Part shown: positions 1 through 64,000 of the stretch, piece by piece
Position numbering within the stretch: the first letter of the stretch is position 1
Layout of the letters: each line of letters starts with the position of its first letter
Sequence record: ON862890.1
From: Escherichia phage A221
Length of the DNA stretch: 64,000 nt
Strand: one strand, 5' to 3'
Program-made: the position numbers and the translations under genes
Notes under the pieces: model-generated
Told to the model about the DNA's origin: nothing
What the model saw: only the letters and a program-made list of their open reading frames with translations
Databases searched by the model: none

Positions 1-554
1 CTATCGCTGCGTTGGAGGGTGAACTGGAGGATCTATACCAGCGCCGCGAGGATGCCGACCAGGAACTCCAGGACTTACAGCACCTGCTGTTCTTCTTGAA
101 AGATGACCAGACCAAGGCGCGTATCATCGCCCTGTATCTGCCATTCCTCAATAGCAAGATCAACGAGTATCTTGAAGCCCTCAACATGTTCTTGGACATC
201 GTTGTTGACGATACCTTTGAGATCACCATGAGCGCAGCAGGCCGCAAAGGACAGAGTATCTTCTCCCTGTCTACTGGCCAGCGCAGTCGTCTGAACCTGG
301 CTGTGACATTAGCTCTGCGCGATGTAGCTAACCTCAAGGCGTCTGTACAATGTAACCTGTTCGTGCTGGACGAGATCCTTGAGAACATGAGCGAGCGCGG
401 GGTGCAGGAATCGGTTGAGATGTTGAAGCATAAGTTCGGCGGGAACAACCTGTTTGTCATCAGCCAGCGTGAGCAGGAGTTCCAGGAATACTTCCAACAC
501 AATATTCGCTATGGCCTGCGCAACGGCCTGACCGAAGTTATCAAGAAGGATTGA
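1..554 (+). CDS. Rad50/SbcC-like recombination ATPase, C-terminal fragment (T4 gp46-like); 5' end lies outside window
   Basis: Frame open to window edge; ABC-ATPase signature-like LSTGQRSRL followed by Walker B-like LFVLDE; tool start at 12 is an internal TTG. Confidence 0.55.
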   Translation, partial: IAALEGELEDLYQRREDADQELQDLQHLLFFLKDDQTKARIIALYLPFLNSKINEYLEALNMFLDIVVDDTFEITMSAAGRKGQSIFSLSTGQRSRLNLAVTLALRDVANLKASVQCNLFVLDEILENMSERGVQESVEMLKHKFGGNNLFVISQREQEFQEYFQHNIRYGLRNGLTEVIKKD

Positions 555-717
555 TCATGAACTACGAACAAATTAAACTCGCAATCCTGGTCTTTGCATG
601 CATCATTGACATCGTTGCGTTTTCTCGTGAAGTCGAAAGGAAAAACTACCTGAAAGCACTGGGGTATCTCGGGTTCTCTGTCTGCTTCTGTTATCTACTT
701 GCAGGTCAAATCCTGAA

Positions 718-1047
718 ATGAAAGTCGTCCACTTCAAGAAGGAGCCATATGACGTCTACATTGGTCGGCCTGGTAAATGGGGAAACCCGTTTGAGGTCAA
801 AGACCATGGACGAGGCGTCTGTATCGAACTGTTTGAGGACGACCTGTATGTGCGCCTGATTGAAGGGGATATCACTGAGGATGAACTCCTTGATCTTGAC
901 GGGAAGGTATTGGGGTGCTGGTGTAAGCCGCGCCCCTGCCACGGAGATGTTTACGTCAAAGTCATTGGTCGTATTAAACTATTCCGCAAGCTGGGTAAAT
1001 CCTTTACTGAACATCTGAGACAAACGTATGTCAGAAAACAAAGATGA
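718..1047 (+). CDS. hypothetical protein, DUF4326-like
   Basis: Pattern YDVYIGRPGKWGNPF ... GCWCKPRPCHGDV recalled from DUF4326 family; function unknown. Confidence 0.45.
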   Translation: MKVVHFKKEPYDVYIGRPGKWGNPFEVKDHGRGVCIELFEDDLYVRLIEGDITEDELLDLDGKVLGCWCKPRPCHGDVYVKVIGRIKLFRKLGKSFTEHLRQTYVRKQR

Positions 1048-1312
1048 AATTCAGGAATCCTGTGACATTGCTGTGGAGATATGGAATCACAGGAATCCTC
1101 ATTACCAAGTGACCGTCACTCCGAATCGTTATCTTGAGCAGGGTGGTCTGATTGTGGTTGATGCTGTACTCGCTTTCAACAAGTACCAAGATATGCAGAT
1201 CCTGGACGGCAACTTTACCGTCGCGACCAAGACGGCATGGGATGACCCTCTACAGTTCGTCTATGGCTGGCTGGAGTGTATCGAGGAATCCTACCACCTC
1301 ATCTACGAATGA
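1028..1312 (+). CDS. hypothetical protein
   Basis: 94-aa ORF overlapping upstream stop; no recognisable motif. Confidence 0.4.
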   Translation: MSENKDEIQESCDIAVEIWNHRNPHYQVTVTPNRYLEQGGLIVVDAVLAFNKYQDMQILDGNFTVATKTAWDDPLQFVYGWLECIEESYHLIYE

Positions 1313-1409
1313 GGCTGAAGGGCACTAAATACCACGTGCCCTTTATCTTTTAACCCCTGTCAGGAGGCTCAAGCGAGCTGCAAGTCGACAAAACATAAGG
1401 AACGCCATC

Positions 1410-2024
1410 ATGACGATGACAACGTTGAAGGCCATGGCCTTGTCCGTGACCTTTACCATTGCCAGCGGGAATGTGCACGCTTCCCAAAGTACCACCCAAT
1501 GTGATTATAATTTCTCCGAGCAACAACTTAATACGATGGCAACCGCCTATCACGTAGGCAAGACACAAGATCTTGGCTACACTCTGGCCGCCATATCTTG
1601 GCGTGAGAGCCGCGCTGGCGAAGATGTAGTGTCAATGCGATACGGCCTCAAGGCGGCCAACATGGGAGCCTTTCAGAACAAGGTGAAGACAGTTGGTGAT
1701 CGCGAAGGTTGTAAGAATCGCAAGTGCTATGCCAATGTCGCTATAAAGTTGCTGACCGACCAAGAATATGCCGCGCAAGCCGCCCTCGATGAGATGCAGT
1801 TCTGGCTGACCTATCACAATCAGAATATCCGCAAATCCCTCTCCTCTTACAATGCTGGCTTCGCCCGTAATCCTGCATCGAACGCTTATGCTGCCGACGT
1901 CGTGAAGAAAGCTAAATATCTTCAGAAATGTGTGTCCTTCGAAGGCCGGACCATCTCCGAGGTAGATCCTCAGGTGATCGCCATGAACAAGCACACAATA
2001 GAGAAACTGAAGAGGACAAGATAA
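1410..2024 (+). CDS. secreted lytic transglycosylase-like (SLT domain) protein
   Basis: N-terminal signal-peptide-like hydrophobic segment; SLT-like catalytic motif AISWRESR and downstream SYNAG; RBS AAGGAA. Confidence 0.5.
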   Translation: MTMTTLKAMALSVTFTIASGNVHASQSTTQCDYNFSEQQLNTMATAYHVGKTQDLGYTLAAISWRESRAGEDVVSMRYGLKAANMGAFQNKVKTVGDREGCKNRKCYANVAIKLLTDQEYAAQAALDEMQFWLTYHNQNIRKSLSSYNAGFARNPASNAYAADVVKKAKYLQKCVSFEGRTISEVDPQVIAMNKHTIEKLKRTR

Positions 2025-2662
2025 TGAACATCACTCCATCTCAGGCCGGATATGAACATATCTTGGTCTTCATTGCTCTACAGGGTGCGAAGGAAGGCAT
2101 CATCGTATCCGAGTACTCAGGTACGGTTCGCCTTGCTGATTATGTCGCACCGGAGGCATTTATCAAGAAGTGTATTGACGCATGGTGCCTCTATGCCCTC
2201 AGCACATACCCTGCTCCTCCTGAGGGTGAGCTGTTGTTTACTGTGCCGACTCCGGCTGTTGGCGATACAGACGCGATCTTTGCCGATATGCTGACCAAGG
2301 GGTATCTGGTGTATGACATCACCCACGATGTCTATTCCTTTACCTCACTGAACACCGTGTTTGGATTCACTATCACATCTGAAGCCAACATCCCTGACTG
2401 GGGCATCTTGGCTTGGGGTGTTGACGGCCTGGGTGCAACCTACGCATCGTCTGACGTCGGTGCGGTTCTGATTGATGAGGGTGTCACCATGGAGCAGTAC
2501 CTTGCCCAGTTCCCTCAGCACAATATCACAGGCAGCGACATCATTTTGGTCCAGCCTGGCGCTATCGCTCTCCCCCGTTTGGTGGATGGATGGAAGCCTC
2601 AGCTGAAGGACATCATCGCAGGTATTCGATCCCACATTCCGGTTGTGAATCTGACGCCGTAA
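2024..2662 (+). CDS. hypothetical protein
   Basis: ATG overlaps upstream stop (TAATG) indicating translational coupling; tool ORF began upstream in-frame. Confidence 0.5.
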   Translation: MNITPSQAGYEHILVFIALQGAKEGIIVSEYSGTVRLADYVAPEAFIKKCIDAWCLYALSTYPAPPEGELLFTVPTPAVGDTDAIFADMLTKGYLVYDITHDVYSFTSLNTVFGFTITSEANIPDWGILAWGVDGLGATYASSDVGAVLIDEGVTMEQYLAQFPQHNITGSDIILVQPGAIALPRLVDGWKPQLKDIIAGIRSHIPVVNLTP

Positions 2663-2675
2663 AAATAATTCAATA

Positions 2676-2700
2676 AAAGGGGCTTTCGCCCCTTTACTTC
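2676..2700 (+). terminator. rho-independent terminator
   Basis: Hairpin AAGGGGC-TTTC-GCCCCTT followed by T-rich TACTTCTTC. Confidence 0.6.
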
Positions 2701-2769
2701 TTCAATATCCTTCCCTATACTTCATTCCATAAGCAGTACGACACCGACTTGAATAGCAGGAACTATATC

Positions 2770-3045
2770 ATGAAAATTATCCTCGACGCATATATCCGCC
2801 ACGGTCAGAAATACCTGATGGCCAAGGTTTACGACGGCGAAGAATTGATCCACGCCCAGACCGCCCCAGCTGCCCAGCTGCGCGAAATCATGTCACGCGA
2901 CTTCCCTGGCGTTGAAATGGTAGAGCCTGCCAACCAGGCTGAAGTAGACAAAGAGTGGGAGCGCGAATGGAGTCCAGCGGCTATCGCTCGGGCTGAAAAG
3001 AATTGGTCTAACCGCGAAAACGCAAACCGCCCTTTCCGCCGTTAA
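2770..3045 (+). CDS. hypothetical protein
   Basis: ATG preceded by conserved AGGAACTATATC motif; tool start 2749 is TTG; E. coli-optimal codons. Confidence 0.5.
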   Translation: MKIILDAYIRHGQKYLMAKVYDGEELIHAQTAPAAQLREIMSRDFPGVEMVEPANQAEVDKEWEREWSPAAIARAEKNWSNRENANRPFRR

Positions 3046-3067
3046 TTTGAACCGAAGGAACTATATC

Positions 3068-3403
3068 ATGACACAACTCAAGAACTTCACCGCCGATGAC
3101 ATGTTTGCCTTCCAGGGTGCTGAGCACTTTGCTGACGGCTCCGTACCTCGCATCTACTACTTCTCCGACGAAGAAATGGAAGATTTCTTCTCCCTGATGG
3201 AAAAGGACTACGAACCAGACGACTTCGTTTATATCATCCATCACGCTGAAGGACTGACATTGGGTTGGACGGCCAACAACGAACCAGAAGAAGTAAACTT
3301 TCCTGAAGGTATCATGTCAGAGCGCGTCGAATATCTACTGGAAGCTCTGGACCCCCACACCCTCCCGCTCTGGGCGATGTCTGTAGCCCAAGTTCAAAAA
3401 TAA
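3068..3403 (+). CDS. hypothetical protein
   Basis: ATG preceded by AGGAACTATATC motif; tool start 3047 is TTG. Confidence 0.5.
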   Translation: MTQLKNFTADDMFAFQGAEHFADGSVPRIYYFSDEEMEDFFSLMEKDYEPDDFVYIIHHAEGLTLGWTANNEPEEVNFPEGIMSERVEYLLEALDPHTLPLWAMSVAQVQK

Positions 3404-3407
3404 GATA

Positions 3408-3432
3408 AGGGGGCTGACGCTCCCTTTTGGTT
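3408..3432 (+). terminator. rho-independent terminator
   Basis: GC-rich hairpin GGGGGC-TGAC-GCTCCC (one G-U wobble) followed by TTTTGGTTT. Confidence 0.5.
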
Positions 3433-3478
3433 TCGCTAATTAGAAGAAACCGCCGTTAATTCAGTCAGGAGATATAAA

Positions 3479-6199
3479 ATGTCAAAGCTAAGTTTCCTCC
3501 AGTTCATGCAGGAAAGAGATCAGTTGGACGAAGCGTTCAACTCCGCTCCGTATGAGCTGACCATGGGCAAGAAGAACGCAGGCGATGTGTTCTTCACCTT
3601 CATCGACGAAGATGAAAAGGAATACCGTATTCAGTTCTATACCCCTCAGGGGCTGGGTAAGAGTGTTCGTCAGGTTTTCATCGGCCAGAAGCGCGGCTCC
3701 GTCTATCCTGACGCCATCGCTCGCTTCAAGAACCCAATGCGCGTTATCGCTTCCATGATCGAAGCGACCAAACAATTCATGGCGACTCCTCTGGGTAAGA
3801 CCATCGATGGCTTTGCTGTCAACTTCTCTAAGAAAGCGCTGGATCGCGGTATGACCCTGATTCCTAAGATCATCCGCCAGTCCGGCCTGAAACAGAAACT
3901 GAATGTCATGGACCTGACCTACGCGCCTGTCCCCGACCGTGGTTATGTGTGGCTGGTCCGCAAGGGTAAAGATCCGGCGCAGGTATTTGACGGTCCGAAG
4001 ATGCAGGGTATCACCTGGGACGACCCAGACAAGGTCGGTGACGTTCCGGTTCAGAACAATACTCCGGATGTGGGTGTGTCATCTTCTGTTGATAATTCCA
4101 ACGGATGGAAATTAACTTCAAACGGGGATCAGCCCATGTTGTTATGGGCTGGTAAGGAGAGAGGCCGCATGAACACGGCAAATATCGCTCCCCACTACAA
4201 TGAGCCGGGCGTGTATGTTGGCGCATACATGAATGAGAAACCTGTGCGTGGGCAAAGTGCTGATTTCATTGCTCGTCAGTTGAAATTACCGCAAGTCCCT
4301 ATCAATATCCTGAATGATTTCACCATGGCGTCTACAAAATTTTGGAAAGGTTCTCAAAACAGTTCAGACAGAAATAACCCAGCCAACATTATCGGTTCTG
4401 GAACTGCTGTTATTGATGCCAAACGACTTGGTGCTCGAGAAGTAAACGTGGAACGATTCAAAAACGGTGTTCGCATGCGTTCTCAAAACGGTGACGTCGA
4501 CATCAGTATTTCCGACCCAGACTTTTCAAATGCAGCAAGTGCGACTGATGCTGCCACTGCCTCTGTTGTGGTCAAAAACGGGCGTTACGAAGGTGCCATC
4601 AATTCAAAGCGCAAGATTGCCCGCATCTCGAACGAGCAGGGTACTGAATGGGATATCATCGGTGTCAACGGGGAAACCCTTGTCTCTATCAAGTTGAACA
4701 AAGTGTCTAAATCCGCATCGGATTCGACCGAGGGTGCAACCAGTGTTGATCAATTACGTGACAGCGGTTTCATCGCTCGTGTTCTGGGTATCATTGATAC
4801 CAACGTTGGGCTGGACACTTCTATTCTTCCTGGTGAAAACATCCGTCGTGTGGGCGCTGGTCGTTACACGACAGCAGGCGGGTTGGTTATCGTTGTCAAC
4901 TTCACAAACGTCCTCGCTGGTTTCGTTCAATACTCAGTTTTCAGCGAAATTGCTGAAGAGGAGAGCGTGGCCAAAGGTAGCGCCCGTGACGTCGCCAATG
5001 CGGTAATTGCGTCCATCTTTGAGGTTGCCAAGACCCAGTACACTGGCAAATGGGAAATTAGCGCAGTGCCAACAAGCGCTCCATATCCTATCAAAGCCAT
5101 TCGCCGTTCTCGGGGCTGGGGTTATGTGGAAACCGCAAACTGGACTCTGACAGTGTCCGACGCTGTCCTGAATCGTGTGAAGCCAGGGAAAACTGCTCTA
5201 CTGGAACTCATCAAAGAACCTCCGCGTGGCAAGCACCCGCTGGAAATCATCCCAGAGAAGGGCGACAAGACCCTGATGCTGAAAGATCGTATTACCGGGG
5301 CCATCTATGGTTCTATCGACCTGAATGCCCAAGGCGCTGATCTGGTCAACTCTGGAACCCTGAAGATACCAAGCAACGCCATGGTGTTTGGTGAGACTGT
5401 CAACGGTATGTCCATCACTTGGTCTGGCGTCAATTTCCCGAAAACTGGGAAGTATGATGGTGCTGTATTGACCACGAATGTGACCTATTACTACGACAAA
5501 GGCAAAGTGGCGATCACGCCTATTGTATCCAATAAAGGTCGTACCCTGAACAATCCGAAGACATATGAACTTACTTTGAAGAAAGATATTGTTCAGGCCG
5601 TGATCGATGAAATTTCTTCTAAAATGGAAATGATATCTCGGAATATACAAACTCTGAAAAGCACGTCGTATAATCCGAAACAAGTATTTTTGGACGACAT
5701 TTCTGTTGACAACAACGGTTCAGTCCTTTGGCGCGGGTACGACATGGCGGATCGCCGCACTAATGAATTTATGTTGGGTATCCTGTCCAAAGAAACCGAG
5801 AGACTGGAGAAAGAGTCGAGTACTGCGAAGAAGACTGGTGCCGACCTTGCGGCATACGCCGACTCCATCCGCGACAACGCACCAAAAGGCCGCGACCTGG
5901 ATTGGCAGATCTATGCAAGCCGTGATGGTCAGACTCTGAACGTGGACTGGGATATCACCTTCCGCCGCAACACAACTGAAGGGGCATATCGCGAGTTCAA
6001 ATCTCAGATTGACCGCGCCAACCAGTACCTGCAGACTCTGTACCGGGATGCGAAGTCCAAGGGTTACAACCCGACTGAACCAAACCTGATGACTCTGGAT
6101 AGCGCCCAGCAGTCTGACCAGTGGGCACGAGACTACGGGGAAGGCGCATACAGCGAGTACGAGCAGTCCCTGGGTGGCAACATGCAGATTAAGATCTGA
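3479..6199 (+). CDS. large hypothetical protein (906 aa), function unknown
   Basis: Long ORF with RBS AGGAG; no polymerase or fiber motifs recognised; central third shows different codon choice from flanks. Confidence 0.6.
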   Translation: MSKLSFLQFMQERDQLDEAFNSAPYELTMGKKNAGDVFFTFIDEDEKEYRIQFYTPQGLGKSVRQVFIGQKRGSVYPDAIARFKNPMRVIASMIEATKQFMATPLGKTIDGFAVNFSKKALDRGMTLIPKIIRQSGLKQKLNVMDLTYAPVPDRGYVWLVRKGKDPAQVFDGPKMQGITWDDPDKVGDVPVQNNTPDVGVSSSVDNSNGWKLTSNGDQPMLLWAGKERGRMNTANIAPHYNEPGVYVGAYMNEKPVRGQSADFIARQLKLPQVPINILNDFTMASTKFWKGSQNSSDRNNPANIIGSGTAVIDAKRLGAREVNVERFKNGVRMRSQNGDVDISISDPDFSNAASATDAATASVVVKNGRYEGAINSKRKIARISNEQGTEWDIIGVNGETLVSIKLNKVSKSASDSTEGATSVDQLRDSGFIARVLGIIDTNVGLDTSILPGENIRRVGAGRYTTAGGLVIVVNFTNVLAGFVQYSVFSEIAEEESVAKGSARDVANAVIASIFEVAKTQYTGKWEISAVPTSAPYPIKAIRRSRGWGYVETANWTLTVSDAVLNRVKPGKTALLELIKEPPRGKHPLEIIPEKGDKTLMLKDRITGAIYGSIDLNAQGADLVNSGTLKIPSNAMVFGETVNGMSITWSGVNFPKTGKYDGAVLTTNVTYYYDKGKVAITPIVSNKGRTLNNPKTYELTLKKDIVQAVIDEISSKMEMISRNIQTLKSTSYNPKQVFLDDISVDNNGSVLWRGYDMADRRTNEFMLGILSKETERLEKESSTAKKTGADLAAYADSIRDNAPKGRDLDWQIYASRDGQTLNVDWDITFRRNTTEGAYREFKSQIDRANQYLQTLYRDAKSKGYNPTEPNLMTLDSAQQSDQWARDYGEGAYSEYEQSLGGNMQIKI

Positions 6200-6206
6200 T
6201 CATCGA

Positions 6207-6224
6207 AAGCCCCTTCGGGGGCTT
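6207..6224 (+). terminator. terminator-like hairpin overlapping late promoter
   Basis: Hairpin AAGCCCC-TTCG-GGGGCTT immediately after stop of 3479-6199. Confidence 0.45.
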
Positions 6225-6231
6225 ATAAATA
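6224..6231 (+). promoter_or_regulatory. T4-type late promoter box TATAAATA
   Basis: Exact TATAAATA about 24 nt upstream of ATG 6255. Confidence 0.5.
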
Positions 6232-6254
6232 ACTGAAATCCCGAGGAGATTAAG

Positions 6255-6560
6255 ATGAAACCGTTTATCGAATATTTTAAAGAACAAGCCGCTAAACCTC
6301 AGACCCATGCTGGTGTCCAGGGTAAGACCGTATCCATCACCAAGCAAGCTGACGGCACTCAGTGGTGCTCCGGTGCTACCGTGACCCAGATCACCCCTGA
6401 CAATCAGGCGGATGTCTACAACCTGGAGTTAACCAACGGCAACACTATCAAGGTGAAACTGACCCCAGACCAGACTCACGGTATCTCCCAAGGTCAGGAA
6501 GTCGTTGCTGTCCATGACGGTTTCGAATTCTTCTTTGGCAAGTCTGCCGACAAAGACTAA
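6255..6560 (+). CDS. hypothetical late protein (101 aa), probably virion-associated
   Basis: Follows perfect late promoter; RBS GAGGAG; strongly E. coli-optimal codons. Confidence 0.55.
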   Translation: MKPFIEYFKEQAAKPQTHAGVQGKTVSITKQADGTQWCSGATVTQITPDNQADVYNLELTNGNTIKVKLTPDQTHGISQGQEVVAVHDGFEFFFGKSADKD

Positions 6561-6600
6561 GTGAAACCATCAAGATGACTCTGGTCAAACAGTGATTACA

Positions 6601-6632
6601 ATCCCCCTAAATACAGGGGGATTTCTTTTTCT
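6601..6632 (+). terminator. rho-independent terminator
   Basis: Hairpin ATCCCCC-TAAATACA-GGGGGAT followed by TTCTTTTTCTG. Confidence 0.6.
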
Positions 6633-6645
6633 GAGGAAACAAATC

Positions 6646-6999
6646 ATGGTTAACGCGAGTATTTTCATCAACCGTGGACTGCTTGCTATAGCCCACTCTC
6701 ATGCCTTACACTTCGTTACAACGTCCTATGCCAAGCACAAGGCACTCGGGGAGTTCTACGGGGAACTGGAGGGCTTGCTGGACACGTTTACCGAAGCATA
6801 CATCGGTGCGGGTGGTCAGTATGTTCCATCATTCGAGAATATTAAATTGTACAACCCAGACCCTATCTCCTATATTAACAGTGTGGTGATAGACGTCGAT
6901 GGCATCTACAAGCAGTGTGACTCCCACCTTCAGAGCACTCTTGACGATATCAAGACACTGTGTTATCAGACGATCTACAAACTGAAGCAGCTGTCGTAA
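6646..6999 (+). CDS. hypothetical protein (possible ferritin/Dps-like helical fold)
   Basis: ATG with RBS GAGGAAAC after terminator; tool start 6592 is GTG inside the terminator hairpin; His-rich helical motif AIAHSHALHF. Confidence 0.45.
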   Translation: MVNASIFINRGLLAIAHSHALHFVTTSYAKHKALGEFYGELEGLLDTFTEAYIGAGGQYVPSFENIKLYNPDPISYINSVVIDVDGIYKQCDSHLQSTLDDIKTLCYQTIYKLKQLS

Positions 7000-7242
7000 G
7001 TCAATACGAAATAAAGGCATATAATTTGCTCATTATTCACCGAAAGGAAAGGACAATGAGCAAAATCTTTATCCCGTCACATGCGCAGCTACATGAATCT
7101 CTTGGACAACTTCGCCCACTTCGAGCACAACACGGCTGGTAAACAAATATTTTGTATAGAGGGCTTGTCGACCACTGTGTATAGCTCAAAGTCGTGATGT
7201 AGACTATACTGTGACCGAAGTGTTCCAGAGGCAGAAGATCTA

Positions 7243-8301
7243 ATGAAATTTCTTGATGAACAATTCATAAATTACGTTGCTCCCAGACTCGATAAATTCA
7301 AGTGGGAGCGCGTTGGTGCTGTCGCAAACTTCCGTTGTCCCCTGTGTGGAGATTCTCTCAAAAGTGCTAATAAGCGACGCGGTTATTTTTTCTTCGATCG
7401 AGATAATGACTGCTTCCGGTTTAAATGTCACAATTGCCATAACATGAATGGCTGGTCATTTGAGTTCTGGCTGAAGAAGTTCGACGAACGCCTCTCAACA
7501 GAGTACAACATGGAGAAGTTCCGTCTGCTGGGTGATACGTCGGGCAGACCACTTCCTTCCCTGAAGCCGTTGCCAAAGCTGACACAGACCGCCCGTATTG
7601 GCTCAGTGGCGGCGAAACGCGACGAGAGCCTCCTCGGCAATATGCTACGGCTTGATCTGCTACCGCCTGACCATAAGGCTCGACAGTACGTACAGTGGCG
7701 TGGACTGCCGGAGAGCGCTTTGTCCCTCCTGTATTACACACAGCACTTCCGCCAGGATCTACTCCAGTTCGAAACGAACCCTGAGAAGCAGCTGAAAATT
7801 CCCGATGACGAGCGCCTGGTAATCCCATTCTGGACTCAGGATGGTCGCATGAAGATCGTTCAGGGGCGTGCATTCGACAAGAATGCGACACTGCGCTACG
7901 CAACAGTCAAGCCCAAGGATGAAGACACTAAGGTGTATGGTGAAGACCGGGTGAACATTCACAAGACCAAGCTGGTTGTGGAAGGTCCGATTGACAGCCT
8001 GTTCCTACCCAACTGTCTTGCATCGGCCGACGCTGATCTACTGAGCGTGAAGGGTGACATTTATATCCCTGATAATCAGTACCGGAACCCGCAGGTGTGT
8101 GACAGTATTCAGAAGATGATAGATAAAGGTGTCAAAGTTGTACTGTTCCCACCAGACGTTCCTTGGAAGGATATCAACGACATGGTCATGCCATCAAAGG
8201 GCAACATGTCCATACAAGACCTCCTGAAACTGATCGCCAAGAACGTTTACCAAGGTATGGCTGCATCATTACAATTCGCTGAACTGAGGAAAGTGCGATG
8301 A
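7243..8301 (+). CDS. 61: DNA primase (T4 gp61-like)
   Basis: N-terminal zinc-binding motif FRCPLCGDS...KCHNCHN matching T4 gp61 CPVCGDS...HCYNC pattern; RBS GAGG. Confidence 0.75.
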   Translation: MKFLDEQFINYVAPRLDKFKWERVGAVANFRCPLCGDSLKSANKRRGYFFFDRDNDCFRFKCHNCHNMNGWSFEFWLKKFDERLSTEYNMEKFRLLGDTSGRPLPSLKPLPKLTQTARIGSVAAKRDESLLGNMLRLDLLPPDHKARQYVQWRGLPESALSLLYYTQHFRQDLLQFETNPEKQLKIPDDERLVIPFWTQDGRMKIVQGRAFDKNATLRYATVKPKDEDTKVYGEDRVNIHKTKLVVEGPIDSLFLPNCLASADADLLSVKGDIYIPDNQYRNPQVCDSIQKMIDKGVKVVLFPPDVPWKDINDMVMPSKGNMSIQDLLKLIAKNVYQGMAASLQFAELRKVR

Positions 8302-8504
8302 CGTTAGAAGAACTGAACAAACTGGACGACGGAGAGATCGTGCGGGGGTACTTGAAATCTCGTGAGGGGTATGTCTTATCTGGGGAAGAATCTCCGAGTT
8401 TCATCCACGGCTGGAAGAATGGTCAGGCGGACTTCCATGGGGTTCCCATCAGTGATGAGCAAGCCGAATTGGCTCACGAGTTTGTAAGATTTCGCCCGAA
8501 CTAA
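8298..8504 (+). CDS. hypothetical protein
   Basis: 68-aa ORF overlapping primase stop by 4 nt (translational coupling). Confidence 0.4.
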   Translation: MTLEELNKLDDGEIVRGYLKSREGYVLSGEESPSFIHGWKNGQADFHGVPISDEQAELAHEFVRFRPN

Positions 8505-8533
8505 AACTTTTTACTTCACATTACTTCCCTCCA

Positions 8534-8560
8534 GGCCTCATTCGACGAGGCCTTTTAAAA
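8534..8560 (+). terminator. rho-independent terminator
   Basis: Hairpin AGGCCTC-ATTCGAC-GAGGCCT followed by TTTTAAAA. Confidence 0.6.
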
Positions 8561-8569
8561 TACTTCAAA

Positions 8570-8589
8570 AATAATTTTTAAAAATTATT
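8570..8589. repeat. perfect 20-bp AT-only palindrome AATAATTTTTAAAAATTATT
   Basis: Sequence equals its own reverse complement; lies in AT-rich region upstream of promoter-like element. Confidence 0.6.
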
Positions 8590-8598
8590 GAAAAAGAC

Positions 8599-8627
8599 TT
8601 TACTCTTCAATAATGATGCACTATTAT
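8599..8627 (+). promoter_or_regulatory. sigma70-like promoter candidate TTTACT-N17-TATTAT
   Basis: -35/-10-like hexamers with 17-nt spacer, upstream AT-rich UP-like region. Confidence 0.3.
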
Positions 8628-8700
8628 AGTTCACATAGGGCGGCAACACACCGCCGAATGAAAAGTGAAACGCACCAACTACATTATGAGGAATTACATC

Positions 8701-9189
8701 ATGGCTACTACCAAAACTCTGATCACCAACGGCACCATCTCTTTCGAACTGAACACCGAAGTTGCTAAAGTTGAAATGTTCCGCATCGCTCAGGCGGCTG
8801 GCTTCACTGGTGGCAAAACTTCCTTCATGAACCTGCTGAACGGTAAAGTGAAATCGACTAACGGCTTCACCCTGGTAGAGCAGGTTGTGGTTGACAAAGC
8901 TGTGGTTGCTAAGACTGCTGACAAAGTTGGTATGCTGAAAAACCTGGGTCACGACATCCACATTGTCGAAGCAAGCACCGAAACTTACGGCACCATCGTA
9001 GTCGGTAAAGGTCGCATCCAGCTGAACCCGCTGAACAACGGTTCCTTCTCTGTGATGGTCTTCCCTAAGAAGGGGTATGACAACACCGACATCGTGAAAG
9101 CTGTTGGCGGCGAAGCAAAAGCTCAGTACGTCAAAATGGGTAAACTGAGCACCGACGCAGTTGAAGCTCTGGTGAGCAAACTGGCCTAA
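8701..9189 (+). CDS. hypothetical highly expressed protein (163 aa)
   Basis: RBS GAGG with GGAATTACATCATG start context; very strong optimal-codon bias; hairpin downstream; tool start 8665 is GTG. Confidence 0.55.
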   Translation: MATTKTLITNGTISFELNTEVAKVEMFRIAQAAGFTGGKTSFMNLLNGKVKSTNGFTLVEQVVVDKAVVAKTADKVGMLKNLGHDIHIVEASTETYGTIVVGKGRIQLNPLNNGSFSVMVFPKKGYDNTDIVKAVGGEAKAQYVKMGKLSTDAVEALVSKLA

Positions 9190-9203
9190 TCCATACGTGT
9201 AAC

Positions 9204-9226
9204 ATAGGGGAGGCAACTCCCCCTAT
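9204..9226 (+). terminator. stable hairpin (possible terminator or RNA-stability element)
   Basis: ATAGGGGAG-GCAA-CTCCCCCTAT stem-loop with GNRA-like loop; no clear U tract. Confidence 0.35.
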
Positions 9227-9373
9227 CAGGTCTTGGGAGGAGATCACAGTCATTCAATCCTCTTTAGGCGCTCTCTGGGTTGCTGACACATTCAGAACAA
9301 AGTCTCCCCCAGCTCCTCGAGTAGTTCACTTTCACTTTAAATACCTCTGCATTCATTGTGGAGGTATTTTCTT

Positions 9374-10168
9374 ATGGCCATTCTAAAACTTGGCAACCGT
9401 GGCACTGAAGTGAAGGCACTTCAGGATAGCCTCAACAAAATCGGCTTCACCCTCGTCGCTGATGGTGTCTTTGGCAAGGCAACAGAGAACGCCGTCAAGA
9501 CTGTTCAGGCGGGCGCGGGGCTTGTCATTGATGGTATCGTGGGTCCAAAGACCTCCTATGCTATTCGCAACGCCGGAGACGCCCATCAGGATCATCTAAC
9601 TGAGTCAGACCTGATTGATGCTGCTAACGATCTGGGTGTTGACCTTGCCTCTGTCAAGGCGGTGAATCAGGTTGAGTCGCGCGGCACGGGCTTCACCAAG
9701 TCAGGTAAGATCAAGACATTATTTGAGCGCCACATCATGTATAAGAAGCTGATGGCGAAGTTCGGACAGGCTCGGGCGAATGCCATGGGGCATATGTACC
9801 CGACGTTGGTCAACCCTTCTGCAGGCGGGTACACGGGCGGCGACGCGGAGTTGGATCGACTTCATGCGGCCATCAACATCGATGAGGATTGTGCGTACGA
9901 GAGCGCCTCTTACGGTCTCTTCCAGATCATGGGATTCAACTGCCAGGTCTGTGGATATGCCAACGCCAAGGAGATGTTCAACGACTTCCTGACAGGAGAA
10001 CGTGCTCATTTGATGGCATTCGTGAAGTTCATCAAGGCTGACGCCAAGCTCTGGCAGGCTCTGAAGGACAAGAACTGGGCTGAGTTTGCGCGGCGCTATA
10101 ATGGTCCGGCGTATGCCAAGAACCAGTACGACAAGAAGCTCACAGCAGCATACAAGAGTTTCAGTTAA
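9374..10168 (+). CDS. endolysin: N-terminal peptidoglycan-binding domain plus C-terminal N-acetylmuramidase-like (DUF3380) domain
   Basis: PG-binding-like repeat LQDSLNKIGF...DGVFGKATENAVKTVQ; C-terminal YGLFQIMGFN muramidase-family motif; RBS GGAGG. Confidence 0.7.
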   Translation: MAILKLGNRGTEVKALQDSLNKIGFTLVADGVFGKATENAVKTVQAGAGLVIDGIVGPKTSYAIRNAGDAHQDHLTESDLIDAANDLGVDLASVKAVNQVESRGTGFTKSGKIKTLFERHIMYKKLMAKFGQARANAMGHMYPTLVNPSAGGYTGGDAELDRLHAAINIDEDCAYESASYGLFQIMGFNCQVCGYANAKEMFNDFLTGERAHLMAFVKFIKADAKLWQALKDKNWAEFARRYNGPAYAKNQYDKKLTAAYKSFS

Positions 10169-10173
10169 CTCAA

Positions 10174-10198
10174 AGGCCGGAAACGGCCTTTTCTTTAT
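10174..10198 (+). terminator. rho-independent terminator
   Basis: Hairpin AGGCCG-GAAA-CGGCCT followed by TTTCTTTAT. Confidence 0.6.
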
Positions 10199-10270
10199 CC
10201 AATCCTCAGGTATGCTGGGGTTGTCACCTTAATTAGAGGTGATGACACCCTGAGATATAGGAAGGTTCCC

Positions 10271-11113
10271 ATGCAATCTGCCACCAAAGTTGTAAGTAAG
10301 AAGCCAGCGGGCAAGACCAAGTCAGCACGTAAGAAAGAGACAATCCAGAAAGAAGATGAATGGATGAAGTTCTCTAAAGGTGACTTCAGAATCGCTCCGT
10401 TCAATGGCCTCTCAGAAAATCAGAACCTCGCGTATCAATCTGCTCTTGAAGAAAACCTCACCATCGCAATCGGTCCGGCAGGCACAGGTAAATCGTATTG
10501 TGGTGCCTCAGCCGCCGCCAAGCTCCTGATCGATAAAGTGGTCAGTAAGATCGTCATCACGCGCTCTCCGCTGCCAACAGGCCAGACTGCAGGCTTCCGC
10601 CCTGGCGACACATACGAAAAACTGATGCCATATCTGATGCCCCTGATTCAGACACTGAAGAAGGTGCTGAAGACTGACACAGGCAGCGACGGTTTCTTCA
10701 ACTATCTGTGGGAGAAGCGGATCATTGAGATCCAGGATCTGGAGACCATCAAGGGAATGACCTTCGACGACACCTTCCTGATCATTGAAGAAGCGCAGGA
10801 ATGTGATATGGAGCAGCTGAAGAACCTACTGACCCGCGCATCCGACTCGACTTACATCTTCGTCAACGGTGACATCAAACAGTCCAACAAGCGCCTGCGC
10901 GACAGCGCCCTTGAAAAGTACGTCAGTTCCTTCCGCGACTTCAACGCCAAGCTGGAGACCGGAACCCTGAAGATCGATGGTGTTGGCGTCGGTGATGAGT
11001 ACCCTGAATGGGTTCAGCCGTTCAGTATCATCGAGTTCGACAAGTCTGACCGCAACGGGCGCGGCGACTTCACCCGCCTGATGCTGGAAGTCAACGATCT
11101 GTACGACATTTAA
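10271..11113 (+). CDS. phoH: PhoH-like ATPase
   Basis: Walker A GPAGTGKSY and PhoH-like architecture; RBS AGGAAGG. Confidence 0.85.
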   Translation: MQSATKVVSKKPAGKTKSARKKETIQKEDEWMKFSKGDFRIAPFNGLSENQNLAYQSALEENLTIAIGPAGTGKSYCGASAAAKLLIDKVVSKIVITRSPLPTGQTAGFRPGDTYEKLMPYLMPLIQTLKKVLKTDTGSDGFFNYLWEKRIIEIQDLETIKGMTFDDTFLIIEEAQECDMEQLKNLLTRASDSTYIFVNGDIKQSNKRLRDSALEKYVSSFRDFNAKLETGTLKIDGVGVGDEYPEWVQPFSIIEFDKSDRNGRGDFTRLMLEVNDLYDI

Positions 11114-11196
11114 GTAACTCGCCAACCCTCCCCGCCGCCTTCAATCTACGAGGGCGGCGTATAATAAAACCTGCGTAAACAAACCCGAGGAACACC

Positions 11197-13479
11197 ATGA
11201 TTAACGTTATAAAACGTGACGGATCTTCTGTCCCATTTGATATTGAGAAACTACACGCAGTCGTAGACCGCGCCTGTGATGGCCTGTCTGGTGTGTCAAT
11301 GTCAGAGGTGATCGCTGCATCGAAGATTCAGTTCACCGACAACATGAGAACAGATCGCATTCAGGATATCCTCATCCAGGCTGCGGCTTCACTGATCTCT
11401 GTAGACAAACCCAATTACCAGTATGTGGCTGCTCGTCTGAAGTCGTATGATCTGCGCAAGGCTGTCTATGGCCAGTACAAGCCGCCTCACCTGCTGGATA
11501 TCTTCGTCAAGAACATCAAACAGCGCGTGTATGATCGTGAGTTCCTTGATCTCTACACGACCGAAGAGTTCAACGAGCTGAACGATGTCATCAACCACAA
11601 ACGCGATAAGAACTTCACGTGGGCGGCCATGGGCCAGCTGACAGAGAAGTATCTGCTGCGCGACCGTTCCAAGAAAGACAGCAAGATCTACTACGAAACC
11701 CCTCAGGTCATGTACATGGGCATCTCCATGGCGTTGTTCTCTAACTGGGACAAAGACAGCCGCCTGGAGATGGTGAAAAAGTTCTATGAATATGCCAGCA
11801 CAGGCAAGTTCAGTCTTCCCACCCCGATTATGGCAGGTGTTCGTACTCCTACCCGTCAGTTTAGTTCCTGTGTGTTAATCAAGACTGATGACACCCTGAA
11901 CTCTATCAACGCAACAGCCAAGACCATCGTTGACTATGTGTCCAAACGTGCGGGTATCGGCTTCGACGTCGGGGCAATCCGTGGGATTGGTAGTCCTATT
12001 CGCGGTGGAGAGATGGTTCACACAGGCCTGATCCCGTTCATCAAGTATCTCACTGGGGCACTCAAATCGTGCTCTCAGGGCGGCATTCGTGGTGGTGCAG
12101 CAACAGCGTACATCCCTCTGTGGCATTACCAGTTCGATGACGTCGTTGTTCTGAAGAACAACCGTGGTACTGAAGAAAACCGCGAACGCCGTATCGACTA
12201 TGGCATTCAGATCAACCGCGTGATGTTTGAGCGCCTTGTTGCCAAGCAGCCTCTGTATCTGTTCGACCCGAAAGACAACCGCGAAATGTATGAAGCATAC
12301 TTCGCTGACGTTGACAAGTTCCGTACTCTGTATGAGAACATGATCAAGGCCGCTGATGCTGGTTTGGTTCGTGCTAAAAAGTTGCAGGCAGAAGAGGTGT
12401 TCCAGATGCTGTTGGACCAGCGTTCAGACACAGGCCGCATCTACATCGCGTTTGTCGATCACATGAATGAATATAGTCCATTCAACCTAGACACGATTTA
12501 TTCTTCAAATCTTTGTTTAGAAATCGCCCTACCGACCCGTGAGTTTGAGCAGTACAACGATGAAAACGGGCGCGTGGCTCTGTGCACCCTGGCTTCCTTC
12601 AACCTGACGGCGTTCGAAGATCCTACGGAAATGGAAGACGTGGCGTTCGTGTTGGTGTCTGCGCTGGACATGCTGTTGGAATATCAGGACTATCCAGCGA
12701 TTCAGGCTCGTAAAGCTGTTGAAGACTATCGTCCTCTGGGTGTTGGTATCGTGAACGTGGCTCACTTCTTGGCCAAGAACTTCACGGGCTATGGCTCACC
12801 AGCTGGTCTTGAAATGCTGGATGCGTGGATGGCACACCTGCACTTCTATCTGGTCAAGGCGTCCAACCGTCTGGCTATGAAGTTCGGGGCGTGTAAACGC
12901 AGAACCATCCATAATAATGGGCAGGTCACCGCCGACCTTCAGCCGCTTCCACTTGATATCCTACCAAATGGCAAGAAGCCAGAAGGGATGGCATACGGGC
13001 TGGATTGGGATGGGTTGAAGGATAATCTGAAGACCTATGGTATCCGCAACGCCACCCTGCTGGCAGTAGCCCCTACCGAAAGCTCCTCACAGGTCCTCAA
13101 CGCAACGAACGGCATTGAGCCACCGAAGGGCTTGGTGAGCATCAAGGGTAGCAAGGACGGCACTTATAAGCAGGTCGTCCCGGACGTTGAGACCCTTGGA
13201 CCGATGTATGACCTCAAGTGGGACCTGGACTGTATTGAGTACCTGAAGACCGCTGCTGTCATCCAGCGCTGGGTTGACCAGTCCATCAGTACCAACACGT
13301 GGTATGACCCAGAGAAGTACCCTGACAGCAAGATCCCTCGCGCCAAGATGATGCAAGATATCCTGTCGTTCTATATGTGGGGTGGCAAGACTCTGTATTA
13401 CAACACAAACAAGGACGCCAAGGAAGACGAAGAGCTGAAGCAGGCTGAGGAAACTCAGTGCGATAGTTGTGTTGTATAA
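11197..13479 (+). CDS. nrdA: ribonucleotide reductase class Ia large subunit
   Basis: 760 aa; N-terminal MINVIKRDGS...FD similar to T4 NrdA MQLINVIKSSG; C-terminal redox-active Cys pair CDSC in tail. Confidence 0.9.
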   Translation: MINVIKRDGSSVPFDIEKLHAVVDRACDGLSGVSMSEVIAASKIQFTDNMRTDRIQDILIQAAASLISVDKPNYQYVAARLKSYDLRKAVYGQYKPPHLLDIFVKNIKQRVYDREFLDLYTTEEFNELNDVINHKRDKNFTWAAMGQLTEKYLLRDRSKKDSKIYYETPQVMYMGISMALFSNWDKDSRLEMVKKFYEYASTGKFSLPTPIMAGVRTPTRQFSSCVLIKTDDTLNSINATAKTIVDYVSKRAGIGFDVGAIRGIGSPIRGGEMVHTGLIPFIKYLTGALKSCSQGGIRGGAATAYIPLWHYQFDDVVVLKNNRGTEENRERRIDYGIQINRVMFERLVAKQPLYLFDPKDNREMYEAYFADVDKFRTLYENMIKAADAGLVRAKKLQAEEVFQMLLDQRSDTGRIYIAFVDHMNEYSPFNLDTIYSSNLCLEIALPTREFEQYNDENGRVALCTLASFNLTAFEDPTEMEDVAFVLVSALDMLLEYQDYPAIQARKAVEDYRPLGVGIVNVAHFLAKNFTGYGSPAGLEMLDAWMAHLHFYLVKASNRLAMKFGACKRRTIHNNGQVTADLQPLPLDILPNGKKPEGMAYGLDWDGLKDNLKTYGIRNATLLAVAPTESSSQVLNATNGIEPPKGLVSIKGSKDGTYKQVVPDVETLGPMYDLKWDLDCIEYLKTAAVIQRWVDQSISTNTWYDPEKYPDSKIPRAKMMQDILSFYMWGGKTLYYNTNKDAKEDEELKQAEETQCDSCVV

Positions 13480-13510
13480 ATTGGTCTAAACATACTACCG
13501 TTATATCATC

Positions 13511-13535
13511 AGGGGTGAGAGATCACCCCTTATTA
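13511..13535 (+). terminator. terminator-like hairpin
   Basis: Hairpin AGGGGTGA-GAGA-TCACCCCT followed by TATTAATC. Confidence 0.5.
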
Positions 13536-13549
13536 ATCAGGAAAGAAAC

Positions 13550-14653
13550 ATGAGCGAACAGAAACAATTCTCCGTATTCGACCCAAGCTCGGACAACACT
13601 GGTCTACCGTTCTTCGGTGACCCAGTGAGCATTCAGCGTTACGATGTCGTGGCCTGGCCATTCGTACAGAAGTGGTATGAGAAAGGTCTCAGTCAGTTCT
13701 GGCGTCCTGAAGAGGTGGACATCACCAAGGACAAGGCAGACTTTGCTACCCTGAACGAAGCCGAGAAGCATGTCTACTTCAGCAACCTGAAGCGCCAGAC
13801 CATGCTGGACTCTATCCAGGGTGCGGCTCCGTTCGAGGCGTTTGGTCCATGGGCGTCTACCCCTGAAATGCAGTTTGCTGTCCTTGAATGGACGCGCCAG
13901 GAAGCCATTCACTCTTTATCGTACACCCACATTTTGCGCAACACTGTGAACGATCCAGGTATCGTGTTTGACCACGTACTGGATGTTGCAGAGATCGTGG
14001 ACTGTGCTCACCAGATCAGTGTGTACTACGATGACATGGTACAGTACAGTGGCATGCGTATGGCTGGACGCATCTTCACCCGAGAAGATCTGATGAATGC
14101 CAAACGCGCATTCTGGCGTGCTCTGTTTGCTGCCAACACACTGGAAGGCATCCGCTTCTACGTGTCCTTTGCATGCTCTTGGGCATTCACACAGTTTCAG
14201 AAGAAGATGGAAGGCAATGCCAAAATCATTCGACAGATCGCCCGTGATGAGCAGGATCACCTGATCCTGACCCAGACGCTGCTAAACCGCCTGCCTGGTA
14301 TGGACCCCGACTTTGCAATCATCCGTGAGGAACTGCGTGGTGAGATGACCCAGATGTTCCTGGACGTGGTCCATCAGGAGAAGGAGTGGGCGAACTACCT
14401 ATTCAAAGACGGTTCCATCCTGGGGCTGAACGCCAAGATCCTTCATCAGATGGTAGACTGGCTGGCAACCCACCGGATGGGCGCTATCGGGCATCCATAT
14501 CCCGGTGAACCTCGCAAGGAGAACCCAGTCCCATGGATTAATGACTGGCTAGATAATAAGGCAATGCAGTACGCGTTGCAGGAAGCGGAAGCTCCTGATT
14601 ATCTGATGGGTGTACTGACTGGTTCGGTATCCGATGGCCTCAAATTCGCTTAA
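13550..14653 (+). CDS. nrdB: ribonucleotide reductase class Ia small subunit
   Basis: 367 aa immediately downstream of nrdA; ferritin-like helical protein of expected size with C-terminal aromatic tail. Confidence 0.8.
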   Translation: MSEQKQFSVFDPSSDNTGLPFFGDPVSIQRYDVVAWPFVQKWYEKGLSQFWRPEEVDITKDKADFATLNEAEKHVYFSNLKRQTMLDSIQGAAPFEAFGPWASTPEMQFAVLEWTRQEAIHSLSYTHILRNTVNDPGIVFDHVLDVAEIVDCAHQISVYYDDMVQYSGMRMAGRIFTREDLMNAKRAFWRALFAANTLEGIRFYVSFACSWAFTQFQKKMEGNAKIIRQIARDEQDHLILTQTLLNRLPGMDPDFAIIREELRGEMTQMFLDVVHQEKEWANYLFKDGSILGLNAKILHQMVDWLATHRMGAIGHPYPGEPRKENPVPWINDWLDNKAMQYALQEAEAPDYLMGVLTGSVSDGLKFA

Positions 14654-14662
14654 AGGTGAGAA

Positions 14663-14887
14663 ATGATTACGATCTATTCCAAACAAGGTTGCGCTCAGTG
14701 TGTAACAGCCGAAAATCTGTGCAAAATGAAAGGGCTGGAACACAAGATCCTCAAGCTGGACAAAGATTACCGGCTGGAAGAACTTCAGCAGTTGACGGGT
14801 AAGCCGCGCGTGTCGATGCCTGTAATCGTCCTCGCTGACCAGACCGTGACCGACGTTAATGGACTCGCCGCCAGCATTAAACGCTGA
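14663..14887 (+). CDS. glutaredoxin/thioredoxin-like protein (NrdC/NrdH-like)
   Basis: CxxC active site KQGCAQCV near N-terminus; 74 aa; adjacent to nrdAB. Confidence 0.65.
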   Translation: MITIYSKQGCAQCVTAENLCKMKGLEHKILKLDKDYRLEELQQLTGKPRVSMPVIVLADQTVTDVNGLAASIKR

Positions 14888-14894
14888 CAAGCCA

Positions 14895-14920
14895 AAGCCC
14901 CTCATTGAGGGGCTTTACTT
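14895..14920 (+). terminator. rho-independent terminator
   Basis: Hairpin AAGCCCCTC-ATT-GAGGGGCTT followed by TACTTCTAT. Confidence 0.55.
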
Positions 14921-14992
14921 CTATAATCCCTGCGCTTATACTTCCCAGTAATTCATTGGCATTCGCCACAAATTGAAAGCGGGAACTATATC

Positions 14993-15454
14993 ATGACAAA
15001 CAAAGTACTCACCAACCCACTGCACAACTTCGGTTACATTCAACTCCCTCTGGTGATCGACACCCTGTACGCCGACGACAAAGAAGAGATCTGCTGGTCA
15101 CCCACCGCACTGATTGAACGCGAAATCTTCAAGTCTGTTGTTGATGTCATGTTCCGTATCGGTCGCAATGGACCTCTGGTCTACCTCGGCAAGGTGACTG
15201 AGTTGAAGACAAGCCACAACGAACGCTTCCTTCGTATCGATACAACGGGGTGCTCTCATCAGGACTTCAACACATTGCGCAATTATGTTCTGGTCAACCG
15301 CCCGGTCAGTCAACACCGCCCGTATCTGACTTCAATGCACATCGACAATTTCATCACCGACGTGCACCTCCGCGCCGAAACCCTCCATGAAGAGGAAACA
15401 GGCCGAGCTATCGACACAGTCTTAAATATGGTTGTGATCACCCTGGCGGAGTAG
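14993..15454 (+). CDS. hypothetical protein
   Basis: Start in GGGAACTATATCATG conserved context. Confidence 0.5.
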   Translation: MTNKVLTNPLHNFGYIQLPLVIDTLYADDKEEICWSPTALIEREIFKSVVDVMFRIGRNGPLVYLGKVTELKTSHNERFLRIDTTGCSHQDFNTLRNYVLVNRPVSQHRPYLTSMHIDNFITDVHLRAETLHEEETGRAIDTVLNMVVITLAE

Positions 15455-15459
15455 TCCTC

Positions 15460-15810
15460 ATGCAAGATTACAAAGAGTTGAGAATGCAGCTGGCAGTCCC
15501 CATACCAGACAAAGGTTTATACCAAAACCTGCATCATCTGATGTCTGAAGGGCATATGCTGCCTTTGCGGTCTGAGGATGGATCTCAGATCGGTTATGCC
15601 ACCAGTTGCGTAGTCTACGACAAACCAGGAGACGAAGAGCGCGGACAGGTCAGTGTGGGTTCCAGATTTGTGTTGAACAAGAAGCTGGAGGGATCAGTGG
15701 TTGACGTCAGGCCGATGATTATCCTCTACCAATTCAACGGTAAAGAGATGTTCAGGTTATTGAGCCACTTCATGTTAGTCGTGGCTCAGGCATTCAGGAC
15801 GAAATTCTAA
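15460..15810 (+). CDS. hypothetical protein
   Basis: 116-aa ORF with RBS GGAG; converges on gp25-like gene. Confidence 0.45.
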   Translation: MQDYKELRMQLAVPIPDKGLYQNLHHLMSEGHMLPLRSEDGSQIGYATSCVVYDKPGDEERGQVSVGSRFVLNKKLEGSVVDVRPMIILYQFNGKEMFRLLSHFMLVVAQAFRTKF

Positions 15811-16187
15811 TTCGTCCTTTTCAACCACACGGTGTCTGTTATTGGATCTGGATTGTTGACCACATAGAATGTGATGGTCACGCCCAGAGAATGGTAATCC
15901 TCTGACAGACTCACCGTGACTTCTTCTACCTCTGCTCTGGGTTCATACAGGGCGATGGCGTCCTCTACTTTGTTCTTCACATCTACCTGGATAGTCGGTG
16001 TCGTGTTTTCACCCAGCAGCCCATAAAGCCCCGCGCCGATCCCAGGATAAGTGGGCCAGTCCCCGACTGAAGACATGACGATATTCCGCACGGATTGTAA
16101 GACAGCATACACACCTGATTTCATGGTGACATCTTTGGTCACTGGATGCATGCCGAACTTCAGATCGACATCTTTATACTCTTTCAT
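15807..16187 (-). CDS. 25: baseplate wedge protein, gp25/GPW lysozyme-like family
   Basis: 126 aa; motif ALYEPRAEV and C-terminal NNPDPI similar to T4 gp25 RNYEPRIDK ... DNPDDI; RBS GAGAGG. Confidence 0.65.
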   Translation of the reverse strand: MKEYKDVDLKFGMHPVTKDVTMKSGVYAVLQSVRNIVMSSVGDWPTYPGIGAGLYGLLGENTTPTIQVDVKNKVEDAIALYEPRAEVEEVTVSLSEDYHSLGVTITFYVVNNPDPITDTVWLKRTN

Positions 16188-16260
16188 TTCGCGATCCTCT
16201 CAGGATGCCTATAAGGAGCAGAGAGACGTGCTGCCCCTCTGCCACTAAACTTATACCAAC

Positions 16261-17871
16261 TTACTCTTTGGTGCCGAAATTACCACCATTGTCTTTTAAT
16301 TCTGCCTTGATGTCAATCTCACCCGGACCCGTAGGGGATGCAGGGGTTGCACCTGACAGAGAAGAAGCGCGACCAGCACCTTCGGCATATATGATGTTAC
16401 CATTGATCGTCTGAGCGACAGTCAGTTTGTCAGCGATTATCTCAGTCGTTAGAATCTTAGGAACCTTCAATGTCCCGCCGACCTCCAGAGTCTCGCAGAT
16501 AATGCGTAGAATATTCTGCGCTTGCATTTCCGCTAGGTCACTGAATTTCATCAGCGCTGTGCCCGCAACCACGTTGGAGTAATTGTTGGAATGCAAATGA
16601 TAGACCTCACCTGTCTTGCGCTGAACTTCAGTTCCTTTGACCGTCAGGTTGTGGTCCCCGCCGACATAATAACGCTTGTTGAACATCGTCAGGTCATAGT
16701 GGTCTTTGACGGACTTGTTGACCACATCACCATCCGGCAACATTTGCTTGTAAGACCCAGACTTATGCATCCAATGAAGACGTTCACCACCAGGGGTGTC
16801 ATCCACTTCCATAATATGCCCAGCTCGGGACACCATGACGTTATTGTACGGGTATTTAGAGCCACCCGCAGCCGGAACCATGGTTTCTCCAGTGTTGTCA
16901 ATATCCTGTACTCGTCCAGTAGGAGCCGGAGTCGGTTGTTCCTTTGGAGTACGATCTGGGATAGGTTCTGACCATTTACCATTCTGCTGCGCAGGCACGG
17001 CTGTGGCTGTGTTAGCAGGACCAGGCCAACGATATCCCAAGACCGAAGAACGTCTGAAACGACTAACCTTCACTGAATCGGATTGGTTGCCACCAATACA
17101 CCAGACATAGTTTGCATCGAACTTCTGCACAAACGCTACGTGTCCAAATGTAGGGTTGTTACCACGCCGGAAGACTACGATAGCGCCATATTGTGGTGCT
17201 GACAGTGGAGTGCCCCATGTAAGGTAAGATCGGGCAAGAGCGGAGCGTGTAGACGTGTATCCAGCCTGTATCATAACCCAACCCACGAACGCCGCACACC
17301 ACGACACTTCATCTTCAGAAGCACCAAGGGAGGTTGTCTTGTGATATTCTATAATGCGCGGGTTGTTGTTGAACTTTCCGGCATACTCCTTGATACCTAA
17401 TTCGCCACGAGCGATTGTCATCCACTTCTCTGGATCATACCCGCCAACAGGTGGTTGTGGATCTGGTTGTGGTTCGTCTTCTTGTTTCACAGGAACGTCA
17501 GTGACAGCGTTGTACGCCTGACGTTCTACAGATTGAACGACCTGCCCGAGAGCCAGTGGGTTTGTGTCGGCACCATCAGTAGGACTTGAACCAGTCCAAG
17601 TCCAGGTGATGCGTAAATTCTGGTATGCTTCGTCAAGGGCGAACCCCATAACCTCAGTGCCAGGAATGATACCCGTTGGAGACCAACCTAAACCAGCAGA
17701 GGAGGCATTTGAAGCAGGCATCAGTACCTTCGCCCATGGGAGTTTGTCTGTAGGCAGGAGGACGGGATCGTCGGTGTGTACGCCATATATGCGAACAGCA
17801 ACTCGCCCGTTTTGGTCTGGATCGTTGACATCTTCAACGGTGCCGTAAAACCATCTCATATTGTCTAACAT
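16261..17871 (-). CDS. 5: baseplate central spike (gp5-like) with embedded CHAP/NlpC-P60-like cysteine peptidase domain
   Basis: N-terminal gp5 OB-fold pattern WFYGTVEDVNDP...VRIYGVHTDD; mid-region Cys/His pair SWCAAFVGWV / GHVAFV; C-terminal beta-helix-like needle. Confidence 0.7.
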   Translation of the reverse strand: MLDNMRWFYGTVEDVNDPDQNGRVAVRIYGVHTDDPVLLPTDKLPWAKVLMPASNASSAGLGWSPTGIIPGTEVMGFALDEAYQNLRITWTWTGSSPTDGADTNPLALGQVVQSVERQAYNAVTDVPVKQEDEPQPDPQPPVGGYDPEKWMTIARGELGIKEYAGKFNNNPRIIEYHKTTSLGASEDEVSWCAAFVGWVMIQAGYTSTRSALARSYLTWGTPLSAPQYGAIVVFRRGNNPTFGHVAFVQKFDANYVWCIGGNQSDSVKVSRFRRSSVLGYRWPGPANTATAVPAQQNGKWSEPIPDRTPKEQPTPAPTGRVQDIDNTGETMVPAAGGSKYPYNNVMVSRAGHIMEVDDTPGGERLHWMHKSGSYKQMLPDGDVVNKSVKDHYDLTMFNKRYYVGGDHNLTVKGTEVQRKTGEVYHLHSNNYSNVVAGTALMKFSDLAEMQAQNILRIICETLEVGGTLKVPKILTTEIIADKLTVAQTINGNIIYAEGAGRASSLSGATPASPTGPGEIDIKAELKDNGGNFGTKE

Positions 17872-17905
17872 ATTGAATTCCGGTTGTCAAACAAGGATTT
17901 GAAGG

Positions 17906-17913
17906 TATTTATG
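17906..17913 (-). promoter_or_regulatory. late-promoter-like box CATAAATA (7/8 match)
   Basis: Reverse strand reads CATAAATA about 35 nt upstream of gp5-like start. Confidence 0.2.
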
Positions 17914-18211
17914 CGCAGCTGATTTTGCCTTATATACTATAGGAAGCTCTGCTTCCGTTCATTTTATTTGTTTTATTCGATCCTATTCGCTTCGCTCATC
18001 AAACCGCCCTATGCGGGCAGCACCATTCCAATGCCATGGAGGCATAAGGGCGAGTCAATAACTGTACACCCCAGAACACTCCTTGAAAAATGGTATTTTA
18101 CTGACAATCTGATTCAAAACAGACAAACACCAACAAATGACTCGGGAACAAGCCCATTATAGCAATTTCAGGTAAAGAGAGTGCGTGTTAACCGATTTTA
18201 CAGTTAAGCCA

Positions 18212-18236
18212 ATAAAAATCCCGCCGAAGCGGGATT
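18212..18236 (-). terminator. rho-independent terminator (minus strand)
   Basis: Hairpin AATCCCGC-(CGAA)-GCGGGATT followed on minus strand by TTTTATT. Confidence 0.55.
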
Positions 18237-18383
18237 ACTGTTTCTTAGACAACCTGACCTTGAGGGCTTCGGTTAACAAGTCAAGATGCCATGGCATCGA
18301 CTCGTTGATTTCAAATATGCTATAGCCGTGTAACTTCAATTCATCACACATCACGAAGTAGGATAATAAATCAGTTTCAAACA

Positions 18384-19190
18384 TTAAATGAAAATTTCAT
18401 TAATACTATTGAATTCGATTTTGTGCTCCTTACCACATTTCGGACACTTGATCGAACTCTTGTAGTGGATGCGCGGTATTTTGTGGAAGAAGTTCTTCGT
18501 AATGCTGTCAATAACATCTGATTCGATGTTATCCTTCACCCATTCAACAAACGCTTCTTTCACACGGCGGCGCTCAGTAGCCTCTTCCGGAGTGATTCCG
18601 ATTTCTTCAGGATTCTCAACCTTCCACACCTGACCGTCATCATCGTACAGACAGTCGATAAAGGTGGCCAGCATCATCTCAACGCTTGCAGCATCAGACA
18701 GTGCCGTAGCGTCCGAGAAGGAAGGTTGGCGCATCTTGAGGTGATATCCACCTGGCAGGTCAAACGTCTCCCGGAAGCCGTCCTGAGCAATGCATTTGAC
18801 GTTGTTCAACGGGATAGGTAGAGTCAGTTCCTGCTCACAGGGAACCATCTGGTGCTTTTCTTGACCATCTCCCAGATCGATCATTTCTTCAATCTGATTA
18901 TTGCACTTATAACGAATCTTCATCAATTCACCGATGGAGATCATGCGCATGCGGATGAACACTTCCTCAACAACGCCGATTGGCAGTTTACTGAAAGGTG
19001 CGCCTGCATTTACACACTCGCTAAAGAGACTCTCCATCATGGCCGCGCGTTCTTCAATCGGCGTTTGCGGATCTGACACCTGAAGTAATAAAGTTTGTTG
19101 CCCCGCAGTAAAGGCGCGATATTTGATCACAGTAGGCCAAAAGTCGCTTTTATATGTCTTTTCTGTTCTGGGCAATGATGGTAAATTCAT
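18384..19190 (-). CDS. hypothetical protein with C-terminal zinc ribbon (possible baseplate-hub-associated)
   Basis: C-terminal CPKCGKEH motif; ATG at 19190 with RBS GGAG; tool start 19304 is upstream in-frame. Confidence 0.45.
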   Translation of the reverse strand: MNLPSLPRTEKTYKSDFWPTVIKYRAFTAGQQTLLLQVSDPQTPIEERAAMMESLFSECVNAGAPFSKLPIGVVEEVFIRMRMISIGELMKIRYKCNNQIEEMIDLGDGQEKHQMVPCEQELTLPIPLNNVKCIAQDGFRETFDLPGGYHLKMRQPSFSDATALSDAASVEMMLATFIDCLYDDDGQVWKVENPEEIGITPEEATERRRVKEAFVEWVKDNIESDVIDSITKNFFHKIPRIHYKSSIKCPKCGKEHKIEFNSINEIFI

Positions 19191-19233
19191 AATGTATCTC
19201 CACGGTATATTGTAAGAGTAATTATAACGAGGA

Positions 19234-19764
19234 ATGAAAATGCGCGGATTTTGTTTTAGTGAAATAGGCAAAGAACTGTCTATACAATATCCCGATCCCA
19301 ACACAGACTTCTTTATCTTCCTGACCGATTATGCCAAGAAAGAGAATATCCTCCATGTGGCAATGAAACACGAAGATTATAAGTTCTGCCGGCTGGGTGT
19401 CAAAGACCTGCTGCGTTATGGTCTACAAGTGGTCATCGTAGACCCATACTACAGCCCTATCGACGATGAAGAAGTTCTGCCCGTATATGTTCACCGCAAC
19501 ATCAATACATTGGAAAAGCATTATCCAGATTGTATTGTCATCGGCGAACTCATCTCGTATTATCATCGTGTGCGAAAGCTGGAACAGATTAAAAGTTATT
19601 TTCAAGAGGGTGTTGGTCAATATAAGATGAATGCCCTTAGTAGTGGATGGATGGTGCTGTCTTCAGCAGGCAGTGCTGACTATATTAAGATGCGTGTCTA
19701 CCAATACGTTGTGGAGCGCGATTATGAACTGGAGAAAAGTAATGCAAAACGAAAAACCCGTTGA
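19234..19764 (+). CDS. hypothetical protein
   Basis: 176-aa ORF divergent from 18384-19190; RBS GAGGAA. Confidence 0.45.
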   Translation: MKMRGFCFSEIGKELSIQYPDPNTDFFIFLTDYAKKENILHVAMKHEDYKFCRLGVKDLLRYGLQVVIVDPYYSPIDDEEVLPVYVHRNINTLEKHYPDCIVIGELISYYHRVRKLEQIKSYFQEGVGQYKMNALSSGWMVLSSAGSADYIKMRVYQYVVERDYELEKSNAKRKTR

Positions 19765-20233
19765 ACGTGCTCCGATTGAGGAAGTACAACAACACGTCCT
19801 GGACCTTATGAAACACACAGTTTCTGATGCCGAAGGTAAAGTGCCGGATGAGTTCATCGGTGCGTTCGATCAGGTGGCTTTCGATACCGAGGGAGTTCCT
19901 TTGATCCAGACGATCGCTGGTATGGTTTTGTTTGAACCGAAAGCAGTAGAAAATGGCGTAATCGTCTACTCAGCCAACATTGGTGTGGACGGTGAGTCCC
20001 TGTCTCTCGAAGTTAGCAACATTGCTAAGTACCTGATCAAGTGTGGTTATGATCTGCAGGTTGTGACAGCCCACTATATCGATCCTCAGGGGCAGATCTC
20101 CTACGGTGATGAAGCGCGCAAAGTGAAACGCCACATCGACACTACCGTGATCCTGCAGAGTATCCAACAGATGCAGAAGAACCTGGACCACCCTGGTCTG
20201 ATCCTGCCTGACAGCAAAATCATCACTCGTTAA
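19741..20233 (+). CDS. hypothetical protein
   Basis: ATG overlapping upstream gene end; 164 aa. Confidence 0.45.
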
Positions 20234-20284
20234 CCCAGCGTAAATAGCCCATACACCAATGAAACTTTGTTATGGGCTATTTAC

Positions 20285-20875
20285 ATGAAATATTGCGGAA
20301 TCGACTACTCCTATGGTTGTCCATCCCTGTGCTTCTGGGATGATAAAGACCCTCTTGATTTTGATCATCTGCGCTTCTACGCATATTATACTGTGGAGAA
20401 GTACTGCACTCAGATTCGTCAGAACATCCTTATCATGAAGCAACCGAAGTGGGAGACCCCAGAAGAACGCTTCTATAACATCTGTAAATGGGCTGAGGCT
20501 GTCCTGTTGACTGAGAAGCCGGATGCGATCACTCTTGAAGGGTATGCTATGGGCAACTCTAAGAACTCCAACAACATATGCCAGACCGCAGAGAACACCT
20601 CACTGTTGAAGCAAGCCCTGCGCCGTAACAATTTCGACTTCCAGATCGTGACGCCATCCCATGTGAAGAAGATGTTCACCGACAAGGGCAACGCCGATAA
20701 ACACGCCATGATCGCTCACTTCGAGTCACTGTTCAATGTTAGCATGCGCGGTATAATGGATATGTTGGAAGTTAAGGATCCTAAGCCAATCGATGACCTC
20801 GTGGATTCGTTTGCAATAATGGCTTGTGGCTCTTACTTCATTGAGAATAATCCAGACTTCAACAGAGGTGTATAA
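20285..20875 (+). CDS. putative RuvC-family Holliday junction resolvase
   Basis: N-terminal YCGIDYSYG resembles RuvC GID catalytic motif; acidic residues at expected downstream positions; about 197 aa. Confidence 0.35.
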   Translation: MKYCGIDYSYGCPSLCFWDDKDPLDFDHLRFYAYYTVEKYCTQIRQNILIMKQPKWETPEERFYNICKWAEAVLLTEKPDAITLEGYAMGNSKNSNNICQTAENTSLLKQALRRNNFDFQIVTPSHVKKMFTDKGNADKHAMIAHFESLFNVSMRGIMDMLEVKDPKPIDDLVDSFAIMACGSYFIENNPDFNRGV

Positions 20876-21186
20876 TGGTCGATTACTGGTTGTTGGCGAA
20901 CTTCCTGACGTTCGCTTTGTTGTTAGTGGTTGTCTTGGTCTGGGTGAAGTCGTTCTTCACTCTGGTTCATGCGTATGTGTACCAGATCAACTTCTACACA
21001 CTGTCCCCACATCGTGACACGAACGTTCGTGCCGATCAACAGGCCGAGGCTATCCTCTCATATCAGTTCATCCACATGCGCGATAAAATGATCAAGCGTG
21101 TAGTGTTTTCTACAGTGATGTTGCTGGTTATCATTATGGTACGTTTCGTGCTGACAACCGTGGGGGTGTTCCATGCCGCTGTATGA
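20875..21186 (+). CDS. small membrane protein
   Basis: Two hydrophobic helices; RBS AGAGGTG; start overlaps upstream stop. Confidence 0.45.
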   Translation: MVDYWLLANFLTFALLLVVVLVWVKSFFTLVHAYVYQINFYTLSPHRDTNVRADQQAEAILSYQFIHMRDKMIKRVVFSTVMLLVIIMVRFVLTTVGVFHAAV

Positions 21187-21418
21187 TTATCAATGCAAGG
21201 GCTGTGGTAACGCGATGACACTGCGTAAATCTATTGCAGATCGCCACGAGCCTGAATCCAACCCCTGTACTGAGTGCGGAGGGGAGATTAAAATGATCGT
21301 GGGTGCTCCCAAGATTGTCTCTGGGGTGAAGGGACCGCAATCAGCTCCAGACGGCTTCAAGGACGTCTTGCGTACGATAAAGAAGGGTTCGGGTAAGGGG
21401 AACACAATCGATGTCTGA
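21173..21418 (+). CDS. FmdB-like zinc-ribbon protein
   Basis: MPLYDYQCKGCG ... CTECGG pattern typical of FmdB family zinc ribbon. Confidence 0.5.
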   Translation: MPLYDYQCKGCGNAMTLRKSIADRHEPESNPCTECGGEIKMIVGAPKIVSGVKGPQSAPDGFKDVLRTIKKGSGKGNTIDV

Positions 21419-21656
21419 CGAAAAACAGCCAGCGCTTGTGATGACACCAGAATTATTTTCTGAAATCGTCCTACTACGCGCTGCCCAAACCAAGGATAGT
21501 ATCCTTGAGACTCTGGCAGCTGTCTGTGAAGAGAACGACATAGACGAGACCAAAGTCAAAAAGATGATTACAGCACCATTGTTGTCACGACTGACAGCTG
21601 AGTGCTCCGATGCGCGCCTGATCAAAGACGCGCTAAAGTCCAAGAAATTAGTGTAG
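21411..21656 (+). CDS. hypothetical protein
   Basis: 81-aa ORF overlapping upstream stop. Confidence 0.4.
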   Translation: MSDEKQPALVMTPELFSEIVLLRAAQTKDSILETLAAVCEENDIDETKVKKMITAPLLSRLTAECSDARLIKDALKSKKLV

Positions 21657-21663
21657 GTCTATT

Positions 21664-21903
21664 ATGAGCAAAGAATCAATTTACAGCGCAATGAAAGCCT
21701 CCGAGTTCCTTCCTGGCTCTATGCGCTGGCGTGTGGGTAGCCTGAACGAGCATGCCGACCAGACGGATCGTATTCGTTACGTTACCCCTGATGGTCGCTC
21801 ATATGTCGTTGAGTATCACACGCACGACGAAGGCAAGAAGACGTTTTCGGACGTGTTCGACATTATTGAAATTGACCCAGCAAATCAAGTGCTTAAAGGT
21901 TAA
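21664..21903 (+). CDS. hypothetical protein
   Basis: 79-aa ORF. Confidence 0.4.
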   Translation: MSKESIYSAMKASEFLPGSMRWRVGSLNEHADQTDRIRYVTPDGRSYVVEYHTHDEGKKTFSDVFDIIEIDPANQVLKG

Positions 21904-21916
21904 TTCAATGTAAGAT

Positions 21917-21940
21917 CGGGGTATAATTACCCCGCTTTGT
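21917..21940 (+). terminator. terminator hairpin with TATAAT in loop/stem (terminator-promoter overlap)
   Basis: CGGGGTA-TAAT-TACCCCG followed by CTTTGT; contains GGGTATAAT box about 75 nt upstream of gp32 start. Confidence 0.45.
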
Positions 21941-22002
21941 AGCAAACTGAAAATACATGTAACAGAATAGCCCTGAGGGGCGGAAACAGAGGAAATTAAG
22001 AA

Positions 22003-23019
22003 ATGGGTAATTTATTCGATCGTCTGAAAGCGTCCCGTGGCCAGCAAACTGAAGCTATGCAGGCGCGTCTTGCACAGCAAGGCCAGAAGTCCGGTTTCCA
22101 GAAGGATCCTCGCATCTGGAAATGGACTTGGAACAAAGATGGTATCTCCGAGAACATCATCCGCTTCCTGCCAGTCCCGCTGGTAGACCTCAAGGCACAG
22201 GAAGAAGGGACGATCGATAAAGATCAGATCCTCACCCCTTGTGCCATGATCATGAAACATCAGTTCCAGGGACCTGGTGGTTGGTACATTGAGAACTCAC
22301 CTCAGACGTTCGGCAACGACGATCCGGTGCGCGACCATGACCGTCCGCTGTGGGCGCAGCAGAAAGAAACGAACGACGAAAAGCTGAAGGACATCCTGAA
22401 GAAACGTCTACCCGACACCAAATACTACGCTAACATCCTGGTGATCAAAGATGTCAACGTACCGGAAAACAACGGCAAGGTCTTCCTGCTGGAATTTGGT
22501 AACGCCATCAAGAAAATCCTGGATCAGGCGCAGAATCCTAAGTTCCCAACCGACCCTAAATTCGATCCGTTCGATCTGTGGGAAGGTGCCAACCTGAACC
22601 TGAAGCTCTTTGGCGAGCAGAAGAAGTTTGGGAACTGGGAAGGTCTGGTGGCAAACTTCAGTAAGGTGGTGTGGGAGAACCCTGCCCCGCTGAGTGATGA
22701 CGAAGCGTATATGGAAGACGTCTGGTCTCGCGAGCACAGCCTGTTTGAATTCTTCAATCCGGCTAACTTCAAAGACTACGACTCCCTGGAAAAGCGCCTG
22801 CGCAAAGTTCTGGCAATCCCTGATGACCAGCCTCTGGTTGAAGGTGGTGCAGCCACGATGGCTCATGCTCCTAGCACCCAGACTACACATCAGCCAACTG
22901 CTCAAGACAGCCTGAAACAGCAACAGGCCGCGCCGTCGCAGGCTCAGGCTCAGGCTCAACCAGATGCCAGAAACACGGCTTCCATTGACGACTTCGAGCG
23001 GTATCTCAAGTCTAACTGA
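22003..23019 (+). CDS. 32: single-stranded DNA-binding protein (T4 gp32-like)
   Basis: Motifs IIRFLP, YYANILVIKD...PENNGKVF, WEGAN match T4 gp32 VIRFLP, YWANILVVKD...PENEGKVF, WEGAN; acidic C-terminal tail. Confidence 0.85.
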   Translation: MGNLFDRLKASRGQQTEAMQARLAQQGQKSGFQKDPRIWKWTWNKDGISENIIRFLPVPLVDLKAQEEGTIDKDQILTPCAMIMKHQFQGPGGWYIENSPQTFGNDDPVRDHDRPLWAQQKETNDEKLKDILKKRLPDTKYYANILVIKDVNVPENNGKVFLLEFGNAIKKILDQAQNPKFPTDPKFDPFDLWEGANLNLKLFGEQKKFGNWEGLVANFSKVVWENPAPLSDDEAYMEDVWSREHSLFEFFNPANFKDYDSLEKRLRKVLAIPDDQPLVEGGAATMAHAPSTQTTHQPTAQDSLKQQQAAPSQAQAQAQPDARNTASIDDFERYLKSN

Positions 23020-23046
23020 TCAACAAGCCATCTTCGGATGGCTTTT
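23017..23046. terminator. bidirectional terminator between convergent genes
   Basis: Hairpin AAGCCATC-TTCG-GATGGCTT followed by TTTTATTTT. Confidence 0.6.
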
Positions 23047-23990
23047 TATTTTCCCAACACGTCTTGCAATATTCCCAACAGGCTTGTCTTCTCCGCCGCC
23101 GTCAGGTTATCGTTACCCATGATGTCACGAGAGATACCTACCGAGATGCGCTCGAAGTCCTGTATGCTTATCCCAGCCAGGTTGTTTACAAGTTGGTCAA
23201 GCTGTTTGTAAGCCAGGAGAGCCTCTCCTGTGAAGTTCCCTTCTTTCACCTTGCGATAAAGCTGTCCAGCTTTTGAGGCCGCAGTTTCCCAGTCACCACT
23301 GGTAAGAGCGTCAGCAATGCCGAGAGGAAGAAAATCGCTGGAAAGGCTGCGTGTTTCATATTCTGTCTCCGAAAGCACTTTGTTGTAAGAGAAAGAAATG
23401 TTGTACTGGTTGAACTGGTCTGTGGCACCTTTATCCAGCTCAATAGAACTGAAATTTATTGGGTGAGCCTCGACGATGTAGACGCGGTGGACCACTTGAT
23501 CTTCGGTGTCAAGCTGTTCAATGCATATGTCAGTCACGAAGTCTTCGTAATATCCCATTTTGGTGGTGTGTGGATCAAAGATCAGACTCTTCCACTTGTC
23601 CATCACAGACTTCTCATAATAGTCATTGGCTAATAAGAATGACAAGTCGAGGTCGACGTTGGACTTGTTGTTCGGCATCTTGATGTGATTACCGTTGTTT
23701 GTCATTGGAGTGGTGTCGATACCAACTCCTGGCAATGAGGCAACCATACACATCATCTGAAGGGAACGGGACGTCTGGTTTGTCCCTCCAAAGAAAGCGT
23801 TTACAATACGGGCTGACTGCTTAAACAAGTCACCGAAAGATGAATTGGTTCTATACGCCTTTCCGTCATTAGCCAGAGTGGCATTGGAGTCAAAGATCCC
23901 TGGTGGTAGAGGGATGGTCACTCTGAAGCGGTTCTTGCGCGACAAGCCCCGCTGTAATATCTGTGTGATAAAATTGCGATAGTCTTCCAC
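23046..23990 (-). CDS. hypothetical late protein (314 aa), possibly structural
   Basis: GTG start with RBS GGAG; perfect late promoter TATAAATA 35 nt upstream on minus strand. Confidence 0.5.
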   Translation of the reverse strand: MEDYRNFITQILQRGLSRKNRFRVTIPLPPGIFDSNATLANDGKAYRTNSSFGDLFKQSARIVNAFFGGTNQTSRSLQMMCMVASLPGVGIDTTPMTNNGNHIKMPNNKSNVDLDLSFLLANDYYEKSVMDKWKSLIFDPHTTKMGYYEDFVTDICIEQLDTEDQVVHRVYIVEAHPINFSSIELDKGATDQFNQYNISFSYNKVLSETEYETRSLSSDFLPLGIADALTSGDWETAASKAGQLYRKVKEGNFTGEALLAYKQLDQLVNNLAGISIQDFERISVGISRDIMGNDNLTAAEKTSLLGILQDVLGK

Positions 23991-24024
23991 GGTGAGGACT
24001 CCACTTAAATAAAATAACTGTTAT

Positions 24025-24032
24025 TATTTATA
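24025..24032 (-). promoter_or_regulatory. T4-type late promoter box TATAAATA (minus strand)
   Basis: Plus-strand TATTTATA = TATAAATA on minus strand, upstream of 23990 start. Confidence 0.45.
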
Positions 24033-24043
24033 GGAGTTGACAA

Positions 24044-24748
24044 ATGGCAAAGAATGCAGCTGGCGAAGAAGATCCGTTGCTGTTTCCGGCCGAGATGGAC
24101 GCCCCCGAGCTGGTCAAGCGTTACATCCGCAAGTACCGTCAACACTTCGGTCCAGAGGCGAAGCGTAACATCCGCCGTTCGCATGTGTGGTTCATGGAGC
24201 GTGTGTCTAAGGACGCCAACCTGAGTCCCAACCATATGAAACAGGCGTTTGCTGATCACAAACGTCCGGTACAAGGTGTGCGGTATATAGTCGGGCGTAT
24301 GTTCTATTTCAAATATGATGCTCTGACGAAGAATGAACTACCCTACTGGGATATGTACCCTCTGGTGTTCTTCTTCAACTTTGTCAAGGGTGATGGTATC
24401 ACCTTTGGAGAGAAGGGTGTGACATACCTCTGGGGGCTCAACATGCACTACCTGCCACCGAAGCTCAGGCTGTTGGTGTTTGAGGATCTGATCAAGTTGC
24501 GTAACGAACGGGCATACCGCTCAAAGACGCGTCTGAAGCTCACCTGGGAAGCCCTGAAGCGCTTCGCCAACCATCCGCTGTACAATCACTGTGTGAAGCT
24601 GTACCGCGCCGATCAGTTCCGTTCACAGCTTTACGAGATTGAGCCACAGTACTGGGAGATCGTTCTCTTCATGCGCACTGCCCGCTTCCAGAAACAGAGC
24701 CAGATGTCTGTGTGGAAAGATGCACGTCGTATGCATAAGAAGAAATAG
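24044..24748 (+). CDS. hypothetical protein (234 aa)
   Basis: RBS TAGGAG; basic C-terminus; no recognisable motif. Confidence 0.5.
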   Translation: MAKNAAGEEDPLLFPAEMDAPELVKRYIRKYRQHFGPEAKRNIRRSHVWFMERVSKDANLSPNHMKQAFADHKRPVQGVRYIVGRMFYFKYDALTKNELPYWDMYPLVFFFNFVKGDGITFGEKGVTYLWGLNMHYLPPKLRLLVFEDLIKLRNERAYRSKTRLKLTWEALKRFANHPLYNHCVKLYRADQFRSQLYEIEPQYWEIVLFMRTARFQKQSQMSVWKDARRMHKKK

Positions 24749-24810
24749 TTCTATAACCCGTTCCGAGGGATAATTCGTGAACAGGTAATCCTAAATGATG
24801 AGGCTATAAC

Positions 24811-25560
24811 ATGTCACAAATTTATCGTATGTTCGGGTTAGAGTTTACCCCAGCTCGCCTTGATATGAAACTCCCAAATTTTGAAAAGAGTGGATTCGAA
24901 GTCGGTTGTGTTCTGGGTTTCGATCGAAACGGCAGATCCGTTCGTGAACAAAATATTTTCGATGTTCTGGGTGTGAAACCGGACAGTGAAACAGCAATCC
25001 GCTTCGAAGAGGACATCCGTTTTGGTCATTCCGACCTGTACGATTATGTCCGTGATGTGATCGCTGGTTATGAACACGCTAAAGCACACATGAAGATGGC
25101 CACCGATGCATGCCTGAAACTGGCGCATTGTCTATACTTCTTTGGTCGCAAGCGTCAGAATCTCGATATGGTATTCCCATCAGAACTGCTTGAACGCTTC
25201 TCTGAAACCGAATTTCTACTGAAGCAAGCCGACGGAGTTGCTGTCAAATCTAGTGAAGTATTCAAATACCCGATAAATCTGGTTTCTGGACATCTGCTGG
25301 TAGGGCGTGATCAGGTCGACCTGGCGATTCATCCGGATATGGAGTATGATCAGAACTCCTGTCGTGCCATCCACAACTACGTAGGTGTCATTCTAGAAAA
25401 CTTGTACTCAGCCATGGAAGAAGTGATGGCAGCAGAACAACAGGAAGAAGTGATTCGTCGTATCCGCGAAGATATCGAAGGGAAGGTGAAACAGGATGTT
25501 CTAGGGGAATATCCACCAGAGTATTTCCCTGAAGTTCCAAACTTCTACTTGTCCAAATAA
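24811..25560 (+). CDS. hypothetical protein (249 aa)
   Basis: RBS GAGG; no recognisable motif. Confidence 0.5.
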   Translation: MSQIYRMFGLEFTPARLDMKLPNFEKSGFEVGCVLGFDRNGRSVREQNIFDVLGVKPDSETAIRFEEDIRFGHSDLYDYVRDVIAGYEHAKAHMKMATDACLKLAHCLYFFGRKRQNLDMVFPSELLERFSETEFLLKQADGVAVKSSEVFKYPINLVSGHLLVGRDQVDLAIHPDMEYDQNSCRAIHNYVGVILENLYSAMEEVMAAEQQEEVIRRIREDIEGKVKQDVLGEYPPEYFPEVPNFYLSK

Positions 25561-25580
25561 CTCCACTGTGAGAGGTGTGT

Positions 25581-25856
25581 ATGAAACGTTATCTGAAGCT
25601 GACGACTGTCCTTGAGTCGATCATAGAGTATTTCATCATGCAACACCTCCGCGCCGACAACATGCATTTAGACGGTTGCCTGACGTATGACCACAAGATC
25701 ATTGTCCATTCTGTTGAAGTGGTGGATGATGATCTGATGATTGCAAATGTAGAACACTGTCTGTTTGATGAGTCGGTTGATGCGTACTGTCAACCACGGT
25801 TCGCAAAAGTCGAGCTAACAAATTGTTGGCCGCCGGAAATGGTTTTTCTATATTGA
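25581..25856 (+). CDS. hypothetical protein
   Basis: ATG with RBS GAGAGG; tool start 25575 is GTG. Confidence 0.4.
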   Translation: MKRYLKLTTVLESIIEYFIMQHLRADNMHLDGCLTYDHKIIVHSVEVVDDDLMIANVEHCLFDESVDAYCQPRFAKVELTNCWPPEMVFLY

Positions 25857-25902
25857 CGTAGAAAGTTAATATTCACGCAAGTTCGCGCTCCGCTTGGTCG
25901 CG

Positions 25903-25935
25903 CACCTTATAACACTAAGGTGTTAACTTTCTTTT
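25903..25935 (+). terminator. rho-independent terminator
   Basis: Hairpin CACCTTA-TAACAC-TAAGGTG followed by TTAACTTTCTTTTC; flanked by 9-bp inverted repeat GAAAGTTAA/TTAACTTTC. Confidence 0.45.
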
Positions 25936-25947
25936 CAATAAAAAGTA

Positions 25948-25976
25948 GTTTACATCTATGAAAATGCAGTATATTA
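25948..25976 (+). promoter_or_regulatory. sigma70-like promoter candidate TTTACA-N17-TATTAT
   Basis: Near-consensus hexamers with 17-nt spacer in a 190-nt intergenic region upstream of 26046. Confidence 0.4.
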
Positions 25977-26045
25977 TGTTCTCACTACACAGTCAGAACA
26001 ACAATATGCCGCGGATACGGTCTTAATAACGAAAGGGTTTTTATT

Positions 26046-26882
26046 ATGTCATATATTCTTCATGTGGAATCTGGAACCAAAATTGAAATTGAAGGCAAAG
26101 ACGTTGCTGCTATTCAGGCTGAAATCAAAGAAGCAGGTCTGATCATCGGAAACGTTACCCTGCGCCGTATGGTTGAAGGTGTTCTTCAGGCTGCCAACGG
26201 CTTCGAACTGATTGAAGGTCTGAGCGCCGAAGAGAAGGAAGAAACCCAGCAGGCTCTGGCGCAAGCCCAAGAGCAAGCCCAAGCTGAAGTATCCCTGAAA
26301 GTCGCTGAAACCGTTGATACTGAAGCACCGATCTCTGCCGATGCATGTGTAGCCCCAGTGTCCGACGCCCCGGTAGACGCGGTTGAAGATGCCGTCAACG
26401 CGGCGCTGGAAGAAGGCAATCAGCCGTCCGACGCGAAAATCGGTTCCTTGGCGTCTTCGATGCTGAAAGAAGCATCGAAGGGTAAGACCCTGACCCCGCA
26501 GGCAGCGCTGGTAGAGCGTAAACGCCGTCACACCAAACGTGAGGAAATGGTTGACTTGGCTCGCGCTTCTAATCACGGTCCGGTCTTGGCGGCGATTGAA
26601 GCTGGTGTTGTCCCCGGCGTGTTCCTGAGCTACGTGAACCCAGACATGCGTTGGTTCCAGTTCCCGGTCACCGAACTGGCTAACCCTGAAAACCTTCATG
26701 CTCGCACCAATACGTATGTCGACGTTGCGCCTATCGTTTCCGGTGGCTGGGGCTTCAGTCTGTACGTGAACGGCAAGTCCTTCACCAAACGTCAGAAGAT
26801 CAAAGAGTCTGATGCTGAGTCTCTGGTTAAGGCGATCAATGAATGGCTTCCACAGGCTCTGGCTGAAGCGAAAGCTGTGTAA
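26046..26882 (+). CDS. hypothetical protein (278 aa) with acidic low-complexity linker
   Basis: First gene after long intergenic region; AQAQEQAQAE repeat; no recognisable catalytic motif. Confidence 0.5.
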   Translation: MSYILHVESGTKIEIEGKDVAAIQAEIKEAGLIIGNVTLRRMVEGVLQAANGFELIEGLSAEEKEETQQALAQAQEQAQAEVSLKVAETVDTEAPISADACVAPVSDAPVDAVEDAVNAALEEGNQPSDAKIGSLASSMLKEASKGKTLTPQAALVERKRRHTKREEMVDLARASNHGPVLAAIEAGVVPGVFLSYVNPDMRWFQFPVTELANPENLHARTNTYVDVAPIVSGGWGFSLYVNGKSFTKRQKIKESDAESLVKAINEWLPQALAEAKAV

Positions 26883-26900
26883 ATTTAAGTTCAGAAACTG

Positions 26901-26927
26901 TTCAATAGATGAAGGGGTTGCTATAAT
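26901..26927 (+). promoter_or_regulatory. promoter candidate TTCAAT-N15-TATAAT inside imperfect hairpin
   Basis: GGGTTGCTATAATAGCAGC box followed by TTTTGTTT; upstream of kinase start 26958. Confidence 0.3.
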
Positions 26928-26957
26928 AGCAGCTCCTTTTGTTTATCGGAGCAGTTT

Positions 26958-27617
26958 ATGTCCTACTCCCTGAAGGGGCTGATGAAGCGCCCCGTCCACA
27001 CATTCTTTAAACCACCCGTCGTAAAGGGGATCTACCCAGCACGAGGGCAAATCTACTACGTCAAAGGCTCCAATGGTAGCGGTAAATCCACTGTGCCGTC
27101 TCAGCTGGCGGAGAGGGATCCTCAGGCGTATGTCGTGACCCATAACGGCAAGGTAATGCTGACTGTCTGTCCTTCGTTCAACGTGGTCTGTATCGGTAAA
27201 TATGACAAGTCGAAGTCCAAGGGGGTTGATTCCCTGAAGGACACTGAGCAGATGTTGTTCGCGTTGTCTATTGCTGACCAACCAGAATACTTGAAATATG
27301 ATGTGATTTTCGAAGGTATCATTCCATCAACATTATTGAGTTCTTGGATCCCCCGCCTGACACGCCCACCACGTGAATTGGTTGTGCTCTTTATGGACAC
27401 TCCCCTTGAAACGTGTATCTCCCGCGTTAAATCACGTAACGGTGGTGTGGACTTCAATGAAGGTCTGGTGGTCGAGAAGTGGGAGAGAGTTCATGACCAT
27501 CGTCAACGACATAAAGACTTGTTCCCTACGGTAGCTGCGGGTATGATGAAGTCTCACGGCCTAACGGTAGACCAGGCTGTGATGGCATTCCTCTGTCGTG
27601 ATTTTGGGAGTATCTGA
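26958..27617 (+). CDS. P-loop kinase, polynucleotide-kinase-like (candidate modified-nucleotide or DNA kinase)
   Basis: Walker A VKGSNGSGKST resembling T4 Pnk GCPGSGKST; first gene of coupled operon. Confidence 0.6.
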   Translation: MSYSLKGLMKRPVHTFFKPPVVKGIYPARGQIYYVKGSNGSGKSTVPSQLAERDPQAYVVTHNGKVMLTVCPSFNVVCIGKYDKSKSKGVDSLKDTEQMLFALSIADQPEYLKYDVIFEGIIPSTLLSSWIPRLTRPPRELVVLFMDTPLETCISRVKSRNGGVDFNEGLVVEKWERVHDHRQRHKDLFPTVAAGMMKSHGLTVDQAVMAFLCRDFGSI

Positions 27618-28663
27618 TGGAAATCAAAGCAATTAACAACAATGACATGCTGAAGCAGGCTGTCTTGGCTATCCGTGAATTCGGGATCGAATCTGATCCT
27701 GGTAATGCTGAAATAAATACTGATAGCACCCGCTTCCTTGATGGCGTGACCATAACCGTCGCCGACATCCGTGACCGCTGGCTATCCGTTGAAGGTCGTA
27801 ACTCATCGGCTATCGCTGCCATCGGCGAGACCTTCTGGGTTCTGTCCGGGCGCGATGACGTTCGCTTCCTGTCCCGCGTGTTGCCCCGCGCCGCCAACTT
27901 TTCCGACAACGGCCACACATGGCGAGCCGCTTATGGTCCGCGTCTGTACGCCCATGGCCAGCTGGATAGCGTTATCAACCGCCTGCGCAAGAACCCAAAC
28001 ACTCGCCAGGCGTACCTCACCATCTATGACCCGGCTCTAGATTCGGATGCTGGTCTGGCGAAGTTCAGCGAGAGCGGCGAAGCGAAGACCAAGGACATGG
28101 TGTGTAACTTGGCTCTGTTGTTCGCCATCGTTGAAGGTCGTCTGAACCTGACGGTCATCAATCGCTCACAGGATGTTCTTTGGGGGATGAGTTCAATTAA
28201 CTTCATTGAGTTCTCTATTCTTCAGGAAGTGATTGCTCGGGTGCTGGATGTTGATGTCGGTCAGTACAAGCTATTCTCTAATAATCTTCATTACTACAAC
28301 AATGAAGTCAGCCAGAAGCAGCTGGGCAAGATCACGAAGGACACCAAAGTAGAAGCTGGGTTCATCAACTCCATGATTCACTTCACGAACGTGACCAACC
28401 AGAACCATATCCGCAATCTGTTCACTGGTGTGCTTCATCACTGTGATATCGGCAGCCCGTGGGAAACTGTGGTCGCCCACCTGAAGGAATATGATGCTGA
28501 TCGTGGCCTGATTGTACAGATGGCGTACTGTCTGCACTGCAAACTGAACGAAAAGCTCATTAACCTGGACCTGATTCAGGATCATGGCTTGAACATCGCG
28601 CTCACCCATTCCCCGGTTGACCGCAAGATCGTTGATCCTAAGTTCCTGGAAGGTGTAGTATGA
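27617..28663 (+). CDS. thymidylate-synthase-family pyrimidine hydroxymethylase/methylase-like enzyme (348 aa)
   Basis: Motifs DMVCNLALLFAI (catalytic Cys) and INRSQDVLWGMSSIN align with T4 gp42 DFMCTNTVQYLI / NMRSNDVVFGFRND and ThyA RSxDxxLGxPFN; start overlaps upstream stop. Confidence 0.7.
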   Translation: MEIKAINNNDMLKQAVLAIREFGIESDPGNAEINTDSTRFLDGVTITVADIRDRWLSVEGRNSSAIAAIGETFWVLSGRDDVRFLSRVLPRAANFSDNGHTWRAAYGPRLYAHGQLDSVINRLRKNPNTRQAYLTIYDPALDSDAGLAKFSESGEAKTKDMVCNLALLFAIVEGRLNLTVINRSQDVLWGMSSINFIEFSILQEVIARVLDVDVGQYKLFSNNLHYYNNEVSQKQLGKITKDTKVEAGFINSMIHFTNVTNQNHIRNLFTGVLHHCDIGSPWETVVAHLKEYDADRGLIVQMAYCLHCKLNEKLINLDLIQDHGLNIALTHSPVDRKIVDPKFLEGVV

Positions 28664-29229
28664 TGTACCCAAATCTTGAATTCTTTACGGGGCGCAAACG
28701 CTCCGGTAAGGACTTCTGTTTGGAGTCCCTCATCAGCTATCACCAACTACAGGGTGATATGGACATACAGCGCCTTTCTTTCTCTGATGAACTGCGCCGT
28801 GTAGCCAACTACATCTACCCATGGCTCCCAGCGGAGGTAGAGGATGCCGTGAAGGACGTTCCTTACGTGCACCCTGATAACCCCAAGGGCTTAACTCCAC
28901 GGCAGATCTGGCTTCATCTAGGCAGCGATACGGGCTTGCGTTACGTACAACCCGATCTGTTCCTGGCATTCTTCAAGCGCTTCCAGCTTCCTCTGGTAGA
29001 GCAGAACCCCCACGTCCATTATATCGTGAGCGATCTGCGTACCCCTCAGGAATATGAATGGGCGCTGAGTACGAAATGTCCTATCACCCGTATTTCAAAG
29101 GCCGACCGTGCTGGTATCATAGAGGATGATATAGAGGCTTTCATTGACCAAATGAAAGTGGACTACGAATTCCTCAATCCATTTGATGGTTGGGAACCGT
29201 TCGTTAAATTCTACGGAGAACGTAAATGA
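28660..29229 (+). CDS. 1: deoxynucleoside monophosphate kinase (T4 gp1-like)
   Basis: N-terminal GRKRSGKD matches T4 gp1 GVKRSGKD; YIVSDLRTPQE matches YIVPDTRQDHE; 4-nt overlap with upstream gene. Confidence 0.75.
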   Translation: MMYPNLEFFTGRKRSGKDFCLESLISYHQLQGDMDIQRLSFSDELRRVANYIYPWLPAEVEDAVKDVPYVHPDNPKGLTPRQIWLHLGSDTGLRYVQPDLFLAFFKRFQLPLVEQNPHVHYIVSDLRTPQEYEWALSTKCPITRISKADRAGIIEDDIEAFIDQMKVDYEFLNPFDGWEPFVKFYGERK

Positions 29230-29780
29230 TCACAGCAGGGCATATCAAAAGCCTGCTCGAACTCCAAAAGGCCACCAACGTGGCCTACTTTGGGGAAGAG
29301 TGGAAGAATGTATGGAGTCAGAACGCAGTCATCAACTCTATCTATCGTGAGTGGGCAGAGTTCCTTGATGAAACCACCCGTGACTGGAAGGTCTATGGCA
29401 ACGACATCGGGTTTGACCATACGAACGCAGTTTATGAACTGGTGGACGTGGTACACTTCATGTTGTGCTTCATCCTTGTGGACCGCACCAAAGGTGAGAT
29501 CGAAGAAGAATTTGAAGTCCTTAGTAATCGCGAATTCACCCCATCTGCTTTGGGTGTTGTAGGGCATCGCAATGTTACGTACCGCCTTGGGCAATTCATG
29601 AACGATCCTTGCGTTGAGACTCTCATGTTCTTCCTGTCGTCTGCGTGTTCTTATATGGAGATCGACATTGAGACTTACATACTGGCACACAAACGCAAGA
29701 ACGATCGCAATCGCCTGCGTGCTGCTGGTGGCGCGGATTACGATAAGTCCGCAGAAACCCCTCTGACCCTGGAGTTCTAA
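29226..29780 (+). CDS. 56: dNTP pyrophosphatase, T4 gp56 (dCTPase/dUTPase) family
   Basis: YELVDVVHFMLCF matches T4 gp56 FELVDIFHFVLNMF; 184 aa; 4-nt overlap with upstream gene. Confidence 0.65.
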   Translation: MITAGHIKSLLELQKATNVAYFGEEWKNVWSQNAVINSIYREWAEFLDETTRDWKVYGNDIGFDHTNAVYELVDVVHFMLCFILVDRTKGEIEEEFEVLSNREFTPSALGVVGHRNVTYRLGQFMNDPCVETLMFFLSSACSYMEIDIETYILAHKRKNDRNRLRAAGGADYDKSAETPLTLEF

Positions 29781-30322
29781 TGTTTACAGTCGTCGTTTCA
29801 TATCATGCAGACAACGCGGCGAACGCATCCGCTAATTTCGCCGAGCACATCATCGGCGGCGGTCATAATGTATTCCTTACTGAATACACCAGGCCTGTTA
29901 AACCAGGCGACGGTCTTTCGGCGACTGTTACGCATAAGATCGCCAGCGAGCAACCAGAGTCTCTGTTCAGGATGATCGAAGAGTATGCCGGTGGTGGCAT
30001 CAAGATACCAGATGAACTGGTAGACGTCTATTTTGAAGGCTCGATCTATTACATCCACGCTATGCCAAAGGATGTAACCATTGAACAGATGATGTATATC
30101 CTGAATATAGCACTGAACACTGCGTGCATCAACCGCACGAACTACAACAATCTGCGCAATATGTACCTAACCGACCGGCATAATGACGCATCGTCACTTG
30201 TTGAGACAATGTCCCTGAAGAGCATCCAAGAGGCGGTTAACATTTTGTCCCAGAAGGTTATGGGTGTAGAATTATTAACGACGATCAACAATAAAGAGGA
30301 AGTGAAATGGCCAGTTCATTAA
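29780..30322 (+). CDS. hypothetical protein (180 aa)
   Basis: Start overlaps upstream stop (TAATG); no recognisable motif. Confidence 0.5.
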   Translation: MFTVVVSYHADNAANASANFAEHIIGGGHNVFLTEYTRPVKPGDGLSATVTHKIASEQPESLFRMIEEYAGGGIKIPDELVDVYFEGSIYYIHAMPKDVTIEQMMYILNIALNTACINRTNYNNLRNMYLTDRHNDASSLVETMSLKSIQEAVNILSQKVMGVELLTTINNKEEVKWPVH

Positions 30323-31392
30323 TGGACCGCATGCTGAAGGTTGCTAAGAAACACGATGACCAGGCTTCAGTGCTGTCCAAATCCGACGCTCTGGAACCGT
30401 CTATCATCTGTTCTACTGGTATTCCCCTGATCGATATCGCATGGTCTGGGCGTATTGACGGCGGTCTGATCTCCGGTATCAAGATGATGGTGGGTGATTC
30501 CCGTACCTTCAAAACGATGTTCGGTCTGGTAGACGTCAAGGCGTACATGGACAAGTTCCCTGATGCTATCTGCGTCTTTGCGGACTCAGAAAAGGGTGCC
30601 AACGCCGATTACTGGACCTCTATGGGCATTGACATGGACCGCGTCCTGTACGTACCGATCGACAACGTTGAACAGACCAAGATCCGCTTGCTGCAGATCC
30701 TACAGGAAGTCAAGAAAGGTGACCATGTTATAATCTTCATCGACTCTATCAGCCAACTTCCCTCCACCAAGGAAGTTGAAGATGCGATCAAAGGGAACGA
30801 CACTCAAGACATGACCCGCGCCCGTGCCCTTAACAGCTTCTGGCGTGTCATGACTCCCGAAATCAACAGCAAAAATCTCGTGTGTGTTTGGATCAACTCC
30901 TATTACGATGAGATCGGCAACCAATATGCCGAGCCTAACATCAAAGGCGGCAAACAGGGCTTCTTATCCTCCAACTTGATCTGGTTTATCACCCGTTCTC
31001 AGGTGAAGGAAGACAAAGATCTGCTGGGTTGGAACTTCAACATAAGCATCATGAAAGGTCGCCATGTCAAAGAGAAAGCCAAGCTCCCTGTGACGGTACT
31101 GTACAACGGTGGTATTGATCGCTGGAGCGGCCTGCTTGAGATCGCTCGTGCTCTGGGTTATGTTGATATGCCGTCTTCCGGTTGGTATGTGCGTACAGCC
31201 AAGGGTGGTTTCGATCCTGAGAAGGAAAAGAAATATCAGAAGCGTCAGATGGATGATGATTTCTGGTATCCGCTGCTGGAGAATGTCAACTTCGCCGATG
31301 ACGTGAAGAAAATGTTCGGTGTTTCTAACGGTACTGTTATGCCTGCTAACATGCTGGAGCAAATGGACCATGTTATCAACACAAGCGAATAA
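30307..31392 (+). CDS. uvsX: RecA-like recombinase UvsX
   Basis: PDAICVFADSE and TRARALNSFWRVMTP match T4 UvsX PDAVCLFYDSE and TRAKTMKSLFRIVTP; RBS GAGGAAG. Confidence 0.9.
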   Translation: MASSLMDRMLKVAKKHDDQASVLSKSDALEPSIICSTGIPLIDIAWSGRIDGGLISGIKMMVGDSRTFKTMFGLVDVKAYMDKFPDAICVFADSEKGANADYWTSMGIDMDRVLYVPIDNVEQTKIRLLQILQEVKKGDHVIIFIDSISQLPSTKEVEDAIKGNDTQDMTRARALNSFWRVMTPEINSKNLVCVWINSYYDEIGNQYAEPNIKGGKQGFLSSNLIWFITRSQVKEDKDLLGWNFNISIMKGRHVKEKAKLPVTVLYNGGIDRWSGLLEIARALGYVDMPSSGWYVRTAKGGFDPEKEKKYQKRQMDDDFWYPLLENVNFADDVKKMFGVSNGTVMPANMLEQMDHVINTSE

Positions 31393-31699
31393 CAGTGGAG
31401 GGGGAGGAGACTCCCCCAATAACTACACAATCATCGACCCTGGTGCTGATCAGCTGGCGATCATCAAGATCACTTCTGGCAAATTCCGTGGTGTTCAATT
31501 CCGGTTCGGCAAGGTGGCCATCAACGAAGTGGACTGCGAACCCCGCCTGTCTTTCGTGACTGATATATTGAAGAAACCATTGCGTCTGATGTTTGTGAAT
31601 TTGAAAGAAAATGACTTGTTCACTGAGGTGTCAGGGGATATCCTTGTAGACCTCATGCAGCGTAATGCTCAGGAATATAATAAATTTTTGGTGGGGTAA
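31370..31699 (+). CDS. hypothetical protein
   Basis: ATG inside end of uvsX with RBS GGAG; Gly-rich N-terminus; tool start 31319 is upstream in-frame. Confidence 0.35.
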   Translation: MLSTQANNSGGGGDSPNNYTIIDPGADQLAIIKITSGKFRGVQFRFGKVAINEVDCEPRLSFVTDILKKPLRLMFVNLKENDLFTEVSGDILVDLMQRNAQEYNKFLVG

Positions 31700-31706
31700 G
31701 TGGCCA

Positions 31707-33131
31707 ATGTTACTCGAATCTGTCGTGCTTTCACAGTTGATTTACAATGAAGATTACCAAAGAAAGATCCTGCCGTACCTGAAAGCCGATTATTTTGACA
31801 ACGAAGGCGAAAAGGTCATCTTTGGTCTGATTGACAGTTATACCTCAGAGTACAATGCCCGCCCGTCTGTCGAAGCACTATCTATAATTCTTGAACGGAC
31901 AAAGCTGAACGAATATGTGTTTGACCAGGCGGTATCTGCCCTGGAGAACATCAACGACAACACCTTCAATGAAGAGTGGCTGGCGAAGGAAACCGAGGCT
32001 TGGGCGCGACAAAAGGCCGTACACAACGCAATCAAGACCGCCGTTAACATCTACGGTGACGAGAAGCGCAAGGACGAGATGAACAACATCCCGACCATGT
32101 TGCAGGAAGCCCTGGCTATCCGGTTTGATTCATATCTCGGTCACATCTATTGGGAGATGGCGGCAGAGCAGTATGACCACATGAACTCCAACGAGGCCAA
32201 GATCCCGTTCGCAGTTGAGATATTCAATAAGGCGACACGTGGTGGCGTTGGTAAGAAGACACTGAACATCGTAACAGGTGCGATCAACGCAGGTAAGACC
32301 ACAACGCTGATTGACCTGACCGCAGGGTACTCGGAGCAGGGGCTGAACGTCTTTGTCTTCACCCTTGAAGTGGCCGAGAACGTCTGGCGACACCGTCTTG
32401 ATGCCCGTATCATGCGACGCGACTTTGAGTCTTTAGAGAAACTCACAAGGCACGAGTATATTGCAACGATAGAGAAGCTCCGCAGTCGCCAAGATGGTGC
32501 GCCCAAGGGTGATATCGTCATCAAGGAATATCCTTCCGGTACTGGACACACAGGTTTATTCCGCCGCGATATCCTTGAGTACATCCAGGCAACAGGTCGT
32601 GCTCCTGATGTTATCGTTATTGACTATCTTGGCGAAGCTGCTTCCTCGCGCCTGCCTGCCCACCTGATGCAGAACACGAACGTCTATTACACGTCTGTGG
32701 CTCGTGAGTTTCGTGCGCTGGGATTTGAGTTTGATGTCCCTGTATGGACTGGTATGCAGTTCAATCGTGAGAATCAGAATAGCACTGATGGCGGAATCAG
32801 CGATTTGGCAGATGCTATCGGTATTCCGAAGGTGGCCGACTTCATCATGGCATTCTATGCTCCTGACGAACTGGCGGCGGTCAAGAAAGCCCGAGCCTCA
32901 ATACTCAAGAACCGTTATGCCAACAAGCAGAAGCTGAAATCATTCCTGTTTGGTATGGACCAAGACAAACAGATCCTGTTTGACCTGGACTGGAATGAAG
33001 TTAAGAAGGACCTGACTGAGGCTGAGGCCAAATATGTCGAAAACGTACACATCAAACATGACCTCAACAAGTCCGGGGCTGCTGCCAGCGATGAGCAGAA
33101 AGCCCAAACGGTCAATAATTGGAAATTCTAG
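31707..33131 (+). CDS. 41: replicative DNA helicase (T4 gp41/DnaB-like)
   Basis: Walker A GAINAGKTT, DnaB-like C-terminal RecA fold; 474 aa vs T4 gp41 475 aa. Confidence 0.8.
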   Translation: MLLESVVLSQLIYNEDYQRKILPYLKADYFDNEGEKVIFGLIDSYTSEYNARPSVEALSIILERTKLNEYVFDQAVSALENINDNTFNEEWLAKETEAWARQKAVHNAIKTAVNIYGDEKRKDEMNNIPTMLQEALAIRFDSYLGHIYWEMAAEQYDHMNSNEAKIPFAVEIFNKATRGGVGKKTLNIVTGAINAGKTTTLIDLTAGYSEQGLNVFVFTLEVAENVWRHRLDARIMRRDFESLEKLTRHEYIATIEKLRSRQDGAPKGDIVIKEYPSGTGHTGLFRRDILEYIQATGRAPDVIVIDYLGEAASSRLPAHLMQNTNVYYTSVAREFRALGFEFDVPVWTGMQFNRENQNSTDGGISDLADAIGIPKVADFIMAFYAPDELAAVKKARASILKNRYANKQKLKSFLFGMDQDKQILFDLDWNEVKKDLTEAEAKYVENVHIKHDLNKSGAAASDEQKAQTVNNWKF

Positions 33132-33135
33132 GCAA

Positions 33136-33163
33136 TTCAATAAGGCGGGTCATAGGGTATAAT
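33136..33163 (+). promoter_or_regulatory. promoter candidate TTCAAT-N16-TATAAT (GGGTATAAT box)
   Basis: Hexamers with 16-nt spacer about 35 nt upstream of ATG 33196. Confidence 0.3.
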
Positions 33164-33195
33164 TCTATGATCTGAATGTAAACCAGGAGCACATC

Positions 33196-33531
33196 ATGTC
33201 ACACAATGATTTTATGGCTGGCCTGGTGCAGGCCGCCAAACAGGTGTGCCACACCAAACAAGCGATTGAGCTGAGTCCGGAGCAGACTCTGGAGTTCTTC
33301 AACAATCGTAAAATCTGGGAGGAATATGGAATTGGTATGATATGCCAAGAGGGTGAACTCGTACAGCTAGATCTGCCGTCATTCCCCCTTCCAGTGCGCA
33401 CCAACACAGTGGAATGGTATACGACGGAAGATGGTGTAGAGATCATCCCGAAGTTCCAGTATCACTCAATCGTAAACTTCTTTTTACGCCGTTGCGGGAC
33501 TAATCTGATCCCACAAGGTATGAGATCTTAA
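33196..33531 (+). CDS. hypothetical protein
   Basis: RBS AGGAG; 111 aa. Confidence 0.45.
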   Translation: MSHNDFMAGLVQAAKQVCHTKQAIELSPEQTLEFFNNRKIWEEYGIGMICQEGELVQLDLPSFPLPVRTNTVEWYTTEDGVEIIPKFQYHSIVNFFLRRCGTNLIPQGMRS

Positions 33532-33546
33532 CAAGAGGAACACCAA

Positions 33547-33861
33547 ATGTCTGTAGAACAAATCGGCTTTTATGTACTACCATCTGATCCTGAATCCCGT
33601 CGCAAGCTGATAGGTGCAATTGAAAACTGTCGTGCCGCCCAGGTCCGCATCAAGTCGGAACAGACTTTCATTACTGAGACTCTGGCCGAGCTGGCGAAAG
33701 ACACGGGTATCAAGGCCAGCGACTTGCGCAAGGTTGTATCCGACCGCGCCAATGGAACTTACCATAAGACGATCGAAACGAGCGAGAAATATCAAGACTT
33801 ATACGAGTCTCTATTCCCGAACGCCAAGCCCGATCGAGATCCGAATGCCAGTGGCGAATAA
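33547..33861 (+). CDS. hypothetical protein
   Basis: RBS AGAGGAA; 104 aa. Confidence 0.45.
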   Translation: MSVEQIGFYVLPSDPESRRKLIGAIENCRAAQVRIKSEQTFITETLAELAKDTGIKASDLRKVVSDRANGTYHKTIETSEKYQDLYESLFPNAKPDRDPNASGE

Positions 33862-33976
33862 GTCAATAGAACACCAAGAAGCCCAGTCAAGTACTGGGCT
33901 TTTTAACTTCAATAACTTTACTTTCAAGAAATAATCGCCTAATATTTAATCTGTATTGAAGAGTTACAACTACATC

Positions 33977-35182
33977 ATGAGGCTGGAAATGAACGTCAAA
34001 ACATTCAATATTCCGATCGACAATGGAGGGTTGGTAGTTGAGCGACTGAAGAAGCTCGAGCGCACTGCCGAAAGGCTGGGTGTTCCGTTTCCGACCGTGA
34101 CTTATGGTGAACCCTTCAAAACCCACACCCGCGACTTCACTGGTGAGATCCTTACTCACTGGTGGAAACCTGTTACTCTCGAAGGCGAAGGCATTGACCG
34201 CCCCATCTCTTATGGTGGCTGGAAGATCATCGGTCAGTTCAATCACGAATATCCAAAGGTTATTCTTAACCGCCTGTCCGACAACATCAATCCCGACTTC
34301 ATCCGTCGCTTCGAGGCAGAGAACGTCTCTTGGTGCCAGCATTGCAATCTAGCCATCCGTCGCAAGAACACATATGTGATTGAAAATGAGGAAACACACA
34401 CCCAGATGCTGATTGGTAGCACCTGTATGCATCATTATGTGCCTCATCAGAAATCGCTTGACGCGATTATGTCTTACTATCTGGAAATCCAAGAGTTCTT
34501 CATGCCAGACGAGGACGATCCAGAGGGTATATATCGCGTCCAAAATGAGCGCTTCACCGACACCCACAGTTTCCTGCGCGCATGCTTCCAGGTGATGCTG
34601 GCAGGCGTGGATATCAAGTCTGAACTGTTTGACAAAGTACTGGGCTATGTCCGGTCTCACCAGAAACCAAAAGCAGGTTCCGATGAAGAGTATTTCGTAA
34701 ACAAGGCACACGAATACCGTGAAGATGCCGAGTCGGAAATGTACCATATGAAGCTCTTCATCAGTGCGCTGTCCGAATCTAATGAGTTCAATGTTCGCCT
34801 GAAACGCATGTGTGAACCCGGCTATCACCTCATCAAGGATAACAACACAGTCCGCTGGGGTGCCAAGAAGTATTACGATTACATCCATCGTCCTCGTACT
34901 GACCGCAAGGTGGAGAACAAATGGGTGGGTGAAGTCGGTGAAATGCTGGAAGTGCAAGTCAGGTTCGACAAGCGCACCTTTCTCTTCTCCAATGAATATG
35001 GTGATAGTTACCTGTTTACTTTCAAAACAGCAGAAGGCAATACAATTACCTGGAAGACCTCTTATATGGATACAGAGTTCTTGCAGGGCGATATGATCAT
35101 CCGTGGTCGTGTCAAAGAACTGACTGAGTACAACGGCGTTAAACAAACTCAGGTCACCAGAGCCAAATTGAGGAAATTATGA
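33977..35182 (+). CDS. hypothetical protein (about 401 aa) with Cys/His cluster
   Basis: ATG in AACTACATCATGAGG conserved context; CQHCN ... CMHH motif; tool start 33956 is TTG. Confidence 0.5.
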   Translation: MRLEMNVKTFNIPIDNGGLVVERLKKLERTAERLGVPFPTVTYGEPFKTHTRDFTGEILTHWWKPVTLEGEGIDRPISYGGWKIIGQFNHEYPKVILNRLSDNINPDFIRRFEAENVSWCQHCNLAIRRKNTYVIENEETHTQMLIGSTCMHHYVPHQKSLDAIMSYYLEIQEFFMPDEDDPEGIYRVQNERFTDTHSFLRACFQVMLAGVDIKSELFDKVLGYVRSHQKPKAGSDEEYFVNKAHEYREDAESEMYHMKLFISALSESNEFNVRLKRMCEPGYHLIKDNNTVRWGAKKYYDYIHRPRTDRKVENKWVGEVGEMLEVQVRFDKRTFLFSNEYGDSYLFTFKTAEGNTITWKTSYMDTEFLQGDMIIRGRVKELTEYNGVKQTQVTRAKLRKL

Positions 35183-35295
35183 ATTTGATTGAGTTTGTTC
35201 TGAAGTCGTTCGCCTTTGGTCTGATAGCATGTGGGATGATTACAGCTATGCTTCTCATCATAGCCCTGGTCATCCCCTTTAAGAGGAAACGCTGA
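35179..35295 (+). CDS. small membrane protein (38 aa), not in ORF track
   Basis: ATG overlaps upstream stop (ATGA) and its stop overlaps next ATG (TGATG); single hydrophobic helix; RBS GAGGAAA. Confidence 0.35.
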   Translation: MNLIEFVLKSFAFGLIACGMITAMLLIIALVIPFKRKR

Positions 35296-35507
35296 TGGAA
35301 TGTTCATGCGGAGGGCAGGGCACAAGTGCTTACCTGCCATTCACCACTGTGAAGGAAGCCGAAGCCGCTGGATTTGCCGTGGACAAGGCTCCCTGTGTAA
35401 TCGCCACGAAGGATTGCCCGTGCTGTAAGAGGCACTCTCAGGACGTCTTCTACGCCCCTGATGCGCGCCCGGCTACGGTCAACCTTCTTTCACTGATGAG
35501 GAAGTGA
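35295..35507 (+). CDS. small cysteine-rich protein
   Basis: CSCGG ... CPCC motifs; 70 aa. Confidence 0.4.
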   Translation: MECSCGGQGTSAYLPFTTVKEAEAAGFAVDKAPCVIATKDCPCCKRHSQDVFYAPDARPATVNLLSLMRK

Positions 35508-35508
35508 C

Positions 35509-35883
35509 ATGATCAAGTTTATCAACTGGTTGTTCTGTATACCGCCGCTGAGTGCTGAGATTCGTTGTCTGATTGACGCCATTGACGCTGATGACGTTGA
35601 ATGGAACGGAGAGCGGCTGGTCGGGATCGACGCTGTGATCTATAACGGTGTCAAAGTGTATGCTTACACGGTCAACAACAGTTCAGGCTACACAGTCGAT
35701 ATTGGTTATCACACAGATTGCCTGCCTCGCCATGAAGCCAAGGCTGTGTACAAAGCTCTGGAGCGACACCACAAGCGCCGGATTAATCGCGCAGAGGCTC
35801 AGACCGAAATTAAAATCGTGAAGAAGTCCGCAAGGCTCTGGGTTTCCATAACAAATAATTCAATAAACTATTCACCCATATAA
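35509..35883 (+). CDS. hypothetical protein
   Basis: RBS GAGGAAG; 124 aa. Confidence 0.45.
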   Translation: MIKFINWLFCIPPLSAEIRCLIDAIDADDVEWNGERLVGIDAVIYNGVKVYAYTVNNSSGYTVDIGYHTDCLPRHEAKAVYKALERHHKRRINRAEAQTEIKIVKKSARLWVSITNNSINYSPI

Positions 35884-35912
35884 TACATCGGAACTTACAG
35901 AAGGAACAGACC

Positions 35913-36254
35913 ATGACTACACTCGTAGAAACATTATTCCCAGGCTGCGTACTTGGGCGCGGTGGATCCGAAGCCAACGGGCTACCGATTGACGTCGAAC
36001 CTCAGAACTGTGTTATTGTTGACAAGTTTCACGACAACCATTATGCCCTGAACAATCGTCGTGACCACTATCTTGTTTCCGTAGGAGATTCTTTGGTCAG
36101 TCTGCGCATCTGCAAGGCTATGCCAGGATCCGGCTATGGAGCATTCGCCTATATTCACAGCGTGTCAAATGACGAGCTGGGTAAAGAAGCTCTGGTTGAA
36201 AAATTCAAGAGTTGGAAGGATTCTTTCACCTCAATTGAACCCCCGAAGAAATAA
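35913..36254 (+). CDS. hypothetical protein
   Basis: RBS AGAAGGAA; 113 aa. Confidence 0.45.
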   Translation: MTTLVETLFPGCVLGRGGSEANGLPIDVEPQNCVIVDKFHDNHYALNNRRDHYLVSVGDSLVSLRICKAMPGSGYGAFAYIHSVSNDELGKEALVEKFKSWKDSFTSIEPPKK

Positions 36255-36325
36255 CTGAGGACTACACACTGACCTCATTATCGGCCAGGCAAAATCCCGC
36301 ACCTGCCAATAATCTATTGAAGTCC

Positions 36326-36358
36326 CCAGGGTTATAATAGCAGCACATATAACCCTGG
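36326..36358 (+). promoter_or_regulatory. 11-bp perfect stem-loop containing TATAAT box and overlapping ligase Shine-Dalgarno
   Basis: CCAGGGTTATA-(11 nt loop)-TATAACCCTGG; 3' arm runs into GGAG 8 nt before ATG 36368. Confidence 0.5.
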
Positions 36359-36367
36359 AGACACCAC

Positions 36368-37798
36368 ATGATCCCTATCCTTGAAACAGTCCACCGACTT
36401 CGCGAAACCAAAGGCAGCAATGCGAAGAAAGCCGTGCTGACCGAAGCATTCAAGAACAACCCAGACTTGGCAGACTTCCTGCAGTATGTCTATGACCCAA
36501 TGACGTCGTTCTATCGGACTGAGTTGAAGCTCAGCGCGTATCCTCGCATGCTCGTCCGTGAGAAGACTGATGACATTAGCGAAGTCTATGAAGTCCTCGA
36601 CCAGATGGCACAGCGCCTTGTCGGTGGCCAAAAGGCTGATGCCCTGTTGGCCTCTGTCGCCCTGAAGATGGATCCCCAATACCACGAACTCATTCAGATG
36701 ATCCTAGACCGTGATATCAAGGCGGGTATCGCTGAGAAGGGCATCAACGCTGCATTCAACGCCGCCGGAGGCACTGGACGCCTGATCAACATCCTTCCAT
36801 ATCATCGTTATGACAACATGACGATTGACCTGCTGAAGAAGATGGACTTCAAGCGCGGCGTCTACAGCCAGCTGAAGTCAGACGGTATGTTCGCCAACAT
36901 CATATGTCGGTACAATAAAGAGCCTGAGATTCGCTCTCGCTCCGGTTCCCTTATCGCAGGTGGTTCGGTTGATAACCTTTCACTGGTGTTCAAAGACCTG
37001 ATCTACGATGCGGGGATTGGTGAGAGTGTGTTCCATGGTGAACTTCTCGTTGTTGACCTCAAGTCGAATACCATCCTGCCTCGTGCTGTCGGTAACGGTA
37101 AACTCAACAGCGTGATTCAGACAGGAGAACCCCTGGAAGATCGTTATCGGGTGATCTACCGGGTGTGGGATGTTGTGCCGTATGAACAATGGTTCAACGC
37201 CCAGCGCGTGGACACCCCGTATGAGCGCCGCTTCGATATTATCCAGCAACTGTTTGATGAAGACGACGGTCTGGTTCAGGTTCAAGAAACCCGCGTTGTT
37301 CACTCATTTGCCGAAGCCGTCGACCACTTCAAAGACGCGCTGGCTCGCAAAGAAGAAGGCACGATATGTAAGGCCGCAGACATGCCGTGGGAAGATGGTA
37401 CTTCTTCTGAAGGTCTGAAGCTGAAGATGGAGGTTGAGTGTGACCTTGAAATCGTGGGCTTCAACGAGGCTGACAAGAAGGGTAAACACGCCAAGACTTT
37501 TGGCTCACTGATTTGTAAAACTTCCGACAGCCTGCTTGTCGTTGGCGTATCAGGGATCTCAGATGAGCTGAGACGCCATATGTGGGAGAACCAGGGCGAC
37601 TACATTGGCAAGATCGCCGCAGTGCTCTCCAATGGCGTACAGGATAAGACCGATGATGCGATGAAGTCTTTGTTCCTACCTCGCCTTGTAGAAGTCCGCA
37701 TTGACAAGAAAGTGGCCAACACACTGGATGAAGTCTATGCGATACAGAAAGCGTACATTGAAAACATCGCATTCCTGTTGGAGAAGAGTAATGGGTGA
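36368..37798 (+). CDS. 30: ATP-dependent DNA ligase (T4 gp30-like)
   Basis: Adenylation motif LKSDG (KxDG); 476 aa vs T4 ligase 487 aa. Confidence 0.8.
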   Translation: MIPILETVHRLRETKGSNAKKAVLTEAFKNNPDLADFLQYVYDPMTSFYRTELKLSAYPRMLVREKTDDISEVYEVLDQMAQRLVGGQKADALLASVALKMDPQYHELIQMILDRDIKAGIAEKGINAAFNAAGGTGRLINILPYHRYDNMTIDLLKKMDFKRGVYSQLKSDGMFANIICRYNKEPEIRSRSGSLIAGGSVDNLSLVFKDLIYDAGIGESVFHGELLVVDLKSNTILPRAVGNGKLNSVIQTGEPLEDRYRVIYRVWDVVPYEQWFNAQRVDTPYERRFDIIQQLFDEDDGLVQVQETRVVHSFAEAVDHFKDALARKEEGTICKAADMPWEDGTSSEGLKLKMEVECDLEIVGFNEADKKGKHAKTFGSLICKTSDSLLVVGVSGISDELRRHMWENQGDYIGKIAAVLSNGVQDKTDDAMKSLFLPRLVEVRIDKKVANTLDEVYAIQKAYIENIAFLLEKSNG

Positions 37799-37802
37799 GT
37801 AT

Positions 37803-38024
37803 ATGAGTTTCTGGTGGGCGAAGTTCTTGGTTGAACTTCAGATATCCGGCATCGTCTTCTTGATCGCCGTGATCCTAGTTGCCCGTTCGGCGTTCAAGCA
37901 ATGGCGCTGCAAACACAGCACCTATCGTGAGAACCATGCTTGCCATGCTATCTGCACCCATTGCGGGAAGGATCTTGGGTTTGTAGGCACTGTTCGCGAG
38001 ATGAAGAAACACAAAGAGGTGTGA
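37803..38024 (+). CDS. small membrane protein with Cys/His motif
   Basis: N-terminal hydrophobic helix; CKHS...CHAICTHCG; ATG just after ligase stop. Confidence 0.4.
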   Translation: MSFWWAKFLVELQISGIVFLIAVILVARSAFKQWRCKHSTYRENHACHAICTHCGKDLGFVGTVREMKKHKEV

Positions 38025-38028
38025 TCTG

Positions 38029-38286
38029 ATGGACGAGCTATTCGCATTGGTGATTGCATTAACGTTCTTACTGTCCTTGATTATCAGCTCGCTTGTGTTG
38101 TTGCTGGTGTGGATAGCTATTCCCGAGATCAATAACCACAAGGCGCTCGTTGTCGTGATTATCCTAGGTCTGAGTGCTTCCCTTACTCTTCACTATTCCA
38201 AACAGGAGTATAATCCTAACAAATATTACAAGACATTAGCGGACAAGTATCATGAGTTTAAGAATGAAAGAGCTTCCGGTAAATGA
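38029..38286 (+). CDS. small membrane protein (two TM helices)
   Basis: Hydrophobic segments; RBS AGAGG. Confidence 0.45.
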   Translation: MDELFALVIALTFLLSLIISSLVLLLVWIAIPEINNHKALVVVIILGLSASLTLHYSKQEYNPNKYYKTLADKYHEFKNERASGK

Positions 38287-38503
38287 CAAGAAGTACATGT
38301 ACAAGGTTCTGCTGAGCCTCGGGGTGTCACAATCTGGGCTGGCTCGTTTATTGGATTGTTCTAATGTTGTGAACTACTGGGCGAAGGGTTATCGTGTTGT
38401 CCCCCGCTCCTTCCGTCGCTTCATCCTGGTGTTACAGTTCATCAAGAAGAAAGGGCTGATGGAAGAGTTATTGCAATTTATTAAAGAAGAGGAACGCAAA
38501 TGA
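38252..38503 (+). CDS. hypothetical protein, possible HTH
   Basis: LGVSQSGLARLL helix-turn-helix-like segment; overlaps neighbours. Confidence 0.35.
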   Translation: MSLRMKELPVNDKKYMYKVLLSLGVSQSGLARLLDCSNVVNYWAKGYRVVPRSFRRFILVLQFIKKKGLMEELLQFIKEEERK

Positions 38504-39195
38504 ACTATACCCGAGCGTTGGTTTCTATCCTTGAAAGGTCTTATTCTCGCAATCTGATTGGGTATTCAGAAAGACACCATAAAGAACCCAGGAGCTTGGG
38601 AGGGACTGATACTGCGGAGAATATTGCTGTTCTAACTGCTCGGGAACATTTCATAGTTCACAAACTTTTGGCCAAGATATTCAGTACGTCTCCTGCATAC
38701 GTGAAAATCTTTTCTTTGATGAGAAATATATCAAAATCACAAACTTCACGTCAATACGAAGAGTTCGCTCTCAGAAAATGGGAAAGGGTGAAGACAGCCA
38801 ACAGTACTCCAGAGTTTAAACAAAAATGCAGTGAAAGATTCAAGGGGGTGGCGTTATCCCGTGAACACAGATCGAAAATTTCCGATTCGCTGATGGGCAG
38901 ACCCAAATCAGATTCACAACGTTCCAAATTAAAACAAATCCATTCAAAGCCTTGGGAAAGTCCAAATGCGACACATACCCGCAAATATTGGGCTTTGGCA
39001 GGAATATTCTATGATTGGTGGGTAGCCGATGGTGCCAGGTTAGGCATATGTCGAAATGTAACGATGGTCAAGGAATTGGGGGTGGATCGCGCCGAAATGA
39101 CCGCCAAAAGTTGCATACAAAGATTTCAAAAAGGATGGGTGCCGTACAATGATGAGAATTGGGTTAAGTTTTTCGAGGAAATGAAAAATGCGTGA
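38500..39195 (+). CDS. HNH homing endonuclease (intact, free-standing)
   Basis: HNH motif ERHHKEPRSLGGTDTAENIAVLTAREH; C-terminal domain homologous to 54632-54835; RBS GAGGAA. Confidence 0.8.
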   Translation: MNYTRALVSILERSYSRNLIGYSERHHKEPRSLGGTDTAENIAVLTAREHFIVHKLLAKIFSTSPAYVKIFSLMRNISKSQTSRQYEEFALRKWERVKTANSTPEFKQKCSERFKGVALSREHRSKISDSLMGRPKSDSQRSKLKQIHSKPWESPNATHTRKYWALAGIFYDWWVADGARLGICRNVTMVKELGVDRAEMTAKSCIQRFQKGWVPYNDENWVKFFEEMKNA

Positions 39196-39853
39196 GTATA
39201 CCGATTGGGAAAAAATGCAGTTCGAGCGGGCGTTCAACGTTTACTGTGTCTTCATGGCGATCAAGCTGCACTTCACCACTAAGGACTTCGATTACAGCTT
39301 GTATGGACCGATGAATTACAAGTTCGAGACGTTCTTGGCGAAGGAGGCCGTGTGCAAACAGTTTGCTCGCCTTGCCCGTCGATTCGAGTCATCACAGGGT
39401 GAAGTGGTAGAGAACTACATCATTGCCAACTTCATCAAATCACCCAAGACCTGGGTGACGACATTGCTTACACGCCAGGCTCAGGCCAATTATGATGAAT
39501 ACCGTAAGCTGTACGAGAACTTCACATATAACTTCCTTGAGGAGTTCGAGCGGGAGATGATCCCTGCCATAAGGGAGCGCAACTGCACCTTCATTGAGTA
39601 CATCAAGGGGACGGGTACAGGTCATCCACCGTTGCTAACAGACATCATCATCAAGAAGTTCCCGATTTGGTTCCTTGTCGGTCTGAACAAGATCGTTGGT
39701 TTCATTCATCTATACGATACGATTCTGCGTGATGACATCTACTGGAACTCAGAGGCGTTCTTGCTCAGGAAGACGAATGCTGTGGTTCCGGATGAGGATA
39801 CCACATATTCAAAACAGAGACTCCGTGAGCTAATACAAGCCCACGGAATCTGA
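39188..39853 (+). CDS. hypothetical protein (weak resemblance to helicase loader gp59)
   Basis: 221 aa vs T4 gp59 217 aa; only loose pattern similarity. Confidence 0.35.
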   Translation: MREYTDWEKMQFERAFNVYCVFMAIKLHFTTKDFDYSLYGPMNYKFETFLAKEAVCKQFARLARRFESSQGEVVENYIIANFIKSPKTWVTTLLTRQAQANYDEYRKLYENFTYNFLEEFEREMIPAIRERNCTFIEYIKGTGTGHPPLLTDIIIKKFPIWFLVGLNKIVGFIHLYDTILRDDIYWNSEAFLLRKTNAVVPDEDTTYSKQRLRELIQAHGI

Positions 39854-41800
39854 TTACCATTCCCACAGGATGCGGGAATTATCTGTTTTGTTCTCAGGCT
39901 CAAGATATGAGCTGTTGAAGTTATTGGTCGTGTTGATCCTCTTAGAAGCATCCACATTCTGCTGTACTGGCATCACGACGCTGGCCGGAGGCGGTGAATA
40001 GCCGCCTTGTACTTGCTCAATATTAGACAGCGCCCTCCCTTGTGATGGCATGGCCCCGCCCAGAGTACCACCCCCGATAGAACCATACGCAGCTTTCAGC
40101 TGAGAGGTGCGGTCATTAGTCATATTCTTGTAATCTGAAGACGCACCAGAAGGTATTGGAGTCAGCGTTTGTGGATCGATGTTCGGTTGTGCTGGCGTCT
40201 GTGGCTGCTGGGTCTCTGTCACATCAGGAGACGGATTCTCATCAGTGTCAATCAGCATAGACTGGCGAGCCTCATCCATCTTCTGCTTCGCAGCCTGTCC
40301 ACCCAGAGCGTCAGGGATGATGCTGACGAACTTGTCAACGATATCGAACATCGCATTGGTGATTGTGTTCAGCATGTTGAAGAAAGGTTTCTTCACATTT
40401 TCGGCAAATCCCTTCTTGATATCGTCAATGACCTTGTTGGCCACACCCATGCCCTCGTCGATCACACTACTGATACCCCCTGTGATCCAGTCTACCAGCT
40501 TTATCAACTCGGACTGTAGGTTGTCTGCTAACTTGCCAGGGATATCCGTAAGAGACGTGTCTCTCCCGATCCCTGCAAACAAGTCGTTGCTAATCCAGTC
40601 GATAATACCATTCAGCCAACGAGCGGGAGCCTCAGTGATCATGAGGGTGTATTTGCGCAGGGTTTCACCCGCCTCGGTATCAAAGCCAAAGATCTTGGAC
40701 ACCCAGTCAAATAGATCACCAAATCCACCAACCAGTTCTGATATCCCCGCCCGTACTCGGTCAACTATCGTGACAGCACCTTTACCTAGGATCTCCTTCG
40801 CATCAATGAAGCCTTTACCGAAGTCCCAGATCATAGACAGGAGAGCCAGTGGGCCGACTTTCAGGAACTTGAACACCTTCCCAAATGGGCCCAGAAGTTT
40901 GGTGATACCTTCTCCCAGTTTGGAGAACATGCCGAGGAAAGTCCCGACAACACCACCGATGATCTTGAACGGCTTGAGCAAGAAGCCCTTCAGTGCATTC
41001 AGGCCAAGCATGGCCGCCACAGCAGCCCCGATACCGGAGGAATCGTCTTTCTGGTCATCGTCTTTGGGTATAACAGAACCCGCCTGAGGATGACCACCCG
41101 TTTCTTTGTCGGTTTCCCCACGGCGCATCTCGTCCTTCTCACGCCACTTCTGGTCTTCATCAAAGATGCGTGTCAGCACTCCAACGATATGACCGCCCGT
41201 GCGCCCAATCTTGTTTTCAATGCTAGACAAGCGAGTAAGGGTGTCATCGGAGTTCTTTTTCAGTTCAGCAACATCGTCACGAACCTCGATCATCACTCCG
41301 TCGATCATGTTCAAGAATGATCCCACGCGGACCAGAGACACACTCTGCTCGTCCATGCGCTTGAGGGTGTCATCATTAGCAGACTTCAGCTGGTCTGAGA
41401 TCAGGTTAAGATACTCCAGGGACGTGTCATCTGTTGGCATGCGGGTGATCTCACCGAGGCGGTCAATCTTGCCTGCGATATTCTCCAGTTCCCGATTGCC
41501 TTCGTTACCCACATCGACAGTATCCTTCATCCATACGCTGAAGTCGCGGGTGAAGATCGGAGACATGCGAGCGAATCCCATGACGATCTCATTGACTGTC
41601 GGGATACGGATTTCAAATGGCTTGGACTCGGCCTTGGTGCCCTGTTTAGTGGCAGATTCCAGCTTGGCCAGATTCTTGTTCATCCGGTCAAGCTGTTTGT
41701 TGGTTTCATTCTGAGCGCGGAGTTGTTTGCGCTGCATCATCTCCGCCTTGATCTTGTCTAGAACTTTGACAACATCATTGTTCGTTGCTTCCTGTGCCAT
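39854..41800 (-). CDS. tail tape measure / tail length determinator (gp29-like)
   Basis: 648 aa; N-terminal coiled-coil, central Gly-rich hydrophobic segments, position in baseplate/tail module. Confidence 0.6.
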   Translation of the reverse strand: MAQEATNNDVVKVLDKIKAEMMQRKQLRAQNETNKQLDRMNKNLAKLESATKQGTKAESKPFEIRIPTVNEIVMGFARMSPIFTRDFSVWMKDTVDVGNEGNRELENIAGKIDRLGEITRMPTDDTSLEYLNLISDQLKSANDDTLKRMDEQSVSLVRVGSFLNMIDGVMIEVRDDVAELKKNSDDTLTRLSSIENKIGRTGGHIVGVLTRIFDEDQKWREKDEMRRGETDKETGGHPQAGSVIPKDDDQKDDSSGIGAAVAAMLGLNALKGFLLKPFKIIGGVVGTFLGMFSKLGEGITKLLGPFGKVFKFLKVGPLALLSMIWDFGKGFIDAKEILGKGAVTIVDRVRAGISELVGGFGDLFDWVSKIFGFDTEAGETLRKYTLMITEAPARWLNGIIDWISNDLFAGIGRDTSLTDIPGKLADNLQSELIKLVDWITGGISSVIDEGMGVANKVIDDIKKGFAENVKKPFFNMLNTITNAMFDIVDKFVSIIPDALGGQAAKQKMDEARQSMLIDTDENPSPDVTETQQPQTPAQPNIDPQTLTPIPSGASSDYKNMTNDRTSQLKAAYGSIGGGTLGGAMPSQGRALSNIEQVQGGYSPPPASVVMPVQQNVDASKRINTTNNFNSSYLEPENKTDNSRILWEW

Positions 41801-41810
41801 GGGTCACCTC

Positions 41811-43199
41811 TTAAACCTTCTGTGCTTGGCCTTTCTCAATCGCCTGAGGAGTAGTGGTGGAAGCAGTTGTCTGATTGGTCTGAGGTGGAAGCACCTGCTC
41901 CAGCAAACTGTCCTTGGCAATCTCAGCGATGCACTGATAATCTTTGGTCAGGCGGGAAATCTTGTGACGCACTTTGGTCACGATATAGTGGCCTGTAGAT
42001 AGCTTACTTAACTCTGCCAGGTTTTCGTTCTTCTTAGGACGGTTGGACTGGTCTTCGACGTAGAACACCTGACCGACGTTCAGGCGGTTATCACCAACGA
42101 GCAACACGCGCATCACAGTGCTGGCAAGACTGAAGTTGATAACACGACGAGCATAATCAATCTGCTCCGCTCCATCCGGCTGGGCTTCAATGTAACGGAC
42201 GTTCTGACGATTGAATTCATCTGAGAACATTGGGAACGGATCAAGGTGAGCCGTCTCTGCAAACCACTCAGTATAGATGCGCTGTGTTGGGGTAACTGTC
42301 TTGGTCTCAAAGTCGTAGACGCGCTCGTTCACCGCCAGGACATCGCGGTAGTTTGCCATGAACTGGTCACGCGCCAGCTTCTTCTCTGCCTTGATGATCG
42401 TGCGCATAAAGCGCTCAGAGTTGAAGTTGTTATCCTGCATGAGCGGCGCGTCCTGAGGATCACGGAACAACTTGTTCTGCTGAGCTAGTTCCTGCTTCTC
42501 TTCTGCTGTCAATGACTGGCTGCCCTGGTTGAACAACGTCGTCAGGCTCTTGAAGTGATAGCCATTGAAGTCTTCATAGAACACGAATGGCATGAACAAT
42601 TCGTCATAAGAACGGCTCGCCATATAATCAATAGATCGCAGCACGGGCCAGAGCGGGGTGGCGAACCGCTCTTGAATTCCATATGAAGGGTCGATGTCTT
42701 CGAACTTGGTGCGCGACTCCAGCTGATTGAAGATTGTCTTCGCCATGTCAGAATACGAACCGTCAAGACCGAGGGAGCATCGGATCATGCTGTCCTTATA
42801 GGCATCGGTGGTCACCATGTGCAACCAGAATGCTTTCTTGGACGAGCTGTTGGACTCATCAGCTACACGCCCAACACGCGCTACGCGCAGGGAGAGAGTG
42901 GTGTATTCCGAGGCCGCCGGACTCTTGAATGACACCACAACTTCTTCACCACCCAAGATAGGCATTGTGTCAAGAATGTCCCACCCCTCTTTTATCAAGA
43001 CATTGGCTGTAAGTGATGGAGATGACTTCCCTTCAAGACCCAGATCCTGGAAGACGTTGAACTCCTCAAACAACGCCGTCAGGTCATATGGTGTTGGTGA
43101 TCCACCCTGGGGTGTATGAGGGAGTATCGCCATATACTTCAGGTCAAATGTTGTTGACGGTGTTACAATACCGTCTTGGGTCTCTCTGTTTTCGATCAT
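41811..43199 (-). CDS. putative baseplate hub subunit (gp27-like)
   Basis: 462 aa, translationally coupled (ATGA overlap) within tail module; assignment by synteny and size. Confidence 0.4.
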   Translation of the reverse strand: MIENRETQDGIVTPSTTFDLKYMAILPHTPQGGSPTPYDLTALFEEFNVFQDLGLEGKSSPSLTANVLIKEGWDILDTMPILGGEEVVVSFKSPAASEYTTLSLRVARVGRVADESNSSSKKAFWLHMVTTDAYKDSMIRCSLGLDGSYSDMAKTIFNQLESRTKFEDIDPSYGIQERFATPLWPVLRSIDYMASRSYDELFMPFVFYEDFNGYHFKSLTTLFNQGSQSLTAEEKQELAQQNKLFRDPQDAPLMQDNNFNSERFMRTIIKAEKKLARDQFMANYRDVLAVNERVYDFETKTVTPTQRIYTEWFAETAHLDPFPMFSDEFNRQNVRYIEAQPDGAEQIDYARRVINFSLASTVMRVLLVGDNRLNVGQVFYVEDQSNRPKKNENLAELSKLSTGHYIVTKVRHKISRLTKDYQCIAEIAKDSLLEQVLPPQTNQTTASTTTPQAIEKGQAQKV

Positions 43200-43750
43200 T
43201 TCGCCAACTCCTGCTCCAGCTGATTGACAAACGAAGACACATAATCTGGGTCGAGTACTTGGATGTTCCGTTTGGCTTCATTCTTACTGATTGCATCATC
43301 ATGGTATGAAACTGCCGTCAGACCATAGTTAGCAATTATGGACGGCTCATCCAGGTCTAGGTTATATGCAAATTTGATAGCACGGGCGTCGGTTACATTG
43401 TTGAACTGGTCGACATAATAGGCTGTATCCCACATACCATCGATGCCATAATCTGCAGTCAGTTCTTCAATAATACGGCGTTCCGGTTTCGGCCAGTCCT
43501 TATTGATGTCCATGATGCCGTTTATCAGACAAGGTATCCAAAACAACTCGAAGGATCCGTAAACGCGTTCTGCAAAAGACCTTGGGGTTTCCCCCTCTTG
43601 GATCGTATACGGCAGGAGAAGCCCTTCGATGTCCTTAATTTTCTGTAAGATCATCACCCGGCGCGTTAAATTCTGTAACAGCACCTGATCATTCTCTTGG
43701 ACATCTTGCAATTGATGCCAAACAAGTGGAAACTTCTCAAAATATTTCAT
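43196..43750 (-). CDS. putative baseplate hub distal subunit (gp28-like)
   Basis: 184 aa vs T4 gp28 177 aa; synteny only. Confidence 0.35.
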   Translation of the reverse strand: MKYFEKFPLVWHQLQDVQENDQVLLQNLTRRVMILQKIKDIEGLLLPYTIQEGETPRSFAERVYGSFELFWIPCLINGIMDINKDWPKPERRIIEELTADYGIDGMWDTAYYVDQFNNVTDARAIKFAYNLDLDEPSIIANYGLTAVSYHDDAISKNEAKRNIQVLDPDYVSSFVNQLEQELAK

Positions 43751-43761
43751 GGCATCCTCTC

Positions 43762-44730
43762 TTAGAAGCTATCGCCTTCGGTTTCAAAGCGCCCTTTATG
43801 CAGAGGCTCCAGTTCGATGAAGGTCATGTCAACCTGCGTGGACACGATACCATCATCTTTGTGAACCGCGTATGAACTGTCCGGCGTCTCGTTGACGAAC
43901 ATGTTGGAAAGTACACAAGTGGAGATGCGGTGCAGCCACTGGTTACGCTCCCCATTGACCATGAACGTAATGTCGAATGTTGAAGGATGCAAGTAAAACG
44001 CGCTGGAATTCTTGTTGTACTTGTACTCTGGGTACATATGCATCTTGAACATGCGGATGATCTCACGGACCATCTTGGCTTCCTTCTGAGATCGCGGCGT
44101 GAATTTGAATGTAAATGGAATCTCACGGTTGCGAACACCCTGGAAGATCATCTCCACATATGGGTTGGTCATGGTGCCTGTGAACAACTCAAGGGTGTCA
44201 TGGGCGTTAATGCTCGGCAGGAATGGAATAGCCTCCGACGCAGATTGGATAGCCTTGGTGGCAGCGAATCGCCCCATCTCCTTCCCGACGTTGAGCGCAT
44301 CACCCAGTTTAAACTGAGTCATGTCTTGGGCGGCGCGGGAAAGGAACTGTGCCCCCATACCAGCCAACCCCAGCTCGCTACCGTTCCAGCCAACACCATA
44401 GTTGGTTGTAATGGACTCGGGCATACAAAGTACGATAGACTCGTTTGAACGAACGTGACGCGCCCATGCATATTTGGTGATGGAACCAGACTTGGACCCA
44501 TAGACCACAGGAGTATTCCCCAGAGGGTTCTGTATTGGGTTCTCGATAGTCTGAGTAGCCGTGTTGCCATAAGATGAACCGGAGATACGGTTGATGTTGA
44601 ATAGGACATAGTGTCCTAAAGTCTTACCCCCAGTGACGTCTAGGGGATAAGACAATTGCTTCTGAGCCTGGGACAATCCCTTCGTGTTCAGAACCTTGAT
44701 CTTATCGATTGTCTTCTTGAAGTCGGCCAT
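43762..44730 (-). CDS. putative baseplate-tail tube junction protein (gp48/gp54-like)
   Basis: 322 aa first gene of tail module; synteny and size. Confidence 0.35.
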   Translation of the reverse strand: MADFKKTIDKIKVLNTKGLSQAQKQLSYPLDVTGGKTLGHYVLFNINRISGSSYGNTATQTIENPIQNPLGNTPVVYGSKSGSITKYAWARHVRSNESIVLCMPESITTNYGVGWNGSELGLAGMGAQFLSRAAQDMTQFKLGDALNVGKEMGRFAATKAIQSASEAIPFLPSINAHDTLELFTGTMTNPYVEMIFQGVRNREIPFTFKFTPRSQKEAKMVREIIRMFKMHMYPEYKYNKNSSAFYLHPSTFDITFMVNGERNQWLHRISTCVLSNMFVNETPDSSYAVHKDDGIVSTQVDMTFIELEPLHKGRFETEGDSF

Positions 44731-44780
44731 GGTCTCAGCCCTTAAATAGATAGAGTGTTATGGCTATTTAGGACTAGATT

Positions 44781-45395
44781 ATGAGCAACTATCTTCAGGG
44801 GAAGTACACCCCAGTTAATCCCAAGAAGTATCAGGGGAATGTGAATAACATCATCTTCCGCTCTTCGCTGGAGTTGGTGGCTTTCAAGTTCTGTGATATG
44901 AACTCCGCGATAGTGAAGTGGTCTAGTGAGGAGACTGTTATCCCTTACATTTCCCCAGTCGACGGGCGCACCCATCGTTACTTCATGGACCTCAAGGTCT
45001 GGACGCGCCGTGAAGGGCAAGAGGAACTACAGGTCACCCTCATTGAGATCAAGCCCAAAGACCAGATCAAGCAGCCGAAGAAGACTCCGAACATGAAGGA
45101 GTCGACATTCAACAATGCGATGCGAACCTGGTTGGTCAACTCTGCCAAGTGGGAGGCCACCCGCGAACTGTGTGCCAAGAAGAACTGGAAGTTCATTATA
45201 TGGACCGAAGAGCATCTTGTTCCGGGTGAAGATCCGGATGTTCGTAAACAGTTTGAGCTGAAGTCGAAAAAGAAACGGGATATGGAGATGCAAGATCGCC
45301 GACATGCCGAACGTGTCAGGGTGCTGAAGGAACAGATGCGGAAGGAGATTAAACCCGCCCCAACGGAGCGGGATGATGGACTGCTCTTACCTTAA
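44781..45395 (+). CDS. hypothetical protein with possible PD-(D/E)xK nuclease motif
   Basis: FMDLKVW ... LIEIKPK resembles D...E-x-K core; 204 aa. Confidence 0.3.
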   Translation: MSNYLQGKYTPVNPKKYQGNVNNIIFRSSLELVAFKFCDMNSAIVKWSSEETVIPYISPVDGRTHRYFMDLKVWTRREGQEELQVTLIEIKPKDQIKQPKKTPNMKESTFNNAMRTWLVNSAKWEATRELCAKKNWKFIIWTEEHLVPGEDPDVRKQFELKSKKKRDMEMQDRRHAERVRVLKEQMRKEIKPAPTERDDGLLLP

Positions 45396-45604
45396 CTTCT
45401 CTTGTGGCCAGGGGCGTAACAGGTATGCCTGTCGCGCCCAATTTGCCAGCCGTCTGCTCGCGCCTGTTTGACACACTCACCCCAAGTCTCACCAGTGTAT
45501 TGTTTGAACCCGCACTTGGGGTGATGCTCTTCCCAAGCCCAACTGCATGCCTTGCAATCTGAGCATTCACAATAAAGATCGATGGTGTAACCTGAAATGA
45601 TCAT
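45392..45604 (-). CDS. small cysteine-rich protein
   Basis: CECSDCKAC...C...C pattern; 70 aa. Confidence 0.4.
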   Translation of the reverse strand: MIISGYTIDLYCECSDCKACSWAWEEHHPKCGFKQYTGETWGECVKQARADGWQIGRDRHTCYAPGHKRS

Positions 45605-45606
45605 GA

Positions 45607-46014
45607 TCAGTCTTCTAGGTGATCGTAGATCTTCTGGCGGAACGCATTACCACCAGCACAACCCTTGGCCAGCAGGTGGGTGCCGCCCGTACCGATCACG
45701 CTGATTGTTGAGAAGCCCAGGATGCGACCTGTGATGGACTGATCAACCTTCACTGTCTCCACCTTACCAATGCGCAACTCATCAGCATCACGACGGATGA
45801 AACCACGTTTGACGATGACGCGCTTGTTAGTCACAGCGAATTCAGTTGTCAATACATTTAAAATTGTTGGTATCAGAAATAACAAGCTGAATCCAAATGT
45901 TGGGATAAACGTTAAAATAACCAGAACGTAAATCCAAAAACCGCTCCACCAAGTCGGGCGGGTGAAGGCAATAACGTGCTCGTCTTTGCCGAGCATACGA
46001 TCTACATAACGCAT
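45607..46014 (-). CDS. membrane protein with bacterial PH-like domain
   Basis: Two N-terminal TM helices followed by YdbS/YdbT-like segment. Confidence 0.4.
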   Translation of the reverse strand: MRYVDRMLGKDEHVIAFTRPTWWSGFWIYVLVILTFIPTFGFSLLFLIPTILNVLTTEFAVTNKRVIVKRGFIRRDADELRIGKVETVKVDQSITGRILGFSTISVIGTGGTHLLAKGCAGGNAFRQKIYDHLED

Positions 46015-46024
46015 GATAAATTCC

Positions 46025-46534
46025 TTATTTGTCAGGGTTCACTAAAACAGGGGTGGATACCAGTTCGCCGCTCTTCACAGAATGCTGGACTACAACAATC
46101 TGATCGACCATGCGATATACTTCAATCCCAGCAGCCAGCATTTCAATAATGCCGTCTATGATACGATATGGTCGGTCATAGAACACTTTAGCGATCTTGC
46201 CACTGTCGATAATACGACGGGTGCACTCTGGGCATGGACTATGAGTGACAAACATCACCAGGCCACAACAGTCTTCAGTGTGCTGGGGGAGTTTGCTCAG
46301 AGCATTCTCCTCGGCGTGGATAACACCCACCGATACCAGTTGACCGTCTACTTCCTTCTCACAGACATTAGGAGCGCCAGGAGCAGTCCCGTTCCAACCG
46401 ATAGACAGGGGCTGGTCAACACGCGGGTCAACGATAACACAGCCGACCTTCAGGCGCTGGGCATAGCTGGACAGAGCGTATGCATGAGCCGAGCGCATAT
46501 GCGCAAATAACATACGGGGTTTGATAGCCATCAC
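46025..46534 (-). CDS. cd: dCMP deaminase
   Basis: Zinc-binding motifs HAEENA and SPCPECTRRI match T4 Cd HAELNA / SPCPDCAKAI. Confidence 0.85.
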   Translation of the reverse strand: MMAIKPRMLFAHMRSAHAYALSSYAQRLKVGCVIVDPRVDQPLSIGWNGTAPGAPNVCEKEVDGQLVSVGVIHAEENALSKLPQHTEDCCGLVMFVTHSPCPECTRRIIDSGKIAKVFYDRPYRIIDGIIEMLAAGIEVYRMVDQIVVVQHSVKSGELVSTPVLVNPDK

Positions 46535-46845
46535 ATCACCAGTTTCTTTTCAAGGAGGAAGATCATGTCGTCTTGGTCTGCACGACCAAAGATCTGACCC
46601 ATGGCGACCATCTGGTGGACTTCCCTGACAATGATTTCTTTGCCAGGAGTAACTTCATCCAGGTCCATGATAGTGCTGACGCGGTCTACCATGCGCGGCG
46701 GGTGATTAATGTAGCGCTGCAGGTACTTCTCACGAGTGGCGATCAAAGTGTTCAGCTCGGACAGTTCTGTCTCTTCTTCTGAGAAGCGCTTTTCCTTCGC
46801 CTGTAGTTCAGCCAGACGCTCATACATTTCTTTTAATGGGGTCAT
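46531..46845 (-). CDS. hypothetical protein
   Basis: 104 aa, coiled-coil-like N-terminus; 4-nt overlap with downstream gene. Confidence 0.4.
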   Translation of the reverse strand: MTPLKEMYERLAELQAKEKRFSEEETELSELNTLIATREKYLQRYINHPPRMVDRVSTIMDLDEVTPGKEIIVREVHQMVAMGQIFGRADQDDMIFLLEKKLVM

Positions 46846-46914
46846 TTCCGGTTCCTCTTAATAAACGAAGGGAAGTATATACTCCCCCTTCTTCAATAAC
46901 CGCTGAATCTTTAT

Positions 46915-47253
46915 TCAGAGATAAGATTTACCGAGTTCGGTCAGGCGATAGAACGTCACCTCAGTGTTCGGCCAGTTCACGTAAGAACCGTCATGAACCA
47001 TTGAGCCAGCTGGTTCGATCAACCCCTTGGCGAGCAGGGAAGCCCCTGTGCGGGTGTCCCATGGGTCGCCTTTGACGGAGGTGAAACCACCAGCGTTCGG
47101 GCATACCTGGAACGTCCAGACGGTGTTGCCCTTGTCATTGGTCCAGGATTTGGGATGCAAGTACCATTGACCATAACGGTAATGACCTTTCTCAAAGTTC
47201 TCTATCCCGTAGAGAACCGAGAGTTGGTGTCCTGTGATGCGCGGCTTTTTCAT
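46915..47253 (-). CDS. hypothetical protein
   Basis: Internal ATG (MKKPRITGH) chosen; tool start 47304 upstream in-frame. Confidence 0.35.
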   Translation of the reverse strand: MKKPRITGHQLSVLYGIENFEKGHYRYGQWYLHPKSWTNDKGNTVWTFQVCPNAGGFTSVKGDPWDTRTGASLLAKGLIEPAGSMVHDGSYVNWPNTEVTFYRLTELGKSYL

Positions 47254-47567
47254 GACAATACTCCTTTCAGAGCCAAAACGGAAAGCACACCAATAATCAA
47301 CCATGTCGGGATAATCGGCTTGCAGTTCATGTGGGTTTCTCCACCTTCGATGTTCGGACTTCCTTGTATAAGAACGTGTTTACAGGAAGCTCTGAACGTC
47401 ATTACACAGCCCATCAACACAATCGGCCTGATATAATAACCCGTTTTAGTTTGCTTCACGATACATGGAGAGGAGAAGCGCAGATATGGATCCCCTTTCC
47501 GGTAGCCTGTGATTGTGACCTTCTGCACTTCAGAAGGCACTTTTTGGCCAGGAAAATAAATTTTCAT
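47250..47567 (-). CDS. hypothetical protein with C-terminal hydrophobic helix
   Basis: 105 aa; overlaps neighbours by 4 nt. Confidence 0.4.
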   Translation of the reverse strand: MKIYFPGQKVPSEVQKVTITGYRKGDPYLRFSSPCIVKQTKTGYYIRPIVLMGCVMTFRASCKHVLIQGSPNIEGGETHMNCKPIIPTWLIIGVLSVLALKGVLS

Positions 47568-48124
47568 ATTTCAATCCCCAGATTGGTGTATAACAACTCA
47601 GACAGGGTTACAGGGCGCTTGAATTGTTCCCAACTACAGTTCAGGTATTCACGTTCTTCACGCATTTCACTGTGAAGATGACCATGGATATTATACGCCC
47701 AGCGGTCTAATTGATAAGGAACGTGAGTGGTCAGCACACGACCAACCGGAGTATCACGCTCATACATCGCACCAAAGGAGCTAATCTATCCCTCTTGATA
47801 TAGCTTCATCAACATCTTGAAGCTGTCATGGTTGCCTTGCGCCACCCTGATGATAAAGTTCGGTCGCCAGTCATCGGGAACCGGGCGGCGCTTGAACTCA
47901 TCAATATTCCGCTTGGCACCCTCGCGCATCAGGCGAATGAACCCCTCAGCCCCGATGAAGCAGATGTCGCCTGCAAGTTCAAGGACGTCTCGTGACTTCA
48001 GCCCCTGAAAGATACTGTCGATAACTGCAGCATCATGCGCCTCTTGGGTATCGAACCCACGGGGCTTGAAGATCTTCTTGTGCCCAAGGTGGGTGTCTCC
48101 CAGATACTTCACAATTCCTGCCAT
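47564..48124 (-). CDS. calcineurin-like metallophosphoesterase interrupted by one in-frame TAG (47786-47788)
   Basis: Motifs GDTHLG, GDICFIG, GNHD upstream of TAG and HGHLH downstream, all in the same frame; RBS GAGGAG before ATG 48124. Confidence 0.55.
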
Positions 48125-48465
48125 TATGGTCTCCTCAACCATTCTAAAATCGGTACGTTCACAAACCCTTTATGCCAGCGATGTGGTTTATGGCCTCTGT
48201 TGTGTTCGAGCAAACACGTATCCGGTGGGACACTGAAGTGGATGCCTTCGATGTCGTAGTAATGCCCATCAATCAGAGTATACACATGACCTTCGGTCTG
48301 ACTGTAATGGATCTCTGCTTGAGGGTACACGTGCTTCAACAACAGAGCGACCTGGTAACACTTCCCGTTCTTCCCCACGTACTCGACATCCACCTGTTGT
48401 GGAAACACATCTTTGACAAAGTTTATCAATCTCGTGATGTCATTTACAACAACCGAACGTTTCAT
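48124..48465 (-). CDS. hypothetical protein
   Basis: ATG with RBS GGAGAGG; stop overlaps next start (TAATG). Confidence 0.4.
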
Positions 48466-48529
48466 ATCGCCTCTCCCGAGGATTCGTTGGTGAACCAATG
48501 ATACTCTATACCGGATATAGAAAAGCCCC

Positions 48530-48832
48530 TCACGGGGCTTGATCGTCTTCATCAGGGAATATACGCCATCGACCTATTCCATACCACTCACCGATAGAGT
48601 TCCATGTCCTTTCCCCAGGCCAGCCGCCGACCGTGTAGTAATGCGCTACCAGCCGCCAGTAAGGAAGAGAGGCCATGTTCACGCCGCCGTCGGCCTTTAG
48701 GCAGGCCAAGTACCAATTCGTGAGACTGAACGCCTGAAATAACGGATGAAGGAACATGAAGTATAGGTAGCCCAATATGGCTGCGAACACCCCAGCTGTT
48801 ACGATCACACCGATGACAGTGAATACAATCAT
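48530..48832 (-). CDS. small membrane protein
   Basis: Two hydrophobic helices; 100 aa. Confidence 0.4.
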   Translation of the reverse strand: MIVFTVIGVIVTAGVFAAILGYLYFMFLHPLFQAFSLTNWYLACLKADGGVNMASLPYWRLVAHYYTVGGWPGERTWNSIGEWYGIGRWRIFPDEDDQAP

Positions 48833-49461
48833 CCCACAACCTCCAGCCCCATCAGATCTTCCATGGTCTTCTGAATACGCAGCCAGTCAAGCGCAGCGTC
48901 ATAACGAGGGTCGTGATAGATCATACCTTCCAGTTCCCATGCCTTGATGCCAGCGTAGCGATCCTGTTGACCAACACCCTTCAGCCAGCTCACGATGTCG
49001 AAGGTGTGGTGGTAATCCCAAGGCTCGTTGGAGTCCTGCTTACATGTCACCTCAATGATGTGCTGAGCCTTGCGCAGATCGAACAAGTTACGGTCACACC
49101 AGTCAACCGAGCGCGGGTCTACCCCAAGACGATGACAACCCTTGCGGATTTCATCGGCCAGCTGGAAGATAGAGATGTCCTGCTCAGTCGGGTACAGACT
49201 GACGGCGCGAGCCGCATCACACGGGTTACGTTTACCCGTCCCCAACCACCATTCTACCGTCCCCTGGTCCTTCACGCGACCGAGTTCGAGCTGCTCTTTG
49301 ACATTCAGCTTAATGAACGTCGTGCGCTCCTCAACCAGCTGCTGAAGAGTATAACGCTTGGTCAGGTCGGCGATGGTGTGTGCCCAAGACAGCATGACTG
49401 CATCATCCCAGCGCCCCAGGGTTTCGCTGTCGGCAACTGCAAGGAAATTAGACTTGTACAT
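48829..49461 (-). CDS. dexA: exonuclease A (DexA-like DEDD 3'-5' exonuclease)
   Basis: Exo I motif AVADSETLG; TVEWW and YHDPRYDAA match T4 DexA TIEWW and AHDSIHDCA. Confidence 0.75.
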   Translation of the reverse strand: MYKSNFLAVADSETLGRWDDAVMLSWAHTIADLTKRYTLQQLVEERTTFIKLNVKEQLELGRVKDQGTVEWWLGTGKRNPCDAARAVSLYPTEQDISIFQLADEIRKGCHRLGVDPRSVDWCDRNLFDLRKAQHIIEVTCKQDSNEPWDYHHTFDIVSWLKGVGQQDRYAGIKAWELEGMIYHDPRYDAALDWLRIQKTMEDLMGLEVVG

Positions 49462-50076
49462 TTACGCCTCCTCGTCGATGATTTCTTGCTCATCTTCGAC
49501 AATCATGATACCTTCTGTGTCCAGATGAGAAAGTTCCATCAGATCATCATCGAATCCGTCTCCTTCCCTGATATAGAAGACTGGGACGACACGACGGCGG
49601 GTCTCTTCATACACGCTTTCAGAGATTCGATTGATATGGCGCACTACACTGTAGAGGTTCAGGCCACCAATGCCACAGCCGATAGCAGGCAGGCCGACAT
49701 AGACAGTTTCGTCTTTAGTTGCTTCCACAATTTCATGCACCTGCTCAAACAGGGTCTGAACAGAACTGATGACTGACGGCATTCGAGCGTTCGGACCTGG
49801 ATAAAACTGAGTGTAGAGGTTCGCGCCCCAAACGCCCTTGCTGTGGTCAAATGCATAGGACATACCACCCAGGCGTTGCTCTGGACCACGAGGGTCGTTC
49901 GCATCGACTTCACGCAGGGCTGGGAAGTTGTTACCGATGTGCAGAGCAATGCCCGCGCCCATGGTAGACCAACAGTTGGCACCGTGGGCAAAGATGTCGA
50001 TCAGATTGAAGCTACAGGCGGCTTTCAGTAGATCGCCACCATTGATTACATATGTGGTCATGCGTACTGTCTCCAT
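49462..50076 (-). CDS. macro domain protein (ADP-ribose binding/processing)
   Basis: GGDLLKAACSFNLIDIFAHGANCWSTMGAGIA fits macro-domain G(D)...VNAAN...GGGV pattern; acidic C-terminal tail. Confidence 0.6.
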   Translation of the reverse strand: METVRMTTYVINGGDLLKAACSFNLIDIFAHGANCWSTMGAGIALHIGNNFPALREVDANDPRGPEQRLGGMSYAFDHSKGVWGANLYTQFYPGPNARMPSVISSVQTLFEQVHEIVEATKDETVYVGLPAIGCGIGGLNLYSVVRHINRISESVYEETRRRVVPVFYIREGDGFDDDLMELSHLDTEGIMIVEDEQEIIDEEA

Positions 50077-50300
50077 TCAATAATGCTGTTGTCAACACAT
50101 GACACCTGGATGATGCCTGTGTGGTGGTGATAATCAGTCATCTGCATGATAAAGTTGTTCCCATTGCGGATAATGGTGTTGACAACGATACCCTTGGCAG
50201 CAAGGCGTATTACAATGGCAGTGCAAAGGCGGTCCATGTAACCGGACACAGAACCTGGTTCGAAGCATCGCTCGAACAGATTTTCAAATTCTGGGCTCAT
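50058..50300 (-). CDS. hypothetical protein
   Basis: 80-aa ORF overlapping macro gene start. Confidence 0.35.
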   Translation of the reverse strand: MSPEFENLFERCFEPGSVSGYMDRLCTAIVIRLAAKGIVVNTIIRNGNNFIMQMTDYHHHTGIIQVSCVDNSIIEWRQYA

Positions 50301-50350
50301 TTGATGTTACCAAACAAGGGGTCGAGGCGGTAATAATACCGCCTTTTTCT

Positions 50351-50761
50351 TCAATAGAGGTCTTCGGAAAAGAGTTCGCGGAAAGGGGTTGTCTTCAGGC
50401 GCACCTGATTGATCTGTCCAGCTTCACGGGCTACGATGCATGCCTCTTCACGAGTGAGGAAGTTGCCCTGGTTGTCGATGAATCCCTGTTCGCGGGTATG
50501 GGTGGATTTAATGACGCCTGCCTCTTTCAGGATCTTGAGCTGACTGTTCATGAATTTGCTATGGTGACGGTCGGCAACGACGATTACATCACCATATTTG
50601 TTGGCGGCAGCGACCACACGGCGCTCCCAGGCACCTTCGGCAGGAAGTTCACGAGTGTACAATGGAATCATCGTATCACCGATGTCATCCCCCTTCACCT
50701 GTGAGAACAACTTGCCTTCAGTTCCCGTTGGGAGTTCACGAAAATATCCCAGTAATTTCAT
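50351..50761 (-). CDS. hypothetical protein
   Basis: 136 aa; no recognisable motif. Confidence 0.4.
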   Translation of the reverse strand: MKLLGYFRELPTGTEGKLFSQVKGDDIGDTMIPLYTRELPAEGAWERRVVAAANKYGDVIVVADRHHSKFMNSQLKILKEAGVIKSTHTREQGFIDNQGNFLTREEACIVAREAGQINQVRLKTTPFRELFSEDLY

Positions 50762-50764
50762 AAT

Positions 50765-51043
50765 CTATTCAATCCAAATTTCAGGTTCAGAGATGTCGGC
50801 CATATCCACTGTCTGGTTCTTCAGATCATGGAAACAGTCGCCGAGGAATTGTATTTTGCCGTCGGTCAGGAACAGATGGCAAAATAATGCTGGATCGGTT
50901 GCATTCACCAGCAGGCTCGGTGTGAACGTAGGCTCAATAACATTGTTGTTCCACATCCACATCGGACCTTGGGCTTCGCCCTTAATGCGATATAGATGAA
51001 GTATACCACACCCAGGACAATGAAAATACAAGGAATCATCCAT
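50765..51043 (-). CDS. small Cys/His-rich (zinc-binding-like) protein
   Basis: CPGCG ... CHLF ... DCFH pattern; 92 aa. Confidence 0.4.
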   Translation of the reverse strand: MDDSLYFHCPGCGILHLYRIKGEAQGPMWMWNNNVIEPTFTPSLLVNATDPALFCHLFLTDGKIQFLGDCFHDLKNQTVDMADISEPEIWIE

Positions 51044-51078
51044 AGGCAGAAGTTTAGGACTCAGAAGCTATGTTACGA

Positions 51079-51366
51079 TCAACCGTCTACAGTGGCTTCA
51101 GGAACGTAGGGGCGCAGTTCACCAACTAGTTTCGGAAAGAGTGCAATCCCGAACAGGTTGAAAGAACGCATGGTGCCGACCATTGCAACATCTTCCCCTT
51201 CCTCGATATCTTTCAGGGCGCACATTGGGTAATATTCATCGACCTCTGGGTCTTCCGTCTCACCATAGAGACCAAACGCTACCTCTTCTTTGATAAAGCG
51301 AGGAACCAGGAAATCAAATAGGAAAATGATGAATACCATAGGTGCTGCAGAACGGAGATAGAACAT
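51079..51366 (-). CDS. small membrane protein
   Basis: N-terminal hydrophobic helix; 95 aa. Confidence 0.4.
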   Translation of the reverse strand: MFYLRSAAPMVFIIFLFDFLVPRFIKEEVAFGLYGETEDPEVDEYYPMCALKDIEEGEDVAMVGTMRSFNLFGIALFPKLVGELRPYVPEATVDG

Positions 51367-51407
51367 AGCACAACCCTCCAGGTGAGGAGGGGCGAACCCC
51401 TCCGATG

Positions 51408-52739
51408 TTATAGGCCAAGAGCCTTTTCAAGGTCATCAAGGTCTTCAGTGTAAAGATCGATGTCCTCTTTCTTACTTAATTCCTTATATTGTGCTTCAAG
51501 GTTCTCAATCTGCTTGAGTAGGCACTCACGGGCGTCCAGAGTAATAGACGACAGAGGCATCTTGAACAACTCGTCAAGATCACCACCAAAGTCCGGGTAG
51601 TCCTGCATGAACAGAGACTTCAGCACGTCAATCTTTTGGCGGAGATCAACACGCGTCGCCCATTCAATGAACACCGCCCGGTCACCCAGCTTGCGGATCC
51701 TGTCTGCCATGTCCTTCAACAGATACTGGCGACGGTCTTCGTACCGTGACAGGCGATAATTGAAGAACGGCAGCAACATGTCCCGCCAACCAGAATAACG
51801 ATGAATAACACCGTCTTCATCCCACGCTGTCCAAACAGGCTTGGTGGCTGAATACAGCTTGAACATCTGCTCAACCTGCTCGTCACTCAGCTTAGAGAGT
51901 TCGCCGCGCTTAAACACAACCGTGATATCCCAGCCATCTTCGGTCGTGTCGTTGGCGTACTCGGTGAGGATACCTGCCTTGTACAGAGGCAGCAACACCT
52001 TGGTCTCATAGGTTTTGGCAAACCAGCCCACTGGGACTTCGGTGATATGCAGGGTCGTGGCATTGACCCGACGGAAGATACCACGACTGTATGCTCTTCC
52101 TTCCTCAGTATAGCCTGTCTCTCCTTTGAAGCCGTTCCAGTACGGTTTTAAGTCTTTCGGGTCTTCGCCACGGAGAAGCGCTCTCAGGGCACTGAGCACG
52201 GACTTAACGCAATGACACGGGGTGTCGGTGGAATATCCGGTGCCGATACCATTGATCCCATTCACCAGGAACATGGGTAGGATGGGCAGAAAGAACTTCG
52301 GCTCCAGCCTTTCTTCACCAAGGTAGTTGTATTCCAAGATACCCTCATCCTCCTTGCGGAAGATCTTACGGATAACGTCAGATACAGCGACGGATATGTA
52401 TCGGGCAGATGAAGCATCACGCCCCATGATAGAACCAAACTGGCCATCGCGGTCAAAGTACGGGATGTTGTTCGTGCCTGGGAACCCCTGAGCCATGTTC
52501 ACGATAGTGCCGCTCATGTTCTCACCACCAGACTTGTAGTTGGTCCGGGCGGCGGCGAACATACCAAGGCGGTCAACAATCTCCTCCTTGTTGTACTCAA
52601 GAGCAGCGAAAAGGATCTTGCGCTGGCTTGGCTTGAGGCTGTCAATCAGCTGAGGGATTTGACGGATGCTGTTGACCACAGAAAACTGTTTATGGTCAGT
52701 GTTGACAAAGTCCGTTACAGTAATGCTCTTAGCAACCAT
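51408..52739 (-). CDS. 52: DNA topoisomerase II medium subunit (gp52, GyrA-like)
   Basis: SLKPSQRKILFAA motif; ATG at 52739 with RBS GAGG gives 443 aa vs T4 gp52 442 aa. Confidence 0.85.
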   Translation of the reverse strand: MVAKSITVTDFVNTDHKQFSVVNSIRQIPQLIDSLKPSQRKILFAALEYNKEEIVDRLGMFAAARTNYKSGGENMSGTIVNMAQGFPGTNNIPYFDRDGQFGSIMGRDASSARYISVAVSDVIRKIFRKEDEGILEYNYLGEERLEPKFFLPILPMFLVNGINGIGTGYSTDTPCHCVKSVLSALRALLRGEDPKDLKPYWNGFKGETGYTEEGRAYSRGIFRRVNATTLHITEVPVGWFAKTYETKVLLPLYKAGILTEYANDTTEDGWDITVVFKRGELSKLSDEQVEQMFKLYSATKPVWTAWDEDGVIHRYSGWRDMLLPFFNYRLSRYEDRRQYLLKDMADRIRKLGDRAVFIEWATRVDLRQKIDVLKSLFMQDYPDFGGDLDELFKMPLSSITLDARECLLKQIENLEAQYKELSKKEDIDLYTEDLDDLEKALGL

Positions 52740-52740
52740 C

Positions 52741-54639
52741 TTATTCATCCTCAGTTTCAAATAGGCAAACATCGCTAAACCAGGTTTTGCGGTAATCGGC
52801 GGCCTCATCACCGAAGCCATTCTTCAGTGACTGTTGATAGCCATCGTCCAGCGTGACCGTCGTAGTATACGCATCCAGGTTGTTTAGAATACGTTTGAAG
52901 TCTTCAGTGCTGTTACCGCCAAGACCTTTCAGATATTTCTTCTTCGTGATCTTCTTGGCATCAGGTGTCTTCAGGAACTCCTCATACTCTGCGTTGTTCA
53001 TGAACTCATACATCACCTTACCACACCACACACGCATGTAAGGGGTGCGCAGGAGCTTCAGTCTGCCCTGACGGACGTACTCCGGCCAGTAGGTGCAATA
53101 CAGGGTGATCAACAACCCACGGATGTGGATGCCGTCATCGTCCGCATCGGTAGCCACAACAGTCTGTGGGTAACGGGTGATATCAAGGGGCTGGCCTGGC
53201 ACTGCGCCGCCATGGATCGTACACAGGTTCTTGAACTCTTCATTGTTCATCACCTTTGAGCGCGGGGCGTTCAGGCAGTTGATGAACTTACCACGAAGCG
53301 GGAACAACCCGATCTTCTTGGTGTCGCGGGCGTTCAGGATAGGATTGGAGGCACTATCACCCTCTGTCAGCAACAGGGAGCATCCGCTGCGGTCACCACG
53401 GGCGGTCGCCGGGTAATACTTCTCAATCTCACGATAATCCCGCTTGCTGATGTCCTTCTTGGCCTTTTCAAACTCAGCATCGTCCTGCTCATTGCGCAGG
53501 GAAGCCAGTTCTTTGCTCAGACCAGCCGTAACGAACTCAAGCGCCTTGCGGATCAGTTTATCACTGGGCTTGTACGACGTACCGAACTGGCTGACAGGAG
53601 TGGTCATGCGCTCCTTGGTCTGGCTGTCAAAGCGCGGGTTGTTGATGTCGGCGGCGATGAACAAGGACATGTGGTTCTTGATCATTGCTGGCTTCAGTTC
53701 GGTCTTGAACTTCTTCACCAGCTGGGGACGAATCGCTGCCACGATCTGGTCAGCAACATAATCAACGTGAGGACCACCGATGTGGGTGGCAATAGAGTTC
53801 ACGTATGATGCGTGCATGAACGTACCGGATGAAGGGGCTACAGCAACAGACCAATCCCCGGTTTCGTCAACAGCCGAACCAGCATGGAAGTAATCAACGA
53901 AGTGGCCAAAGCGGTCAATCCGGATTTGCTTCCCATTGAGAACAATCTTCAGGCGCGGGTTACACGCAGCCACTTCAAACGCGCGGCGATAGATCATCAG
54001 CAGGTTGTTCTGGTCAAGTCCTTTGACGCCCAGACGAGCATAGTCAGGGATCCAGGCGATGGATGTGCCGGGACTGTTCACGTTGCTGATGACTGGGTTA
54101 GATTTCTTGCTCATGTTGTCTTCAAACGTCTGAGTATAAGACTTCTTGCCGTCATTAGTCGTGACGCGGAACCATTTGGAGAACACGTTGACGAGGGACG
54201 CCCCTTCGCCATTCTGACCACCGGACTTCTGGTTGTTGTACTCTTCGTCTTCGTCGTTGAAGTTCGATCCCGCAAACAATTCTGAAAATAACATTTCTGG
54301 CAACCACATACCAGATTCATGCTTGACCACAGGGATACCCCCGTTGTCAGCAACGATGATTTGACCGTTCATCGGGGAAACTGTGACGGTGATTTCCGTC
54401 AGGGATTTACCCTCAGGGGTCTTGCTGTGGTCAACACAGTTGGTGATGATTTCATCAAACTGTTTGATAAGAGCGGGGTTATATTCAAAATTGTCTTTAA
54501 ACACAACTTTGTCTTTGCTGAGATCATATACCCAAGCCATCCCGACAGAAGAACGGATACTCCCTAGATGGCGCTCTGGGCGAAGGAGTATATGCTCGAT
54601 GTGTGAGAGCTTTTTGTATTTTCTGTTTACATCAACCAT
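52741..54639 (-). CDS. 39: DNA topoisomerase II large subunit (gp39 with gp60 portion fused; GyrB-like ATPase + TOPRIM)
   Basis: GHKL motif ITNCVDH, TOPRIM LLLTEGDSA; 632 aa single ORF; RBS GGAG. Confidence 0.85.
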   Translation of the reverse strand: MVDVNRKYKKLSHIEHILLRPERHLGSIRSSVGMAWVYDLSKDKVVFKDNFEYNPALIKQFDEIITNCVDHSKTPEGKSLTEITVTVSPMNGQIIVADNGGIPVVKHESGMWLPEMLFSELFAGSNFNDEDEEYNNQKSGGQNGEGASLVNVFSKWFRVTTNDGKKSYTQTFEDNMSKKSNPVISNVNSPGTSIAWIPDYARLGVKGLDQNNLLMIYRRAFEVAACNPRLKIVLNGKQIRIDRFGHFVDYFHAGSAVDETGDWSVAVAPSSGTFMHASYVNSIATHIGGPHVDYVADQIVAAIRPQLVKKFKTELKPAMIKNHMSLFIAADINNPRFDSQTKERMTTPVSQFGTSYKPSDKLIRKALEFVTAGLSKELASLRNEQDDAEFEKAKKDISKRDYREIEKYYPATARGDRSGCSLLLTEGDSASNPILNARDTKKIGLFPLRGKFINCLNAPRSKVMNNEEFKNLCTIHGGAVPGQPLDITRYPQTVVATDADDDGIHIRGLLITLYCTYWPEYVRQGRLKLLRTPYMRVWCGKVMYEFMNNAEYEEFLKTPDAKKITKKKYLKGLGGNSTEDFKRILNNLDAYTTTVTLDDGYQQSLKNGFGDEAADYRKTWFSDVCLFETEDE

Positions 54640-55463
54640 TATTATCTCCGTAAAATTTCAACCAGGCGGGATCTTCTTTTGGTATCCAACCTTTCTGAAA
54701 TTTAGATATACAAGTTTGAGCTGTGGCCTTAGAACAAACAGAGCTTAACCCGGTTTCTTTCAACATTAAACAATAACGGTTCTTCACTTTGTCTTCACCG
54801 TTACTATACCACCATTCAAAGAATTCACCAGCCAAGAGCCATTGTCGGGATTTACCCGTCTTTACGACAGTCGGGTGTTCCCCAAGGTTGTATGTTATTC
54901 ATGGGATTGTTCTGGCGCCACATAGCAGAATACCTCTCCCTTTCTTCTGGTCGCCTCATCCGTTCGGTGACTGATTTGGTAAGATTGGCTTTGTGTGCTT
55001 CGGAGTGTGGTATCCCTTTCCTGGATTTTGACAACCTGCGCCTTGATTCGTCATTCCAAGTGTAACCTCTCAAGCTATCCGCACGTTTCTTCTGTACTTC
55101 TGGGTTCAATGAGTTTTTCTTGGATTGCTTACGACAACGTTCCTTTTGTTCATCAGATGACATCACTTCTTTCATTCTGGTGGAATTATTTCTCCTCAAT
55201 TCCCCAAACTCTTTGTTGTTCCTAGACATGTTGTTCATCCCAGTCCATGCCTTCCTGATACCGGGGTTGAGTGGTTTTGTTCTCCAAAGTAGGTGATGTA
55301 CGACATAATGTTCTTCTGGTGTCAACCATACAAGATTAGAGAAGTGGTTAGTGCCACCCAAGCACACAGGGATTATATGGTGGCGTTCTTGATAAACGCC
55401 ATCCATTTTACCTCTCTGTATTGCTCTCTGTATGAGAGCGTCTAAGATGATTTCGTATTTCAT
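54632..55463 (-). pseudogene. HNH homing endonuclease disrupted by frameshift near 54850-54857
   Basis: N-terminal ORF has HNH motif HHIIPVCLGGTNHFSNLVWLTPEEH; C-terminal ORF in +1 frame is homologous to C-terminus of intact paralog 38500-39195; total length not a multiple of 3. Confidence 0.6.
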
Positions 55464-56041
55464 AAGCCAAATTTGCTACGCCACTTTTCAACCTTGTGTT
55501 CAATAGCGTGCTCCACTTTAATGCGAGTGGCCATCAAAGAGGATCCACGGATCGCCCCTTCCCCACACCCCATGCGCGCAACATGCTTGATTAGGTCATT
55601 GACAAGATGATCCAATCTGTCTTGACTGCGATAAGGCTGGTTGCACAATCGGATAATCCGGCCATGATAATGATGAATAAGATTCAGATGCTTTTGAGGA
55701 TCACGATCAATCAGACGGAACCAGTCTTCTTCCAACAGATTAGAAGAAATATCGTTCACTGTCGCCATGTGGTTGATGACAGAGTCGATCATTTCGGCCT
55801 TGTTCAGAGAGCCGCGCATTTGGACGTCGTCATAATCCATGACGTACAGAAGGTCAATAGCAGAGATAATGACATCAGCAACTTCGCCATTCAACGGCTC
55901 GGAAGATACTATGCCATGAAACACATCAGACAGTTCACAGATCTCTTCACCTAGTTTGTTCAGAACAAACACAGGCGAACGGTCTGGGGTATGAGCAGTG
56001 CAGTCATAAGAAGCGTCGACGATAGTGTGTAGAAATTTCAT
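55460..56041 (-). CDS. hypothetical protein, possible MazG-like nucleotide pyrophosphohydrolase
   Basis: LGEEICELSDV ... GEVADVIISAIDLL resembles MazG EExxE/ExxD helices; weak. Confidence 0.35.
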   Translation of the reverse strand: MKFLHTIVDASYDCTAHTPDRSPVFVLNKLGEEICELSDVFHGIVSSEPLNGEVADVIISAIDLLYVMDYDDVQMRGSLNKAEMIDSVINHMATVNDISSNLLEEDWFRLIDRDPQKHLNLIHHYHGRIIRLCNQPYRSQDRLDHLVNDLIKHVARMGCGEGAIRGSSLMATRIKVEHAIEHKVEKWRSKFGL

Positions 56042-56526
56042 TTCAAAGTTCCTTGTATGCGGAGACGATTAATGTGGGCAATGATATAGTCCATAGAGTT
56101 TTGAAAACTGTATTTCCCGTTCTGAACATATGCATGGATCAGGGGTAGGCGACTGTACGCCAATCTGATCTTCAGACGTTCAGGCATTGTCTGGAGTTTC
56201 ATGCTAGTTGCAAATAGGATATCGCGCTTGAATTCTTCGGTAGACGGGTCCAGGACAATGAAGCGAGAAGCCGCCAATCCCTGTCCATATTGCTTGGCCT
56301 CATAACCGTCGAGCAGGCGCAGGTTGTCATCCCTATACTTCAGCCAATACCAGTACCCCTCCATGGAGTTAAACACACCATGTTCATGGGTAGTCATTGG
56401 ATGATGGGTAAAATGCGAGAGGAAGCGCCCGAGTTCCGTCTGGCTCCGGCTGTAGATGTTGAAGTGATTCTTGCCCTCTGTTGCAGGGGTCATCTTGTTC
56501 TGTGGAACGCTCATTAACAGCATCAT
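56038..56526 (-). CDS. hypothetical protein
   Basis: ATG in GAGAAACTACATCATG conserved context; tool start is TTG. Confidence 0.45.
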   Translation of the reverse strand: MMLLMSVPQNKMTPATEGKNHFNIYSRSQTELGRFLSHFTHHPMTTHEHGVFNSMEGYWYWLKYRDDNLRLLDGYEAKQYGQGLAASRFIVLDPSTEEFKRDILFATSMKLQTMPERLKIRLAYSRLPLIHAYVQNGKYSFQNSMDYIIAHINRLRIQGTLK

Positions 56527-56568
56527 GATGTAGTTTCTCAAATCAAAGTATTGCTGTGTGTAGTGAAA

Positions 56569-56766
56569 TTACTTCTTCATGCAGCCCATATAACTACAGG
56601 CCAAGCCGATAGCGGCGAATACGATAGCCAGGACAAATCGGGTTATCTGCATTTGTGGTATTGTGAGCAGCCCGATCACGTTTTCGATCGTCAGGAAGAA
56701 ACACACCCCAGCGACGACACCGAATTTGAACGAGTTTCGTTCTTTGTAGATCTTGAACCTGAACAT
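56569..56766 (-). CDS. small membrane protein
   Basis: RBS GGAGG; two hydrophobic helices; 65 aa. Confidence 0.4.
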   Translation of the reverse strand: MFRFKIYKERNSFKFGVVAGVCFFLTIENVIGLLTIPQMQITRFVLAIVFAAIGLACSYMGCMKK

Positions 56767-56811
56767 ATGCGCCTCCTGATTGAAGCGGGGAGTTTCCTCC
56801 CCTGTAACTAT

Positions 56812-57312
56812 CTAGCCCAGAAACACTACTAAAGTCAAATTAGTGAGGGCGCTGCGACCTTCCCGCAGCATTTCATGCGCAGATGCAAGGCGCTTGGGGT
56901 CATGCAACGTATCAGAGAACACGATGATGTTTGCTTTATCGATGTCCGTGCCCATGTAATGGGAGATGGTTGTCGTGTGCTGTTTCTTGTCTACATCGGG
57001 CAATGATACATCCGCGCCTGCTCGGGAGCGGAAGAAAGAATCGCGTTCACTAACGCTATGGAAGACACCCATGATGTTGAGGTTGTTCTCTGTCTGGAAA
57101 TCATAGGACAGAATCTTCTTCAGCGCGGCGGTGTGCCCAGTCTGGCGCAGCATGCGATAGTACAGTATGTTTCCAGGACAGGTGGGGTCCGTCACACCTC
57201 CCCTCGATTGGCGATCTTTCTGGATTTCATACGCATCCAGGATAAGTTGTTGGACCATTTCAATATGGGTAGTCAGGGAGATTTCGACTTTACGTTTGAC
57301 CATGGATTTCAT
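56812..57312 (-). CDS. hypothetical protein
   Basis: RBS GAGGA; 166 aa. Confidence 0.45.
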   Translation of the reverse strand: MKSMVKRKVEISLTTHIEMVQQLILDAYEIQKDRQSRGGVTDPTCPGNILYYRMLRQTGHTAALKKILSYDFQTENNLNIMGVFHSVSERDSFFRSRAGADVSLPDVDKKQHTTTISHYMGTDIDKANIIVFSDTLHDPKRLASAHEMLREGRSALTNLTLVVFLG

Positions 57313-57380
57313 TTGGTGTATCCTCAGTTAGGTTCCGCTCATGGGGAACGGGTCCATTATACACCAAATGCTGGAAATGA

Positions 57381-57403
57381 AAAAGAGGCCGGAGCCTCTT
57401 TTA
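57381..57403. terminator. bidirectional rho-independent terminator
   Basis: Hairpin AAGAGGC-CGGA-GCCTCTT flanked by A-run and TTTAG; core GAGGCCGGAGCCTC repeated at 59461. Confidence 0.55.
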
Positions 57404-57655
57404 GTCTTCATATTTGCCTGTCCTGAAGTTCCACTTTCGCGCATTCTTCAGGTCGAGGTCTTTGAAGATGTTTCCAAAGATCTTTTGGAAGGAGGTCTGC
57501 TCTTGTTCTTCCTCAAGATCCTTGGGCTTCTTGACAGGCTCTTTCACCATACCGCCTTCGGGTTTCCCCACATCGGCGGTCGTGGTTCCAGGGGCTGCCG
57601 AGTCTTCAAGGAAGTCCTGGAAGCCTTTCATGATTAGACCGCAGCCATTTCGCAA
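57401..57655 (-). CDS. hypothetical protein
   Basis: 84-aa ORF, Lys/Glu-rich. Confidence 0.35.
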   Translation of the reverse strand: MRNGCGLIMKGFQDFLEDSAAPGTTTADVGKPEGGMVKEPVKKPKDLEEEQEQTSFQKIFGNIFKDLDLKNARKWNFRTGKYED

Positions 57656-58443
57656 CGAGTAGAGGTCACAGAGTGGCCGTCAGCGTCTTCAACAACACAC
57701 CAGTACTCACCCTCGTTTTCGGCAGCAACTGCAGTGATAACCAGGCTCGCAGTTGCAGCAGTGGGGTTAGTGCCAGCATCGATCACCTCACCTTCACCAC
57801 CAGGGACATCAGAGAAGTACCAAGTATGTGTGTATGGGGTAGTGCCGCCTGTAGCAGCGATGGTGAAGGTTGCGGATTCACCTGTTGTTACATCCTGAGA
57901 AGCAGCCAGATCGGTAGACAGAGACAGAGCGCCAGCCACTGTGATGACGGTAGAGTCAGTGTGGTCACCTTCGATGGTAACGCCATAGACTGTTACCGAG
58001 CCGGGGGCCAGCAACTTGAATTTACCACCACCGATGTGTACAGCTTTGGTCAGATCGCCAGAGTACCAGTTGACACCCTGGTAGGTCGCGTTCTCCGGAG
58101 CGACGACCGCCTTCAGTTCAACAACCTGACCGACTTCACCATTAGCAGTTTCAGGGGTGATGGTCAGGCCAGTGGTCAGCACAGCGCTTGGGTCGTGGAT
58201 TTCATAAGACAGCTGGAAGCCAACGGGCTTGGTTGGATCCACTTTGGTGACGCCATCGGCCTGCAAATTGCTCTTGGTCAGCAGTGCATCCAGACCTTTA
58301 CACTCAGTCAGGATCTCGTCTGGGTCTTGGTTAAGACTGGTCTTTTCCCAACCACGAGCAGTACCTGTTACAGTGTGAAGACGCTCAGTTTCCGGTTTGT
58401 TGCGAACAACTTCCGGTGCTACTAATACAGTGATCGTTGGCAT
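57634..58443 (-). CDS. Ig-like domain protein (BIG_2 plus I-set-like domains; Hoc-like)
   Basis: BIG_2-like segment VAPENATYQGVNWYSGD; Ig motif GEYWCVV; ATG with strong RBS GGAGG. Confidence 0.6.
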   Translation of the reverse strand: MPTITVLVAPEVVRNKPETERLHTVTGTARGWEKTSLNQDPDEILTECKGLDALLTKSNLQADGVTKVDPTKPVGFQLSYEIHDPSAVLTTGLTITPETANGEVGQVVELKAVVAPENATYQGVNWYSGDLTKAVHIGGGKFKLLAPGSVTVYGVTIEGDHTDSTVITVAGALSLSTDLAASQDVTTGESATFTIAATGGTTPYTHTWYFSDVPGGEGEVIDAGTNPTAATASLVITAVAAENEGEYWCVVEDADGHSVTSTRCEMAAV

Positions 58444-58814
58444 GGTTTCCTCCACTCATCCAAATCGTTGTTCAGAGCCATCATCAGCTCATTATCTGGT
58501 TCGTATGAACCGGAACATAAATCATCGCGCCATACGCCTAATGTCAACAAAGCAGCCTTGAGGCGTGGCAACTGGGGCTTATCCACCTTCAAAACGAGCA
58601 TGCGGCAAGCGGCCTCTGTTTCGAACGTATTGAAGACAGTAATCAATTGATTGAGAATCAACCGAGGACTCTTACCAGGGACAAATCTCTTCAATGATTG
58701 ATTAATTAGCGAAATCCGCTGAATGTCTACCAGCAGTTCATCCCACGAGACAGAATCTACAATATAATGCCTCAGTGCATAATCCATCAAGTTGCTTTCG
58801 TCAACGATAGGCAT
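58422..58814 (-). CDS. hypothetical protein
   Basis: 130 aa; overlaps downstream gene. Confidence 0.4.
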   Translation of the reverse strand: MPIVDESNLMDYALRHYIVDSVSWDELLVDIQRISLINQSLKRFVPGKSPRLILNQLITVFNTFETEAACRMLVLKVDKPQLPRLKAALLTLGVWRDDLCSGSYEPDNELMMALNNDLDEWRKPCQRSLY

Positions 58815-58844
58815 ATTGAATAAGTTCAGCTGTTGTACACCGGC

Positions 58845-59270
58845 TTATTTAATCTGCAATTTTTCGATCAGCTTCGCAATCAGCTGAATGCGATCTTCTT
58901 CTGTGATACCCAGCGGCGCAGCCAACAACTTGAGATCGTCAACCCCCAACAGGTTCAGAGTCTCGACTGTGATGTTGGTTTCAATCACAGCCCCGGTTTC
59001 AAACGGCTTGCCGAACTTGTCGCGACCATAACGCTTGAGGGTCGCAGCCAGCCCTGGAAGCTCCTGGAGGAGTTCCTTCGTGCCGTCTTGGTATTCGCAC
59101 ACCCAACCGTACCCGCCAGCGTAGACGACGCCTCCGTCTCCCCCTGGAGGGATGTTATCGATGGCGCGTTGTAGGTAGGTAGGCAACACACCTTCCTCCT
59201 TCGCCTGGATGTCATCGACTGGGGCTTCGGTTTTAATTTCAACTTTCTTGACTTCAGGTTTCTTCGCCAT
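58845..59270 (-). CDS. hypothetical protein
   Basis: RBS GGAG; 141 aa. Confidence 0.45.
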   Translation of the reverse strand: MAKKPEVKKVEIKTEAPVDDIQAKEEGVLPTYLQRAIDNIPPGGDGGVVYAGGYGWVCEYQDGTKELLQELPGLAATLKRYGRDKFGKPFETGAVIETNITVETLNLLGVDDLKLLAAPLGITEEDRIQLIAKLIEKLQIK

Positions 59271-59458
59271 GTTTGGTTCTCCTATAGACTGTTACGTATT
59301 TACCACAGCAATTGCAGCAGTATACGTGCATCACGTATCCTTCGTCTGTGAAGTCGCAACCACCACAGCGACAGAACAATTTCACGAACTGTTGGTCATG
59401 AACTTCACGGGGAGGAAAGTTCTTGTGGGAGTATTCCCTGGTCTCGCCTTCGAACTGA

Positions 59459-59480
59459 AAAGGAGGCCGGAGCCTCCTTG
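59459..59480 (-). terminator. terminator hairpin downstream of rIIB
   Basis: Hairpin AAGGAGGC-CGGA-GCCTCCTT; same core as 57381 terminator. Confidence 0.5.
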
Positions 59481-59495
59481 GTGGATGGGGTTTGG

Positions 59496-61061
59496 TTACT
59501 TGTACAGACCTGTCACGTCAATGGACTTGTGCTGGCGGTTGTACTCAGCAGTGTAGTCATCCAACACCAGGTATTCACAGCAGCGGATCTTGCTGGAGCC
59601 ATAGTCGTTGGTAATAGACACGATGTCTTTCGGGTTCAGCTTACAGCGAACAACGCGCTGGCCAACAGAACCGAAGCACTGTTTCAGATAGGCCAGGGAG
59701 CAAACGTGCAAACCGTATGAACACAGGTCAGAGTTGTTGTCGTTCACGAATGAGCGAGCCATCCGCACGATAGTGCCTGGGGCGTTGCTGATCGTGTTGC
59801 TGTGCTTGTCCATGTAGTTGCCGCGCACCGATTTGTAGAGGATGATGTCACCATCGTCGTCAATTTCGATGTCAGAGTACGCCATGAACTCATAGATGCG
59901 CCCAGACTGAACCAGAGAAGCTGACGGGTTCTGGAACATTTTGTCCATAAACTTCGCCATGCGGTCCAGGTTGTGGAAGTCACCCTTCAGCATCAGCGCC
60001 AGTACACGCTTGGCGATGGATGTGCCTGTGATGTCATGACCGGACCAGCGGACACGGTTGTCAGACACGTCTACTAGACCAGCAGCGTACTTCGCGATGG
60101 CTTCACGAGGGCGCATCAGCGAGTATGCCAGTTTCACGTCTTTGTCTTTGATCGCCTGTACGATGCGGTCATAGGCCGGGTGTGAAGTGGTGATCGTTTC
60201 CGGCTTGCCGTCAATCGCGATAACAACGCTGTCAGGAAGAATCAGGATCTGGTGTTCGTTCAGGAACACGTCCAGGTCTTTCGCGCCGAAGTCCTGCTTG
60301 GTCTTCTTATCATCAGCCACTTCTTCAACGTCTTTGACAGCGACGGCGAATTCTACAGAAGACAGAGCCAGGCGCAGGGTGCGACCGAGGATGCCATCAA
60401 AGTAACCAACACGGCGACGGGCATCCAAGGATCCACGAATAGGATAGGTTTCCCCGTCAACCACAACGCTGATTTCAACGTTGCCCGGGACTTTGTCCAC
60501 ACCTTCTGACAGCGCCACAGAAATTTCTGCCATCTTGCCGATATCTTCAACATCGAAAGCGCGACTATCACCTTCCACAGGAGTCAATTCAGACTTTTCA
60601 AAGAAAGCCCCTTTGAAATTGCCGTCGTTAGTGAGACACAGATACTTGTTGTGGTTCGGCAGATATGCCCCAACATACCATTCTGTGCCATCTTTGTCTT
60701 TAGCCGTGCCGCCCGGTTGGACCTCGAACACTTCTTGTTCTTCCGGCTTGATAGGAGAGATCACAGTTACCTTGTTTTTCTCCTCGGTAATCCGGACCAA
60801 CAGGGCACGGGCGATCGTCTTGGCGGACACACCGTACACCTTAGCCAAGAATGCATTGCTGACATTACCTGCCGCCGAATCCCTTTGGATATTGGCGATC
60901 TGATCTGTTGTCAGGGATTTCAGCGAAGTAGGGTCAACACCGAGTTCCGTGTCGGAAACACGTTGTACAGTCGAGCGGGGTATGCCCAACAGAGTAGCAA
61001 TTGCGCTCTGGCTTTTGCCTTCCTTCAAATATTTCAGGATCTTTTCGTCAATCTTGTTCAT
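59496..61061 (-). CDS. rIIB: rIIB protein
   Basis: C-terminus LCSYGLHVCSLAYLKQCFGS...IRCCEY matches T4 rIIB CSRGLHVCSKSYIRHFGS...MRTCQY; N-terminal HTH; ATG at 61061 in GGGAACTACAAGATG context. Confidence 0.8.
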   Translation of the reverse strand: MNKIDEKILKYLKEGKSQSAIATLLGIPRSTVQRVSDTELGVDPTSLKSLTTDQIANIQRDSAAGNVSNAFLAKVYGVSAKTIARALLVRITEEKNKVTVISPIKPEEQEVFEVQPGGTAKDKDGTEWYVGAYLPNHNKYLCLTNDGNFKGAFFEKSELTPVEGDSRAFDVEDIGKMAEISVALSEGVDKVPGNVEISVVVDGETYPIRGSLDARRRVGYFDGILGRTLRLALSSVEFAVAVKDVEEVADDKKTKQDFGAKDLDVFLNEHQILILPDSVVIAIDGKPETITTSHPAYDRIVQAIKDKDVKLAYSLMRPREAIAKYAAGLVDVSDNRVRWSGHDITGTSIAKRVLALMLKGDFHNLDRMAKFMDKMFQNPSASLVQSGRIYEFMAYSDIEIDDDGDIILYKSVRGNYMDKHSNTISNAPGTIVRMARSFVNDNNSDLCSYGLHVCSLAYLKQCFGSVGQRVVRCKLNPKDIVSITNDYGSSKIRCCEYLVLDDYTAEYNRQHKSIDVTGLYK

Positions 61062-61092
61062 CTTGTAGTTCCCACGTTGGTTAACAGGACTA

Positions 61093-63849
61093 TTATGCCC
61101 TGATAATGGAATTTGAAATAACGTCCAAGTAATCCGAAGAATTTTCAATCGGGTTCAGGGCGCTTGGTTTATAATTCTCTTTCAAGAACCGGACAACACG
61201 ATGACGCTCGATGGTCATGCGGTTCGCCTTTTTCGCGTTCCGTGTTGGCGTCTTCAGTAAATCAAACGGCACGAATCCATGAATCCTCAGAACTTCCGAT
61301 GCGTGACTGAAGATTTGCAACATGCGTTGTTCTGCGCGGAACACCCTTTCATCCCGCTCATTGGTGTACAGATTCAGATTCAGAGTGCTGATCGTATCCT
61401 GGAAATGTTTGAAGCGGCGAACATCATGAAGGGAAACACTACGCTTCGACATCGCCTGATAATGGCGGATAGTTTGTTCGTCCAAGATATCGTCAACATA
61501 ATCCAGCATTTGGTTATACCGATTAACCAGCTGATTATAACGCCCGTCTTCCCCTTCACCGAACGCCTGTTTTACCAGATGACACCCGTATTTCAGGCGA
61601 TTAGAACCAAGGTGAAGTCTCTGATGAGATTTCAGCAACCGTATCGCGTTGTGGCGTTCCAGCATCGGTCTGGCATTCTCCAACATAATCTTCAGAATCT
61701 CATCAATCGGTATGAAGACCTCTGGGAACTTCTTCATCATTGGCACGGATTTACGGCGAGCCAAGAAGATTCGGTTGTGAACGTTCAACATATCGCTGAT
61801 ATACACCGGCTTGCCATCTTCATCCGCGTGAACGGCATGTTTGTAGAGAGACTCGCGAATACCCCGCGCCGCATCTGTGGTCAACGTTCTGCCCATCACC
61901 TGGTGGATACACTCATAGCCAGACACCTCAATATAGACGATGCGCTCGCCCTTGTTGATGATATCTGAGATCTGGTCGCCCGTCAGTTCTTCATGCTGGT
62001 ATATGTCGAAGTTGCTGCGCGTGAACGGAAACAGGCCAGGGTCTTTGGTGACCGGGGGCGTGACATACGACAGTTCGTTCATGAACTTGACTTCAGCAGG
62101 CTCCAACACCGCACTCAGCCAATCGACGAACTTGTCGGCGAAGCACAGATAATCAACCGTCGTTTCTTCTTTACCAATCCAAGTTTCAAAGAAATCATAG
62201 AGAGCCTGAGAATTCTTGAACGCAGGGTTGTCCTTAGATTGGTTGCGCTTGGTGACATAGGATGTGTTCGGCTTGGCCACGATGACTATCGTCCCTGTAT
62301 CTTTCAGCTGCTTGATCTTCAGGTTACGAGCACGAACACTATCTTCGATCACCACAGTAACATGCTGGCCGCGATCAATCCACTTCTGGATTTCTGAAAT
62401 GGTCAGGGTACTGGACTCGCCCCAATCATAGAAGATCTCCATAGAGAATGGCGATGACAGATCATTGAACGGCGCGGTATGGTCATAATCGCGATCAATC
62501 TCAACAGGCAGCGGGTAACGGTAATATGAATCATGAAAGCGCTTGTCTGCCGGGTATTCCTTTTCAACCATCTTGCGGAACCCACTGCCGAACATTTCAC
62601 TCAGTTTTACCTTCTCCATATACAGGGCAAGAGGACCGCGCTTACACGCCAGCTCCAGGTCACGCATCTTTTCTTTCAAGATTGCATTGGCGGTCTCTTT
62701 AAACTCCTCAGAGAGCGTCTCACGCGTGAATTCGTCATATGAAAGGTCTTCACGCGACGGTGGTACGTTCAGCGAGCCAAGTTCGAAGAACGTATAGGAC
62801 GATGGAAACTTGCTCATGATGGAAGCAGTGTCCGGGTCCAGCTGGTCCAGGTCAATCGGGTACGACACACCACCCATTACAGCGTAGTGGGTGTTCCCCT
62901 GGCCTTTCGGCTGGATGTACGTGTTGTTGACCTTGAATTCATAACTGATATCTTCCCAGCTGAAGCGGTATGAAGCGTTCTCAACAATTGGACGTTGTTC
63001 AGGGCGCATAACACGACCAAGGCGAACCAGCTCATCAGAGAATGCAGAGAAGCGAGCGTTCTTCACCGGGATCTTCACCGTCATGCCGTTGAACTCATCG
63101 GTGTCTTCCGGCTTAGGATCACGGGTTTCAAGATCTTTGGTGATCAGATCAACAGTCGGGATGCGCTTGGCATTCAGGTACATCAGGAAGCGATGGAGTT
63201 TACCGTCCATGCGGCTTTCCACAGTGAACGAATCCGATACCGCAAATGGTGATTTGGAGCCAAGACCGAATGCCCCAATCTGATCATCATCTTCTTCCTT
63301 CGTACTGTGGAAAAGAGTGGTATACAACCCAGGCGTACGAATGATTTCACCATCTTCGCGACGGAACACTAGACCACCATTATAGAACGCAGGCACGCCG
63401 ATGACCTCAGCTGAGTCAGGGATCTCGTCTTCCTTGACCACCATGTTGCCTTCCAGCAACACTTCATCTTCCTGCGCTGGGATAGGCTCGCCAATGATCT
63501 TCTCTAGTGGCAGACCGATGCCGTAATCACGGATTTCCAGCCATGGTTCAAAGTCGTCAGGCAGATGGACGATGACTGGTGTACCCTTCGGTGCCAGGAA
63601 CTTACTATGGCGCTGTGGAGGGGGAGTGAGAGGCGCGTAGTGGGATGCTACCATACGGTGCATACGATCACGCATGCCATGGGAGTCGATGGCGTTACAG
63701 ACGGTTTCGCGCAGGGCTGCAGCCTCTTTGTAACGATACAATGATGAGAACAGAGTCTCAAACATCTTATCGTTCATCTTCACGTTGAACGCCTGCCCCT
63801 GAATGGAAGACGACGAGCGGATAAAGTGCTCGGACTTGCGCATTTTCAT
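61093..63849 (-). CDS. rIIA: rIIA protein (GHKL-type ATPase domain)
   Basis: GHKL motifs ETVCNAIDS, IRDYGIGLP, GAFGLGSKS; immediately upstream of rIIB; 918 aa. Confidence 0.8.
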   Translation of the reverse strand: MKMRKSEHFIRSSSSIQGQAFNVKMNDKMFETLFSSLYRYKEAAALRETVCNAIDSHGMRDRMHRMVASHYAPLTPPPQRHSKFLAPKGTPVIVHLPDDFEPWLEIRDYGIGLPLEKIIGEPIPAQEDEVLLEGNMVVKEDEIPDSAEVIGVPAFYNGGLVFRREDGEIIRTPGLYTTLFHSTKEEDDDQIGAFGLGSKSPFAVSDSFTVESRMDGKLHRFLMYLNAKRIPTVDLITKDLETRDPKPEDTDEFNGMTVKIPVKNARFSAFSDELVRLGRVMRPEQRPIVENASYRFSWEDISYEFKVNNTYIQPKGQGNTHYAVMGGVSYPIDLDQLDPDTASIMSKFPSSYTFFELGSLNVPPSREDLSYDEFTRETLSEEFKETANAILKEKMRDLELACKRGPLALYMEKVKLSEMFGSGFRKMVEKEYPADKRFHDSYYRYPLPVEIDRDYDHTAPFNDLSSPFSMEIFYDWGESSTLTISEIQKWIDRGQHVTVVIEDSVRARNLKIKQLKDTGTIVIVAKPNTSYVTKRNQSKDNPAFKNSQALYDFFETWIGKEETTVDYLCFADKFVDWLSAVLEPAEVKFMNELSYVTPPVTKDPGLFPFTRSNFDIYQHEELTGDQISDIINKGERIVYIEVSGYECIHQVMGRTLTTDAARGIRESLYKHAVHADEDGKPVYISDMLNVHNRIFLARRKSVPMMKKFPEVFIPIDEILKIMLENARPMLERHNAIRLLKSHQRLHLGSNRLKYGCHLVKQAFGEGEDGRYNQLVNRYNQMLDYVDDILDEQTIRHYQAMSKRSVSLHDVRRFKHFQDTISTLNLNLYTNERDERVFRAEQRMLQIFSHASEVLRIHGFVPFDLLKTPTRNAKKANRMTIERHRVVRFLKENYKPSALNPIENSSDYLDVISNSIIRA

Positions 63850-63899
63850 AGTATAGAAATCCTATCAATGTCAAAGGGGAACATATTGGTTGAGTGGGT

Positions 63900-63926
63900 A
63901 TAATACGGTGGGTGTCTTCAATTGAA
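63900..63926 (-). promoter_or_regulatory. promoter candidate TTCAAT-N15-TATTAT for rIIA (minus strand)
   Basis: Hexamers on minus strand about 45 nt upstream of rIIA ATG; same site reads GGGTATAAT on plus strand. Confidence 0.25.
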
Positions 63927-63950
63927 AAAGCCCTCGGCTGAGGGCTTTGT
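63927..63950 (-). terminator. terminator hairpin upstream of rIIA
   Basis: AAGCCCTC-GGCT-GAGGGCTT followed on minus strand by TTTTCAAT. Confidence 0.4.
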
Positions 63951-64000
63951 TCAGATCAATCTTCGGTGGCGAATCGCGCCTGGAAGTCGAATGTTGGGCG

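Follow-up and report, generated by a model that had tools for sequence, protein, structure and literature searches.

A translation start motif that recurs along the 64,000-nt stretch of phage DNA analysed here in full (the window) is probably the conserved 3′ end of PeSL-like cassettes for early expression and recombination that are specific to the Ackermannviridae. The cassette runs, in this order, from a GC hairpin through a promoter candidate, TTTACT-N17-TATACT, and a leader of ∼45 nt to TTGAA-N4-RGGAACTATATC-ATG. An earlier note on this DNA, made from the letters alone, had offered two readings of the motif, a shared translational operator or a duplicated gene-start cassette, and it is the second that the follow-up supports: repeated regulatory cassettes have the motif at their 3′ end, and among relatives it is where gene deletions and replacements have their junctions.

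Judged by its database matches, the window is from an Agtrevirus-like Ackermannviridae phage. The best megablast matches to positions 2000–12000 are Agtrevirus-like Ackermannviridae with 92–98% identity (277 phage records), among them Escherichia phage RPN242, Salmonella phage CECAV_050, and Shigella phage Ag3. The window follows the order of Ag3 between about 1 and 67 kb, read as reverse complement, with rIIA/rIIB at the right end and gp46 at the left end, and its GC content is ∼0.49–0.50 along the whole length. Two complete relatives were used for comparison, Ag3 and Vi01, the latter from a different subfamily than the former.

All eight motif sites listed in the earlier note are present, six at the exact coordinates and two off by 2 and 4 nt: CAACTACATTATG is found at 8676–8688 (given as 8674) and CAACTACATCATG at 33967–33979 (given as 33963). 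The count of “eight or more genes” holds for the sites, whereas the genes served are seven, because 8686 and 8701 are tandem copies before one gene. A further site had been overlooked, the rIIA start at 63849 on the minus strand, which carries the variant CTATACTATG. When the window was searched for GGAACTAYATCATG with at most two mismatches, 9 matches were found versus 0.92 expected, and none of 100 shuffles reached 9; the core CTAYAYYATG gave 7 matches versus 0.72 expected, with 0 of 100 shuffles as high, and these shuffles rule out a chance origin of the motif. All seven core matches sit on the ATG of ORFs of 91–918 aa. The note had proposed that the frequency of the motif inside coding regions be compared with that at starts, and the outcome favours the motif finding: no core copy lies within a gene of the window, and the copies fall at ORF starts in 14 of 14 cases in Ag3 and in 13 of 15 in Vi01, each genome having 13–14 motif copies. 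A match at 39411 was discarded as an internal chance hit, with ATT instead of ATG, and the site AAGGAACGCCATCATG at 1410 is a real gene start, yet too diverged to count as a copy.

The conservation had been described as continuing past the Shine-Dalgarno sequence (SD) through the spacer and the start codon. This was confirmed, and it reaches further than claimed, from a TTGAA ∼9 nt upstream of the core to the A(C) that follows the ATG. The full start module is ∼25 nt long and reads TTGAA-N4-RGGAA-CTATATC-ATG-A(C); an unbiased repeat search likewise returned a 25-nt family, TTGAATAGCAGGAACTATATCATGA, whose five copies make it the largest family of direct repeats in the window. In most copies the end of TGAA is 7–10 nt from the core, and the N4 between TTGAA and the SD varies freely, while the core changes by T/C swaps only, at three positions, with the A positions constant and no G. 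The SD is AGGAA, GGGAA, or GAGAA, or is absent. The TGA of TTGAA does not act as an in-frame stop, as its phase to the ATG varies (19–20 nt). The copies in the window and the elements that go with them are the following:

2679–2692, plus strand: GC-rich, terminator-like hairpin GGGGC-TTTC-GCCCC of cassette 1, abutting the −35 box.
2693–2721, plus strand: candidate sigma-70-like early promoter TTTACT-N17-TATACT of cassette 1, a consensus match with presumed activity.
2749–2773, plus strand: start module TTGAATAGCAGGAACTATATCATGA before the 91-aa ORF 2770–3045; left repeat of the RPN242 deletion.
3047–3071, plus strand: start module TTGAACCGAAGGAACTATATCATGA before the 111-aa ORF 3068–3403; right repeat of the RPN242 deletion, with no promoter of its own.
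8599–8627, plus strand: candidate promoter TTTACT-N17-TATTAT of cassette 2, by consensus match.
8638–8655, plus strand: leader hairpin GGGCGG-N7-CCGCC of cassette 2, downstream of the −10 box.
8665–8703, plus strand: tandem module, GTGAAACGCACCAACTACATTATG (no SD) followed by AGGAATTACATCATG at the true start 8701.
14897–14913, plus strand: terminator-like hairpin of cassette 3, abutting the −35 box.
14914–14942, plus strand: candidate promoter TTTACT-N17-TATACT of cassette 3, its hexamers invariant in eight phages of three genera.
14943–14996, plus strand: leader of cassette 3, ending in the module TTGAAAGCGGGAACTATATCATGA and near-invariant across genera.
33881–33899, plus strand: terminator-like hairpin of cassette 4.
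33917–33945, plus strand: candidate promoter TTTACT-N17-TAATAT of cassette 4, by consensus match.
33956–33991, plus strand: module without SD, TTGAAGAGTTACAACTACATCATG, followed by AGGCTGGAAATG.
56523–56547, minus strand: module variant TTTGATTTGAGAAACTACATCATGA at the start (56526) of the 162-aa ORF 56038–56526, with no promoter of its own.
61058–61085, minus strand: diverged form of the module, GTTAACCAACGTGGGAACTACAAGATGA, at the start of rIIB (61061), with a hairpin ahead of it at 61102–61085.
63846–63874, minus strand: variant TTGACATTGATAGGATTTCTATACTATGA at the rIIA start (63849).

The motif is also evident in the complete relatives. In an annotation-free test of the 7-mers found directly before ATG, CTATATC was the most over-represented one in the whole genome of Ag3 (9/20, p = 3.5e-11) and likewise in that of Vi01 (8/32, p = 1.3e-7). 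In the window alone, exact CTATATC before ATG (3/12, p = 1.3e-3) is not significant after multiple testing, and the significance of the motif rests on the degenerate core and on the whole genomes rather than on the exact 7-mer in the window. At the predicted gene starts of Ag3 and Vi01, positions −7 to −4 hold ∼0 bits of information in non-motif genes, versus ∼2 bits per position from −7 to −1 in the motif class, which comprises 13 of the 159 Ag3 genes and 11 of the 154 of Vi01. This class, which is small at 11–14 genes per genome, is also informative at −20 to −16 (TTGAA) and at +4 to +7 (ACAA), with AC at +4/+5 enriched (p = 0.004 and 0.0014). The bit profile, taken with the information in TTGAA and at +4 to +7, therefore describes a discrete unit of ∼25 nt and not the tail of a general preference.

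Such a general preference does exist in a weak form, with ATC at −3 to −1 in 21 of 146 non-motif genes of Ag3 and 21 of 143 of Vi01, i.e., ∼14% in these phages; since +4 is often A, many starts hold the palindrome TCATGA. It is one of the points in favour of another reading, namely that selection for an optimal stand-alone ribosome-binding site has produced the motif convergently, so that neither common descent nor recombination matters. Besides the weaker ATC preference being general in Ag3 and Vi01, this reading draws on the fact that all the motif genes have an intergenic gap upstream and for this reason need de novo initiation, and on the lack of structure in the start regions. Indeed, the folding of seven of these was no better than that of shuffled sequences (z from −0.59 to +1.95), no hairpin including the motif is shared among the seven, and the whole window gave no Rfam match at gathering thresholds; the absent Rfam match and the lack of a stable fold rule out a structured RNA element. 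Convergence would leave unexplained, however, why one heptamer dominates when many A/U-rich heptamers should initiate equally well, and why the late genes gp23, gp18, gp19, gp20, and gp22, which are presumably highly expressed, do not use the motif. In addition, paralogous cassettes share ∼100 nt of homology upstream, which therefore speaks for copying rather than convergence, and gene-exchange junctions lie exactly in the module. On this balance, we regard convergence as improbable. By inspection, no consistent fit across the copies was found for other translational signals, such as pairing with the 16S rRNA 3′ end extended beyond AGGA, the T7 epsilon enhancer, and the ARN motifs of CsrA or Hfq.

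The layout of the cassettes was read from the 130 nt upstream of each copy. Five copies of the window end a composite cassette, those at 2770, 8701, 14993, 33977, and rIIA, and the order given at the outset is found at 2679–2773, at 14897–14996, at 33881–33980, and in the region upstream of rIIA, which holds a hairpin and a TATTAT box towards 63975. The cassette at 8599–8703 differs in that its hairpin comes after the −10 box, within the leader; in Vi01 the loop of this hairpin is altered and its stem retained. Its tandem module serves the 162-aa ORF 8701–9189. The Ag3 and Vi01 copies include a second layout, made of a −10 box, a GC hairpin, TTTGAA, SD, CTATATC, and ATG. By our reading of 10 pattern hits, the motif follows four of the five plausible early-promoter candidates in plus-strand intergenic regions. 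The copies at 3068, 56526, and 61061, which lie 22–36 nt behind the preceding gene, consist of the short module only, with no promoter or adjacent terminator, and the repeated unit is therefore the start module and not the whole PeSL. Another small repeat family of the window is a pair of hairpins with their flanks, at 57374–57401 and 59452–59479, which are 89% identical, GAA(A/C)TGAAAA(A/G)GAGGCCGGAGCCTC(T/C)TT, and are probably terminators of minus-strand early operons.

Cassette 3, whose module opens the 153-aa ORF 14993–15454, is found in 220 phage records at no less than 84% identity. When it was aligned across eight phages of Agtrevirus, Limestonevirus, and Kuttervirus, the hexamers and the leader were nearly invariant and the promoter spacer was variable, while a small hairpin in the leader (TGGC-N4-GCCA, 14957–14968) kept its stem and changed its loop. 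An exact scan of IMG/VR for TGAA-N4-AGGAACTATATCATG returned 27 hits, mostly on contigs of 152–162 kb and, in two cases, on fragments of less than 10 kb.

The presence of promoter candidates in the cassettes also bears on whether the motif itself could be a signal in the DNA, be it a phage middle or late promoter, a transcription-factor site, or the target of a homing endonuclease. The motif is indeed strand-specific and located upstream of or at genes, its TTGAA and TATAT-like pieces bear a superficial likeness to −35 and −10 boxes, and the gp45 copy is upstream of the SD. Yet only ∼9 nt separate TTGAA from TATATC and the core abuts the ATG, so that a transcript begun at the motif would lose the SD and the start codon, and sigma-70-type promoter candidates already occur ∼45 nt further upstream in the same cassettes. 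TTGAA...TATATC is thus excluded as a promoter by its spacing, the late box CTAAATA being moreover different and distant; as the motif abuts the ATG, it is not the promoter of the gene that it precedes. The late promoters of the family, (C/T/A)TAAATA at 35–45 nt ahead of late genes, differ from the motif, and the same position next to the ATG sets it apart from a T4-type late promoter (TATAAATA-like, gp55/gp33, ∼35–45 nt upstream). The motif was found at none of the 21 late or structural gene starts inspected in Ag3, and the homing endonuclease insertions of the region are not at the motif. All this makes a DNA-level signal highly improbable.

In the window and in Ag3, (C/T/A)TAAATA is often followed by CCTTC at 35–45 nt upstream of late genes, and in the window such boxes are located at ∼9335–9345, ∼1912–1920, and ∼24789–24795; the one before the endolysin reads TTTAAATACCTCTGC, and a CTAAATA box occurs just upstream of the ATG at 1928.

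Evidence that the module takes part in gene exchange comes from the joins seen among relatives. RPN242 is without the 91-aa ORF 2770–3045, and there the upstream flank of copy 1 (the module at 2749–2773) joins the coding sequence behind copy 2 (3047–3071), with the deletion junction falling within the shared AGGAACTATATCATGA, in a stretch of 28 nt common to both copies. In Kuttervirus phages a different gene, of 77 aa, is inserted directly after the ATGAC of cassette 3, as seen in Vi01, PM10, and phage 38. Upstream and downstream flanks were also clustered separately for the 27 IMG/VR loci and the reference genomes. The upstream cassette of the 2693 type (∼95 nt) precedes four unrelated ORFs (MKIILDAY..., MTQLKNF..., MNAIKTDF..., and MTKTELNN...), the cassette of the Ag3-100472 type precedes three, and one ORF was also found behind different cassette alleles, so that the joins are many-to-many; in every one of them the homology switches immediately after the ATG. 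On its far side, the variable slot behind cassette 1 is bounded by a conserved terminator together with the intergenic stretch before a 906-aa ORF. Read across these genomes, the joins show genes being swapped with their promoter and start wiring apparently kept.

The genes that carry the motif are also those that tend to differ between relatives. Among Ag3 genes, 6 of 13 motif genes have no homologue in Vi01 versus 16 of 175 others (odds ratio 8.5, p = 0.0013), and in the reverse comparison 5 of 11 motif genes of Vi01 have none in Ag3 versus 17 of 180 others (p = 0.0038); the enrichment persists for ORFs shorter than 200 aa. Chained BLAST alignments of the window with RPN242, CECAV_050, Ag3, and Vi01 gave ∼15 distinct clean indels, two of which have their junctions in the module (the RPN242 deletion and the Kuttervirus 77-aa insertion) and one further at an SD, in the nrdA–nrdB gap. 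The remaining ∼12 are away from the motif and are either homing endonuclease insertions or events inside genes. Since most indels are not at the motif, the module is one route of gene flux and not the main one.

Several of these indels deserve a brief description. At 13542–13549, an ORF of ∼97 aa that RPN242, Ag3, and Vi01 have between nrdA and nrdB is missing from the window; the left junction coincides exactly with the SD AGGA, and the beginning of the inserted gene reads AGGAGTTCTATATG, a loose relative of the motif. At 7073–7081, ∼416–425 bp are missing compared with RPN242, CECAV_050, and Ag3, with a 9-nt microhomology at the junction; the gap is inside a gene of ∼203 aa upstream of the primase, annotated in relatives as “hypothetical” or “DNA repair protein”, and as its length is not a multiple of 3, this gene is probably truncated in this phage. 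Relatives' annotations assign the ORFs 54852–55463 and 38500–39195 to an HNH and a MobE-like homing endonuclease, respectively. The HNH ORF is absent from Ag3 at the same position (an 845-bp indel, window 54621–55467), and Ag3 has endonuclease insertions that are missing from the window, e.g., 729 bp at window position 10238.

A further group of copies no longer appears to sit at a working start. The modules at 8686 and 33977 have no SD, and the real starts are likely 12–15 nt downstream of them. Behind the 8686 module come a further, partial copy and then the real start; the 33977 module and that of Vi01 gp051 are followed by AGG...ATG, the module ATG being out of frame in Vi01. Behind the 33977 module the true start is likely 33989, of an ORF of ∼397 aa that ends at 35182, and the PHROG profile match to the 33977 ORF begins at residue 5. 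From their arrangement, these SD-less copies look like relics of recombination joins.

They also matter for the other reading of the earlier note, a translational operator comparable to those of RegA or RegB. In T4, RegA sites are found on regA and on the start regions of genes 44, 62, and 45, the best known being those at the starts of regA itself, gene 44, and gene 62; rIIA and rIIB are classical targets as well. T4 RegA operators are loosely defined and A/U-rich, and proteins of this type need single-stranded RNA. Applied to this phage, the module would be a sequence-specific translational operator of an early-gene regulon, in which a phage RNA-binding protein reads TTGAA...CUAUAUCAUGA and shuts off or activates the regulon; the RegA homologue is the obvious candidate, and the recombination joints would be a side effect. 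The homologue is clear in relatives (Ag3 gp137, PF01818, 118.7 bits; Vi01_132c is annotated regA), its gene being outside the window. The core is conserved far more strictly than an SD with an A/U-rich spacer would require, with its ∼2 bits at −7 to −1 against ∼0 elsewhere; it tolerates only U/C changes, without any G or any change of an A, and the end of TGAA keeps a fairly fixed distance of 7–10 nt from it. The motif region is predicted to be single-stranded, as its folds are no better than shuffled ones, rIIA and rIIB carry motif variants, and gp45 has TTGAA-N4-ACTATAT just upstream of its SD.

Nevertheless, although the earlier note's operator gains from the RegA homologue of the relatives, the start regions of regA, gp44, and gp62 lack the core, and known RegA sites are loosely A/U-rich and not a sharp 10–15-mer. 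The modules at 8686, 33977, and Vi01 gp051 lie upstream of a functional SD and start, and for copies so displaced the relic of a recombination joint is therefore a better fit than an operator. Recombination and ordinary selection on the start region already explain most of the features. We thus hold it rather unlikely that the module is the operator of a post-transcriptional regulon in which the RegA homologue, or another factor, reads TTGAA-N9-CUAYAYY-AUG-A. The analogy with RegB-type cleavage failed altogether: the motif has GGAA and not the GGAG that RegB cleaves, which rules out a cleavage site of this type, and no RegB is annotated in Ag3 or Vi01. On the other hand, a core that stays constant beside a free N4 is not explained by recombination alone and points to a sequence-specific constraint. 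As an observation apart, the copy upstream of gp45 (Ag3 93768–93738, Vi01 92295–92264) reads TTGAACCCCACTATAT, directly before the SD and with no adjacent ATG, and is conserved across the two subfamilies; this could be a remnant of the module or reflect a function of the core that is independent of the start codon.

Coming back to the PeSL-like cassette as the preferred reading, its parts could work together as follows. The full cassette would combine a GC hairpin acting as terminator or attenuator, a sigma-70-like promoter (TTTACT-N17-TATAYT), a leader of ∼45 nt, and the module of ∼25 nt, while the module alone would serve some promoter-distal genes. On the mRNA, the ribosome-binding region formed by the module would be poor in G and free of structure, with its SD at a distance of 8 nt from the AUG, and would allow the early expression of a gene without translational coupling to the one before it. 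Because the same 15–28 nt recur at many gene starts, the recombination system of the phage could cross over between copies, and each crossover would delete, insert, or replace the gene behind a copy while leaving a working promoter and start region in place. Repeated exchange, together with selection on the start region, may then keep the copies alike. In effect, accessory early genes would plug into the module as into a socket, which would make it the equivalent, in the Ackermannviridae, of the PeSL cassettes of T4-like phages.

If so, the module offers a sequence-level handle on how the Ackermannviridae, which include the ViI, CBA120, LIMEstone, and Ag3 groups used in biocontrol and therapy, gain and lose accessory early genes without broken expression. 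It also carries the PeSL idea beyond the T4-like phages, the shared unit being the translation start region itself. In practice, the module could be used as a marker of variable gene slots in new genomes, as an aid in correcting start-codon annotation, e.g., at 33977/33989, and as a site that lends itself naturally to the insertion of payload genes for early expression. Should the operator reading prove true, a captured foreign gene would gain at once an early promoter and a programmed shut-off or activation, which would turn the module into a regulated plug-and-play socket for accessory genes, and a specific regulator reading it would define an early regulon that has so far gone unrecognised.

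Among the known systems, T4 RegA operators are similar in being sites on early mRNAs that overlap the start codon in single-stranded, A/U-rich RNA, and differ in that several module copies here are displaced from the functional start. As with T4 RegB sites, the module lies in the SD region of early genes; unlike them, its conserved part is the spacer and not the SD, which is GGAA or GAGA. The modular theory holds that lambdoid phages carry conserved boundary or linker sequences between modules, and these too are short, conserved intergenic crossover points for non-homologous gene exchange. They are not, however, unified start regions of which one genome has 10–15 copies, and the phages that carry them are temperate and recombine by other systems.

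The closest match is with the PeSLs of T4-like phages, for which the comparison set was RB49/phi1, T4/PST, and KVP40/nt-1 (Arbiol et al. 2010, PMC2839356; Comeau et al. 2014, PMC4122927). These elements combine a stem-loop with a sigma-70-like early promoter, have an SD and a start codon at their 3′ end, and are concentrated near variable ORFs; the crossovers mapped in RB49 fall between the −10 box and the ATG (PMC2839356, PMC4122927). The full cassettes of the window have every feature that characterizes a PeSL at the level of sequence. A stem-loop is near or within the early promoter candidate (five window copies; absent at 3068 and 56526), with the hairpins at 2679–2692, 14897–14913, and 33881–33899 bordering on the −35 box, and the candidates at 2693, 8599, 14914, and 33917, TTTACT-N17-TATACT/TATTAT/TAATAT, match in sequence the T4/PST form TTTACW-N17-TAYWAT (PMC2839356, PMC4122927). 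The SD and start codon of the downstream gene are at the 3′ extremity of the element, many dispersed copies occur beside small variable or accessory ORFs, and the junctions of indels and replacements between relatives fall in the element. Tandem or degraded copies are present as well, the SD-less ones resembling the slipped or degraded PeSL copies that the PeSL authors ascribed to slippage (PMC4122927).

The differences are equally instructive. The hosts of the cassette are the Ackermannviridae, a distant branch of the T4 superfamily, and its best-conserved shared part is the block made of TTGAA and SD-spacer-ATG-A/C rather than the promoter or the stem-loop; this block also stands alone at promoter-distal genes (3068, 56526, and rIIB). 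A further PeSL trait is excision as mini-circles, which was followed by inverse PCR on infected cells (PMC2839356). The PeSL literature searched makes no link to the Ackermannviridae, the genome papers of Ag3 and LIMEstone list promoters and terminators and do not mention the motif, a literature search for the string AACTATATCATG returned unrelated papers only, and one for transcriptome or ribosome-binding-site work on the Ackermannviridae returned nothing relevant. Set against this record, the cassettes constitute a clear and so far undescribed case, particular to this family, of modular regulatory cassettes whose start region is conserved to an unusual degree, and the module is an extension of the known PeSL idea rather than a new principle.

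Follow-up and report, generated by a model that had tools for sequence, protein, structure and literature searches.

An Alt-type N-terminal domain and a mosaic middle in a large, probably head-packaged protein of Escherichia phage A221

A window of 64,000 nucleotides from the genome of Escherichia phage A221 (ON862890.1) contains a large gene (3479..6199, 906 aa) with a central part which differs from its ends in codon usage. This raises the questions which kind of protein is encoded here and how its middle came to differ. All coordinates given are positions in this window, and all features described are located on the + strand.

The gene, its surroundings and its homologs

The ORF was confirmed as a real CDS, its product matching a hypothetical protein of A221 with 100% identity. 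A ribosome-binding site (AGGAG, 3467..3471) was read from the sequence, with the ATG following 7 nt further on, and a terminator-like hairpin with a T-rich tail (3407..3426) was identified 5′ of the gene by pattern scan and inspection of the sequence. On the 3′ side, both a hairpin and a perfect late promoter are present, as had been described from the sequence alone. The hairpin (AAGCCCC-TTCG-GGGGCTT, 6207..6224) lies directly 3′ of the stop codon and has a GC-rich stem of 7 bp with a TTCG loop. It is followed by an exact match of the T4-type late-promoter consensus TATAAATA (6224..6231, pattern scan), which belongs to the next gene (6255-6560) and is separated by 23 nt from its ATG at 6255. 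In LIMEstone1, a putative late promoter is annotated at the equivalent position.

The former designation of the protein as an ORFan was rejected, since it matches PHROG 3867 (E=0), tblastn found homologs in 356 phage records, and these homologous proteins form 130 clusters at 50% identity. With short queries, just 5-6 proteins were retrieved. Orthologs are Vi01_094c, Sajous1 gp214 and, in LIMEstone1, ORF082 together with ORF081. The annotation "tail completion protein", given to the orthologs of Sajous1 (gp214) and D5lw, was also rejected as a family assignment, and neither the sequence nor a clear structural similarity places the protein in a tail completion/terminator family.

Neither the whole protein nor four segments of it matched Pfam, NCBIfam or PDB sequences, and the Pfam and NCBIfam searches agree with the earlier statement that polymerase, fiber and ATPase motifs are absent. 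Foldseek with the full-length model against the PDB gave nothing at E<=0.001, the profiles of the N-terminal and C-terminal domains did not match PDB sequences, and no recognisable domain was found in aa 191-906 by Pfam, Foldseek and profile searches. Internal repeats were not detected by self-BLAST, and neither a second N-terminal domain nor a further copy of the C-terminal domain was found elsewhere within the 64-kb window.

The N-terminal domain, its predicted leader and the association with the virion

The T4 protein Alt is an ADP-ribosyltransferase that is injected together with the DNA, after assembly into the prohead core and trimming by the prohead protease. Judging by profile comparisons, homology to its N-terminal domain extends over the first ~190 aa of the A221 protein. 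This domain (aa 19-190, 3533..4048, GC3 0.67) is predicted to adopt a GNAT-like alpha/beta fold, and in 88 of 88 diverse large proteins the homologous region (~190 aa) starts no later than residue 34. A profile of these 88 domains was aligned by hhalign to a profile of six Straboviridae Alt N-termini with a probability of 94-95% (E 1.4e-7 local, 6.2e-9 global), co-linearly over 159-184 columns, with aa 13-176 corresponding to Alt 1-177. With the HMM of the domain, co-linear matches were obtained for 6/6 Alt proteins (E 1.2e-7 to 0.08; decoys E>=2), and the alt.-1/alt.-2 duplicate of T4 was matched too. The link is not significant for single sequences (BLASTP E 0.43; a probability of 2.4% when only T4 Alt was used in hhalign) and became convincing only once the six-member Alt profile was used. 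The Pfam model of the Alt N-terminus (PF26846) is not among the precomputed annotations of Ackermannviridae proteins.

Five of the 88 proteins carry an ADPrib_exo_Tox domain (PF03496), which matches T4 Alt directly (E 4e-17) as well as PHROG 802, "Alt-like RNA polymerase ADP-ribosyltransferase" (7.6e-34). Cargo other than this domain was not found in the remaining proteins by Pfam scan. In Aeromonas phage phiA8-29, the gene with the N-terminal domain follows a ligase gene and a small ORF, which is the order 30, alt.1, alt of T4, CHI14 and Hyena. The catalytic ADP-ribosyltransferase domain (PF03496, R-S-E type) is absent from the 906-aa sequence: neither the whole protein nor four segments gave a match at E<=1 in a test in which T4 Alt scores 5.8e-36, and the similarity between the full-length family and full-length Alt was confined by hhalign to the N-terminal domain.

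In front of this domain, a helical leader of 18 aa (3479..3532) ending with L16-D17-E18 is predicted from motif conservation and the structural model, in which its pLDDT (65-67) is below that of the domain. E18 is invariant, 35-37 of 37 diverse sequences retain the motif [LIV]-x-E-[AS]-[FL], and in the profile alignment E18 pairs with E6 of T4 Alt (I4-T5-E6). Residues 16-19 ([LIV]-x-E-[AS]) fit the site of the T4 prohead protease, and [LIV]xE[AGS] occurs only once in the 906 aa, at L16-D17-E18|A19. In T4, gp21 trims small N-terminal peptides off gpAlt and the internal proteins (PMC9958956). From this sequence pattern we infer that a T4-type prohead protease would cleave after E18; the peptide beginning with A19 would read AFNSAPYELTMGK / AFNSAPYELTFGK. 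An N-terminal LxE leader is absent from the neighbouring virion-associated proteins, and therefore the cluster as a whole cannot be called CTS-type core proteins.

The opposite end of the protein is formed by a conserved domain (aa 784-906, 5828..6196, GC3 0.69) with the motifs TFRRNT and AYSEYEQSxGG. Many small proteins with CTS-like leaders, e.g., MKTFKEFVKE|S, also end with this domain. A short leader ending with [LIVM]xE[AMSG] was found at the start of 21 of the 45 proteins carrying this domain alone, compared to 1 of 101 background ORFs.

Virion proteomics had been proposed as a check, and published mass spectrometry detected the orthologs in purified virions of two phages. In LIMEstone1, ORF081 was covered to 55% by 23 peptides and ORF082 was represented by 4 peptides (PMC3296691). 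Sajous1 gp214 is among the top five proteins of CsCl-purified virions with 196 spectra, more than the portal or the sheath with 89 (PMC10892097). Vi01_094c is annotated in its record as "phage associated protein". The sequence-only reading had considered packaged host-modifying enzymes and anti-restriction proteins. A packaged protein agrees with the virion association of the orthologs and the Alt-like N-terminal domain; neither an anti-restriction nor an enzymatic activity is supported, and the catalytic domain of Alt is absent.

Some observations count against a head-packaged protein of the Alt type. The 196 spectra are more than might be expected for an Alt-like protein of ~40 copies, the leader of 18 aa is long compared to the 6 residues up to Glu6 in Alt and the T4 CTS of ~10 aa, and neither the sequence nor the pattern scan revealed a late promoter immediately upstream of the gene. 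The protein could alternatively be an external structural component, i.e., a tail completion or terminator protein, a part of the neck or collar, or a decoration protein, with the variable middle exposed on the surface and the conserved ends anchored to the particle; this is considered unlikely. A role of the N-terminal domain as an active GNAT-type acyltransferase, by which the protein would be a packaged host- or DNA-modifying enzyme and not a cargo-carrying delivery module, seems very improbable. Pfam GNAT models do not match the 906-aa protein and positions 70-75 read Q/K/E-K-x-G-x-(T/V/S) in place of the acetyl-CoA motif A (Q/R-x-x-G-x-G/A). The best reading of the sequence is a head-packaged, probably injected protein of the Alt family with swappable cargo.

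Codon composition and the modular middle

Sliding-window analysis revealed non-uniform codon statistics with a dip of GC3 to ~0.33. In windows of 60 codons, GC3 is 0.63-0.70 at codons 1-200 and drops to 0.33-0.35 at codons 261-360 (nt ~4260-4560). These are the lowest values among the 67 putative genes of the 64-kb window (mean 0.595, sd 0.089; just 0.4% of the windows <=0.35), and the gene has the largest intragenic GC3 range of them (0.43). The codons TTA, AGA, CGA, GGA, CAA and AAT, named before as enriched in ~4060-4620, account for 12.8% of the codons there, compared to 3.1% elsewhere in the ORF (Fisher p=1.2e-6). The proposed contrast between the flanking thirds and the centre holds for the central trough and not for the whole flanks, since high GC3 is limited to the terminal domains (0.67 in aa 1-190, 0.69 in aa 784-906) and is lower in the entire region of aa 191-783 (0.47-0.55). 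In addition, a second trough at codons 661-740 (GC3 0.38-0.45, total GC 0.36-0.39) had been missed, and the supposed enrichment of the "optimal" codons CTG, CGT, CAG and AAC in the flanks is not significant alone (p=0.11).

The N-terminal domain is followed by a disordered linker (aa 191-207, 4049..4099), which is also a recombination junction and carries an additional inserted module of ~110 aa in ZQ1 and CECAV_050. Module M1 (aa 208-293, 4100..4357) is present in A221, Ag3, SFP10 and Menlow and lacking in PH4 and P46FS4. Module M2 (aa 294-419, 4358..4735) is common only to PH4/PC3, P46FS4, FKP14 and the closest relatives and is missing in Ag3, Kuttervirus and Menlow. The main GC3 trough coincides with M2 and the end of M1. 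Module M3 (aa 420-522, 4736..5044) has an alpha/beta structure and is divergent between genera, and module M4 (aa 523-783, 5045..5827), consisting of a beta-rich part and subsequent long helices, is conserved in the enterobacterial relatives with the exception of Limestonevirus and holds the second low-GC stretch (~5400-5850).

The idea that the central segment was horizontally acquired or evolves rapidly is supported by the comparison of orthologs. It is the least conserved and most often lost part, being present in 57-82% of the relatives compared to 86-97% elsewhere, and its junctions at nt ~4050-4100, 4357/4362 and ~4733 are sharp. It can be assumed that aa 191-783 form a chain of modules, which would have been swapped by recombination between Ackermannviridae genera. 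The GC3 of ~0.5 in the middle would then match the lower-GC Kuttervirus/Taipeivirus lineages, whereas the vertically inherited termini would keep the Agtrevirus-typical GC3 of 0.63-0.69. The odd codon usage and the compositional signal noticed before would be due to this exchange of the middle between phage genera.

The contrast might also have arisen in a vertically inherited gene, by amino-acid composition or by stronger translational selection on the termini. The second low-GC stretch (aa 628-783) would fit this, as it lies in a conserved region and stems mostly from codon positions 1 and 2 (GC12 0.39-0.40), and stronger codon selection is conceivable in the terminal domains, which are the most conserved parts. 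However, the main trough is located in GC3 (0.33) with an ordinary GC12, and modules are gained and lost among close relatives. Furthermore, M1 (nt 4100-4357) shares 97-98% nucleotide identity with Menlow, a Klebsiella Taipeivirus and thus a phage of another genus, whereas the adjoining region of the N-terminal domain reaches only 72-92%. Kuttervirus orthologs have equal GC3 in their termini and their middle (0.46-0.56), so that the contrast exists only where the GC of the resident genome is higher. An origin of the contrast without horizontal exchange thus has little probability, and codon selection acting at the conserved termini might add to the contrast. With regard to the exchange of modules, this mosaicism below the gene level marks the locus as a hotspot for inter-genus exchange.

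A possible delivery route and comparison with known systems

We consider it rather likely that the protein is an Alt-family virion protein of the Agtrevirus-like Ackermannviridae phage A221, which is packaged into the head and injected and has a mosaic middle of exchanged modules. The link to the Alt N-terminal domain leads to a concrete hypothesis of prohead-core incorporation, cleavage at Glu18 and injection. The N-terminal domain would steer the incorporation into the prohead core, and a T4-type prohead protease would take off the 18-aa leader after Glu18 in L-D-E|A-F. Tens of copies of the mature protein of ~97 kDa would remain in the head and pass alongside the DNA into the cell, where the middle modules and the C-terminal domain may act on some host target.

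Ackermannviridae like ViI, CBA120, Ag3, LIMEstone and their relatives find wide use in phage therapy and biocontrol, and a protein among the most abundant of their virions still bears the label "hypothetical" or, wrongly, "tail completion protein". The results suggest a role of the Alt N-terminal domain as a portable module for packaging, with cargo beyond ADP-ribosyltransferases. If true, this bears on how T4-type heads choose their core proteins and on engineered protein delivery by phage heads. More tentatively, T4-like and Ackermannviridae phages may have in this domain a general module for capsid delivery with interchangeable cargo. In the Ackermannviridae, it would serve to inject a class of effectors in high copy number, consisting of the middle modules and the TFRRNT/YSEYEQ C-terminal domain, for host takeover or counter-defence, and an arms race with host immunity would drive the shuffling of the modules between genera.

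Among known systems, the polyvalent proteins of phages and conjugative elements are large, multi-module proteins, which are known or predicted to be packaged and delivered with the DNA and share with the A221 protein their large multi-module make-up and the shuffling of modules between elements (Iyer et al. 2017, PMC5512222). They differ in their defining effector domains, none of which was found in the 906-aa protein; at least two recognisable effector or enzymatic domains characterise polyvalent proteins, and aa 191-906 contain no recognised domain.

The internal proteins of T4 are small (about 10-20 kDa), and one of them, IPI*, is an injected anti-restriction protein. In IPI, IPII and IPIII, as in the A221 protein, highly variable cargo comes after a conserved N-terminal signal for targeting and processing, and the small proteins sharing its C-terminal domain start with CTS-like leaders. 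In contrast to their CTS of only ~10 aa (PMC9958956), the A221 protein of ~100 kDa conserves a whole folded domain of 170 aa.

Compared to T4 Alt, the A221 protein is without an ADP-ribosyltransferase domain, is unrelated beyond aa 190 and is not matched by PF26846 in precomputed annotations. Further differences are its longer leader of 18 aa, the added C-terminal domain, which is conserved, and the modular indels among close relatives. It shares with Alt and the Alt-like proteins of Straboviridae a homologous N-terminal domain of ~180 aa and with T4 Alt a conserved [LI]-x-E motif at the extreme N-terminus, which pairs with I4-T5-E6. Both are large multi-domain proteins, the orthologs of the A221 protein being virion-associated, some relatives of the Ackermannviridae family retain an Alt-type ART domain, and the neighbouring DNA ligase gene is syntenic in Aeromonas phage phiA8-29.

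Gene, neighbourhood and relatives

The gene at 3479-6199 on the plus strand of Escherichia phage A221 encodes a protein of 906 aa, begins 7 nt after an AGGAG site and ends with a TGA stop codon, which bears out the ORF proposed in the sequence-only reading. The hairpin and the late-promoter sequence which had been placed before the next gene were found as well: the hairpin covers 6207-6224, and an exact TATAAATA at 6224-6231 precedes the following ATG at 6255. The equivalent site in the record of phage LIMEstone1 is annotated as 'putative late promoter'. The gene is located outside the structural module, with gp46/47-type endonuclease subunits, then small ORFs, on its 5′ side, and small ORFs, then primase, PhoH and RNR, on its 3′ side. 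A small ORF at 718-1047 carries a clear DUF4326 domain (E 3e-23); it corresponds, moreover, to the C-terminal third of PHROG 464, a longer family.

The protein is 100% identical to an A221 hypothetical protein and falls in PHROG 3867 (function unknown). It had been called an ORFan, a designation that does not hold: 165 phage records were matched by DNA (megablast) and 356 by protein (tblastn), all of them Ackermannviridae (Agtrevirus, Kuttervirus, Taipeivirus, Limestonevirus as well as Vibrio and Aeromonas members). When 1.84 billion cluster representatives were searched exhaustively with phmmer, 130 family proteins emerged, in two overlapping sets. The N-domain (aa ~10-185) is common to 88 proteins, of 300-1439 aa in total, and begins at most 34 residues from the start in all 88; the parts beyond it are mostly unrelated. 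The C-domain (aa ~800-905, TFRRNT ... AYSEYEQSxGG) is common to 67 proteins, the majority small (110-300 aa), and ends at most 8 residues from the C-terminus in 56 of them. The Ag3 ortholog is annotated as three ORFs (L004:1501-3880) and that of LIMEstone1 as two overlapping ORFs (L006:2501-4097), which indicates frameshifts inside the N-domain of both; errors in sequencing, genuine frameshifts or recoding may account for them.

Composition and the modular middle

The codons TTA, AGA, CGA, GGA, CAA and AAT make up 12.8% of all codons in 4060-4620 and 3.1% in the rest of the ORF (Fisher p=1.2e-6), confirming the codon anomaly noticed there. In 60-codon windows, GC at codon position 3 (GC3) is 0.63-0.70 at codons 1-200, falls to a trough of 0.33-0.35 at codons 261-360, so that codon statistics are not uniform, climbs back to about 0.5-0.6, has a second low of 0.38 at codons 681-740 and reaches 0.65-0.72 at the 3′ end. 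No lower value occurs in 67 putative genes across the window (mean GC3 0.595, sd 0.089), only 0.4% of all windows have a GC3 of 0.35 or less, and this ORF has the largest internal range (0.43; runner-up 0.40). The proposed contrast between flanking thirds and a centre stands as a contrast but not as a division into thirds: since GC3 is 0.67 at aa 1-190, 0.69 at aa 784-906 and 0.47-0.55 in all parts between, two codon-rich terminal domains are set against a long middle. In Agtrevirus-type phages the termini have a GC3 of 0.63-0.69 and the middle 0.40-0.56, whereas Kuttervirus orthologs show no difference (0.46-0.55 and 0.46-0.53).

The middle is built of modules which are gained and lost. Junctions were located by blastn at nt ~4050-4100, 4357/4362, ~4733, ~5045 and ~5830. 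The module at aa 208-293 (M1) is present in Ag3 and some Kuttervirus and Taipeivirus and absent in PH4 and P46FS4, while that at aa 294-419 (M2) shows the reverse distribution. Limestonevirus orthologs retain only the N- and C-domains together with a diverged M1. ZQ1 (1096 aa) and CECAV_050 (1024 aa) carry an insertion of ~110 aa at the linker after the N-domain, and ZQ1 a further ~80 aa ahead of the C-domain; family lengths span 555-1208 aa. Among 92 non-identical relatives, N-domain identity is 96-99%, whereas aa 301-400 are present in 57-74% with an identity of 56-66%, so that conservation is not full-length. Identity to the Klebsiella Taipeivirus Menlow rises from 72-92% across the N-domain region to 97-98% across M1. 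Module gain and loss, this jump and the genus-specific GC3 contrast support the earlier suggestion of a horizontally acquired or fast-evolving centre. In the simplest reading, the termini would be inherited vertically with the composition of the resident genome, and the middle modules would circulate among genera and retain the composition of lower-GC lineages. The finding itself is genuine and by now largely explained.

A second low-GC stretch at 5400-5850 (total GC 0.36-0.44, ~0.40 at codon positions 1 and 2), unlike the first trough, lies in the well-conserved region aa 640-790, a K/N/I/T-rich beta part with long helices, and appears to reflect amino-acid composition, not exchange.

In the full-length AlphaFold2 model (pLDDT 71), alpha/beta and beta-rich units follow one another, along with a helical stretch, and the disordered linkers (aa 181-207, ~292-304 and ~409-420) coincide with module junctions. 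The N-domain model from a diverse alignment is confident (pLDDT 88.9, pTM 0.82), the leader helix at aa 6-20 less so. The predicted fold may be described as GNAT-like; the label is kept to the fold, and the domain was not classed as a GNAT enzyme.

Relationship of the N-domain to T4 Alt

Single-sequence comparisons of the N-domain with gpAlt, the ADP-ribosyltransferase of phage T4, were suggestive at most, yet co-linear every time. With a profile of six Straboviridae Alt N-termini (T4, Melville, two genes of PspYZU05, CHI14, Hyena), hhalign aligned aa 13-176 with Alt 1-177 (local probability 94%, E 1.4e-7; global 95%, 6.2e-9). The N-domain HMM, built from Ackermannviridae-type proteins, matches all six Alt proteins and the presumed T4 alt.-1/alt.-2 duplicate (E 1.2e-7 to 0.08), whereas about 280 decoy ORFs all score E>=2. 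The match to this duplicate, which serves as an internal positive control, is a 120-aa six-frame ORF (L012:5066-5451; E 4.6e-4, HMM positions 64-102), which we take to be alt.-1/alt.-2, a decayed copy of the first part of alt.

The invariant Glu18 (L-D-E-A-F) aligns with Glu6 of T4 Alt (I-T-E-L-F). The motif [LIV]-x-E-[AS]-[FL], presumably the recognition consensus of gp21, the protease of T4 head maturation, is kept in 35-37 of 37 diverse N-domains, and [LIV]xE[AGS] occurs at a single site in the entire protein. [quoted passage not shown] Short leaders ending in [LIVM]xE[AMSG], such as MKTFKEFVKE|S and MRYSELTE|A, were found at the start of 21 of 45 C-domain-only proteins and of only 1 of 101 background ORFs, a pattern that supports this picture independently, from the side of the C-domain.

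Pfam recognised almost nothing in the variable parts of the family apart from the ADP-ribosyltransferase domain PF03496, present in five N-domain proteins. These domains are matched directly by T4 Alt (E 4e-17 to 6e-6) and by PHROG 802, 'Alt-like RNA polymerase ADP-ribosyltransferase' (7.6e-34). In the Aeromonas phage phiA8-29 the order DNA ligase, one small ORF, N-domain gene equals the order 30, alt.1, alt of T4, CHI14 and Hyena. Three tandem genes for Alt-like ADP-ribosyltransferases (gp158, gp157, gp156) are found in Pseudomonas phage PspYZU05 (L015:1-3872), showing that the alt locus itself grows by duplication. Vibrio phage D533 has two paralogous genes (L007:1424-3637, 737 aa; L007:3992-6991, 999 aa) separated by one small ORF, both with an Alt-type N-domain, 44% and 59% identical to A221, followed by unrelated sequences.

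Virion association and comparison with Alt

Two ORFs, ORF082 and ORF081, make up the LIMEstone1 ortholog, and both are labelled 'confirmed structural proteins'; ORF081 reached 55% coverage with 23 unique peptides, exceeded only by the sheath (PMC3296691). Mass spectrometry detected both halves despite the split reading frame. Vi01_094c is annotated as 'phage associated protein'. Sajous1 gp214, the ortholog by syntenic position and identity (74% over aa 1-290, 44% over aa 422-906), gave 196 spectra in CsCl-purified virions, is one of the five best-represented proteins and was named 'tail completion protein' (PMC10892097).

The surrounding cluster (1410-7000; Sajous1 gp211-gp217, L014:3832-9301), outside the structural module, also has products in purified virions, with 31 spectra for gp211, 196 for gp214, 32 for gp215, 20 for gp216 and 10 for gp217 in Sajous1, and with ORF085, 082, 081, 080 and 078 detected in LIMEstone1. 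The 204-aa product of 1410-2024, the counterpart of virion-borne gp211, starts with a sequence resembling a signal peptide (MTMTTLKAMALSVTFTIASGNVHA|SQ) and weakly matches SLT transglycosylase (E 3.9e-4); its relatives are variously annotated as RegB, RNA endonuclease, Vs.1 or lytic transglycosylase. The next gene (6255-6560, 101 aa; weak TOBE-domain match, E 0.0036) covers only positions 1-100 of PHROG 4048, a family of 189-aa virion proteins (LIMEstone1 ORF080, Vi01_093c, Sajous1 gp215), and thus represents a virion protein cut to about half length in A221 and RPN242. Among the A221 cluster products checked, an N-terminal LxE leader was found in none but the 906-aa protein.

Abundance in virions and weak fold matches would also fit the main alternative, an external tail or neck component. 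The protein is read here as an abundant virion protein and a variant of the Alt family, with an Alt-type N-domain carrying a protease-type motif, a middle of exchangeable modules and a conserved C-domain. By homology, it would be incorporated into the head core, cleaved after Glu18 and injected. It differs from T4 Alt in being without an ADP-ribosyltransferase, and its C-domain recurs in small proteins with CTS-like leaders.

Follow-up and report, generated by a model that had tools for sequence, protein, structure and literature searches.

A predicted cysteine peptidase in place of the lysozyme domain in the central spike of an Agtrevirus-type phage

Introduction

The central spike of phage T4, gp5, is a trimer at the tip of the tail tube; when the sheath contracts, it is pushed through the outer membrane, and it then digests the peptidoglycan locally. 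Its OB-fold domain is the part that docks onto gp27, and the polypeptide cleaves itself at Ser351/Ala352. The enzymatic insert of T4 gp5 (PDB 1k28, 1pdl, 5iv5) is a lysozyme of the GH24 family, whereas the gp5-like protein described here, which resembles it in the OB domain, in the start of the C-terminal domain and in its surroundings of baseplate hub and wedge genes, has an insert of the cysteine peptidase type and a distal stretch of 104 aa that is absent from T4 gp5.

The exchange of peptidase for lysozyme in such a spike is no new concept, as it has been known at the annotation level since 2011. Kutter et al. (2011; Virol J 8:430; PMC3184105) devoted a section, 'Baseplate Lysozyme', to gp5 of CBA120 (orf092, AEM91805.1), a homologue of 537 aa in which lysozyme is lacking, aa 150-282 form a CHAP/TIGR02594 domain and T4-like flanking regions lie at aa 3-109 and 334-437; the same paper records the detection of the ViI orthologue in particle proteomics. 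Hooton et al. (2011; Virol J 8:498) tabulated the 'tail-associated lysozyme' of PhiSH19 as 'Gp5 OB family & CHAP domain (CL0125)', Sajous1 proteomics returned a 'tail associated lysozyme' with 20 spectra, and some GenBank records of orthologues read 'CHAP domain protein' or 'cell wall-associated hydrolase'. The protein analysed here is the Agtrevirus orthologue of these proteins, with no substantive difference from gp5 of CBA120 or PhiSH19; the two papers, however, give sequence annotation, without a fold model, catalytic residues or activity, and a search of the open-access literature turned up no work on the enzymology or structure of this Ackermannviridae spike protein or a close homologue.

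Structures of phage phi812 (9eum, 9euf) and of the diffocin hub-hydrolase CD1368 (8v3w) show that other contractile systems, too, have peptidases in their hub or spike complex; for the hub protein gp15 of Anabaena phage A-1(L), the published work includes a lytic assay on host cells. In these three the peptidase lies within the hub (gp27-like) protein or at its C-terminus and is unrelated in sequence to the one described here, which belongs to an enterobacterial phage and is inserted into a T4-type gp5, with the OB fold on one side and the spike on the other; phi812 and diffocin, moreover, attack Gram-positive hosts. Tae3 and other type VI secretion (T6SS) effectors of the TIGR02594 or NlpC/P60 type, in turn, are free cargo on a spike and have immunity partners, whereas the present peptidase is fused inside the spike polypeptide and no immunity-like gene was identified in the sequence analysed.

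Results

Domain architecture of the spike protein

The sequence analysed is a 64-kb stretch of Escherichia phage A221 DNA (hereafter the window), to which all nucleotide positions refer. The spike gene and the parts of its product are:

16261..17871, minus strand: gp5-like central spike gene, a single ORF with ATG start, 536 aa plus stop codon
17596..17859, minus strand: N-terminal OB-fold domain (aa 5-92), from Pfam Gp5_OB, phmmer to T4 gp5 and the model
17437..17595, minus strand: linker 1 (aa 93-145), Pro/Gln/Asp-rich, predicted to be disordered from its composition and from pLDDT <50 over aa 93-143
17023..17436, minus strand: TIGR02594/CHAP papain-like cysteine peptidase domain (aa 146-283), from Pfam, NCBIfam and the model
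16864..17022, minus strand: linker 2 (aa 284-336), Pro/Thr/Ala-rich with a conserved W-S/D-E-P motif, pLDDT <50
16576..16863, minus strand: proximal C-terminal domain (aa 337-432), homologous to T4 gp5C by phmmer
16264..16575, minus strand: distal C-terminal region (aa 433-536), Ackermannviridae-specific by tblastn, presumed spike tip

The phage is of the Agtrevirus type (Ackermannviridae, ViI-like), with 99-100% identity to AV101, ZQ1, PC3 and YX22. Its spike protein is identical (100%) to the deposited proteins of Escherichia phages ZQ1, PC3, PH4 and YX22, and is 85% identical to CBA120 gp5 over 535 aa without a gap, within a shared gp26-gp5-gp25 synteny. The 6-kb region around the gene shows 98-99% identity with Escherichia phages YX22, RPN242, PC3, PH4 and AV101 and with Enterobacter phage fGh-Ecl02 (Ackermannviridae, Aglimvirinae), and 92-93% with Shigella phage Ag3. 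Phages ZQ1 and LHE287 (98.6-98.7% identical) align to just 96% of window positions 14000-20000, in two pieces, and therefore differ from the window by an indel of about 250 bp in this interval.

The protein has a three-part architecture in which all domain matches lie far above chance level. A preliminary description, made from the sequence, had recognised a gp5 OB fold at the N-terminus from the motifs WFYGTVEDVNDP (aa 7-18) and VRIYGVHTDD (aa 26-35), and this is confirmed by Pfam Gp5_OB over aa 39-96 (E 1.9e-12; 48.1 bits, cut-off 25) and by phmmer, in which T4 gp5 1k28 covers aa 3-93; in the AlphaFold model of the full-length monomer the domain is formed of beta strands with a pLDDT of about 80. 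Against the PDB, phmmer aligns T4 gp5 (1k28, 1pdl; E ~3e-30) in two segments only, aa 3-93 with T4 residues 6-101 and aa 338-432 with T4 residues 385-477 (second domain E ~3e-13). The T4 lysozyme segment (T4 residues ~102-384) has no counterpart in this alignment, and no lysozyme family occurs among the Pfam matches to the spike protein at E<=1. Pfam, NCBIfam and the T4 gp5 alignment thus bear out the central claim of that description, that a cysteine peptidase has replaced the lysozyme domain in a gp5-like spike.

Its further claim, that the C-terminus forms a beta-helical needle, is supported by sequence homology for the proximal half only: aa ~338-432 correspond to the start of T4 gp5C, but aa 433-536 are specific to the family and have no T4 gp5 match in phmmer. 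By tblastn these distal 104 aa occur in 282 phage records, all of the Ackermannviridae type, and additionally in Vibrio phage Bakedbeans at 35% identity. In the monomer model, which is good for the OB fold and the peptidase, short beta strands appear at aa 343-403 and the pLDDT is <50 over the C-terminal 200 aa; a scan of hydrophobic periodicity over aa 337-505 gave top periods that varied by segment, with no prominent period of eight residues as in T4. Near the C-terminal end a GGNF motif is conserved (alignment A1). The gp5 orthologues of Serratia phage 3M, Erwinia phage phiEa2809 and relatives (A1 rows P0014-P0020, P0022 and P0023) are longer, at 605-617 aa: they continue for an extra ~70-80 aa beyond the GGNF motif that ends the window protein, and close with a conserved ...G(S/Q)KP...S(D/N)G..WE.. 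segment. This extension is possibly an additional domain, a tip or knob.

The peptidase domain and its predicted catalytic residues

The middle domain is matched by Pfam CHAP (PF05257) over aa 187-262 (E 5.9e-11; 43.1 bits, cut-off 26) and by NCBIfam TIGR02594 over aa 150-282 (E 8.7e-38; 129.6 bits, cut-off 70.55), and its predicted model folds as an NlpC/P60/CHAP domain with a Cys-His pair, not as a lysozyme. Canonical NlpC/P60 (PF00877) is absent among the Pfam matches at E<=1. Of the CHAP/NlpC-P60 assignment proposed at the outset, the CHAP part holds, with CHAP and TIGR02594 both above their thresholds, but the kinship to canonical NlpC/P60 is one of fold or clan only; likewise, the enzymatic module is present, but spans aa ~146-283 and not 180-330 as first thought. 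The residues with a predicted catalytic role are encoded at:

17296..17298, minus strand: codon of Cys192, predicted nucleophile (codon checked)
17140..17142, minus strand: codon of His244, predicted general base (codon checked)
17083..17088, minus strand: codons of Asn262-Gln263 in the GGNQ motif, candidate for the third polar residue of the triad from conservation and the model

Cys192 and His244 are the Cys/His pair that had been pointed out in the motifs SWCAAFVGWV (aa 190-199) and GHVAFV (aa 243-248). In the 40 sequences of alignment A2, with identity down to ~25-40%, the invariant residues are W191, C192, F195, G243, H244, G260, G261, N262 and Q263; C192, H244 and the four residues from G260 to Q263 are also invariant in the domain-only alignment A3, and H244 is the sole column invariant in all 36 rows of the mixed alignment A1. 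In the model, Cys192 opens a helix (192-202) and His244 opens a beta strand, as expected of a papain-like alpha+beta fold with Cys at a helix N-terminus and His on a strand; the GGNQ motif follows the strand 255-261, and the Pfam CHAP match stops at aa 262, the last position of the profile. The spacing from His to Asn/Gln is 18-19 residues, which resembles CHAP enzymes, canonical NlpC/P60 having ~12.

Compared with the PDB, the A3 profile finds its best sequence match in the T6SS effector Tae3 (4hz9; E 0.0028); Cys192 falls on Cys23 and His244 on His81, the published catalytic dyad of that enzyme (PMC11796386). By phmmer, the peptidase domain alone gives only a marginal match to the hub CHAP domain of phi812 (E 0.18), the GHVAFV motif of which aligns with His244. 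The PDB matches of the A2 profile were rejected, as they were to the GH108 domain that adjoins TIGR02594 in bacterial homologues and not to the peptidase; A3 is the domain-only alignment rebuilt after this.

Linkers and modularity

The two linkers delimit the peptidase on both sides, and the KWSEPIP motif of linker 2 aligns in A1 with the WDEP/WKEP of gp5-like proteins that have no enzyme. Gp90 of Vibrio phage Bakedbeans (L011:1720-2697), an orthologue of 325 aa, shares the OB domain, the C-terminal region and the synteny of the window protein, but has next to nothing between the OB domain and the C-terminal region: it matches window aa 6-110 (38%) and aa 338-530 (37%), while aa 111-337, comprising both linkers and the peptidase, are missing. 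The order at its locus is gp26, a small ORF, gp5 and gp25, with one additional small ORF between the last two. A spike can thus work without the enzyme in at least some hosts.

The converse arrangement exists as well. Gp124 of Sinorhizobium phage phiM9 (290 aa) and the metagenomic JGI proteins P0024, P0025 and P0028 (315-333 aa) combine Gp5_OB with CHAP as the window spike does, but are too short for a C-terminal spike; P0024 (319 aa) is encoded directly upstream of a gp25 gene. A different domain order is found in P0027, in which Gp5_OB is combined with NlpC/P60 (PF00877) and the peptidase comes after the gp5C-like segment (A1). With Bakedbeans lacking the cassette and other phages carrying OB and CHAP without a spike, the peptidase has the character of a swappable module, and the sequences suggest a cassette whose point of insertion, after the OB fold and before the spike, is constant. 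This evidence of modularity, from the Vibrio orthologue without the cassette and the OB-CHAP proteins without the spike, is what is novel in the present analysis.

The TIGR02594 domain itself occurs in 543 phage records, among spikes, endolysins and tail proteins, and in bacterial proteins, where it is fused to PG_binding_1, to LysM or to GH108 and PG_binding_3 and has 44-57% identity to the spike domain. In a neighbour-joining tree of the peptidase domain, the Ackermannviridae sequences fall with a bacterial LysM/PG-binding protein (82% bootstrap), apart from the other OB-CHAP phage fusions, the deeper nodes being unsupported; this suggests, at the level of sequence, that the Ackermannviridae acquired their peptidase independently. 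One phage protein that bears the gp5 name, gp207 of Vibrio phage ICP1 (L003:2752-3468), has PG_binding_1 and CHAP, the architecture of an endolysin; its name thus looks like an annotation transferred through the shared peptidase domain.

Gene neighbourhood

The spike gene lies among genes for baseplate hub and wedge proteins, in agreement with the annotation of AV101, and the window also encodes a separate candidate for cell lysis:

15807..16187, minus strand: gp25-like baseplate wedge gene, immediately downstream of gp5 (Pfam GPW_gp25, E 3.1e-8)
18235-18384, minus strand: 49-aa ORF between gp26 and the terminator (phrog_9633, E 2.9e-39)
18384..19304, minus strand: gp26-like baseplate hub gene, upstream of gp5 (Pfam T4_baseplate, E 1.6e-46; AV101 annotation)
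41811-43199, minus strand: 462-aa phrog_350 'tail protein', positional candidate for the gp27 partner, adjoining the tape-measure-like, gp53 and gp48 genes
9356-10168, plus strand: 270-aa likely endolysin with PG_binding_1 and N-acetylmuramidase domains (PF11860, E 7e-59)

The order gp5-gp25 recurs in CBA120, Det7, Serratia phage 2050H1 and a JGI contig, and AV101 places the start of the gp26-like gene at window position 19190. The 49-aa ORF also matches phrog_634, 'baseplate hub assembly catalyst', though weakly (E 4.4e-4); this family may correspond to T4 gp51. In contrast to T4, homologues of gp27 and gp5.4 are not recognisable by sequence within the 64-kb window, and the phrog_350 protein considered for the role of gp27 has no Pfam or PDB sequence match. 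AV101 names the orthologue of the endolysin only a 'putative peptidoglycan binding protein'. A scan of the window found no tRNA genes.

A conserved non-coding region upstream of the spike gene

Upstream of the spike gene, the following features were observed or are needed for comparison:

17872-18234, minus strand: 363-nt non-coding stretch between the 49-aa gp51-like ORF and gp5
23046-23990: gp54-like tail-tube/baseplate gene, with a copy of the late-promoter core ~35 nt upstream of its start

The 363-nt stretch is conserved at ~70-94% identity over Agtrevirus, Limestonevirus, Kuttervirus and Taipeivirus and is partly kept in Miltonvirus; blastn retrieves it from 269 records, with Kuttervirus at 71-74% identity. 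In comparisons of 5-7 sequences it holds an intrinsic terminator with compensatory changes, a conserved extended -10-like box, TGnTATAA(T/C), and a near-invariant block (TTATGCCTCCATGGCATTGGAA...), the hairpins of which keep their pairing through double substitutions; the 216 nt around this block have a folding z-score of -2.93. An Rfam scan of the window gave no match at the gathering score of any family, and within the 363-nt stretch returned just terminator-like fragments. A structured leader or a small RNA is a possible reading of the region, a lead that comes from only 5-7 sequences.

The T4 late-promoter core, ATAAATA/TATAAATA, occurs in 2-4 copies in the 64-kb window, without enrichment over shuffles. 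Two of the four copies lie ~35 nt upstream of starts, those of gp5 (17906-17912, minus strand) and of the gp54-like gene (24025-24032, minus strand). The element upstream of the gp5 ATG, CATAAATA, is conserved at this distance: it is invariant in five of six aligned enterobacterial Ackermannviridae and seemingly shifted in the sixth, CRW-SP2.

Discussion

From the architecture, the fold of the middle domain, its conserved residues and the baseplate synteny, we regard the protein, with a probability of roughly 85%, as the central spike with which an Ackermannviridae (Agtrevirus-type) myovirus punctures the cell: a T4 gp5 orthologue in which a TIGR02594/CHAP papain-like cysteine peptidase cassette, not a GH24 lysozyme, lies between the OB domain and the spike.

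The expectation that this enzyme cleaves peptide cross-links and not glycan strands is well supported by sequence and model as far as a peptide or amide bond is the predicted target; cleavage of cross-links specifically is one of three options, the enzyme being a putative DL-endopeptidase, a cross-link DD-endopeptidase or an amidase. The fold neighbours of the domain are mostly gamma-D-Glu-mDAP DL-endopeptidases, together with the DD-endopeptidase MepS, and its closest sequence match of known structure, Tae3, is a cross-link DD-endopeptidase. The bond most likely to be cleaved is gamma-D-Glu-mDAP or mDAP-D-Ala.

A more specific form of the peptidase reading, possible but doubtful, is that the spike domain is a Tae3-like DD-endopeptidase on mDAP-D-Ala cross-links, a covalently fused counterpart of the TIGR02594 effectors associated with VgrG in the T6SS, which an ancestor of the Ackermannviridae may have gained from a cell-wall hydrolase of bacterial or prophage origin, in an event separate from the phiM9-like OB-CHAP fusions. 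Were this true, the linker-enzyme-linker cassette would be a mobile accessory specific to the host envelope, kept in the enterobacterial members and missing in the Vibrio member. An example with proven activity would be rare for a Gram-negative phage; a review of 2017 names phi6 gp5 as the only demonstrated endopeptidase among the virion lysins of Gram-negative phages.

Among the alternatives, it is unlikely, though still worth weighing, that the domain is an N-acetylmuramoyl-L-alanine amidase, stripping whole stem peptides off the glycan and leaving peptides and cross-links uncut: CHAP domains comprise amidases as well as endopeptidases, effectors of the Tae family are often just termed 'amidases', and Pfam places the domain in CHAP and not in NlpC/P60 PF00877.

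Considerably less probable is a role chiefly in the final stage of infection, or as a weapon of 'lysis from without' or superinfection, in place of tube penetration. TIGR02594 domains do occur in endolysins such as the PG_binding_1-CHAP protein gp207 of ICP1 and in T6SS toxins, and Kutter et al. (2011; PMC3184105) did not find a free lysin in CBA120; but the window encodes a canonical endolysin with PG_binding_1 and N-acetylmuramidase domains (9356-10168), and the peptidase, in the position of the T4 gp5 lysozyme, is flanked by the OB and spike domains of a baseplate protein that has been reported from virions. That the domain has no catalytic activity and serves structurally or for peptidoglycan binding, a mere spacer in the spike, can hardly be credited, for although Bakedbeans gp90 shows that a related spike functions without the peptidase, C192, H244, N262 and Q263 are invariant in Ackermannviridae, in further phage fusions and in homologues from bacteria, down to ~25-40% identity, the pattern expected for an active site under selection.

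For the spike peptidase as an entry enzyme, analogy with T4 gp5 would give the following course. The spike would trimerise and sit at the tip of the tail tube; contraction of the sheath would drive it through the outer membrane; and the three peptidase domains would open the peptidoglycan locally, allowing the tube to reach the inner membrane. The predicted reaction is hydrolysis of an amide bond, in the stem peptide or in the cross-link, with Cys192 as nucleophile and His244 as base, and lysis at the end of the cycle would be left to the separate muramidase endolysin encoded at 9356-10168.

Present in about 280 sequenced phages, the spike peptidase is widespread, and for enzybiotic work it is a candidate peptidoglycan hydrolase with activity against Gram-negative bacteria. 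The enzymatic cassette of T4-type spikes appears to be interchangeable, with a lysozyme in T4, a cysteine peptidase in ViI-like phages and none in some relatives; the Ackermannviridae are therefore predicted to attack the peptide part of the wall on entry and, through the muramidase endolysin, the glycan part on exit.

Follow-up and report, generated by a model that had tools for sequence, protein, structure and literature searches.

Positions 26958-29780 of Escherichia phage A221 most probably (about 90% in our estimate) carry the known Ackermannviridae module for 5-hmdU synthesis and for the start of DNA modification. Coordinates refer to the window, the whole 64,000-nt stretch of sequence record ON862890.1 that was analyzed. 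The phage is an Agtrevirus-like member of Ackermannviridae; at the nucleotide level the module stretch is 98.2% identical to the Agtrevirus-like Escherichia phages PC3 and PH4; 249 records are related to it. The module is ordinary for ViI-like phages, and the system has been published before (PMC5889632; PMC8989533; PMC11721090). The motifs that the first-pass annotation had quoted from the four proteins (GSNGSGKST, MVCN, RSQD...SIN, GRKRSGKD and YELVDVVHFML) were all found, and its four functional calls agree with the family profiles, the identities to ViI and the PHROG families shared with T4. Its general logic, that pyrimidines are hydroxymethylated in the nucleotide pool and then served by a hydroxymethylpyrimidine kinase acting on DNA, as in thymidine-hypermodifying phages, is borne out by PF18748, by ViI gp67 and by the determinants of the thymidylate-synthase (TS) family protein.

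Gene 1 (26958-27617, plus strand) is identified from its sequence as a 5-hydroxymethyl-dU DNA kinase (5-HMUDK), an ortholog of ViI gp67. Residues 14-208 matched Pfam PF18748 (HMUDK_HMUD1) over profile positions 1-195 of 196, that is, at full length (E = 1.1e-108; 361.6 bits, cut-off 27). The protein is 88% identical (94% positives) to ViI gp67 (YP_004327432) over 219 aa without gaps, and the Walker A P-loop GSNGSGKST (residues 37-45) is the same in both. ViI gp67 phosphorylates 5-hmdU in DNA (PMC8989533), and the pathway has been reconstituted (PMC5889632). The earlier description of gene 1 as Pnk-like has to be given up, since the protein is a member of the 5-HMUDK family and the Pfam and PDB searches gave no Pnk match. 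The putative dUMP hydroxymethylase gene directly adjoins gene 1.

Gene 2 (27617-28663, plus strand) encodes a TS-superfamily protein of 348 aa, which reads as a dUMP 5-hydroxymethylase from its residues, its Pfam match, the AF2 model and the Foldseek comparison. It consists of a TS core (about residues 1-236) followed by a helical C-terminal domain like that of MilA (about 262-338; about 110 extra aa). PF00303 matched residues 67-235 only (E = 1.4e-15; 57.7 bits, cut-off 24.3) and the match ended at profile position 219 of 266; the protein is without the ThyA-type folate-closing C-terminal tail and has the helical domain in its place. None of the seven NCBIfam models for ThyA equivalogs reached its cut-off with gene 2; all stayed far below, the best being NF002495 with 56.6 bits against 327. 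The AF2 model (pLDDT 92.8) has the TS/MilA fold, and its top Foldseek match was MilA (5jnh) over 345 columns with TM scores of 0.74/0.81, whereas most ThyA chains aligned over about 245-260 columns. The extra helical domain and its C-terminal counterpart in MilA superpose; MilA was also the best sequence match in PDB (E = 7e-18). The product is 76% identical to ViI 'thyA'. It is indeed longer than E. coli ThyA chains (264 aa) and T4 gp42 (246 aa), as had been pointed out, but this size is no oddity, as the domain is common to MilA and to phage enzymes of 348-407 aa.

The residues of gene 2 are informative about its substrate. Its motifs are KDMVCN, with Cys163, and NRSQD...SSIN, with Arg183, Asp186 and Asn195. 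In the family alignment, the catalytic Cys163 and the active-site residues Glu71, Arg183, Asp186, His225 and Tyr227 were invariant. Asn195 aligns to ThyA Asn177, where MilA and T4 gp42 have Asp, and Asn was invariant in 35 homologues; thus the modified base should be uracil/thymine and not cytosine. The first-pass annotation had left the choice between 5-hmdC and 5-hmdU to this position (ThyA Asn177 / gp42 Asp179), and the 5-hmdU side stands while the 5-hmdC side falls. The base and sugar determinants of MilA-type enzymes have been defined (PMC5175136): Arg130 and Ser184 of gene 2 fit those for deoxyribose, whereas Lys133 and Ala176 of MilA correspond to ribose. Moreover, Asp160, three residues before Cys163 in KDMVC, equals Asp145 of T4 dCH, for which a water-activating hydroxymethylation signature has been described (PMC6400193). 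Asp at this position is at least 90% conserved in the gene 2 family and also occurs in ViI, K368, Ab18, CP-51, MilA and T4 gp42, whereas E. coli ThyA has Leu143. On the other hand, the Ser94-x-Tyr96 part of the T4 dCH signature, with Ser/Thr two residues ahead of the conserved Tyr, was missing in gene 2, which has Ala104-Ala105-Tyr106. Other dUMP hydroxymethylase-type sequences also have Gly or Ala at the Ser-x-Tyr site, and this part of the signature, which was defined on dCMP enzymes, may be inapplicable to dUMP enzymes. Because it is missing, a CH2OH rather than a CH3 product is not provable from the gene 2 sequence alone.

An ordinary dTMP operon, in which a canonical thymidylate synthase, thymidylate/dNMP kinases and a dUTPase provide normal dTTP, would agree with the deposited labels ('thymidylate synthase', 'putative thymidylate kinase', 'dUTP diphosphatase') and with the PF00303 and dUTPase_2 matches. 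Asn195 and the Arg/Ser determinants also suit dUMP as substrate, like ThyA, and T in the virions of relatives is mostly canonical (PMC5889632). We nevertheless consider such an operon very unlikely, because the ThyA equivalog cut-offs were missed so widely, the PF00303 match stops short of the ThyA tail, Asp160 stands where ThyA has Leu143, and the fold fits the hydroxymethylase MilA over the full length. In addition, the 5-hmdU DNA kinase of gene 1 would be without substrate unless the DNA holds 5-hmdU, and measurements in relatives have revealed 5-hmdU-derived bases.

With regard to the remaining enzymes of the module, gene 3 (28660-29229, plus strand) belongs to the T4 gp1 family of deoxynucleoside monophosphate kinases and presumably converts 5-hmdUMP to 5-hmdUDP. 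It matched phrog_139 with E = 1.2e-47 (T4 gp1, E = 1.8e-65) and its P-loop is GRKRSGKD against GVKRSGKD in T4 gp1, the pairwise similarity being weak elsewhere. It is 90% identical to ViI Vi01_059c; phmmer returned no PDB chain at E<=1. Gene 4 (29226-29780, plus strand) encodes an all-alpha dimeric NTP pyrophosphohydrolase of the dUTPase/dCTPase family to which T4 gp56 belongs, judging from PF08761 (dUTPase_2; 36.7 bits, cut-off 22.9) and phrog_173 (E = 3e-40; T4 gp56, E = 5.8e-39); it is presumably a dUTPase and possibly a dTTPase too. Its top sequence match in PDB was the dimeric dUTPase of C. jejuni (1w2y, E = 1.3e-3), and the motif ELVDxxHF is common to gene 4 and T4 gp56. With 61% identity to its ViI counterpart it is the most diverged of the four proteins. 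ViI has a second, MazG-like pyrophosphatase elsewhere. The dCMP deaminase that had been suggested as a source of dUMP (46025-46534, minus strand) is real (phrog_174, E = 8.7e-53; PF00383, E = 4.3e-16) and likely feeds the hydroxymethylase, by analogy with the role described for 5-hmdU phages (PMC8989533).

The four genes had been described as a translationally coupled unit. The three overlaps are indeed present, namely TGATG at 27617 (1 nt), ATGA at 28660-28663 (4 nt) and ATGA at 29226-29229 (4 nt), but the coupling does not end with gene 4: TAATG at 29780 leads into an ACT-like gene, which overlaps uvsX by 16 nt at 30307, and another overlap follows into a small ORF. Overlapping starts and stops made up about 40% of the same-strand junctions counted in a 43-kb annotated relative, so three overlaps in a row are unremarkable alone. 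On the other hand, these four genes, in unchanged order and with all three junctions overlapping, were also found in ViI and in Vibrio phage K368, the module proteins of which are only 35-42% identical to those of A221. This conservation of order and overlaps indicates that the four-gene unit is real. The ACT-like gene (29780-30322, plus strand; Pfam ACT_phage, PF24021, E = 3.5e-79), which is coupled to the pyrophosphatase gene, lies outside the conserved core. Its homologues occur only in 14 Ackermannviridae-type clusters, and none was detected at the corresponding position of K368. Its N-terminal part of about 100 aa has the fold beta-alpha-beta-beta-alpha-beta with a weak match to the ACT protein 1zpv. 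The 5' boundary of the module is marked by an intergenic hairpin (26895-26957, plus strand) with a putative terminator-like function. Its inner GC-rich stem (26911-26939) with a U-run matched a terminator prediction, the loop holds TGCTATAAT at 26919-26927, and the outer stem covers the Shine-Dalgarno GGAG (26948-26951) of the kinase gene. The predicted RNA fold has a dG of -31.6 kcal/mol (z = -6.9; none of 200 shuffles was equally stable), and the inner stem and loop are kept in ViI and CECAV_050.

In the proposed pathway, the dUTPase_2-family pyrophosphatase would convert dUTP (possibly dTTP as well) to the monophosphate, and extra dUMP would come from the dCMP deaminase. The TS-family enzyme would then use Cys163 and methylene-tetrahydrofolate to form an exocyclic methylene on dUMP, which would be hydrated by Asp160-activated water instead of being reduced, giving 5-hmdUMP. 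The gp1-family kinase would make 5-hmdUDP and the host NDP kinase the triphosphate, which the phage polymerase would incorporate. In the DNA, the gene 1 product with ATP would phosphorylate the hydroxymethyl group of 5-hmdU to 5-PmdU, as shown for ViI gp67. Two enzymes encoded outside the window, a gp247-type serine:DNA transferase and a PLP decarboxylase of the gp226 type, would act next and convert part of the sites to 5-(2-aminoethoxy)methyl-dU, blocking many restriction enzymes. The stop/start overlaps presumably hold the four proteins in co-expression.

By analogy with relatives, the end product is likely 5-NeOmdU in place of part of T, as this base was measured at about 40% of T in ViI and CBA120 (PMC5889632) and at about 16% in an E. 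coli Ackermannviridae phage (bioRxiv 10.64898/2026.05.19.726188). No homologue of ViI gp226, gp243 or gp247 was found within the 64-kb window. The closest relative, PH4, does encode a gp247 homologue (87.8% identity), some 4 kb past the point that corresponds to the right end of the window. It is very improbable that A221 shares the pool chemistry of ViI but leaves 5-hmdU unmodified or carries a different adduct made by differing late enzymes. The absence of the late-step genes from the window would allow this, several adducts are made by hypermodifying phages that have this pair of kinase and hydroxymethylase (PMC8989533), and the modified fraction differs among Ackermannviridae (40% vs 16%); however, the relative with the gp247 homologue is 98% identical over the module, and according to a review the modification genes are all kept throughout the family (PMC11721090). 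A T4-like cytosine pathway, with a dCMP hydroxymethylase as the TS-family enzyme and 5-hmdC or a derivative in the DNA, is extremely unlikely: the gene set resembles T4 42, 1 and 56, the pyrophosphatase is in the same PHROG as T4 dCTPase and MilA, the top PDB relative, hydroxymethylates cytidylate, but Asn195 is family-invariant where MilA and T4 dCH have Asp (PMC5175136), gene 2 and T4 gp42 are not significantly similar in pairwise comparison, the nearby dCMP deaminase destroys dCMP, the gene 1 kinase family acts on 5-hmdU, and dC is normal in the virions of relatives (PMC5889632).

Beyond the 5-hmdU module as such, one may speculate, though we hold it to be rather doubtful, that the four co-translated proteins form a physical complex comparable to the T4 dNTP-synthetase complex but more compact. 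Docking would take place on the MilA-like domain, 5-hmdUTP would be channelled to the fork, the DNA kinase would be brought to newly made DNA, and the pyrophosphatase would also be a dTTPase. If so, the canonical T of the virion would have to be remade from phosphorylated 5-hmdU in an enzymatic step after replication.

The discovery value of the module is small, as the pathway, the genes and the 5-NeOmdU of ViI-like phages have been in the literature since 2018-2021. The main use of our analysis is annotation repair. In many GenBank/RefSeq records and in PHROG 800, the 5-hmdU DNA kinase is mislabelled as 'terminase small subunit', 'baseplate hub' or 'thymidylate kinase', and the hydroxymethylase is labelled 'thymidylate synthase' in many GenBank/RefSeq records. 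Asp160, Asn195, Arg130/Ser184 and the MilA-like C-terminal domain give a simple rule to tell dUMP hydroxymethylases from ThyA. Users of the phage should expect DNA resistant to many restriction enzymes, and its behaviour in sequencing and cloning may be unusual.

Among known systems, the closest is that of ViI, where Vi01_061c to Vi01_058c (gp67 5-HMUDK, 'thyA' dUMP hydroxymethyltransferase, dnk and dUTPase) are the same genes in the same order with the same 1-, 4- and 4-nt overlaps and belong to the 5-NeOmdU pathway (Lee et al. 2018, PMC5889632; Lee et al. 2021, PMC8989533). In both phages the module is followed by an ACT-like gene and uvsX, and the protein identities are 88, 76, 90 and 61%. 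A221 is Aglimvirinae/Agtrevirus-like whereas ViI is a Kuttervirus, and no functional difference is apparent from sequence. MilA, the CMP 5-hydroxymethylase of Streptomyces rimofaciens (5jnh/5b6d; PMC5175136), resembles gene 2 in having a TS core, a C-terminal helical domain away from the active site and Asp three residues ahead of the catalytic Cys. However, it has Asp186, Lys133 and Ala176 for cytosine and ribose where gene 2 has Asn195, Arg130 and Ser184 for uracil and deoxyribose, and its role is in antibiotic biosynthesis instead of the supply of DNA precursors.

By PHROG, three enzyme families are common to T4 and A221. In T4 they are encoded by 42 (dCMP hydroxymethylase), 1 (dNMP kinase) and 56 (dCTPase/dUTPase), and they follow the same logic: the canonical triphosphate is destroyed, the monophosphate hydroxymethylated and then re-phosphorylated. 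In both phages uvsX and the replicative helicase gene lie downstream of the TS-like gene. On the other hand, the T4 genes are scattered, as had been stated (56, 42 and 1 at 16.3, 25.5 and 74.6 kb, a spread of about 58 kb), T4 acts on cytosine (Asp179) and A221 most probably on uracil (Asn195), and gp42 is without the C-terminal domain that gene 2 has. T4 glucosylates the hydroxymethyl group, whereas an A221-type module would phosphorylate it. The nearest phage homologues of gene 2 outside the Ackermann group are from 5-HMUDK-encoding hypermodifying Pseudomonas phages (Ab18) and from Bacillus phage CP-51. The enzymes of Pseudomonas M6, PAO1_Ab18 and PaMx11 and of the Bacillus CP-51/SPO1 type are 33-35% identical to gene 2 over the core, and they are also oversized (348 and 407 aa) with Asp-x-x-Cys and Asn. 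The Pseudomonas phages encode 5-HMUDK like A221 (PMC5889632), but in these Pseudomonas and Bacillus phages the kinase and hydroxymethylase genes are not adjacent and do not form an overlapping four-gene unit as in A221, and their adducts differ, being 5-NedU, N-alpha-GlyT/5-NmdU or plain 5-hmdU.

Four open reading frames on the + strand encode a kinase (gene 1, 26958-27617, 219 aa), a thymidylate synthase (TS)-family enzyme (gene 2, 27617-28663, 348 aa), a dNMP kinase (gene 3, 28660-29229, 189 aa) and a pyrophosphatase (gene 4, 29226-29780, 184 aa). They lie exactly where the first-pass annotation had placed a translationally coupled pyrimidine-modification operon, and reading of the ORFs and junctions recovered the start/stop overlaps and every protein motif it had quoted. 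The junctions read TGATG, ATGA and ATGA and so overlap by 1, 4 and 4 nt. Since about 40% of the same-strand junctions overlap in an annotated 43-kb relative by our count, three consecutive overlaps are unremarkable alone. The four-gene unit is real because it is conserved: in Salmonella phage ViI the four genes are arranged identically, down to the 1/4/4-nt overlaps, and in the distant Vibrio phage K368, whose proteins are just 35-42% identical, the gene order is preserved and the junctions overlap by 4, 7 and 4 nt. The interpretation as a pyrimidine-modification operon is supported, on the uracil/thymine side.

Over its 2.8 kb, the module shares 98.2% identity with Escherichia phages PC3 and PH4 and 90-97% with further Aglimvirinae/Agtrevirus phages (AV101, Ag3, SKML-39 and Dickeya Limestone-type phages), and it matches 249 phage records in total. 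Its surroundings are typical of Ackermannviridae, with neighbouring genes for a gp2 DNA-end protector, gp32, both the large and small RNR subunits, uvsX, a DnaB-like helicase, ligase, topoisomerase II subunits and baseplate proteins. Phages nearly identical to the window have been sequenced, and for their family the module has already been described in detail.

Gene 1 matches the Pfam family of 5-hydroxymethyl-dU (5-hmdU) DNA kinases (PF18748) end to end, scoring 361.6 bits where the cut-off is 27 (E 1e-108), and aligns without gaps to ViI gp67 (YP_004327432) at 88% identity. This ViI protein phosphorylates 5-hmdU in DNA (PMC8989533) and is among the five ViI proteins that jointly reconstitute the synthesis of 5-(2-aminoethoxy)methyl-dU (5-NeOmdU) (PMC8989533; PMC5889632). 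The Pnk-like label previously given to the kinase, and with it a role in RNA repair, has to be abandoned: beside PF18748 the Pfam search returned just weak generic P-loop hits and no Pnk family, and the search of PDB sequences gave only marginal ABC-ATPase P-loop matches. The Pfam match begins at residue 14, which supports the 219-aa form over the shorter start annotated in the relative ZQ1. Public records and PHROG 800 widely mislabel orthologs of this kinase (e.g. 13204-13866 of the ViI locus L002) as 'terminase small subunit'; other wrong labels are 'baseplate hub' and 'thymidylate kinase', and 'guanylate kinase' for the paralog gp243.

Which base is modified had been left open, and the active-site residues predicted for gene 2 settle this question in favour of uracil/thymine. 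In a HMMER alignment to E. coli ThyA, counted from Cys146, ThyA Asn177 corresponds to Asn195 of gene 2 and to Asp in MilA, the CMP 5-hydroxymethylase of Streptomyces rimofaciens. We also aligned gene 2 with its counterparts from ViI, K368, Pseudomonas phage Ab18 and Bacillus phage CP-51, a MilA fragment, T4 gp42 and E. coli ThyA; residues 95-218 of the ThyA sequence used agree with the HMMER alignment. In this column, Asn is found in gene 2, all the dUMP-type enzymes and ThyA, and Asp in MilA and gp42; Asn195 is invariant among 35 family members. The sugar determinants defined in MilA are Lys133 and Ala176 for ribose, and Arg and Ser for deoxyribose (PMC5175136); gene 2 has Arg130 and Ser184, the deoxyribose type. 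From the ternary complex of the T4 dCMP hydroxymethylase, a hydroxymethylation signature was proposed in which the water hydrating the exocyclic methylene is activated by an Asp at position -3 from the catalytic Cys (PMC6400193). This Asp is Asp160 in KDMVC163 of gene 2 and is present in every hydroxymethylase aligned, whereas E. coli ThyA has Leu143 there. The second part of the signature, a Ser two residues before a conserved Tyr, is absent from gene 2 (Ala104-Ala105-Tyr106) and likewise from the other dUMP-type enzymes aligned.

The TS-family enzyme had been called oversized, being about 100 aa longer than gp42 or ThyA. The extra ~100 aa are real and are not peculiar to phage A221. A confident AlphaFold2 model built on a 35-sequence alignment (mean pLDDT 92.8, pTM 0.93) has, after the TS core, a helical domain at about residues 262-338. 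MilA was its top Foldseek match in the PDB (E 1e-18, 345 aligned columns, TM 0.74/0.81), whereas most ThyA chains aligned over ~245-260 columns with a query-normalised TM of ~0.53. MilA was also the best sequence match (E 7e-18; E. coli ThyA matched at 1e-6 or weaker). MilA carries a five-helix C-terminal region away from the active site, truncation of which made the protein insoluble (PMC5175136). The genes of dUMP hydroxymethylase type in Ab18 (348 aa) and CP-51 (407 aa) are also long, and the wider family in the protein database is mostly ~300 to 600 aa; the extra length is thus a family trait.

Two identities of gene 2 other than a dUMP hydroxymethylase were rejected. A dCMP hydroxymethylase is ruled out by Asn195, and direct BLASTP against T4 gp42 found nothing significant. 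A canonical ThyA shares that Asn and is ruled out by Asp160, the C-terminal architecture and the NCBIfam cut-offs: all seven ThyA equivalog models scored far below threshold (best 56.6 bits against 327). The Pfam TS match ends at profile position 219 of 266, so the end-to-end alignment including the tail that would mark a ThyA is not seen. Public records nearly always call the hydroxymethylase a 'thymidylate synthase'. MilA-like 'long' TS homologues with the invariant Asn and Asp-x-x-Cys (hits P0042, P0056, P0060 and P0064) are also encoded by bacteria (Paenarthrobacter, Rhizobium rhizogenes), on contigs of up to 4.5 Mb, and in metagenomes as fusion forms of 500-600 aa.

The T4 relationships proposed for the last two genes were borne out at the family level. 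Gene 3 falls in phrog_139 (dNMP kinase, E 1e-47), as does T4 gp1; in direct BLASTP the two have little in common beyond the P-loop (GRKRSGKD against GVKRSGKD), and phmmer of gene 3 against PDB sequences gave no match. Gene 4 exceeds the Pfam dUTPase_2 threshold, belongs to phrog_173 together with T4 gp56, and shares with it the ELVDxxHF motif; the C. jejuni dimeric dUTPase was its top sequence match in the PDB.

As to further enzymes of the pathway, the dCMP deaminase noticed at 46025-46534 is confirmed on the - strand, and such an enzyme has a place in the pathway of 5-hmdU phages (PMC8989533). In ViI, the serine:DNA transferase gp247, the PLP decarboxylase gp226 and the second kinase gp243 act after gp67 at the DNA level. 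A tblastn search with these three proteins found no homologue in the window, and the idea of late-step genes there was dropped. In PH4, collinear with the window across the module, a gp247 homologue (134256-135479, 87.8% identity) lies ~4 kb beyond the position matching the right end of the window. ViI gp160 is ~49 kb away, on the side outside the window. The gp160 gene (aGPT-Pplase1) adjoins a second, MazG-like pyrophosphatase (Vi01_131c, 287 aa; L007 11433-13589), so the family has two candidate dTTP/dUTP-clearing enzymes. A 2024 review describes the full set of modification genes as conserved throughout the family (PMC11721090). 5-NeOmdU replaces ~40% of T in ViI and CBA120 (PMC5889632) and ~16% in an E. 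coli Ackermannviridae phage (bioRxiv 10.64898/2026.05.19.726188). By analogy with these relatives, which rather than the window carry the evidence, 5-NeOmdU is most likely the end product in A221.

The chain of overlaps runs past gene 4: at TAATG, the final base of the pyrophosphatase stop codon is also the first of an ACT-like gene (29780-30322, +; Pfam ACT_phage, PF24021, E 3.5e-79), which overlaps uvsX (30307-31392) by 16 nt, and uvsX itself overlaps a small ORF. The moderate structure model of the ACT-like protein (pLDDT 69.6) has a beta-alpha-beta-beta-alpha-beta N-terminal half with a weak ACT-fold match in the PDB. As a fifth conserved member it was rejected, because homologues were found in close Ackermannviridae only and none was detectable at the matching position of K368; judged by these comparisons, the gene is left outside the conserved core. 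Its last ~25 residues are almost invariant (NILSxKVxGxELLTTINNKEEVKWPVH), and the overlap with the uvsX start may account for part of this conservation.

The 75-nt spacer before the kinase gene is predicted to form a long, highly stable hairpin (26895-26957, +; dG -31.6 kcal/mol, z -6.9). Its inner stem and U-run have a terminator-like score and are kept in ViI, and its loop holds TGCTATAAT, a sequence resembling an extended -10. The GGAG Shine-Dalgarno of the kinase gene is paired in the outer stem, for which conservation in ViI is not obvious; hypothetically, transcripts initiated downstream of TATAAT would be without the 5' arm, and their Shine-Dalgarno would be free. The hairpin may serve in transcription termination, as a promoter, in control of translation or in several of these ways. 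A sigma-70 promoter scan of 23.9-36.5 kb was uninformative (17 sites against 15.1 expected).

Elsewhere, an ORF at 38500-39195 (+), just upstream of the helicase-loader gene, matches by offset a homing endonuclease annotated in CECAV_050 (L004 31393-32088), and the ORF layout at ~47.3-48.2 kb differs from that of CECAV_050, where a 'phosphoesterase' is annotated. Local mosaicism of this kind is typical of the family.

Gene order also bears comparison with T4. The TS-like ... uvsX, small ORF, replicative helicase order (24044-33131) mirrors 42 ... uvsX-40-41 of T4 (L005, L006), and shortly upstream of the module there is a homologue of the gp2 DNA-end protector, much as genes 2 and 1 are near each other in T4; this likeness looks like a remnant of ancestry shared with T4-like phages. 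On the other hand, genes 56, 42 and 1 of T4 are located at 16.3, 25.5 and 74.6 kb, so the first-pass annotation was correct in describing them as scattered, whereas the corresponding functions form one unit in phage A221.
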